From NCBI GenBank assembly GCA_032718475.1, contig JAUCBJ010005757.1:1-39652 (forward strand): a stretch of DNA of 39,652 nucleotides, read 5' to 3'. The stretch is from Nemertoderma westbladi. Its lineage: Eukaryota; Animalia; Xenacoelomorpha. The notes under the pieces were generated by a model. That model was given only the letters and a program-made list of their open reading frames with translations, was not told where the DNA came from and searched no databases. Below are positions 1 to 39,652 of this stretch, in pieces; the stretch's first letter is position 1; each line of letters starts with the position of its first letter. A program made the position numbers and the translations under genes.

Positions 1-792
1 ACCATTTATTCTATTTAATAAATACACAAAATTCTAGAATAGAGTTATTTATTTTATTAGTTGGTGGGCAACTAACAATGGTATTCCTATACAATATCTC
101 TATGCATAAGCTATTAATACATAAGCAAATGTTCCAGAACATTGTGTATTTATTAAATAAAATAAATGGCCTTCCAGCGAACGATAATTCTTGCAATCTT
201 TGAACGCGAACATCTCTGCTGTTTCTCAACGAAATTCAAACATATTTCGCAAAAGACACTTTTTTAAAACGCTTATAAAAAAATTACAGGCAAAATCAAA
301 AATTCTGGCTTCATGGGTTGAAACTAGTAGTGTTTCAAATTTCAAGCAATATGATAAAAGTAGAAAAAGTTGGGGGGGGGGGGGGGGGGGGTCAGGTCGT
401 GTCATCAGAAAATGACACTAGATTACGGGTCATGGTGTACATTAATATATTTGTCATGTGTAGACGGGATCCAGGTTGGCTTGGGATCCCGACCGGGTTG
501 ACTTTGAAGCGTGCTGTACGCGTCGCGCGTTGGGGAATACTAACGGCCGAAGCCTCGGTATAATAAGAGTTCTCTGATGTTGGTTGTTAATAGTTATTAT
601 AATAGGTCAGAATATAAGATTCACCGGTAAAATGATTACAGCACAATCAGTATTAATTACGGCTGACGGTGAAAATCGTTCATCGTCCATCATGAATAAA
701 TGCCTCTGCTTGCCTCAACCATCTGAAATAGATTGTTAAAATCCATCTCCTGGCTAGCCTTATTGCATCATCCATTTTTTATTGGTGTTATG

Positions 793-895
793 GGTGTTAA
801 CCGAGTGGTTAAAGACGGCCAAGTACTATAGGGTTGAGAGAAAGTCAGACTTCCAACTCAGAGGTCACCAGTTCGATCCCACCTGGACGTCATTG
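793..895 (+). mobile_element. tRNA-derived SINE head (degenerate)
   Basis: A-box-like TAACCGAGTGGTTAA at about 798-812 and B-box-like GTTCGATCCC at 871-880, with CTTCCAA between them. The spacing is too long for a normal tRNA cloverleaf. Confidence 0.5.
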
Positions 896-958
896 CCGAC
901 TTTGAAAAAGCTGTGCCCATCAAAAAGTTATAATCATCCATTTACTTGATATGATTTA

Positions 959-2044
959 CTAGAAAAGCATTTCCTTAAGGAAATGCAACCACGAAGCTAA
1001 GGAAAATTAAACAAACGGCAACACTTTGGTTCGTTGCTAGTTTAGTAGAATTTACCAATAATTACACTTCTATTCCCATGGAAACTAGAGTTCTCTGGAA
1101 CTGTAGGTTTAACCTTTGAAATAAGATTCAGTCCAGATTGTGGTTCAGATAACACATATACCGAGTTTCAGAAAATATTGTAGGTTATGTCCAAATTATC
1201 GATTTTCTATCAAAACGTATCTGTTTGCAGTGGTTGTCCACTGGTAACCTCGATCGGCTTGGATATGGACCTTATAGGTGAGTTTCAAAACCCCAAGTTT
1301 GTTATATTACAGTTTTTCTACAAATAGAGTTATGAATATAGACTGGAATGATATAGACTTTAATAAACTACAGTTACCATGGTAACTAGATATTTCTGGA
1401 ATGATTTGAGTTTCACTAAAGTTCCAACTAGTGGTCCAGATAACACATACCCAGTTTCGTAAAATTTTATCGCTAGGTCTATGTCCAAATAAGTAATTTT
1501 TGTATAACAACATATGTTTTCAGCGGTTGTCATGGTAACTGCAAAATAGAACAATCAAATTCGGACGCAGAATAAGTTATATAGGGTGGGTAGGAATTGT
1601 TCCCAAGTCATAACACCTTAACCTTAGGCTTCAAATTAACATTTTATAAATTAATTTTAGCATCTGTTTAGCCCGGTTGCCAAGGTAACTGGATCGGCTC
1701 TGCTATCGTCCTTATAGTTGAGTTGAGAAACCCCAAGTTTATATGTATTGTAGTTTTCCTACAAATAGAGTTATAAATATTGATTTGAAATACATAGACT
1801 TTTTTCTAAGTCCGCTGCCATGGAAACCAGATTTTTCCTGGATATGAGACTTGATGAGAAGTATATGCATGCAAAATTTCAGGGTACTCTAGTTTTTTAA
1901 CCTATCAAAAAACCCCAAATCTGCTCCGTACAAGCAAGTAAAAGGGCCCACTATGAATACACCATCCCAGCTAACGAAAATCTTTCTTATCGAAAGTAGT
2001 TGATTTTCCTTAGCTTCGTAGATTGGCTACAATCCTTAGCCGAT
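959..2044. mobile_element. Non-autonomous Helitron/Helentron-like element, or two ends facing each other
   Basis: CTAG at 959-962 lies next to a perfect 20-bp palindrome GCATTTCCTTAAGGAAATGC (967-986). A 17-bp inverted repeat ACGAAGCTAAGGAAAAT (991-1007) pairs with ATTTTCCTTAGCTTCGT (2003-2019), which is followed by another hairpin (about 2022-2044). Internal diverged repeats of about 300 bp contain CCATGG(A/T)AAC motifs. Confidence 0.5.
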
Positions 2045-2677
2045 TGGTAAATCGGTAAATGGTAAATGGGAGAATCTTTTAGGCTAGTTAAGCCAAGGAA
2101 TGCCTGTTCTCCACCATGGGTGATCTTCCACAGTAAATCCTTCCACTCTGTTTCCTAAAGGAATGCCTGTTCTCAACCATGGGTGATCATCTTTCACAGT
2201 AAACCCTTCCACTCTGTTTCCTAAAGGAATGCCTGTTCTCCACCATGGGTGATCTTCCACAGTAAACCCTTCCACTCTGTTTCATAAAGGAATGCCTGTT
2301 CACCACCATGGGTGATCTTCCAAAGTAAAGCCTTCCACTCTTTTTCCTAAAGAAATGCATGTTCACCACCCACCATGGGTGATCTTCCACAGTAAACCCT
2401 TCCACTCTGTCTCCTAAAGGAATGCCTGTTCACCACCATGGGTAATCTTAAAGAAATGCCTGTTCACCACCATGGGTGATCTTCCACAGTAAACCCTTCC
2501 ACTCTGCTTCCCAAGTTGCCTTGGTTCCCATTTATCGACAACTGAAGGATAAACCCGGGGTTGGGCTAGGCTGCAGCATTTAAAGCACTGTGCCCAAACA
2601 TTGATGCCCCACCTAGGGATCGAAACATGGCTCCCTAATTGGAAGCCCAGGAATGTCACCACTAGACCAAGCTGCTG
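2045..2677 (-). mobile_element. tRNA-derived SINE with an internally amplified 3' body
   Basis: On the minus strand: A-box TGGTCTAGTGG, B-box GTTTCGATCCC, central ATCCTTCAGTTGTCGATAAATGGGAACC, then ~62-bp tandem units and a (TTTACC[A/G])n-type tail at about 2045-2070. Confidence 0.65.
2095..2510. repeat. ~62-bp tandem repeat, about 6-7 units
   Basis: Unit AAGGAATGCCTGTTCTCCACCATGGGTGATCTTCCACAGTAAACCCTTCCACTCTGTTTCCTA repeats directly. Confidence 0.9.
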
Positions 2678-3177
2678 CTTGGTCTAATTGGTTGGAAATG
2701 TACACCGGAATGGATCCGCTAAGATTATGCAAGAAGTAAAAATGTTTTTACTTCTTGCTTTACTAATAAGTTTATAAAAAACATTTAAATCTGTCAGAAA
2801 CACCTTGGAACATATAGTAAGTCGAGTATACTATAATAATGTTTCTTAACAAAGTCCAATGTCTTGTTACAATTTACTGATAACATTAAATTTGGGAAAG
2901 GTTGAGCAATTTTTTTTGTAAGTTTGATGGATAAAATTAAATAGAAAATAAATCATTATATAATAGTAACATAGTTAGTTGTTGATAGCGTTTTAGATTT
3001 TTTAGTAACTAAATCACCTCGTGCAGATGCAAAAACACGTTGCATTGTGGCATTTGAACGCCCAAAACAGCTACTTTGTAAAGGTGTCTAAAATTCTCCT
3101 TATCGTTGTAACATTGGCGTTTTATTAAAGAAATTGATTTTAATTTAAAGCAATAAGATAACGATTCATCTAAAAAT

Positions 3178-5388
3178 ATGGGGGCGGGTGTGGGTACTGT
3201 GGGTGCGGGTGTGGGTACTGTGGGGGCGGGTGTGGGTACTGTGGGGGCGGGTGTGGGTACAGTGGGGGCGGGTGTGGGTACTGTGGGGGCGGGTGTGAGT
3301 ACTATGGGGGCGGGTGTGAGTACTATGGGGGCGGGTGTGGGTACTGTGGGGGCAGGTGTGGGTACTGTGGGGGCGGGTGTGGGTACTGTGGGGGCGGGTG
3401 TGGGTACTGTTGGGGCGGGTGTGAGTACTATGGGGGCGGGTGTGAGTACTGTGGGGGCGGGTGTGGGTACTGTGGGGGCGGGTGTGGGTACTGTGGGGGC
3501 GGGTGTGGGTACTGTGGGGGCGGGTGTGGGTACTGTGGGGGCGGGTGTGAGTACTATGGGGGCGGGTGTGATGACTATGGGGGCGGGTATGGGTACTGTG
3601 GGGGCGGGTGTGGGTACTGTGGGGCGGGTGTGGGTACTGTGGGGGCGGGTGTGGGTACTGTGGGGGCGGGTGTGAGTACTATGGGGGCGGGTGTGAGTAA
3701 TATGGGGGCGGGTGTGGGTACTGTGGGGGCGGGTGTGGGTACTGTGGGGGCGGGTGTGGGTACTGTGGGGGCGGGTGTGGGTACTGTGGGGGCGGGTGTG
3801 GGTACTGTGGGGGCGGGTGTGGGTACTGTGGGGGCGGGTGTGGGTACTGTGGGGGCGGGTGTGGGTACTGTGGGGGCGGGTGTGATGTACTGTGGGGGCG
3901 GGTGTGGGTACTGTGGGGGCGGGTGTGGGTACTGTGGGGGCGGGTGTGGGTACTGTGGGGGCGGGTGTGGGTACTGTGGGGGCGGGTGTGAGTACTATGG
4001 GGGCGGGTGTGAGTACTATGGGGGCGGGTGTGGGTACTGTGGGGGCGGGTGTGGGTACTGTGGGGGCGGGTGTGGGTACTGTGGGGGCGGGTGTGGGTAC
4101 TGTGGGGGCGGGTGTGGGTACTGTGGGGGCGGGTGTGGGTACTGTGGGGGCGGGTGTGGGTACTGTGGGGGCGGGTGTGGGTACTGTGGGGGCGGGTGTG
4201 GGTACTGTGGGGGCGGGTGTGGGTACTGTGGGGGCGGGTGTGGGTACTGTGGGGGCGGGTGTGGGTACTGTGGGGGCGGGTGTGGGTACTGTGGGGGCGG
4301 GTGTGGGTACTGTGGGGGCGGGTGTGGGTACTGTGGGGGTGGGTGTGGGTACTATGGGGGCGGGTGTGGGTACTGTGGGGGCGGGTGTGGGTACTGTGGG
4401 TGCGGGTGTGGGTACTGTGGGTGCGGGTGTGGGTACTGTGGGGGCGGGTGTGGGTACTGTGGGGGCGGGTGTGGGTACTGTGGGGGCGGGTGTGGGTACT
4501 GTGGTGGCGGGTGTGAGTACTATGGGGGCGGGTGTGAGTACTGTGGGTGCGGGTGTGGGTACTGTGGGGGCGGGTGTGGGTACTGTGGGGGCGGGTGTGG
4601 GTACTGTGGGGGCGGGTGTGGGTACTGTGGGGGCGGGTGTGGGTACTGTGGGGGCGGGTGTGGGTACTGTGGGGGCGGGTGTGGGTACTGTGGGGGCGGG
4701 TGTGGGTACTGTGGGGGCGGGTGTGGGTACTGTGGGGGCGGGTGTGGGTACTGTGGGGGCGGGTGTGGGTACTGTGGGGGCGGGTGTGAGTACTATGGGG
4801 CGGGTGTGGGAACTGCGGGGGCGGGTGTGGGTACTATGGGGGCGGGTGTGGGTACTATGGGGGCGGGTGTGGGTACTGTGGGGGCGGGTGTGGGTACTGT
4901 GGGGGCGGGTGTGGGTACTGTGGGTGCGGGTGTGGGTACTGTGGGGCGGGTGTGGGTACTGTGGGGGCGGGTGTGGGTACTGTGGGGGCGGGTGTGGGTA
5001 CTGTGGGGGCGGGTGTGGGTACTGTGGGGGCGGGTGTGGGTACTGTGGGGGCGGGTGTGGGTACTGTGGGGGCGGGTGTGGGTACTGTGGGGGCGGGTGT
5101 GGGTACTGTGGGGGCGGGTGTGGGTACTGTGGGGGCGGGTGTGGGTACTGTGGGGGCGGGTGTGGGTACTGTGGGAGCGGATGTGGGTACTGTGGGGGCG
5201 GGTGTGAGCACTATGGGGGCGGGTGTGGGTACTGTGGGGGCGGGTGTGGGTACTATGGGGGCGGGTGTGGGTACTGTGGGGGCGGGTGTGGGTACTGTGG
5301 GGGCGGGTGTGGGTACTGTGGGGGCGGGTGTGGGTACTGTGGGTGCGGGTGTGGGTACTATGGGGGCGGGTGTGGGTACTGTGGGTGC
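3178..5388. repeat. 21-bp G-rich minisatellite, about 105 copies, in kinesin intron 3
   Basis: Unit GGGGGCGGGTGTGGGTACTGT with few variants. The long ORFs here are repeat artefacts. Confidence 0.97.
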
Positions 5389-5468
5389 TAAACATAATAT
5401 TATTACGGTTAAATGGTGAAATAAATTAAGATACCTAATGTATACAGCCGCGTTTTATTATTTATTAC

Positions 5469-5584
5469 CTTGGTATAATTCCAACTTGAGTTGGTGGATC
5501 AATAATCCCTTGCATTGTAAACGACTTGCCACATCCAGTTTGTCCATAAGCAAACACCGTAGAATTATAACCTTCTGGAACACT
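5469..5584 (-). CDS. KIF17: Kinesin-2 (KIF17/OSM-3-like) coding exon 3, containing the P-loop
   Basis: ccttag acceptor and AG|GTAATA donor. Length 116 nt. Translates [38 protein letters not shown](R), with Walker A GQTGxGKS and the kinesin GIIPR motif. I found no exon 4 in the window, so the gene continues past the left edge. The subfamily call comes from motif recall only. Confidence 0.92.
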
Positions 5585-5732
5585 CTAAGGAAGTTTAAAA
5601 AAATAAAATAAGAATAAAAATAATATTAAATATAATAAAATATACTAATTTAAAATAATATAATAATAATAAAATAATAAATAACTTAAATGTAATGAAA
5701 AAATAAATAAATATATAATATAATAAATATAC

Positions 5733-5912
5733 TCTTACTTTTTTACAAGGGGGTCTTACTTTTGTACCAGGAGGATCTTACTTTTGTACCAGTAGGTTCT
5801 TACTTTTGTACCAGTAGGTTCTTACTTTTGTACCAGGGGGACACACTTTTGTACTAGAGGGGTCTTAGTTTTGTACCTGGGGCCTTACTTTTATACCAGG
5901 GGGGTCATACTT
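5733..5912. repeat. ~22-bp short tandem repeat, CTTACTTTTGTACCAG core
   Basis: About 8 degenerate copies of (T)CTTACTTTTGTACCAG(G/T)NGG. Confidence 0.8.
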
Positions 5913-6079
5913 TTATCAGGTTACATTCACTTTTATATTTTTCATGAAAATTGTAAAGATATTAAATATCGAAGCACAATAAGTGTTTACAATATAGATT
6001 ACGGTACAGCGTTTATGTTATATGGGATCGAAGTTATTCTCTATAGAGTTTCTTTGCGGTCTCGTCTGAACTCGTTGAG

Positions 6080-6482
6080 ATCTATGATGGTGGAACAACA
6101 CCCGCAATCCTCCAACAAGGAGAGATAGGCTGACGCAGTGGCTACAACACGGGTGATGAACCGCCACCGACAGGCAAGGCAAAACGCGAGGCCCACGTAC
6201 GCACAGTGGGGGTCCACTGCTGCCACCCCCGCGAGACGATCAACTTCCGCACCGAACTTCTGGGCCTTGTCCTCTGAGAATGCGGTGCGATACTCCTCAA
6301 TGCGAACAACCATGCCGCGCAGCTCGTGGCCTGTGGTGTTGATGGCAACACCAGAGTTGGCGAAAAGAATCTCAGCCTCTTCCAATATTGCCTCTTTCAC
6401 TGCCAGGTGACATTTGTATGGTAAGTAGCCGAAGTGTGGACCACTTGTTGTGGCGACCTCTAGGAAGCGTCGGAGGTCAGTA
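6080..6482 (-). pseudogene. Non-LTR retrotransposon RT C-terminal fragment (CRE-like)
   Basis: Translates ...GPHFGYLPYKCHLAVKEAILEEAEILFANSGVAINTTGHELRG...AEVDRLAGVAAVDPHCAY. This resembles the GPxxGYxP..K..LxVK and LAxxAxxxPHxAY motifs that follow the YADD in CRE-clade elements. It is a GC-rich island truncated by the satellite. Confidence 0.6.
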
Positions 6483-6489
6483 AGTTTTC

Positions 6490-9400
6490 ACTGGTCAATA
6501 AAAACTTACAGATACACTGGTCAATAAAAACGTACAGAAACACTGGTCAATAAAAACTTACAGATATACCTTGTCAATGAAAACTTACAGATACACTGGT
6601 GTATAAAGATTTATCAATACATGGTGTTTTAAAACTTACAGATACACTGGTCTATAAAAACTTACCGATACACTGGTGTATAAAAAATTACAGATCCACT
6701 GGTCTATAGAAACTTACCGATACACTGGTCTATAAAAAATTACAGATACACTGGTGTATAAAAACTTACATGTACACTGGGTCTATAAAAACTTACAGAT
6801 ACACTGGTGTATAAAAACTTACAGATACACTGGTGTATAATAATTTACAGATACACTCACTGGCGTATAAAATCTCACCGATACACTGGTGGATAATAAA
6901 AACTTACAGATACACTCGCTGGTGTATAAAAACATACAGATACACTGGTGTATAATAACTTACTGATACACTGGTCTATAAAAACTTACCGTTACACTGG
7001 TGTATATAAACTTACAGATGCACTGGTGTTTAAAACTTACAGATACACTGGTGTATAAAAACTTACCGATACACTGGTGTATATAAACTTACAGATACAC
7101 TGGTTTATAATAACTTAAAGAAAAACTGGTGTATAATAACTTACAGATACACTGGTGTATAAAAACTTACAGATACACTGGTGTATATTAACTTACAGAT
7201 ACACTCACTGGTGTATAAAAACTTACAGATACACTGGTCTATAAAAACTTACCGTTACACTGGTGTATATAAACTTACAGATACACTGGTGTTTAAAACT
7301 TACAGATACACTGGTGTATAAAAACTTACCGATACACTGGTGTATATAAACTTACAGATACACTGGTTTATAATAACTTAAAGAAAAACTGGTGTATAAT
7401 AACTTACAGATATACTGGTGTATAAAAACTTACAGATACACTGGTGTATATTAACTTACAGATACACTCACTGGTGTATAAAGACTTACCGATACACTGG
7501 TGTATATAACCGTACAGATACACTGGTCTATAAAAACTTACCGTTACACTGGTGTATATAAACTTACAGATACATTGGTGTATAAAAACTTACAGATACA
7601 CTGCTGCATAATAACTTACAGATACACTCACTGGTGTTTAAAACTTACAGATACACTCGTGTATAATAACTTACAGATACACTCACTGGTGTATAAAAAC
7701 TTACCGATACACTGGTGTATAATAACTTACAGATACACTCACTGGTGTATAAAACTTACCGATACACTGGTGTTTAAAACTTACAGATACACTGGTGTAT
7801 AATAACTTACAGATACACTCACTGGTGTATAAAAACTTACCGATACACTGGTGTATATAACCTTACAGATACACTGGTGTTTAAAACTTACAGATACACT
7901 GGTGTATAATAACTTACAGATACACTAACTGGTGTATAAAAACTTACAGATACACTGGTGTATAATAACTTACAGATACACTCAATGGTGTTTAAAACTT
8001 ACAGATACACTGGTGTATATAACCTTACAGATACACTGGTGTTTAAAACTTACAGATACACTGGTGTATGATAACTTACAGATACACTCACTGGTGTATA
8101 AAAACTTACCGATACACTGGTGTATATAAACTTACAGATACACTGGTCTATAAAAACTTACCGTTACACTGGTGTATATAAACTTACAGATACATTGGTG
8201 TATAAAAACTTACAGATACACTGGTGTAGTATAATAACTTACAGATACACTGGTGTATAATAACTTATAGATACACTCACTGGTGTTTAAAACTTACAGA
8301 TACACTGGTGTATAATAACTTACAAATAAACTCACTGGTGTATAAAAACTTACAGATACACTGGTGTATAATAACTTACAGATACACTCAATGGTGTTTA
8401 AAACTTACACCTACACTGGTGTATAATAACTTACAGATACACTCACTGGTGTATAAAAACATACAGATACACTGGTGTATAGTAACTTACAGATACACTC
8501 AATGGTGTTTAAAACTTACAGATACACTGGTGTATAATAACTTACAGATACACTCACTGGTGTATAAAAACTTACCGATACACTGGTGTATATAAACTTA
8601 CAGATACACTGGTCTATAAAAACTTACCGTTACACTGGTGTATATAAACTTACAGATACATTGGTGTATAAAAACTTACAGATACACTGGTGTAGTATAA
8701 TAACTTACAGATACACTGGTGTATAATAACTTACAGATACACTCACTGGTGTATAAAAACATACAGATACACTGGTGTATAATAACTTACAAATACACTC
8801 ACTGGTGTATAAAAACTTACAGATACACTGGTGTATATTAACTTACAGATACACTCAATGGTGTTTAAAACTTACAGATACACTGGTCTATAAAAACTTA
8901 CCGTTACACTGGTGTATATAAACTTACAGATACATTGGTGTATAAAAACTTACAGATACACTAGTGTATAATAACTTACAGATACATTCACTGGTGTTTA
9001 AAACTTACAGATACACTGGTGTATAATAACTTACAGAACCACTCAATGGTGTATAAAAACTTACAGATACACTGGTGTATAATAACTTACAGATACACTC
9101 GCTGGTGTATAAAAACATACAGATACACTGGTGTATAATAACTTACAGATACACTCACTGGTGTATAAAAACATACATATACACTGGAGTATAAAAACTT
9201 ACAGATACACTGGTGTATATTAACTTACAGATAAACTCAATGGTGTTTAAAACTTACAGATACACTGGTCTATAAAAACTTACCGTTACACTGGTGTATA
9301 TAAACTTACAGATACATTGGTGTATAAAAACTTACAGATACACTGGTGTATAATAACTTACAGATACACTCACTGGTGTTTAAAACTTACAGATACACTG

Positions 9401-12400
9401 GTGTATAATAACTTACAGAACCACTCAATGGTGTATAAAAACTTACAGATACACTGGTGTATAATAACTTACAGATACACTCACTGGTGTATAAAAACAT
9501 ACAGATACACTGGTGTATAATAACTTACAGATACACTCACTGGTGTATAAAAACATACACATACACTGGTGTATAATAACTTACAAATACACTCCCTGGT
9601 GTATAAAAACTTACAGATACACTGGTGTATATTAACTTACAGATACACTCAATGGTGTTTAAAACTTACAGATACACTGGTCTATAAAAACTTACCGTTA
9701 CACTGGTGTATAATAACTCACCGATACACTGGTGTATAAAAACTTACAGATACACTCAATGGTGTATAAAAACTTACAGATACACTGGTGTATAATAACT
9801 TAGAGATACACTCACTGGTGTATAAAAACATACAGATACACTGGTGTATAATAACTTACAGATACACTCACTGGTGTATAATAACTCACCGATACACTGG
9901 TGTATAAAAACTTACAGATACACTGGTGTATATTAACTTACAGATACACTCAATGGTGTTTAAAACTTACAGATACACTGGTCTATAAAAACTTACCGTT
10001 ACACTGGTGTATAATAACTCACCGATACACTGGTGTATAAAAACTTACAGATACACTCACTGGTGTATAAAAACTTACAGATACACTGGTGTATAATAAC
10101 TTACAGATACACTCACTGGTGTATAAAAACATACAGATACACTGGTGTATAATAACTTACAGATACACTCACTGGTGTATAATAACTCACCGATACACTG
10201 GTGTATAAAAACTTACAGATACACTGGTGTATATTAACTTACAGATACACTCAATGGTGTTTAAAACTTACAGATACACTGGTCTATAAAAACTTACCGT
10301 TACACTGGTGTATAATAACTCACCGATACACTGGTGTATAAAAACTTACAGATACACTCACTGGTGTATAAAAACTTACAGATACACTGGTGTATAATAA
10401 CTTACAGATACACTCAATGGTGTTTAAAACTTACAGATACACTGGTGTATAATAACTTACAGATACACTCACTGGTGTATAAAAACATACAGATACACTG
10501 GTGTATAATAACTTACAGATACACTCAATGGTGTTTAAAACTTACAGATACACTGGTGTATAATAACTTACAGATACACTCACTGGTGTATAAAAGCATA
10601 CAGATACACTGGTGTATAATAACTTACAGATACACTCACTGGTGTATAAAAACATACAGATACACTGGTGTATAATAACTTAGAGATACACTCACTGGTG
10701 TATAAAAACATACAGATACACTGGTGTATAATAACTTACAGATACACTCACTGGTGTATAAAAACATACAGATACACTGGTTTATAATAACTTACAAATA
10801 CACTCACTGGTGTATAAAAACTTACAGATACACTGGTGTATATTAACTTACAGATACACTCAATGGTGTTTAAAACTTACAGATACACTGGTCTATAAAA
10901 ACTCACCGTTGCACTGGTGTATATAAACTTACAGATACAATTTGTGTATAATAACTTACAGATACACTCACAGGTGTATAAAAACATACAGATACACTGG
11001 TGTATAATAACTTACAGATACACTCACTGGTGTATAAAAACATACAGATACACTGGTGTATAATAACTTACAGATACACTCAATGGTGTATAAAAACTTA
11101 CCGATACACTGGTGTATATTAACTTACAGATACACTCACTGGTGTATAAAAACATACAGATACACTGGTGTATAATAACTTACAGATACACTCACTGGTG
11201 TATAAAAACATACAGATACACTGGTGTATAATAACTTACAGATACACTCAATGGTGTATAAAAACTTATCGATACACTGGTGTATATTAACTTACAGATA
11301 CACTCACTGGTGTATAAAAACATACAGATACACTGGTGTATAATAACTTACAGATATACTGGGTCTATAAAAACTTACAGATACACTGGTGTATAAAAAC
11401 TTGCAGATACACTCACTGGTGTATAAAAACATACAGATACACTGGTGTATAATAACTTACAGATACACTCAATGGTGTATAAAAACTTACCGATACACTG
11501 GTGCATATTAACTTACAGATACACTCACTGGTGTATAAAAACATACAGATACACTGGTGTATAATAACTTACAGATATACTGGTCTATAAAACCTTACCA
11601 ATACACTGGTGTATAAAAACTTACAGATACACTGGTGTATAAAAACTTGCAGATATACTGGGTCTATAAATACTTACAGATACACTGGTGTTTAAAACTT
11701 ACAGATACACTGGTGTATAATAACTTACAGATACACTCACTGGTGTATAAAAACATACAGATACACTGGTGTATAATAACTTACAGATACACTCAATGGT
11801 GTTTAAAACTTACAGATACACTGGTGTATAATAACTTACAGATACACTCAATGATGTATAAAAACTACCGATACACTGGTGTATAATAACTTACAGATAC
11901 ACTCACTGGTGTATAAAAACATACAGATACAATGGTGTATAATAACTTACAGATACACTCAATGGTGTATAAAAACTTACCGATACCCTGGTGTATAATA
12001 ACTTACAAATACACTCACTGGTGTATAAAAACTTACAGATACACTGGTGTATAATAACTTACAGATATACTGGGTCTATAAATACTTACAGATACACTGG
12101 TGTATAATAACTTACAGATATACTGGTCTATAAAACCTTACCGGATACACTGGTGTATAAAACCTTACCGGATACACTGGTGTATAAAAACTTACAGATA
12201 CACTGGTGTACAAAAACTTGCAGATATACTGGGTCTATAAATACTTACTGATACACAGGTGTATAATAACTTACAGATACACTGGTCTATAAAACCTTAC
12301 CGATACACTGGTGTATAAAACTTACTGATACACTGGTGTATAAAAAACGATAAAAACTTACAGATACACTCACTGGTGTTTAAAACTTACAGATACACTT

Positions 12401-13668
12401 TTGTATAAAAACTTACTTATTGGTCTATATACTTACAGATACATTGGTGTATAATAACTTACAGATACACTCAATGGTGTATAAAAACTTATCGATACAC
12501 TGGTGTATATTAACTTACAGATACACTCACTGGTGTATAAAAACATACAGATACACTGGTGTATAATAACTTACAGATATACTGGGTCTATAAAAACTTA
12601 CAGATACACTGGTGTATAAAAACTCGCAGATACACTCACTGGTGTATAAAAACATACAGATACACTGGTGTATAATAACTTACAGATACACTCAATGGTG
12701 TATAAAAACTTACCGATACACTGGTGCATATTAACTTACAGATACACTCACTGGTGTATAAAAACATACAGATACACTGGTGTATAATAACTTACAGATA
12801 TACTGGTCTATAAAACCTTACCAATACACTGGTGTATAAAAACTTACAGATACACTGGTGTATAAAAACTTGCAGATATACTGGGTCTATAAATACTTAC
12901 AGATACACTGGTGTTTAAAACTTACAGATACACTGGTGTATAATAACTTACAGATACACTCACTGGTGTATAAAAACATACAGATACACTGGTGTATAAT
13001 AACTTACAGATACACTCAATGATGTATAAAAACTACCGATGCACTGGTGTATAATAACTTACAGATACACTCACTGGTGTATAAAAACATACAGATACAA
13101 TGGTGTATAATAACTTACAGATACACTCAATGGTGTATAAAAACTTACCGATACACTGGTGTATAATAACTTACAAATACACTCACTGGTGTATAAAAAC
13201 TTACAGATACACTGGTGTATAATAACTTACAGATATACTGGGTCTATAAATACTTACAGATACACTGGTGTATAATAACTTACAGATATACTGGTCTATA
13301 AAACCTTACCGGATACACTGGTGTATAAAACCGTACCGGATACACTGGTGTATAAAAACTTACAGATACACTGGTGTATAAAAACTTGCAGATATACTGG
13401 GTCTATAAATACTTACAGATACACAGGTGTATAATAACTTACAGATACACTGGTCTATAAAACCTTACCGATACACTGGTGTATAAAACTTACTGATACA
13501 CTGGTGTATAAAAAACGATAAAAACTTACAGATACACTCACTGGTGTTTAAAACTTACAGATACACTGGTGTATAAAAACTTACCTATTGGTCTATATAC
13601 TTACAGATACATTGGTGTATAATAACTTACAGATATACAGGTGTATAAAAACTTACCGATACACTGGT
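6490..13668. repeat. 7.2-kb satellite of 26/30-bp units derived from the exon 2 donor junction
   Basis: Unit TAAAAACTTACAGATACACTGGTGTA, with a +CTCA variant; roughly 260 copies. In gene sense it reads ACACCAGTGTATC(T/G)|GTAAGT, matching the exon 2 end ATACCAGTGTATCG|GTAAGT. Confidence 0.97.
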
Positions 13669-13776
13669 ATATCCCACATCGTTATACATCTGTTCGGTTG
13701 TTGAATCAACTCCGTAACTCCCATCGAATGTGAACATCTTCGATAGTTCACCCTTCTTATCATCCTTGTTCCTAAT
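13657..13776 (-). CDS. KIF17: Kinesin-2 (KIF17/OSM-3-like) coding exon 2
   Basis: tttgttag acceptor and TCG|GTAAGT donor. Length 120 nt, phase 0/0. Translates IRNKDDKKGELSKMFTFDGSYGVDSTTEQMYNDVGYTSVS; the FTFDGxY...TEQxYN motif resembles KIF17. Not present as such in the ORF track. Confidence 0.9.
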
Positions 13777-13864
13777 CTAACAAAATAAATAGTTGTACCG
13801 ACGGATAATTTTATAAGTTGCGTTGCGATGCGAATTGCCGACTGTAATAATTTTACGATCATCT

Positions 13865-14283
13865 AAACAATACCGAACTTACCCCACAAATCCCGCCATC
13901 TCGGTCACAAACAATACCGAACTTACCGCACAAATCCCGCCATCTCGGTCACAAACAATACCGAACTTACCGCACAAATCCCGCCATCTCGGTCACAAAC
14001 AATACCGAACTTACCGCACAAATCCCGCCATCACGGTCACAAACAATACCGAACTTACCGCACAAATCCCGCCATCACGGTCACAAACAATACCGAACTT
14101 ACCGCACAAATCCCGCCATCACGGTCACAAACAATACCGAACTTACCGCACAAATCCCGCCATCACGGTCACAAACAATACCGAACTTAACGCACAAATC
14201 CCGCATCTCGATAACAAACAATACCGAACTTACCGCACAAATCCCTCCATCTCGATAACAAACAATACCGAACTTACCGCACA
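13865..14283. repeat. 44-bp tandem repeat, about 9.5 copies, at the start of intron 1; units carry TGTGCG|GTAAGT
   Basis: Unit AAACAATACCGAACTTACCGCACAAATCCCGCCATC(A/T)CGGTCAC. It begins exactly at the exon 1 donor. Confidence 0.95.
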
Positions 14284-14418
14284 TGTGCCGCGCTCCGAAT
14301 CTGTAGTGATTACGTCTTCTGTACCGGCGTTTTTTTCCCTCGCGTTCATCGGTCGACACCGGCACACCACCCGGACCGATTCCTCGTCCTTGGCGACTCC
14401 ACTCCCATTGCGCCCCAT
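14278..14418 (-). CDS. KIF17: Kinesin-2 (KIF17/OSM-3-like) coding exon 1
   Basis: ATG at 14418. Translates MGRNGSGVAKDEESVRVVCRCRPMNAREKNAGTEDVITTDSERGTCA, which carries the kinesin motor N-terminal motif V(R/K)VxxRCRP. Length 141 nt, ending at the GCG|GTAAGT donor in phase 0. Confidence 0.9.
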
Positions 14419-15111
14419 CGCCCCGGTAACAATTCGCACCACCGAGTACGAAATCAGGCTAAATAAGTTTAGAAAATTAGAACAGAATAATAAAGTTATT
14501 ATTTCATTTTCAAGCCTGTCGCAAAATGTGTAGTCTACGAAAATTGATTCAATGGGTTTTTCAACGTCAACAGTGTTTAGAGAAGAACCCCGAAATATAT
14601 TTATACCACCTAGTTTTTGCCACATTTTTAAATTTCCATTAAAAATTTTGTTTTCAAATTTTTTCAAAATTTGAAGCCTATAAATAAATGGTAAGCTTAT
14701 GTAAAATAAATTTCATAGTTTTCTATCATCAATACCAAAAAAATAACATTTTTTTTTAAACTAATTAAAACCAACTATCATTAAATTATTTTAATATAAT
14801 TAGCAAATACTAGCTACTACTCGCTCCCATAATATCACAAATGTGATGGCGTTGAACTTTATTAATCAATACAAAATAAGGTGGCATATATATAAATAAT
14901 ATTTGGAGGTCTATGTTCTCAAATCTAGTAGTCCTAATAGCTAGCTAGTAAGAAGAGTTTGCCTTCGAATTTTTCAAGAGCAAAAACTCGAGGTGTTCAT
15001 ATTGTACATGTACAATGTACGTACATGTACATATACATACTAAATGATACATTAAAAATTCCATCTTTACAATAAAATGCCAACATACCAGAGAAAATAT
15101 TCGTTGATTAA

Positions 15112-15523
15112 CTAATACTACTACTAGGTCGAGTTAAACTCGGACAGTGGAAATGAGATCCTTCCAGGCTTCCCGATTCTCCATAGTTGTCGCAATTTCG
15201 TTTATCCCAAGTTCAGTATCCCTTTCAAGTTGATCTATATATGATATAGCCGGTCGTCCACGGGTATACTTCCCATGTGTTGGTTTCCGGAGAAGTAGAT
15301 CTGGTATGACCTCGTCTATACTTCTCCAGCAGTGCCCTCTGAATCTTAATCTGCGTTTACGGAGGGTGGTTGATACTGGTAATAGTACCATAGAGCTCGG
15401 CGTTTGTCATGTGTTGTCCCCAGCTGATGTTTAGGGCTGCCCTTAGTAGTCTTGTGTAGCAATTCGTTGTTAATCGTTTTGAATTCGTTGTTCAAGTGAT
15501 TTCGTCAGTGTCCAAGTCTCACC
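15112..15523 (-). mobile_element. RTE-like LINE, 3' part (outer element, split by the Gypsy insertion)
   Basis: Translates ...ETWTLTK... and RLRFRGHCWR...GRPAISYIDQLERDT...NREAWK, a typical RTE-type ORF2 C-terminus. It ends in a (TAG)n tail at about 15112-15127. Confidence 0.8.
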
Positions 15524-16779
15524 TGTAGGGATACCATCCAGAGCGGACTCATTACTACGTGGCTCGCCCCAATATGGTAGTCCTTGTGCATACACCATTT
15601 GTGTCTACTGTTGACGGTGACACAGAACCATTTGAAGTGTTATGGGGCGTCCTCCAAGGAGACACACTTGCACCATTCTTGTTCATTATTGTGGTTGACT
15701 ATGTTCTACGCATGTCCTTAGATCATTATAATGATGATGGAGTGATGATAACTCCACCTACTGGCTCCAGAAGTCGAGGAAATCCTGCCAAGTACCTAAC
15801 TGATCTAGACTTTGCTGATGACTTAGGAGTACTCTCAGAATCATTAGAGGGAGCCCAACGGCTCCTCAGCACATTAGAACATGCTGCTTCTAGTGTTGGT
15901 CTTTTTATTAACTCCAGAAAGACCAAAATTCTGACAGTTAACTTTGAAAGTCCTCAGCAAGTCTCTGATCGGATGAGCATAAGCTCAAAGGATGGTATGC
16001 TTGAGCATGTGGACGACTTCTGTTACCTGGGATCATGGATCCGGAAGTCAGGTGAGGACCTTCGAATACGTAAGGGAAAGGCTTGGGCAGCCTTGAATAG
16101 GCTTTCCAGGATTTGGAAGTCACCGAGAATTAATCGGAAACTTAAGGTCCGATTATTTAGAGCAGCAGTAGTTCCAGTACTCCTCTATGGGAGTTCATGC
16201 TGGGCTCTAACTGCTGAGGACACCAAATCTCTGGATGGCACATTCACAAGAATGCTACGCCGGGTTCATTGTGTCAAGTATAATGCACACATCTCCGACC
16301 AGACATTATATAACATTGGAGGTGTCTCATTGGTTCCCCCAAGCTTGACACTAGAACAAAATCGCCTCCGCTTTGCAGGACATGGAGTGAATAAGCATGG
16401 TGGACAGCCCATGACTTTCTTGAGACGCATCTTAAAGGACACTGGCCTTGAAGATGCGGATGATCTAGCAAATGTCATGGGTGATAGGGAGTTGTGGCGG
16501 TGTAATTTTGTTGACAAGCCGGCACAGCATTCTTAAAAATGCAGCTGCAATGCAGCATGCCGATCCTAGTAGTAGTGCATACACCAATATACTTTCAGTA
16601 TCACGGGGTAGACAACAGTCAGACAGTGTGGGATACTGTAGGTTGTACGTTGTGTGCTGTACTGCAGTACAGTACCGCCTAGCTAACAACAGCACCACTT
16701 ACCAGTTATAATAACAATATACAAATACAATATGATTGCAGCCCGATAGTTGTATTTTCCGGCTCATCATATTACCACA
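15524..16779 (+). repeat. Gypsy 5' LTR, containing a LINE insertion
   Basis: TGTAGGGATACC...ATTACCACA. Matches the 3' LTR on both sides of a 977-bp insert. Confidence 0.93.
15598..16574 (+). mobile_element. 5'-truncated RTE-like LINE inserted in the Gypsy 5' LTR
   Basis: Open RT frame to 16536 with GVLQGDTLAPFLF, LDFADDL and FCYLGS. TAGTAGTA tail. 12-bp TSD GTGCATACACCA at 15586-15597 and 16575-16586. Confidence 0.93.
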
Positions 16780-17105
16780 TGGCACAGTGCTCAGTAACCG
16801 CTACGGAGTTCAGCAGTTGAACCGCGGGAAGTTTCCCCATCTGCCGGACCTAGTAAGCGTACTGCCTACTGCTACTACCGCACGGCGCGATGTCCACACG
16901 CAGTCAAACACATCGCCTAGATGATATCGGTACACTTTCCGATGACGAGATATTGCGAAGCACCGAACCCACTATCCAGAGCGACCTGGAACAGGTCCGC
17001 CTCCATATGGAGCAGTAGCGCGCAGAAGCTGCTCAATGCAATGCCGCTGCTGACGCCCGGGTAACGCAACTAACTCTGCTCCTTCTAAATCACCAGGATG
17101 CCGCA

Positions 17106-17997
17106 TTGCAACAACAGGCTGCTGCGGACGCGCAGATCGCGCAGCTACTCGCTGCACTCCAGGAGGGCGCAGCCCATCATGGTGGTGCAGCTCCGGTGCC
17201 CCACGCCGAGGGACCGGTTCCCATTCCACAACCACGTCGCCGCGTTATAGACCTTCAAGGACTGGAGAAGATAGACGGCGACATCGAGTTTACCTCTTTC
17301 TGTCGGTGGCACCAGGCCTGGCGGGTGCACACTCACCGCAAGCAGGCCTCAACCTTCCCGCGCAGCGAGCAGGTATATGCGCTCGTTTCTGCACTCGGGG
17401 GGGACATACAGCAGACTCTCACAGTCACTCTTGGTGTCGACATCAACCACGCTGACACCACGACCGAGTTCATCCTCGACGCCTTACAGACGCACCTCCG
17501 GTCTAAGCGCAACATTGCCATCGACGGAATTAAATTCTACAACTGGAGGCAGGGCCCGAACGAATCGTTCGATTCATTCCGGATTGCCCTCGAGGAACTC
17601 GCCGACGACGCCAAACTCTGCATTCACTGCCGGTACCAGCAGATCGTGAACCCAGATCCTCGTCGGAGTCGGGTCTTCCGAGACATGAACTGAGCTGCTG
17701 AAGGTCCTCCCCCAACCAACTCTCGAAGACTGCGTTCGTATCTGCCAGTCTTTCGAGGCGAGCGAGCGCAACGACACGATCATCGGCCGCGGTAAGCCGA
17801 TCACCAAGGTGGCATCTACCGACAAACGCAGACGCGGCCCTATCCAACAGCCGTCCACATCGCGATCATACAGTGCCGTGGGTGCGTGTCGGAACTGTGG
17901 AAGGAAGCACCCTATGGGGAGAGCGAACTGTCCCACTAAGGACGCACAGTGCAAACAATGCGGCACACTTCAAGGGGAGCTGTTGATCTGGGCCTGA
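17106..17997 (+). pseudogene. Gypsy gag (frameshifted)
   Basis: RQGPNESFDSF major-homology-like motif and zinc knuckles CRNCGRKH...C and CKQCG, split over several frames. Confidence 0.8.
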
Positions 17998-18136
17998 CTC
18001 CAGAGGTAAACCCAAAACTAAAGGGCCATCAGGGGTCAACACGATTACAGGAGGCAGAGCGACAATAAACTCAATCAGCTTCGCGTGCATTCTCCCCCGC
18101 ATAACGGTCTACGTCTTTGGCCTCAATAACGACGAG

Positions 18137-21100
18137 GTGTGCGGAAAGATCCACAACGTCCTCGCAGACAGTGGCACGGCCTCCAAAATCCTGAACCAGG
18201 ACATTTACAGTCGGATGGGCGGCAGTACCCGGGATCTCATACAGCATCCCTCCGCGGATCTACGCGCTGCCAACCACCTCCCTCTCGAAATCATGGGACT
18301 CTTTCCGGCCAGAGTCGATCTCGCCAGAAGTCGACGGGTTGATCCTCTCCTTCCAGGCAATCAATGACTTCAAACTCATCCACCCCGACTTCCCTCAACC
18401 CATCGCCTCAGTAACAGCGGTGAAGGCATCAATTGCCCTCCCATAGATCCGCACGAATCTGCTCCACGAGTTCGACAATGTTTTTGATGACTCCAACAAA
18501 CCGCTCGGCATGATGGCTGGCGATCCGATGCGGATCGAGTTGAAGGAGGGCGCGACTCCATTCCACGCCAACAGTGCACGACCGATCCCCTTCGCGTTGC
18601 GAGATGAAGTCCAGGCACAACTCTGTGAAATGGAACAGCGCGGAGTAATCGAGCGGGTCACTGAACCCACGGACTGGGCCCACCCGCTCACCGTCGCACA
18701 TAAACCCAGCGGGAAACTCTGGGTTTGCGTGGACCTCTGCCACCTAAACAACCAGGTGAAGCGGCCATACTACCCCACCCCAAGCCCGCGGGTGGCAGTA
18801 ACAGGGATTTCGACTACACTACAGCGCAGATCTTCTCTGTGTTTGATGCGGCCTCTGGCTATTGGCAGGTCCCCCTTGAGTCAACATCCCAACTCCTCAC
18901 CACATTTGTCACCCGTGGGGGCGTTACAAATATATGAGGAGTGTGACGAGACTCATTTCAAGCGGGGACGAGTTCAATCGATGATGCGCTGCGAGGCCTT
19001 CCACACATGGTAAAAGTCGTCGACGATGTGTTGCTATACAGTGACAACCTCGACGACCGCATTGCCAGTGTCCGGAAGTTCCTCCAGCGCTCCCGGGAAG
19101 CCGGCATCTCACTGAACCCCGACAAGATCCAGTTCGCCCAATACGAAGTCAAGTTTGCGGGTTACGTCGTCGGGGCTGATGGAATCAGGGCTGACCCGGC
19201 CAAGGTACGGGCCATTGCGGGTTTCCCTCAACCGACCAACATCACCGACTTGCGGAGTTTCGTCGGGTTGGTCGAGCAACTCGCCCCATTTTCAACAGAC
19301 ATTTCCTCTATGATGTCCCCTCTCTGACCCCTCCTCCGGTCCCACAACACATACCATTGGAACTCAGACCACGAGAAGGCATTCTCAGTGATGAAACGCG
19401 CCCTAGTCTCCACACCCATCCTCGCTCACTTCGAGCCTGAACTCGATACAACACTCGAGACCGACGCCTCCCGGATGAGTGGGTTGGGGTACGCTCTCCT
19501 CCAGCGGCACGGAACCGACTGGAGGCTCGGCGAGTGTGGCTCCCGTTTTATAACGGATATGGAGTCGCGCTACACGATGGTGGAGCTCGAGTTGCTCGCC
19601 ATCGCCTGGGCCACCCACAAGTGTCGCCTATACCTTGTGGGCCTCCCTCACTTCAAACTGGTGGTGAACCACCAGCTGCTGGTGTCAATCCTGGACCACC
19701 AGACTATCGACACCACGGACAACACGAGGATCCAGCAGTTGAAATCCAAACTGTCATCATATGTATTTACAACCATATGGAGGAAGGGGAAGGAACACCA
19801 CATCCCCAACGCGTTGTCCCGATCACTAGTGGACGACCCGACCTCCGACGATCATGTCGGCGACGGGGACATGGGCCACTATCTACATGCTGTGACGTCA
19901 CAGGCGGCCGACGTCATACTGTAGGACTCTGACTCGGCGGAATACAACCCCGACCACCCCCTCTGCACATTGGCAATGACGGCACATAGCGACCCCGACT
20001 ACATCGCCCTCCTCAACGCCATTCAGGCTGGGTTCCCGCCACCCTCCCGCCAACTCCTAGGAGTCCAACCCTACTGGTCCATCCGGGACAAACTCTCAGC
20101 CGACCACGACTTGGTGCTGTACGGACAGCGAATCGTGGTCCCGCAGGCCACACGATGGGAAACACTGGCTCGCCTCCACACCGCCCACCAGGGAGTCAAA
20201 AAGACTCTGCTGCGGGCCCGTCAGACCGTCTACTGGCCCGGGCTAACTAATGACATCCGGACTACCATCGCCTCATGCGAGCCGTGCATAACATGCCGGG
20301 CCAGCCTCACCAAGGAGCCACTCCTACGGGACCGCGAGGCCACATGGCCGTTCGAGAAGATCGCAGGTGATCTTTTCAAACTCAATGGCAAACACTACCT
20401 CGCCACTGCGGACCGCTACTCAGTGTGGCCCGAGGTATATGGGTACAGAAGCTACCCCACGGCCACCTCCACAGCCGCACACATCCGGGACATCTTCACC
20501 CGGTTCGGTGTCCCCACGCGTTTCGCTTCTGATGGCGGCCCACAGTTCTCGGGAAAGAACTTTACGGATTTCCTAAGTGTCTGGGGAGTCGAGCCTATCA
20601 CATCCTCCCCAGTTTACCCACAGAGTAACGGCCTTGCGGAGTCCGCTGTCAAGGCGACTAAGGTGTTACTAACTAAGACAGGGGGGAAACTGGACTCATC
20701 GTCATTCCAGGAGGGACTCCTGGAACTTCGCAACTTCCCCCGCGCCCATGGAAAGTCGCCGGCTGAGATCCTGTTTGGCCACCTGGTACGCACTCGGGTG
20801 CCTACACATAGCCGGGCTTTCCTCGCCAACCACCAGACGACCCGCACGGAGCTCGACCAGGCAGTGCCCTTGCTCCTAAAATCCCAGACAGCCACATACA
20901 ATCGTGGCGACGACCCCTACCCCCCTTAGCGGTAGAGGCACCTGTGCGGGTTCAGAACCCCACATCGAAACGTTGGGACCGCACCGGGGTCATTGTGGAA
21001 TCAAATCCCAACCGGAGGTACAGCGTTCGGACGCCTTCCAGTCGGTGTCTCACCCGCAACTGCCGCCACCTCATCCAGGACACGGCCACTGGCATCAACG

Positions 21101-21141
21101 ACGGCTCCAGCGCAGCCACAGAAGGGCGTTCACTGGGCTGA
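18137..21141 (+). pseudogene. Gypsy pol: protease, RT, RNase H, integrase (frameshifts and stops)
   Basis: PR LADSGT. RT WAHPL..., VCVD, FDAASGYWQ and VVDDVLLY. RH TDAS...ELELLAI...NALSR. IN HTAHQG...CEPC, SDGGPQF and PQSNGLAE. Confidence 0.92.
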
Positions 21142-21247
21142 CGAACAAGCCAGTGGGTCCCCCGATCAGCCACGCCACCGAAGGCAACCGCCCAATAGAC
21201 TATGATAGTTTGTGGATTGTGGGTGCACCAACAAACTAGAAAGGGGG

Positions 21248-21486
21248 TGTAGGGATACCATCCAGCCCGGACTCATTACTACGTGGCTTGCCCAAATATG
21301 GTAGTCCTTGTGAATACACCAATATACTTTCAGTATCATGGGGTAGACAACAGTCAGACAGTGTGGGATACTGTAGGTTGTACGCCTAGCTAGCAGCAGC
21401 ACCGCTTACCGGTTATAATAACAATATACAAATACAATATGATTGCAGCCCGATAGTTGTATTTTCCGGCTCATCATATTACCACA
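21248..21486 (+). repeat. Gypsy 3' LTR, 239 bp
   Basis: TGT...ACA. Differs from the 5' LTR by about 10 substitutions and one ~28-bp indel (counted by eye). Confidence 0.93.
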
Positions 21487-21491
21487 TCACC

Positions 21492-21668
21492 CCCTTATAA
21501 AAGTACACCCTCCACTGTGGATCTAAAGAACTTAGTCTTCAGGTGTTTGGAGAGATCTGATTTCCAGTGGTATCCATTTTTGATATCCATCTTTGCTTTC
21601 CTAACTTCTATGTCTTTATTGCTACTCTCTATCCATAACACAAGGTACTGGAAGTCGTCAACCTTTCA
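21492..21668 (-). mobile_element. RTE-like LINE, 5' continuation of the 15112-15523 element
   Basis: Translates KVDDFQYLVLWIESSNKDIEVRKAK...WKSDLSKHLKTKFFRSTVEGVLL*G. This joins the GETWTL segment at 15523 once the Gypsy element and one TCACC copy are removed. Confidence 0.8.
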
Positions 21669-21753
21669 TTGTTGGGCACTGATACGACATGGGTACCTAC
21701 ATTTTACTTGCAAATTTTTTCGATTTTTAGTGTTCTAGAACTTATATTTTATT

Positions 21754-22224
21754 ACTCCATCTACTTCCAACATCCCCTGTCCACCCACTCCATCTACCTC
21801 TGACATCCCCTATCCACTAACTCCATCTACCTCTGACATCCCTGTCCACCAACTCCAACTACCTCTGACATCCCATGTCCACCCGCTCCATCTACCTCTG
21901 ACATCCCCTATCCACTAACTCCATCTACCTCTGACATCCCTGTCCACCAACTCCAACTACCTCTGACATCCCATGTCCACCCACTCCATCTACCTCTGAC
22001 ATCCCATGTCCACCCACTCCATCTACCTCTGACATCCCCTGTCCACCAACTCCATCTACATCTGATATCCCTGTCTACCCACTCCATCTACCTCCAATGC
22101 TCCCTGTCCACCCACTCCATCTACCCCATCTCCTGTTCATCTACTACATCTACCTCCGACATCCCCTGTCCACCCACTCTATCTACCTCCGATATCCCCT
22201 GTTCATCTACTCCATCTACCTCCA
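21754..22224. repeat. ~32-33-bp C-rich minisatellite, about 14 copies
   Basis: Unit ACTCCATCTACCTCTGACATCCC(C)TGTCCACCC. Confidence 0.9.
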
Positions 22225-22788
22225 GAAAACCAGGCCCATCACCATTTCCGGTTAACAACTCCCTGTTCAATCTCATAGTCGTCCTGTTTCTCTTAGTCGT
22301 CCTGTTTGAATGTGCTATTATGGTGGTTAATTTCTTATTGTACCTCTATATTATCTCTCAAGGAATGTTCCAGAACATTATTTAATATCCCCAATTACGT
22401 ATTAATATACGAGTTTGCAAAACACCCCATCATTATACTCTTTAGTCAGAACACCCTATGTGCAATTGAAATATTCCCTATGTCAAATTTGCTTCTACTG
22501 GTGATAAGGCAGAAGACCCTAACACACTGTAATATGGTAGAATACGTTATCTCGTTGAGATAGGGTGTTGTGCCACATAGGTAAAACGGACAACAGCATG
22601 AGAAAGAGCACCCCCGATTTGCTCAGAATCGATCAAAACCTCAAAATGGAAAATCTTAGATAGGGTGTTCCACCTTCTGACGGCAGAATTAGGGTTAGGG
22701 TCAAATTCACTGTAGGGTTACTAGGGTTAAGGCCAGATTTCAATTAGGGTTAGCACTTTTACCCTAATCTGCTGGCAGTGCTGGATCC

Positions 22789-22856
22789 CCGAGACGCGGG
22801 CGTCGCCGAGACGCGGGCGTCGCCGAGACACGGGCGTTGCCGAGACGCGCGCATCC
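22789..22856. repeat. 17-bp GC-rich repeat, 4 copies, next to TTAGGG-like snippets
   Basis: CCGAGACGCGGGCGTCG x4. Scattered TAGGGTTA at about 22688-22752. Confidence 0.75.
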
Positions 22857-23676
22857 GAAACGTGGGTCAAGTAGCACACTAAGACCGTAGGTACCCATGT
22901 CGTATCAGTAAATATTTATAAAATGATAAATTATAAGTTCTAGAACACTAAAAATCAAAAAAACTTGCAAGTAAAATGTAGGTACCCATGTCGTATAAGT
23001 GCCGCTTTATCAACCCACCAGTAGTACTCTGCTAGCTATTGCGGTTTGCAAATATATCCAAATAAATCTGGATGTCAACCAATGTCGTCTCATTCGACTT
23101 AGGAATTATTAGGTCAGGTCCGTTGTTGGTCGTTGATCTATCTTATATAATTATAATGAACACTCACCACTAATTCCTTCTTTATTCTTTACAACATGAC
23201 CGCTGGAATTTTTAGAGCTGGGGTCAAACATATGTGGTTTCATGATTGGCTAGTTAGTACGTAGTTAATTTATTAATTACCTAGAAATACTATCCTAAGC
23301 TACAATAGGCCTAATATGAAGGAAGCTAAAAATATATTATTTGGGAAAATATCCATATTCCTCCCCATTTTCAATTTTTGTAATAGCGAATTAGCATTTA
23401 TTATATCGTAGCAGTTATAGACATAATTAATTAATGTTATTAATTTATTATTGTTGTAATTAATCATTAATGTTCTTGAACGTAACTGTAAAAATAATGA
23501 TTTTTATGGTAGTATTTTAAAAAAAAATTACGGATCTAGCATGGATGAGTAGTGAGTACGGAACTAGTACGGAACTCGAGGGTAATAAAATACAATTTAT
23601 TGATTTCATTGATTTAATTTATTTTCTTTAAATTATCCCATTTATTGTCCGTAAATGTTCGGACTTTAAAGGGTAA

Positions 23677-24179
23677 CGGTTCCGTATGCCACTACACTTT
23701 TTAAACGTAAATCATTGTTGCTATGGCAACCATTGAGAGTTCTAGAACACCACATAAACATTATTTAACTGTTCTAGAACATAAATAAAATGAAATATAA
23801 TGTTCTAGAACATATAGCTGGTAATTTTAAAAATTCTAAATAGCTATATTTAAAAAAATTAAAGGAATTTTTTTAATAAATTGAGTGTTATAAATGTTAT
23901 AATTCCAGGTAGCTAGTAATTTTTAAGATAGCTAGTATTTTTTGTGGCAGCTAATAAAAAATAAAATTATTAAAAATTGTAAATATTGTAAAATTTTTTT
24001 TAAATTACAACCTAATTTAAAATTAAGAAATAACTAGCTACATGTTTTAGAACATTATATTATTTATTTGAAGTATGTTCTAGAATAGTTAAATAACACT
24101 TATATGGCGTTTTATAACTACTATTATTGCCATAGTAACAATGATTAAGGTTTAAAAAGTGTAGTGGCATACGGAACCT
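23677..24179. mobile_element. MITE of about 500 bp, possibly PIF/Harbinger-type
   Basis: ~50-bp terminal inverted repeats GGTTCCGTATGCCACTACACTTTTTAAAC... and ...GTTTAAAAAGTGTAGTGGCATACGGAACC. Flanked by TAA and TAG. AT-rich interior. Confidence 0.7.
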
Positions 24180-25597
24180 TAGCCAAATGTTAAGTTGTAG
24201 GATCTTTTGCTCCAAAAGATAGTTCAAATTTTTATCGAATTTTTGTTTCATTATTTGATTGACGTTTTGGAATATCACCTTCACCCACAAAGAAGAGCTA
24301 GTATACAGTATAGTAGCTAGTATTATTCAATTAGACATTTGTGCAAAATTTACCTCTTAAACTTCTAATTCAAAAAGGAAAAAAGAAAACAACATATTTT
24401 AAAATAAGGAAGTAGGCCTACTATTTTCAAAAACAATAATATATTTTTATGAAAATATAGGCCCTACTAGCTACAGTAGTAAGAAAAACACTAGCTACCA
24501 TAAAAATATATACTAAGGTTCTATAATTCACCAGGCACAACTAGGCAAGGAATTAGGACTAGAACATTCTACTAGAACATTCACCAATGTCAAAAAAACA
24601 CTCAAAACTCGAAAAAATCAATGTTCAAAAATGGTTACACAAACTATACTAGCGCCGAAATGCCGTCTAGGTATGCACAACAATGAGATCTCTTATTAGG
24701 CCTATGTTATTACATTTGTTAGCTATAGAGTCAAAATTTAACACCAGCTAACGTTCTAGAATAATATTTGTACTGTAATAATTCAGTGTGGCTTCTTTGG
24801 AGGAGCAAATTGATAACGACAAACTTTATTATAATCTTCACATTGACGTGAAATTCACTGTGTGTTCATTTATTTTGAAATTTGACTCTCAGGGTAGCTA
24901 ATAAATTCCGTCTGCATGGCCTATAGATTACAAAACCGTGGTTATTTCCTTATGAGGATTTAAACCTTACTGGTGATAAATTTTAAAATATATATATTTT
25001 GGATGTAATTCAATAGTTTTTATGGATATATAAATAATAATTATTCTGTTCAGTGGAGTCTTGAATGCTTTCAAAATTACCAACGTACATAAAATTTTAC
25101 ATATAGTAAACATTACAATTATTATTGTTACAGTATGCCGCCAATGACATCTAAAACTTTGTACAGTATTTATTAAATAAAAATAATAAATAAAATACTA
25201 TGTTCTAGAACTCTTGATTATGTTAACCTATCAGCGAACCGGTGATATCCTCGTAACAACGCAGCAAAGAAATCACTAACCTAAAACTTCTTGTTTGTTG
25301 AGTATTTTACATAGATGATAGCCATTATTGTACAGTAGGCTATGTGTAAGATTAATTCCGTTCAGTTAGTACAGAGCTGCCTACGATGCCTTGGCTTTTT
25401 TTACTGTTACCAGCCTGGGGTCCGCATCGGAGGCTACCTGGAACGGATCTAAACGACCTTCTCGGACGACCTCCACCTCTTCCCCATAACCACGATTCTG
25501 TCAACTGTGGGGTGAGCCACTAAGTAGGCGAAGCCTTAGAATAAGATTACCTTTAACGAATTGTCTGTCGTCGTCTGTCATCGTCGTCGTCGTCGTC

Positions 25598-26832
25598 TGT
25601 AAAAGCCTTTGCTGAATTGCCCCGTTATTTTTATTATCTTTTACATTAAAATACTCTGTAGTTGATTTAATAAGTGTAAGAGACCGTATTATTGCTGTAT
25701 CGGTGTTTTTAGAGGATCTAAGACCCATTTCCTCTGTATGTGTACTGTGAAAGGCATATTTTATGATTCTATGGCAATTCGTGACGCAAAAGGGTGATAG
25801 CTACTCTTGAACAGTAGTTACTATGACTACGGTTAACAGCTGACATTCATACGTGTTGATTTCCTTTGTTCTACGGCGTCTCTCAGTTCAGTCAGCCAAT
25901 GAGAGCGTTTTTGTGGCTCCTTGTACAGAGAATTTCCGAGAAATGACGAAATGCCTATGTGCAGTGTTTATCATTCAGTCTTGAGCCAAAGAAAGAACGG
26001 CTTAGAAATATTTTGTGCTGTACTGCTTTTTAGTCGTACACTGGTAGGTTTAATTAAAAAGGGCATATATCCTTTAACTGACTGATTGATATATTCAAAA
26101 CAACTGACTACTTGAATATCTCATGCCTATGTGCACTGACATACCGGTACTGAATTGTTGTTTTATACTGCTATTTGCTGTCAGTTCTTCATAATATGGT
26201 TGATGAATTATTATATTTGGAATAACGATAAATAACCCCGCAACCCAATATTCTTGATATACCGAAGGTAAGAGAGAAAGGTTACCAATAACGATTGTGA
26301 CTTGTGTTAAAGTGGTTTGAAGTGAATCTAATGTTATTTGATAGACCCTACATGAGTCAGCCTGTGTTCCTTTTATATGTGACTAAAATCAGTGAAGATT
26401 GGCAGATTAGTGTGCAGTATTGTGCAGCATAGTGTATGAGTGAGTCTGTTAAAGAAGCAATTCCTAAAGAATGCGCCATATATGTGGATTATAATTAAGC
26501 CATATCGTTGTGAGTAGTTTAAGTCATAACTCTGTTTATGTAGATAAAGCGCCACGTCCTAAAGGAACTGTTAATATTACCGAAGGTGAATAATATTGTC
26601 AGAGATTATATAATACTGTCAGTCGAATAATACATTAGGCTTACATAGCAATACAAATTAAACCGTCGAACCCAATCTCCCGGGAATATCCAGCGGGTGA
26701 ATGGTCGCGCACGGATTGGTTTCGACTAGTGTAGTGAATCAAATACTTGTCATAGACTAAAAAGCAGATTTATTATCTAGAAGACATTCTAATTTGGCGG
26801 GTTAAACTGCCAAAGGTCTGAAAGCGCGAACA
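25598..26832 (+). repeat. BEL/Pao 5' LTR
   Basis: TGTAAAAGCC...GCGCGAACA. About 3 mismatches to the 3' LTR seen by eye. Confidence 0.95.
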
Positions 26833-27124
26833 TTAAAGGATATTGCTTCTTTATTGCAGTAAGCAATAAAGTTGAAAGTACCGGTCAACCGGTAAACCTG
26901 AACAGTACACCTGTAGGTCAGTAGGCCCAACCGCTAGAACCGGTACTGCCGTATAAGTACACTAGTATTATTCGATTTGATTGTTGTATACCGGTAGGCT
27001 GTTTAGGGGATTAGGGATTGATCACCCCTTATACCTTTATATGGTTTACTTATTTCTGTCAAGTTTTATTTATTTGTAGGCCAGTATTGAACAGAAGGCG
27101 TGTAAGCCTGATCAGATTGTACAG

Positions 27125-27695
27125 ACGATTTGTAGGCTAAGCTGTTGTCTGATTGCTGTTAAGTCCGAACGGATTGCAGTGTGTGTAGATCACCTGTCCG
27201 ATTAAGTACGATTAGGCAGTAGGGGCAGTGAACACTGTAAGGTAAACCCCCAACTAAAGAATAAGTCGCACTACTGGGTTAGAGCGCATACTCCCTAATC
27301 ATTTCGGAGTCTGCATGTCCTGTAGTTTATTTAGGCTTGAGAGTAGTCTGCCATCGTTTAGTCTGTACTTTGTTTGTGTAAGTCTGTACGGGTAGCGTAT
27401 AATTTTATTTAGATAATTTGTAGGCTGGATAGTTGTCTGGCTGTTATTAGGTCTGAACGGATTGCCGCGTGTGTAGATCATCTGTCCGATTAAGTACGAT
27501 TAGGCAGTAGGGGCAGCGAACGCTGTAAGGTAATCCCCCAACTAAAGAATAAGTCGCACTACTGGGTTAGAGCGCATACTCCCTAATCATTTCGGAGTCT
27601 GCATATACCGTAGTTTGTTTAGGCTTGATAGTAGTCTGTCAGTGTTCGGTCTGTATTTTGTTTGAGTAGTTTGTACGCGTAGCGTAATATTTATT
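27125..27695. repeat. ~288-bp tandem duplication in the BEL 5' leader
   Basis: GAACGGATTGC...GGAGTCTGCAT occurs at about 27167 and 27455, with a nearly identical core of about 150 bp. Confidence 0.85.
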
Positions 27696-29019
27696 ATTCA
27701 GAGTTTATGCGATTATCCGCAACATTCATTCCCCAAGTTTGTTCCTACAGTAATTGTGTTTGTTATACATACCGCTATAGTTAAATTAACCCCGGTACTA
27801 CACGGGCTGCTCGGCGTAGGTAAAGACTGGTGATTTTGTGCATCGGTCACTCCAGCAGATGCCGTGGTTCTTTTAGCTGTTCAAGTATATTTAACTACTG
27901 ATTGTCTGTTATATAAGTACTCGTACCTAATTTAGGGTTTAGTGTACAGTACTTTCCGAAGTAATTATTGTAGACATTATATTTGTGTTGTAAAGTGGTT
28001 GATAGGCACATTCGATTAGCTCTATTAACTTCTAGGTAGGAACACTCCGTGATACATAACGTAGAACCTATAGCGATACGGCTATAGGTCGTCAGGCGGT
28101 GGTATTTTCCTATCTAGACAACGCAGTGTATTTACTACTACTTATTATTTCAAATACCGTAGTACCCTGTCCGTTGTAATAACCGGTTATCTAACCCTTT
28201 GTTAGGCTGGTTTGTAGACTTCTTGTAAAAAATTACCCTAAAAATTCGTATTTTGTGTTTTTTGTAAATTTTTGCATTTATTTAGAGATTGTAATCTCAC
28301 CCGAATTGTACGTAATTTGTAGTATTAAGTAACTTAGGTAAATTAGAATTATTTGTTTTAGTGTCCTATACGTAACACTTCACTGAAAGCGCACCGCTTT
28401 GTGTAGTGATTACTCCCCAGAAATAATAACATTTATTTCAAACATAGACAAAACCCATTAAAACGGGTATATATATATTATAAATCAAATCTAACGATTT
28501 ATAAATAGTAGGCCTACCATACAACCATTAGGTCTCAATATCAGTTGGATTACTGCTCAAATAACGGTAGTAAAGTAAGTAAAGTAACCAAGTAACCCTA
28601 AAATACAGAAATTCAATTATTTAAAATAATTGATATACCGGTATTTACGATAGGCCTATTATCTTTATTTCTATAAATTTAGGCTGAAATTATACCGGTA
28701 CTTATAATTAATTCTAGTCCAGAATTATATATACTACAAACTGTAAACTGTATACCGGTATTCCCGATAGGCCTATTATATATTTATATATATTTGTGCT
28801 AAAATTATACCGGTATTCTGTGATGAACCTAGTCTGTAATAATACTTATATAGTTATATATACCATAAGCATACCGGTGTTCTAATATATTATATATATA
28901 TCCTACTACACTGAGTAGCAGTAACGGTAATTAATTACTAGGCTAGCAGTTCATACTGAGTTACTAGACTTGCTTAGACTGTAATATAGCAGTAGGCATT
29001 CAACTGTACATACCTAGTC

Positions 29020-32000
29020 ATGTCTGATACTAAGCAGAACCTGTCAGACAGTCTACTAGATACAATGGATATCCTGCTCGGGCAGATGCAGGAGACTGTC
29101 CAGCAATTCAAGGGCACAGTAAGGGAAAGTAGGCTAGAGTTGCAAGAAGTGCAGCAAAGTATCGCGCTTGAACGCGATAAATTAGTAAATACCCAAAAGG
29201 GTATACCACCACCCTCTGTAACAATGTGTCAACCTGTTAGGTCTGAAGTATTGCATGCGCAAGGTGTGGAGCCTACACGCATATATACTGCTAGCGAAGT
29301 AGAAACTCCTATAGTGAACCCTATTAAGGGTAATTATAGACCTGTTGATAATGATATTCCCTATAGAACTGATCATAATCCGAGAAATTTATATACCGAT
29401 AACTCGATATTAAATAGCACGATGGCCCAAGAAAGTTTTACGCGTCAAATGGCTAGAACCGAAGCCCGGCAAGCGGTAAAGGTGGGAGAGATCGTTAAGT
29501 TCAATGGAGATGAGATGAAATGGTTACCTTTTAATGAATATTACAAAGATAACATACAGAACTCCGTACTATCTAATGGAGAAAAACTTAGATACCTCAT
29601 CGAGTGCTTGGAAGGATCTCCCAAGTCAATGGCGTTAAAATTTATTGGACATCCAGATGGATTAAGACAAGTTTGGGATACACTAAACATCAGGTATGGT
29701 AATAGGAATGACATAGCTGGGTATTTGTATGCAAAATTAATGGCGCCCCGAAAGTTTCTTAGCAGCGGGATTATAGAGTTTTCCGATGAGATTCAGGAGA
29801 TCTGTAGACAATTAGATTGGCTAGGTAAGTCTCATGAATACCAGAATTCTATGGTTGTAAGAGCCTTAGCATCTGCTTTGCCCAAGGGTGGAGTAGGTAC
29901 ACGCTGGGATAAGAAGGTGTTATATATGATGGAACAACAACGACGAGACCCTACCATGACTGATCTCATGTCATTCTTAGATAGAGAAGTGAAATTACAG
30001 CTCCTAAGGCAGTCCAGAGAGAAGACATTGGAAAACAAGGTAAGTGAGAAACCCGTTTCTAGGAGAAGGGTAACACCAGTATGTTATACCGACGACGGTG
30101 AAAGCCAAACCTCTCAAGGAGAGGACAGCGGGAAAGACACTGACAGGCCTTATTATGTCAATAAAATGCCTAAAGAACAGGTAAGTAAATCCAAGTCTCG
30201 ACCCAATGACAGAAGGGAACCGGTACAAAAAACCCCTCCTACGTCTCCTAAAGGAATTCAGGTGAGAAAGCCCGAGGAAAGAACAAGTGTGCACCACATA
30301 GCACAGGTTAAAGTAAGTAACATCAAGCCGAAATGTGTGCTGTGCGACGGGCCCCACCGTTTAAATGCGTGTGATAAATTCCTGAGGAAATCACTCGAGG
30401 ATAGACGTGAAGTCATGTGGGATAAGCGGTTGTGTTATAATTGCCTCAGACGAGGACACCAACGGCGAACCTGTAACTCCGACGCAAGGTGTGCAAAGTG
30501 CGGCGCAAAACATCATATCTTGTTGCACACGGAATTCGAACGAAACAGCCCGAGTCAGGTAAGTGAGTCCGAACTACATGTCCAATTCAGTGATGTTAAC
30601 GACACTGATCAATCTGAGATGGAAGGATTCTATACGGACGAGTTCTCCGACCAAAACGAATCCTGTTACCTAATAAACACCACCGCAGTGTATCGAGCAC
30701 TCGTGTATGAGAAAGACACAGACAGCGACCTTACCTTAACTACTTCCGATCAACAACCATCTTGGAAAGCGCCAACTTCCAATATAGGAATCCGAGAGTT
30801 TCCTGTGGTGCAGGTAAGGGTGCACGGACCTAAACGGAGTTATGTAGTGAACGCCCTCCTGGACTCCGGCAGCACAGGAACATTCATCGATAAAGAGCTA
30901 GCCGAAGATATATTTGCTGGACAACCCAAGTTCCAAACTAAGCTCAACATGTCAGGCATTATGCAAGTTTGGAAATCTACAATAACAGCTGATTATTATG
31001 TAGGCGCGTTGTCCACCCCACAAGACGAACTAGGAGAATACAGTATAAGGTCAGTGAAAATGGTGGCTATAAAGAACTTCGCTACTACTCAAGCAGACCT
31101 TTATAATTGGGACGAGGATGAGAGCATCCAACATCTTAACATACCTCGATTCCAGACTGATTATCCTGGAGTGCAAATACTCATCGGCCAAAACGCGCAT
31201 GAGGCGCTGGAGACATTAGAGAAACGACCTGCTCAACCGCAGCCACTACAGACCTATGCGGTAAGAACTAGAGTAGGTTGGTACCTTACTGGACCTTCCC
31301 GTAGAACGCTCAGGGAAAGACTGCTTCAAGATCGCGTCTGCCAGCGGAGTAAATGGGAAGATGATACTAGTGAGGGAGACGACCCAACTGAGGGAACACC
31401 ATACTCCTCAGATAATGACAATCTTAGCTCCAATGTAGATCAATGGAGATATTGCCCCAAGAAGTTTAATCCAACAGACATCGCTTCCAGAGGAGCAACT
31501 CCTCAAGAACTGACAGATACTATAGACCGGTTGGGTGAACCCGACTTCCTGAGTAAGGAGAATGAATGGCCTCCCCATCTTACTCCGACTGAGATTAGAC
31601 CAGCCAAGGGAGCGGAGAAAGTTAAACCTAAAACCCGGACGGGTGGAGCGGAGTTATTTGAACCCGGGATAGATCTGTCGGTATTGCATATTGCCAGGGA
31701 TGACGCCGTGGATCTGGACCTCCCCACCGCGAGTGGATCCTTCATGAAGATCAGAGAGAGCGATTGGAGCTCTGGAACATCAGACGTCTCGCAGGGACTC
31801 TCACCTCTCCTGCAGAGAGCGACGGACCACTATAGCTCCTGGAATCGGCTTTGTGACGCCGTCATATACTTTGAGCGATGTTTCTATCGTCACTATTCCA
31901 GGACGAAGAGGAAACCTGGAATTGTATTCAGGATGCAGCGACTCAATCACCCAGTCGGTCGTTTGTGTTTATCGGAAGGGAATGGAGGACTCTCCGGAAA

Positions 32001-32073
32001 CTGTGGAAGGCAAGATTCTCTTCCCACGACCACCTCCCTAATCCTTCAAACATCTAGGGACCCCATAACGTAA
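29020..32073 (+). CDS. BEL/Pao Gag-protease polyprotein (1017 aa) with a truncated pol remnant
   Basis: DUF1759-like region (KFNGD..KW..F, EKLRYL..CLEG). BEL triple knuckle CVLCDGPHRLNAC, CYNCLRRGHQRRTC, CAKCGAKHHILLH. Protease ALLDSGS, then GWYLTGP, then the post-RNase H motif WRYCP..NPTDIASRG and YSSWNRL. No YxDD RT or DDE integrase. Confidence 0.9.
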   Translation: MSDTKQNLSDSLLDTMDILLGQMQETVQQFKGTVRESRLELQEVQQSIALERDKLVNTQKGIPPPSVTMCQPVRSEVLHAQGVEPTRIYTASEVETPIVNPIKGNYRPVDNDIPYRTDHNPRNLYTDNSILNSTMAQESFTRQMARTEARQAVKVGEIVKFNGDEMKWLPFNEYYKDNIQNSVLSNGEKLRYLIECLEGSPKSMALKFIGHPDGLRQVWDTLNIRYGNRNDIAGYLYAKLMAPRKFLSSGIIEFSDEIQEICRQLDWLGKSHEYQNSMVVRALASALPKGGVGTRWDKKVLYMMEQQRRDPTMTDLMSFLDREVKLQLLRQSREKTLENKVSEKPVSRRRVTPVCYTDDGESQTSQGEDSGKDTDRPYYVNKMPKEQVSKSKSRPNDRREPVQKTPPTSPKGIQVRKPEERTSVHHIAQVKVSNIKPKCVLCDGPHRLNACDKFLRKSLEDRREVMWDKRLCYNCLRRGHQRRTCNSDARCAKCGAKHHILLHTEFERNSPSQVSESELHVQFSDVNDTDQSEMEGFYTDEFSDQNESCYLINTTAVYRALVYEKDTDSDLTLTTSDQQPSWKAPTSNIGIREFPVVQVRVHGPKRSYVVNALLDSGSTGTFIDKELAEDIFAGQPKFQTKLNMSGIMQVWKSTITADYYVGALSTPQDELGEYSIRSVKMVAIKNFATTQADLYNWDEDESIQHLNIPRFQTDYPGVQILIGQNAHEALETLEKRPAQPQPLQTYAVRTRVGWYLTGPSRRTLRERLLQDRVCQRSKWEDDTSEGDDPTEGTPYSSDNDNLSSNVDQWRYCPKKFNPTDIASRGATPQELTDTIDRLGEPDFLSKENEWPPHLTPTEIRPAKGAEKVKPKTRTGGAELFEPGIDLSVLHIARDDAVDLDLPTASGSFMKIRESDWSSGTSDVSQGLSPLLQRATDHYSSWNRLCDAVIYFERCFYRHYSRTKRKPGIVFRMQRLNHPVGRLCLSEGNGGLSGNCGRQDSLPTTTSLILQTSRDPIT

Positions 32074-35000
32074 CAACATATGGAGTGGGTGTGTGACTCT
32101 ATTATTTTATATTCTTTTATTATTTTTATATTTATGTATGTATTACTATGTAATTCTATTATAATCGTTTTCTTTAATTTTATTCAGTAGAATGTTATTT
32201 TAGCGATTATTTTGTAGAATAGTGCAATATATTCGTGTTTATTACGTACATACTTACTTATATTATATTTAGTGCGACGGCGAAGAAATAATTATTTTTT
32301 CTCTTTCCTTACTGTCCGTATTATATTATAAATACGTAACTACAGTAAGATGAAATGTCTGTACTTATTAAAGTACAATAAAGCCACTACTATATTTAAG
32401 TATTATTGGTAGGCAGAGTATTAGGAATGCAAAGTTCAGATCCTCGTGTCTCGGCTAAACCAAGCTCTGGGTAGACCTTGGAAACGACTTGCCTCTTCAC
32501 ACTGACATTGCTTCGTGCGATATTGCTCTCATACCGTATATTAAATAATACATATAGTAGCGTGATGTCCCTTTAACAGTAGCGTATAACGCAAAATAAA
32601 TCTGTTAAACCCTTTGACCATCTGTAATTCTAGTCGATTAAGATATCGTGGCACCCACCGATATACTTGAAAGACAAATTATAGAATCAGTGGTTAACGT
32701 CCCCAGACAAGTTCTGGAATAAATCGGTGCCCATCTCAAATATTAATTATTTAATATTTGCAAATCTAATAAATCAAAATCTGTAAAATTCAGATCCTTC
32801 AACAATTCTAGTCAATTAAGATATCGTAGCATTTACCGATATTCTTAAAAAAGACAATTGTCATAGAATTAAGGATCTTGTGTCCCTAGACATGTTCTAG
32901 AATCAAAATATGTCCATTTAATTATCAAATAATAAAATTTCAGGGAATAAATTTAAATTCATGCCTTTTAATGAATTTAATAAATTGCCATTTTTACGCA
33001 ATTTATAAAGTTCCCAAAATTCCATTAATTAATAGATCAAGGGAGCGGAGATTTATCTTATCATGCGTATGAGTGTGTGAAAGTCTCCCAAACATAGTCA
33101 ATAGCCGATAAAATTCATAAAGTCATGTATAAAACCGAACATTGACTATTAAAGAATACTATTAAATAACATCCCAGATCTGTATGCATTGGAACTACCC
33201 TAATTCTACCGCTAGCTTTGCATAATGTCACCATAGCAACAACCACGCTAGAATTAGAATTGAGTTAAACGAACAATAGAAAGCTTGTCCCATTGAATAG
33301 CATAGGGAATAAATAGCGCACTACTAGTATCCAAGGATACATAATAATACAGTGACATTCTGGAAGGCATTGACTAACGGACAAATGGCCCGAATGTGTG
33401 TAATTTGTGACAAGTTGTGTGTGTGGTATTTGTGAGTTTATAGGTGAATGTTACTGCTAAGGTGTGTTTACAGTAGCCAGTCGCAATCGTAAAGTAACCT
33501 AACTCTCCAAGGAATACCTGAAGTACATCTAAGCCTTTGGGACGGACAGTCGAGTGACTTGTGCCGGTTGTCGTTGTCGTTGTGCGGCTACGTCGTTGGC
33601 GAAAGTACGGCGGCGACGACACATCGGCGCTGAGGATCTCGTACTGTCCGGGGGTTGATTGAAGTAGGCAGCGACGCCCGCTCGCCTAAATGTGGACTCA
33701 TTATAATATGGATAAACTCATATATAGCAGATATGACGGAGTTGATAGAAGATGGTCTTGGTATCGGGGAGCGATATACTCTACTTTTACAAGCGCTTGT
33801 TGATAGCTTAATACGCGGCGACGTTAGTCCAACTGCTGCGGAGGACGATGGTCGTTATATCGAACCGCCAATGTCCCAAGAGCAGCTCACGCGTGAGTTG
33901 GACTATAGAAAATTCGCTGCTCGATATACGCGGCGTAATGGTACGTATATGGGCTTCTTAACTACTGGTCATCCTATCGATTTACACAATACGGACTATG
34001 TCGACTATATATCCTGCCCAGCGGAGTCGGAACCATAAACGGAAATTCGAATGCGAAAATTCTATTCGAAATCGACTCGAAAGAAAAGACACTTAAGAAA
34101 CAAATGGACGCGGTAACTCCAACGTATATTTGGAATTCTTGATAGAAGCATTGTAACAACAAATAAATATCACCCGCGTTTACCCTACCAGACGTGCGTC
34201 TTTGGTATTATTACGATAAATGCCCTAGACCCAACTAATAAACGGAAAGACATAAACATCCACGTAAACCGAAACTTGTTGACGTATCACCTATGCTCAC
34301 TCGGCTCGAACGATCCTGGAGTAAACCTACGATCAGAGTCCCGGAATACTCGGTCAAACCTCCTCATTCCTTAGTTGGACCTCAGACCTGCGATCTTGGT
34401 GGTGTCGCGGATCCTCGCGGACTGTATTCACTGTTCAAGATCTAGTGCTACCCTAACAATTAATCGGTAACACTCCGACAGTGATTTCTAGCTAGCCGCC
34501 CATCTTACCTAGCCGGATTGTGACGCGGACACCTAATATCACTATCCAACCGTATGGTCGTCCACGTTTAACGCGATACAACCCCTCATCAAGGTGAAGG
34601 AGAGCGTTGTACGAAACGAGTTAAACGCTATTTTATAAAGATCAAAAAGGAAACCTGCGTTTGTTCAGATAAACGTAAGTTATAACAGTGAGTCCAATCG
34701 ATAAACGAATTGGCCTTATCTCAATTCGATTGGGAAATCCAGAATCTCTAAGAAGTTATCGAACTTGGACGATCCTATTCTCTGCGAGAGTTTTTGGATG
34801 AACGTATCCAGCTACGAGCGGAGGAAAATCAGCTCGAGGAGAAGCATATCGAAACGGCAGATACCTCGACCACAATCCTACACCTTCTGATGCAATCATA
34901 TTGCACCCTTCACCCAGGAGTTATGGCCCTCCTAGTAAAGTGGCTCCCCCCAAAGAGAAAAAGACTCTTGCTAGCCTCAAAAAACTGCGTAAACGCCGTC

Positions 35001-35095
35001 TGCGTAAGAAAGACTAACTGTTTAGAGTATCTTTATGTTTTAGAAACTGTGATTTTTATATTTTATAGACTGAAAATCCCATTTTCTGGGAGCGG

Positions 35096-36330
35096 TGTAA
35101 AAGCCTTTGCTGAATTGCCCCGTTATTTTTATTATCTTTTACATTAAAATACTCTGTAGTTGATTTAATAAGTGTAAGAGACCGTATTATTGCTGTATCG
35201 GTGTTTTTAGAGGATCTAAGACCTATTTCCTCCGTATGTGTACTGTGAAAGGCATATTTTATGATTCTATGGCAATTCGTGACGCAAAAGGGTGATAGCT
35301 ACTCTTGAACAGTAGTTACTATGACTACGGTTAACAGCTGACATTCATACGTGTTGATTTCCTTTGTTCTACGGCGTCTCTCAGTTCAGTCAGCCAATGA
35401 GAGCGTTTTTGTGGCTCCTTGTACAGAGAATTTCCGAGAAATGACGAAATGCCTATGTGCAGTGTTTATCATTCAGTCTTGAGCCAAAGAAAGAACGGCT
35501 TAGAAATATTTTGTGCTGTACTGCTTTTTAGTCGTACACTGGTAGGTTTAATTATAAAGGGCATATATCCTTTAACTGACTGATTGATATATTCAAAACA
35601 ACTGACTACTTGAATATCTCATGCCTATGTGCACTGACATACCGGTACTGAATTGTTGTTTTATACTGCTATTTGCTGTCAGTTCTTCATAATATGGTTG
35701 ATGAATTATTATATTTGGAATAACGATAAATAACCCCGCAACCCAATATTCTTGATATACCGAAGGTAAGAGAGAAAGGTTACCAATAACGATTGTGACT
35801 TGTGTTAAAGTGGTTTGAAGTGAATCTAATGTTATTTGATAGACCCTACATGAGTCAGCCTGTGTTCCTTTTATATGTGACTAAAATCAGTGAAGATTGG
35901 CAGATTAGTGTGCAGTATTGTGCAGCATAGTGTATGAGTGAGTCTGTTAAAGAAGCAATTCCTAAAGAATGCGCCATATATGTGGATTATAATTAAGCCA
36001 TATCGTTGTGAGTAGTTTAAGTCATAACTCTGTTTATGTAGATAAAGCGCCACGTCCTAAAGGAACTGTTAATATTACCGAAGGTGAATAATATTGTCAG
36101 AGATTATATAATACTGTCAGTCGAATAATACATTAGGCTTACATAGCAATACAAATTAAACCGTCGAACCCAATCTCCCGGGAATATCCAGCGGGTGAAT
36201 GGTCGCGCACGGATTGGTTTCGACTAGTGTAGTGAATCAAATACTTGTCATAGACTAAAAAGCAGATTTATTATCTAGAAGACATTCTAATTTGGCGGGT
36301 TAAACTGCCAAAGGTCTGAAAGCGCGAACA
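35096..36330 (+). repeat. BEL/Pao 3' LTR
   Basis: Direct copy of the 5' LTR at offset 9498, preceded by a short purine-rich GGGAGCGG. Confidence 0.95.
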
Positions 36331-36559
36331 TCGTCTTATTTTTGTTCGCTATAGTAAGTCGGTCTGGTCTGGTCTATCAGTGTGGACCAGTAGTTTCAGA
36401 CTTTTGATGACATGAGACATTGTCAGTCGGTATCGGTGGTTTCAGATTTTTGATAAAAACCGAAATAGGTCGGCCAATCATTGCTGAAATTAAATCAAAC
36501 TTGGTACGTACAGTAAGCAGTCCGTCAAAGTAAGTAAATTTTTCTTCGGCCGCTAGGCC

Positions 36560-36787
36560 AGGGATCACGCACAAAGTCTGACGACTGATTTCCTGTGCGG
36601 TCCCCCCAGAACTTACTCCCCAGAGGAAACTCCAGTACTCATTTAGCTACCAATGAAGGATGCAAGATGCGCCCTGGCTAGTCCCTTTAAAGCATTCGTG
36701 CCGAAACGAAAACTGCCCTGGGCCATGTGAGGATCGAACCCACGACCTACAGGAGATGTGAATTCAATGCAACCACTACACCAAGGT
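36560..36787 (-). mobile_element. tRNA-derived SINE
   Basis: A-box TGGTGTAGTGG, B-box GGTTCGATCC, then CATCCTTCATTGGTAGCTAAATGAGTAC, similar to the central motif of the SINE at 2045-2677. The 3' limit is approximate. Confidence 0.6.
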
Positions 36788-37095
36788 GGAACCTAATCAA
36801 GGTCAAAAGTATGGAAAAAGTCTGAAGTTTGGTCAAAAATGAGGAAGTCGTTACCGGTAGTTAAAGATTTTTGATGAATACCCAAATAAACCATGTCCCA
36901 GAATATAGTGTCATAAATCAGTGACCCCCCCCCTAATTTTCTACAAATCGTAATGAGATTTCATGAAATTTGAAACAGAGTTATTTTCACCTCCCTCCTC
37001 CTTGCTGGGTGAGCCAGAATTTTTATTTTTGCTTTCAATCTTTAGCTGCATGCGTTTAAAAAAAGTATCTCCGGCGATATTGCACCAGTCCCGCC

Positions 37096-37686
37096 GGAAG
37101 CAGGACAATTCGGTCCCGGACAATTCGGTCCGGACAATTCGGTCCCGGCCAATTTTGTCCAGGACAATTCGGTCCCATTAATTTTGTGTTTTGGGACCGA
37201 ATTGTCCGGGACCAAATTGCCTGGACCGAATTGTCCGAATACTGACTAGGACAATTCGGTCCCAAAACATGCATATTAATGGGACCGAATTGTCCGGGAC
37301 CGAATTTGTCAGGGACCGAATTATCCGGGACCGAATTGTCCGGGACCGAATTGTCCGGGACCGAATTGTCCGGGATCGAATTATCCGGGACCAAATTTAA
37401 TTGGTACTACTGTACTATATAATGGTGAATGTTCTAGAAACTTAAAAAGATATTATGGTAGCTAGTGGTTTTTTTACTAGCTAGCATTTTTTTGAAAATA
37501 AAAAAATCTTACTTTTTTTTGTTAACATTATAAGTTATTATGGTGTTTTTATGGAGCTTGTTGTCGGTTTGTGCTTGGACCGAATTGTCCGGGACCGAAT
37601 TGTCCGGACCGAATTGTCCGGGACCGAATTGTCCGGACCGAATTGTCCGTTGACCGAATTGTCCGGAACCGAATTGTCCGACATCC
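37096..37686. mobile_element. Mutator-like MITE, 591 bp
   Basis: TIRs GGAAGCAGGACAATTCGGT and ACCGAATTGTCCGACATCC. Perfect 9-bp TSD AGTCCCGCC at 37087-37095 and 37687-37695. Many GGACCGAATTGTCC subterminal repeats in both orientations. Confidence 0.85.
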
Positions 37687-38533
37687 AGTCCCGCCGCTGT
37701 TATTCTTCTACCTTAACGTTGTATTTGTTGGTACTGATGGAATGCTGGCCATGCAAAGATTCCAAATATGTAACACAATTTGAATTTATTTGAAAAATAG
37801 TGGAGATGTGGGCGTTCAAAAGATGCATGGTTTTGCATCTGCGCGAGGCTATTTTATTCTATTTAATAAATGCATCATAATCTGGAATATTTTGTTTATC
37901 CAAATACGTAGCTGGGCAACAATGCGTTACATCTTTAATCATACTATTACGTAGCTATTCATACTTTTAAAAATGTGCATGACCAGCTTTCCATTGGTAC
38001 CAAGAAACAGCTATAAGGTAGAAAAATAACTGCGGTGTAACTGGTGTAATATCGCTAGGGACACTTTTTTTAAACGCTTGTAGCTAAAGATTGAAAGCTA
38101 AAATAAACATTCTGGCTCACCCAGTCAGTGGTCGGGAGGTGAAACTATCTCTGTTTCAAATTTCATGCAATCTCATTAAGATTTGTAGAAAAATAAGTCG
38201 GTCACTCATTGATGAAATTAAACCAAACTTCGTACTGTACGTATACAGCCCGTCAAAAGCTTGGAAAGATTCTGATATTAGGTCAAAGATCAGCATTCTG
38301 TCTGTTGGTACCGATAGTTGTCACGGTAACTGGCTGGATCATAGAGTAAATGGGCGGCCGGTTATCGAGCGGGTGATGTTAAGAGTTTTGGGGTAGAAGT
38401 CAGTTTTCACTGGTTCTGTAGCTATAGGGACGAATCTCACTGATTTGGACGTTGGGGAAAACTACCTTCTTGTTTCTGCTTCCATGTATAATAAAATATC
38501 ATAGGTAATGAACAGTACCAGTAATAGCACAAG

Positions 38534-38620
38534 CAGGGCCGGATTAAGCTATACCGGGGCCCGGGGCTAATATAAATTTGGGACCCCCTTAAATTTTTAG
38601 GGGGGGAGGGGGGGTGTTCA
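38534..38620 (+). mobile_element. Probable hAT-like MITE end
   Basis: Begins CAGGGCCGGATT...GGGGCCCGGGGC, typical of CAG-terminal non-autonomous elements. The partner end was not found. Confidence 0.35.
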
Positions 38621-38773
38621 CATATAATGATCACATATCGCAAAAATTGTTTTTTATTGCATCTAGAGCAGAATTTAATGGGGATTTCAAATCTAAAAAC
38701 TGCTTAGAGAGATATCTTTTAGTTCTCAAATTATCGTGGAATATCTGTCTGGCAATCTGAATGTCAAAATCTA

Positions 38774-38816
38774 AGACAGACAGACAGACAGACAACCGAC
38801 CGACCGACGGACAGAC
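38774..38816. repeat. (AGAC)n(CGAC)n microsatellite
   Basis: AGACAGACAGACAGACAGACAACCGACCGACCGACGGACAGAC. Confidence 0.85.
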
Positions 38817-39652
38817 TAGAATCCATCAAATATTAAAACTTGAGAGGGGTTTGATTGACCAATGAGATGTCACGGTCGTTACTTCACTATTGTCTAATGC
38901 CGTTTATTATTAATTAATTGGGTTGTGTTTCCTAATTAATGCCCTCCTCTCCTCTCTCTCTATCTACATTACATCCACTGTTGCTACTCCCTTAATTATG
39001 CTCTTTATCGGTTTGGTATTATTAGCACACAAGCTAAATATATTAATATTCTAGTATTAGAGTATCCTAAGGGCTTTCATATGGTGATATCGGTTTTCAC
39101 CATTGAATATTTTTTTGACCACAAAACTTCACTTTTCAACAACAGTATTTATGGCTGATATTCATGAATCTCTGTATAAAACAACCATTTGCTCAGTTTG
39201 TTGATTTAGACTTTTTTCATCACTATATTCACTACTACTTTTTTTTACTCAATTGTCATCAAACATATACCACAATATTCATCAGCTTTAGGGCCACAAT
39301 AGTGAGTGTTTTGGTTTTGTAAAAGATGGCCATTTGGATCTTCTATAACCGATTTTGTAACTGCTACCCATAACGGTTTGTGTACCACAAAATATTTTAT
39401 TCCCAAAATATAGCCCGAACATGCTAAAACCCCCCTAAATTTTTAAAACCAATAATTTTGTTCTGAAATTATCAAAGAAGATAGCCCACATATCTAGCTA
39501 GATCCATTTAGCCAAAGTCTTGGTGCGAGAACTTCAACCAAGCTGGTATTACTGACTCCTAAACATGATATATTTTTTATATAAATATCTCAAAATTTAA
39601 ACAATTAAAAAAAAAACAGACCTGAACAAAACGTACCATATAAGTTTCAGTT

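What the first reader, a model, noticed from the sequence alone, without database searches (positions are those of the whole stretch)
6490..14283. Two consecutive introns each open with a tandem array of their own exon-end plus 5' splice site
Seen: intron 1 starts with 44-bp units ending TGTGCG|GTAAGT, and exon 1 ends TGTGCG|GTAAGT. Intron 2 starts with 26/30-bp units reading ACCAGTGTATC(T/G)|GTAAGT, and exon 2 ends ACCAGTGTATCG|GTAAGT. The two units are otherwise unrelated, so the same architecture arose twice independently in one gene. Inference: a lineage-level mechanism amplifies donor junctions and drives intron growth. It could be splice-site-anchored slippage or repair, or selection for arrays of U1 sites. 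The spliceosome must also choose the first of hundreds of near-identical donors.
Basis: partly seen in the sequence, partly recalled or inferred. Interest (0 to 1): 0.85.

Follow-up and report, generated by a model that had tools for sequence, protein, structure and literature searches.

The report
Splice-donor repeat arrays in kinesin gene
In an animal's kinesin motor gene, the ends of two neighbouring exons, each with its splice signal, are copied head-to-tail 9 and about 260 times into the next intron; this is an unusually large case of a repeat type known from lancelets and humans, likely tolerated because the first signal would still be used, and the exon end beside the big array encodes odd residues that the repeat may have overwritten.

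Summary
A minus-strand KIF17/OSM-3-like kinesin gene has two consecutive introns opening with arrays of their own exon end plus GT donor: 9.5 x 44 bp, and about 263 x 26/30 bp (7.2 kb, with block duplications up to 1.2 kb). The units are unrelated. The exon 2/array junction is identical in contigs of two samples, and the intron 2 position is shared with 12 of 16 homolog fragments. No RNA holder was listed, so donor use is untested. The architecture is known: lancelet 'mirages' and human F7, CBS and IFI6 minisatellites, where mostly the first donor is used; this array is ten times larger than any in the papers I read. The scan already noted it on many other pieces of this genome (unreviewed) and in a shark gene. 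'Hundreds of near-identical donors' is overstated: 15 of 262 copies match at -3..+6, and 212 have lost the -1 G. New lead: exon 2 ends T-S-V-S where 123 homologs mostly read P-[LIV]-V-[ED], exactly over the 12 bases shared with 25 copies (p about 0.01 at this site, 0.34 anywhere). The array may have overwritten coding sequence; no close orthologue was available to test it.

The parts
14278..14418 (-). Exon 1 CDS of a KIF17/OSM-3-like kinesin-2 (47 codons, phase 0 end)
   Evidence: best solved-structure hit KIF3B, E 3.6e-05; tblastn of KIF17 homologs
13865..14283 (-). Array 1: 9.5 x 44 bp, unit = at least 18 bases of diverged exon 1 end + donor + intron start
   Evidence: last 6 exon bases exact in 8 of 9 copies, bases -18..-7 match 7 of 12 in register (shuffle p 0.01; a gapped test over a longer stretch gave p 0.11)
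13777..14277 (-). Intron 1, 501 nt, GT-AG; position not seen in homolog fragments, likely lineage-specific
   Evidence: 10 of 10 informative genomic-looking fragments run through this place without a break (read by eye)
13657..13776 (-). Exon 2 (40 codons, phase 0 end)
   Evidence: best solved-structure hit OSM-3, E 1.2e-04; identical in single-copy contigs of X1 and X2/X3
13657..13668 (-). Last four codons of exon 2 (T-S-V-S), identical to the end of 25 array copies and atypical for the family
   Evidence: T 2 of 123, S 0 of 123, V 119 of 123, S 0 of 123 homologs
6489..13672 (-). Array 2: about 263 units of 25-30 bp (12-16 exon bases + donor + intron start), with block duplications
   Evidence: exact repeats of 396 bases at offset 1223 and 312 at offset 301
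5585..13656 (-). Intron 2, 8072 nt, GT-AG, at an old phase-0 position
   Evidence: 12 of 16 homolog fragments read V and then diverge right after [LIV]V[ED]
6477..6493 (+). Inverted partial unit closing the distal end of array 2
   Evidence: 17-base arm, 82-88% complementary to array units
6041..6487 (-). 148-codon open frame abutting the array end, possibly a retroelement fragment
   Evidence: no Pfam hit; Atlas nearest clusters unnamed, one at 0.90 with RVT_1 on 13% of members: a lead only
5469..5584 (-). Exon 3 with the P-loop (phase 2 end); its donor has no array
   Evidence: Pfam Kinesin E 4.9e-12; best solved-structure hit OSM-3, E 2.9e-11
3179..5385 (-). Internal control: 105 x 21 bp array in intron 3, starting 83 bases after the donor and not made of the junction

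Best explanation
Two short stretches spanning an exon end and its splice donor stand in tandem copies in introns 1 and 2 of a KIF17/OSM-3-like gene; each likely began as a local duplication, likely grew by ordinary minisatellite slippage and unequal exchange, and is likely tolerated because splicing would keep using the first donor. Shown: the architecture, two unrelated units, block duplications, decay of most copies at -1, and stops early in the read-through of both introns. Inferred: a duplication that spans a donor leaves the exon and the first donor intact and pushes all extra copies into the intron, so it escapes purifying selection, whereas a wholly exonic duplication would not; any slip to a later donor gives a frameshift (copy 2 in both introns) or includes a stop (all later copies), so such RNA would be removed rather than make a new protein. 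Array 1 is homogenised apart from the exon copy; array 2 has satellite-like higher-order turnover. Why such arrays seem common and large in this genome is not explained by this locus.
For: Anatomy. Block duplications at offsets 168-2005, exact runs up to 396 bases. Array 1 units 97% alike but 5-7 of 18 bases different from the exon end, like the boundary exclusion described for lancelet mirages (PMC3087553 passages). Stops at intron base 46 (intron 1) and 28 (intron 2) in frame. F7 minigenes use the most upstream donor even against stronger copies up to consensus value 91 (PMC1557585). Neither core is found outside the arrays in the window at up to 3 mismatches in 18 (0 of 172 and 0 of 10 hits outside). 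11 of 12 loose ends of contigs laid on the exon 2 junction match array 2 itself, the twelfth is a blend of two contigs (compared by eye). No special RNA fold at either junction (z -0.38 and -0.12), so no masking structure is needed or seen. P-loop and other core motifs are intact and 125 codons are open.
Against: First-donor use is borrowed from mammalian minigenes and lancelet RT-PCR, not shown here. 31 of 248 GT-intact copies in array 2 pair with U1 as well as or better than the real donor by a simple count, the first only 72 bases downstream (13584, 8 of 9 against 7 of 9), and IFI6 and CBS do use second and third copies (PMC1557585 introduction). Harmlessness is in doubt because 3 of the last 4 codons of exon 2 break conserved columns, and the protein breaks 11 of 79 conserved columns against 0-8 in 122 of 123 homologs. 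Passive survival alone does not explain why donors in this genome seem to seed arrays so often (unreviewed).
Confidence: 0.65

Rival explanations
1. Same origin, but not harmless: array 2 drifted, and an in-frame conversion or unequal exchange then put a repeat copy's end in place of the last four codons of exon 2, so today's donor is array-derived and the protein was changed.
For: The exact match between exon and copies stops at -12 (25 of 262 copies match 12 bases, none longer; the -13 base is shared by 0-1% of copies), which is the border between typical residues (Y 61 of 123, F 59) and T-S-V-S. 3 of 4 conserved columns there are broken against 8 of 75 elsewhere (Fisher p 0.008; 0.018 if five columns are counted). 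Reaching this end from Y-P-L-V-E needs 5 substitutions in 12 bases.
Against: The cluster is not unusual if any window may count (p 0.34), and the test was framed after seeing it. The protein is divergent throughout, including exon 3 (P, S and V at columns where homologs have them 0, 1 and 0 times in 122-123). From Y-T-I-V-E only 3 substitutions are needed, T occurs in 2 of 123 homologs, and compensating indels are no cheaper. Exon 1's end shows no such break and differs from its array. The units show no clear trace of an older P-L-V-E reading. No close orthologue was found.
Confidence: 0.18
2. The gene copy is under relaxed selection or decaying, so both the arrays and the odd residues accumulated because little depends on its splicing.
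For: 11 of 79 conserved columns broken, more than any KIF17-like homolog in the set (maximum 8, apart from one outlier with 23). No fourth exon within the 5.4 kb left in the window.
Against: No stop or frameshift in 125 codons, all four splice sites of introns 1 and 2 canonical, core motifs intact; exon 2 identical in two samples. A long-branch lineage would look the same. Unreviewed notes report the same arrays in essential genes such as PRPF8.
Confidence: 0.07
3. The arrays are selected U1-binding or decoy-donor platforms that protect long introns or tune expression through unproductive splicing.
For: 248 of 262 and 8 of 9 copies keep GT; 198 GTAAGT in intron 2; both arrays point the same way as the gene.
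Against: GT is no better kept than neighbouring unit bases (-9..-2 at 91-98%, +1/+2 at 97-98%), and the -1 G is lost in 217 of 262. Orientation follows from origin by duplication. Intron 1 would be about 100 bases without its array and need no protection; intron 3, longer than 5.4 kb, has none.
Confidence: 0.05
4. The 26-bp unit is a foreign minisatellite that landed in the end of exon 2 and happened to supply an in-frame donor at the old position.
For: Would explain T-S-V-S; the unit has an internal quasi-palindrome and ends in an inverted copy next to a possible retroelement fragment; a 22-bp array further down the intron has donor-like starts preceded by bases that can be read P-L-V-Q.
Against: No copy elsewhere in the window; loose ends point only into this array; the new donor would have to fall exactly on the old phase-0 position; array 1 repeats the design with another unit; no canonical P-[LIV]-V-[ED] plus donor remnant above chance in the window (5 hits at 2 mismatches, 3.6 expected).
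Confidence: 0.05

Closest known systems
Lancelet 'mirage' minisatellites (Adh3, globins BflGb6 and BflGb9, troponin C, PGBD5). Seen: matching passages of PMC3087553 and PMC3902484; the original Adh3 and troponin C papers and the supplements were not seen.
   Same: Tandem units spanning an exon-intron boundary, many but not all keeping the splice signal; several loci in one lineage; concerted evolution with boundary copies left out; Adh3 units 10-72 bp.
   Different: Copy numbers quoted there are 3-6 (BflGb6) against 9.5 and about 263 here; mirages there occur at both acceptors and donors, here at donors only; higher-order block duplications and an atypical exon end are not described in the passages read. 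Adh3 copy numbers were not seen and could narrow the gap.
Human junction-spanning VNTRs: F7 intron 7 (37 bp, 5-9 copies), IFI6/6-16 (25 pseudo-sites), CBS intron 13 (15-20), LMNB2 (10-15), PDGF intron 4 (16-18). Seen: abstract, passages and Discussion of PMC1557585; the other genes only as cited there.
   Same: First monomer holds the real donor, later monomers repeat it in the intron; mostly the upstream site is used.
   Different: One array per gene, at most 25 copies, identical pseudo-sites in F7; here two consecutive introns, ten times more copies, mostly weakened at -1; splicing not measured here.
Intron gain through tandem repeats at exon-intron boundaries (Rogers model as cited in PMC3087553; PMC2812944 passages)
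   Same: Tandem duplication that includes splice signals.
   Different: Intron 2 sits at an old position, and neither unit contains the start of the following exon or an acceptor, so these arrays lengthened existing introns and did not visibly create them.

Membership tests
Mirage / junction-spanning minisatellite | Tandem unit spans an exon-intron boundary | tested here: met
   12-16 exon bases in array 2; 6 exact and about 18 homologous exon bases in array 1
Mirage / junction-spanning minisatellite | First monomer holds the authentic donor | tested here: met
   By reading frame and homology, not RNA: in-frame join; intron 2 position shared by 12 of 16 homolog fragments
Mirage / junction-spanning minisatellite | Minisatellite-sized unit; many but not all copies keep the splice signal | tested here: met
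   44 and 25-30 bp; GT kept in 8 of 9 and 248 of 262
Mirage / junction-spanning minisatellite | Normal mRNA made from the first donor | not testable with these tools
Mirage / junction-spanning minisatellite | Length instability between alleles or cells | tested here: inconclusive
   Block duplications show past turnover; short-read contigs do not span the arrays
Mirage / junction-spanning minisatellite | Concerted evolution that leaves boundary copies out | tested here: met
   Array 1: units 97% alike, exon copy 5-7 of 18 different; array 2: distal units diverge, but its exon copy is not left out
KIF17/OSM-3 kinesin-2 | Kinesin motor start with P-loop, closest to OSM-3/KIF17 | tested here: met
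   Pfam PF00225; OSM-3 best for exons 2 and 3, KIF3B best for exon 1; P-loop cysteine as in 120 of 123 KIF17-like homologs. No tree was built
KIF17/OSM-3 kinesin-2 | Complete motor, stalk and tail | not testable with these tools
   Only three exons lie in the window; no genome held
Dispersed satellite or element-borne repeat | Same unit at other loci | tested here: inconclusive
   Absent elsewhere in the window, no look-alike among the scan's noted windows, loose ends internal (24 pieces shown, 38 not); whole genome not searchable
Intron gain by tandem duplication | New intron whose sequence is duplicated exon around a proto-splice site | tested here: not met
   Intron 2 is old; intron 1 may be lineage-specific but its unit and 3' end do not resemble exon 2's start or exon 1's end as the model needs

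The most novel reading that the evidence does not exclude
Splice-donor satellites feed back into coding sequence: turnover of the 7 kb intron array replaced the last four codons of exon 2 with a repeat copy in frame, changing P-[LIV]-V-[ED] to T-S-V-S in a conserved part of the kinesin motor. In a genome where many donors seed such arrays, exon ends would be repeat-driven hot spots of protein change, and the working donor would at times be a promoted copy.
Probability: 0.2. Interest if true: 0.75.

Novelty: new variant of a known kind. Interest (0 to 1): 0.45.

Why it matters
As a single locus it is a large example of a known oddity. Its value is as a natural test bed: whether first-donor choice holds against about 250 decoys in an invertebrate, with a stronger-looking donor only 72 bases downstream; whether donor-spanning duplications are a real route of intron growth in this lineage; and whether intron arrays can rewrite exon ends. 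The last point was not found in print by my searches and would link satellite turnover directly to protein evolution, but here it rests on one exon and a modest, after-the-fact statistic.

Tried and rejected
No whole genome is held, so the genome-wide enrichment test and a search for other copies of the units or of the gene could not be run. Sequencing runs (kind 'any', window 13640-14900): 6 runs listed, no RNA holder listed; this says nothing on expression. X5 laid nothing on exon 2. On exon 3 X1, X3 and X6 laid nothing although X1 and X3 hold the locus, so that blank is uninformative and the unusual exon 3 residues are unconfirmed; X5 gave one 50-base piece with 8 differences, read as another kinesin, and one low-complexity piece. 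Summed contig depth over the unit was 59-135 times the exon depth, below the 263 copies here, but the tool says this is no copy number, so it is not used as evidence. Searches for a close orthologue failed: exon 2 gave 1 hit of 2 candidates, exon 1 0 of 1, the representative search 19 hits of 44-68% identity; the 123 homologs are therefore distant and were gathered around P0001, not around this gene. Hairpin masking of donors: no fold beyond shuffles. A hidden canonical exon end elsewhere: none above chance (one search used a mis-spaced pattern and is void). Kinship of the 22-bp and 26-bp units: p 0.40 direct, 0.054 inverted, not accepted. Compensating frameshift as origin of T-S-V-S: not cheaper than substitutions. 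The blastn self-comparison collapsed the repeats and was replaced by the diagonal scan. No earlier notes near this locus, on a kinesin, or on look-alike DNA. No structure or complex prediction was run.
Full report
What is there. The minus strand carries the first three coding exons of a kinesin: 14418-14278, 13776-13657 and 5584-5469. They join in frame over two GT-AG introns of 501 and 8072 bases, both phase 0. Exon 3 hits Pfam Kinesin (E 4.9e-12). Exons 2 and 3 are closest to OSM-3 among solved structures, exon 1 to KIF3B, and KIF17/OSM-3 proteins from many animals align to all three exons and to nothing further in the window. I call it KIF17/OSM-3-like; no tree was built. The rest of the gene lies beyond the window start.

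The observation. TRF finds 9.5 copies of 44 bp at 13865-14283 and a 26-bp-based array at 6489-13672. In array 1 the nine later copies end like exon 1: 7 of 9 are identical at -3..+6, one has lost the GT and one differs at -2. Homology to the exon reaches about 18 bases, but with 5-7 differences, while the units are 97% alike (in-register test p 0.01, gapped test p 0.11). Array 2 has 262 copies after the real donor; 248 keep GT, 25 match the last 12 exon bases exactly, 15 match at -3..+6, and 212 have T at -1. Its units come in 25-30 bp variants arranged in duplicated blocks, with exact repeats of 396 bases at offset 1223 and 312 at offset 301. It ends in an inverted partial unit beside a 148-codon frame of uncertain, possibly retroelement, origin. 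The two units share only the donor.

Is it real and are these the true donors? The stretch from exon 2 into the first units is held letter for letter by one single-copy contig in each of three runs from two samples and two studies; one of these may be the source of the window. It is not an assembly artefact at that junction; array lengths are unconfirmed. The exon 2 donor lies at an old position: 12 of 16 short homolog fragments read V and then lose similarity right after [LIV]V[ED], as a frame running into a GT intron would. Intron 1 is different: 10 of 10 informative fragments run through that place unbroken (by eye), so it is likely lineage-specific. The same design has thus arisen at an old and at a likely young intron. 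The third donor has no such array, although its intron holds 105 copies of an unrelated 21-bp unit: this genome makes arrays in general, and only some are donor-made. Splicing itself could not be observed.

How it likely works. A short duplication across a donor leaves the exon and first donor whole and puts the extra copy in the intron; it can then expand like any minisatellite. The block structure fits slippage and unequal exchange (inference). Use of the second copy shifts the frame in both introns (44 and 26 bases), and every later copy brings in a stop at intron base 46 or 28, so mis-spliced RNA would be decay substrate (nonsense-mediated decay, from general knowledge). Neither junction folds better than shuffles. 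In human F7 the most upstream donor wins against identical and stronger copies short of a perfect consensus (PMC1557585, passages and Discussion); lancelet mirages do not disturb splicing (PMC3087553 and PMC3902484 passages). Against complacency: 31 of 248 intact copies match the recalled U1 consensus as well as or better than the real donor, one at 13584, and IFI6 and CBS do use early copies. Selection for U1 arrays is not supported: GT is no better kept than its neighbours and the -1 G is mostly gone, though one early mutation spread by homogenisation would give that too.

Exon 2 ends T-S-V-S where 123 homologs have P (113), L/I/V (123), V/I (123) and E/D (120). These four codons are exactly the 12 bases that 25 copies share with the exon; no copy matches further. 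Three of these four conserved columns are broken, against 8 of 75 elsewhere (p 0.008; 0.018 over five columns), but a cluster like this somewhere among 79 columns has p 0.34, the test was made after seeing it, the protein is divergent throughout (11 of 79 columns broken; homologs 0-8, one outlier 23), and exon 1's end shows nothing similar. Either the exon end was already odd when it was duplicated, or a drifted copy replaced it in frame. Three searches found no close orthologue to decide. I give the overwrite reading about 0.2.

Comparison and novelty. It meets the tested features of mirages and of human junction-spanning VNTRs; first-donor use and length instability are untested. It exceeds the copy numbers quoted in the papers read (3-25) about tenfold and has satellite-like higher-order structure; Adh3 numbers were not seen. 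The scan's own unreviewed notes describe the same design on many other pieces of this genome (66 of 79 noted windows fit the look-up, 8 shown; further ones) and in a shark gene; I did not check those loci, and they are selected windows, not an enrichment test. The word 'mirage' came to me from those notes; the two key papers were also returned by my own search. Searches for a genome-wide description or for arrays overwriting exon ends found nothing relevant, within an open-licence library only.

Verdict. Real; a larger variant of a known kind; mechanism most likely passive expansion with first-donor tolerance (0.65); interest 0.45, carried by scale, likely recurrence across the genome and the testable exon-overwrite lead.

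Noticed in passing
window 5733-5914 (minus strand): A third small array (8.5 x 22 bp) near the 3' end of intron 2 has donor-like starts, preceded by bases that can be read P-L-V-Q with two extra bases: possibly a relic of an older exon 2 end, more likely an unrelated minisatellite.
   Followed up: partly
window 13584 (minus strand): A copy 72 bases downstream of the real donor matches the U1 consensus at 8 of 9 positions against 7 of 9 for the real one: the best candidate for cryptic use.
   Followed up: partly
window 13777-14277: Intron 1 position is absent from 10 of 10 informative homolog fragments; without its array the intron would be about 100 bases.
   Followed up: partly
window 6204-6650 (approximate): In run X1 the contig covering the distal end of array 2 has depth 11.5 against 35.6 for exon 2: perhaps an allele-specific end.
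   Followed up: no
window 15524-21487: LTR retroelement with rve integrase (Gypsy-like label from recall), LTR pieces 93-96% alike; its first LTR is split by an RVT_1 element at about 15598-16575 with a repeated 12-base target and a (TAG)n tail. Several frames are broken.
   Followed up: partly
window 25598-36330: Second LTR element with about 1.2 kb LTRs, 99% alike over the 300 bases reported; a 1025-codon frame with DUF1759 and a weak protease hit but no reverse transcriptase hit (BEL/Pao-like label from recall), plus short unexplained frames at 33634-34038 and 34752-35147.
   Followed up: partly
window 37101-37680: Clusters of a 15-bp unit in both orientations, like a foldback element; further arrays at 2095-2449 (63 bp), 21754-22222 (33 bp) and 27128-27702 (288 bp) show a generally repeat-prone genome.
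   Followed up: no
window 13657-13776 and 5471-5584: The one-base-shifted frame that use of copy 2 of array 1 would open has no stop through exons 2 and 3 (read by eye), so the stop for that product lies further on.
   Followed up: no
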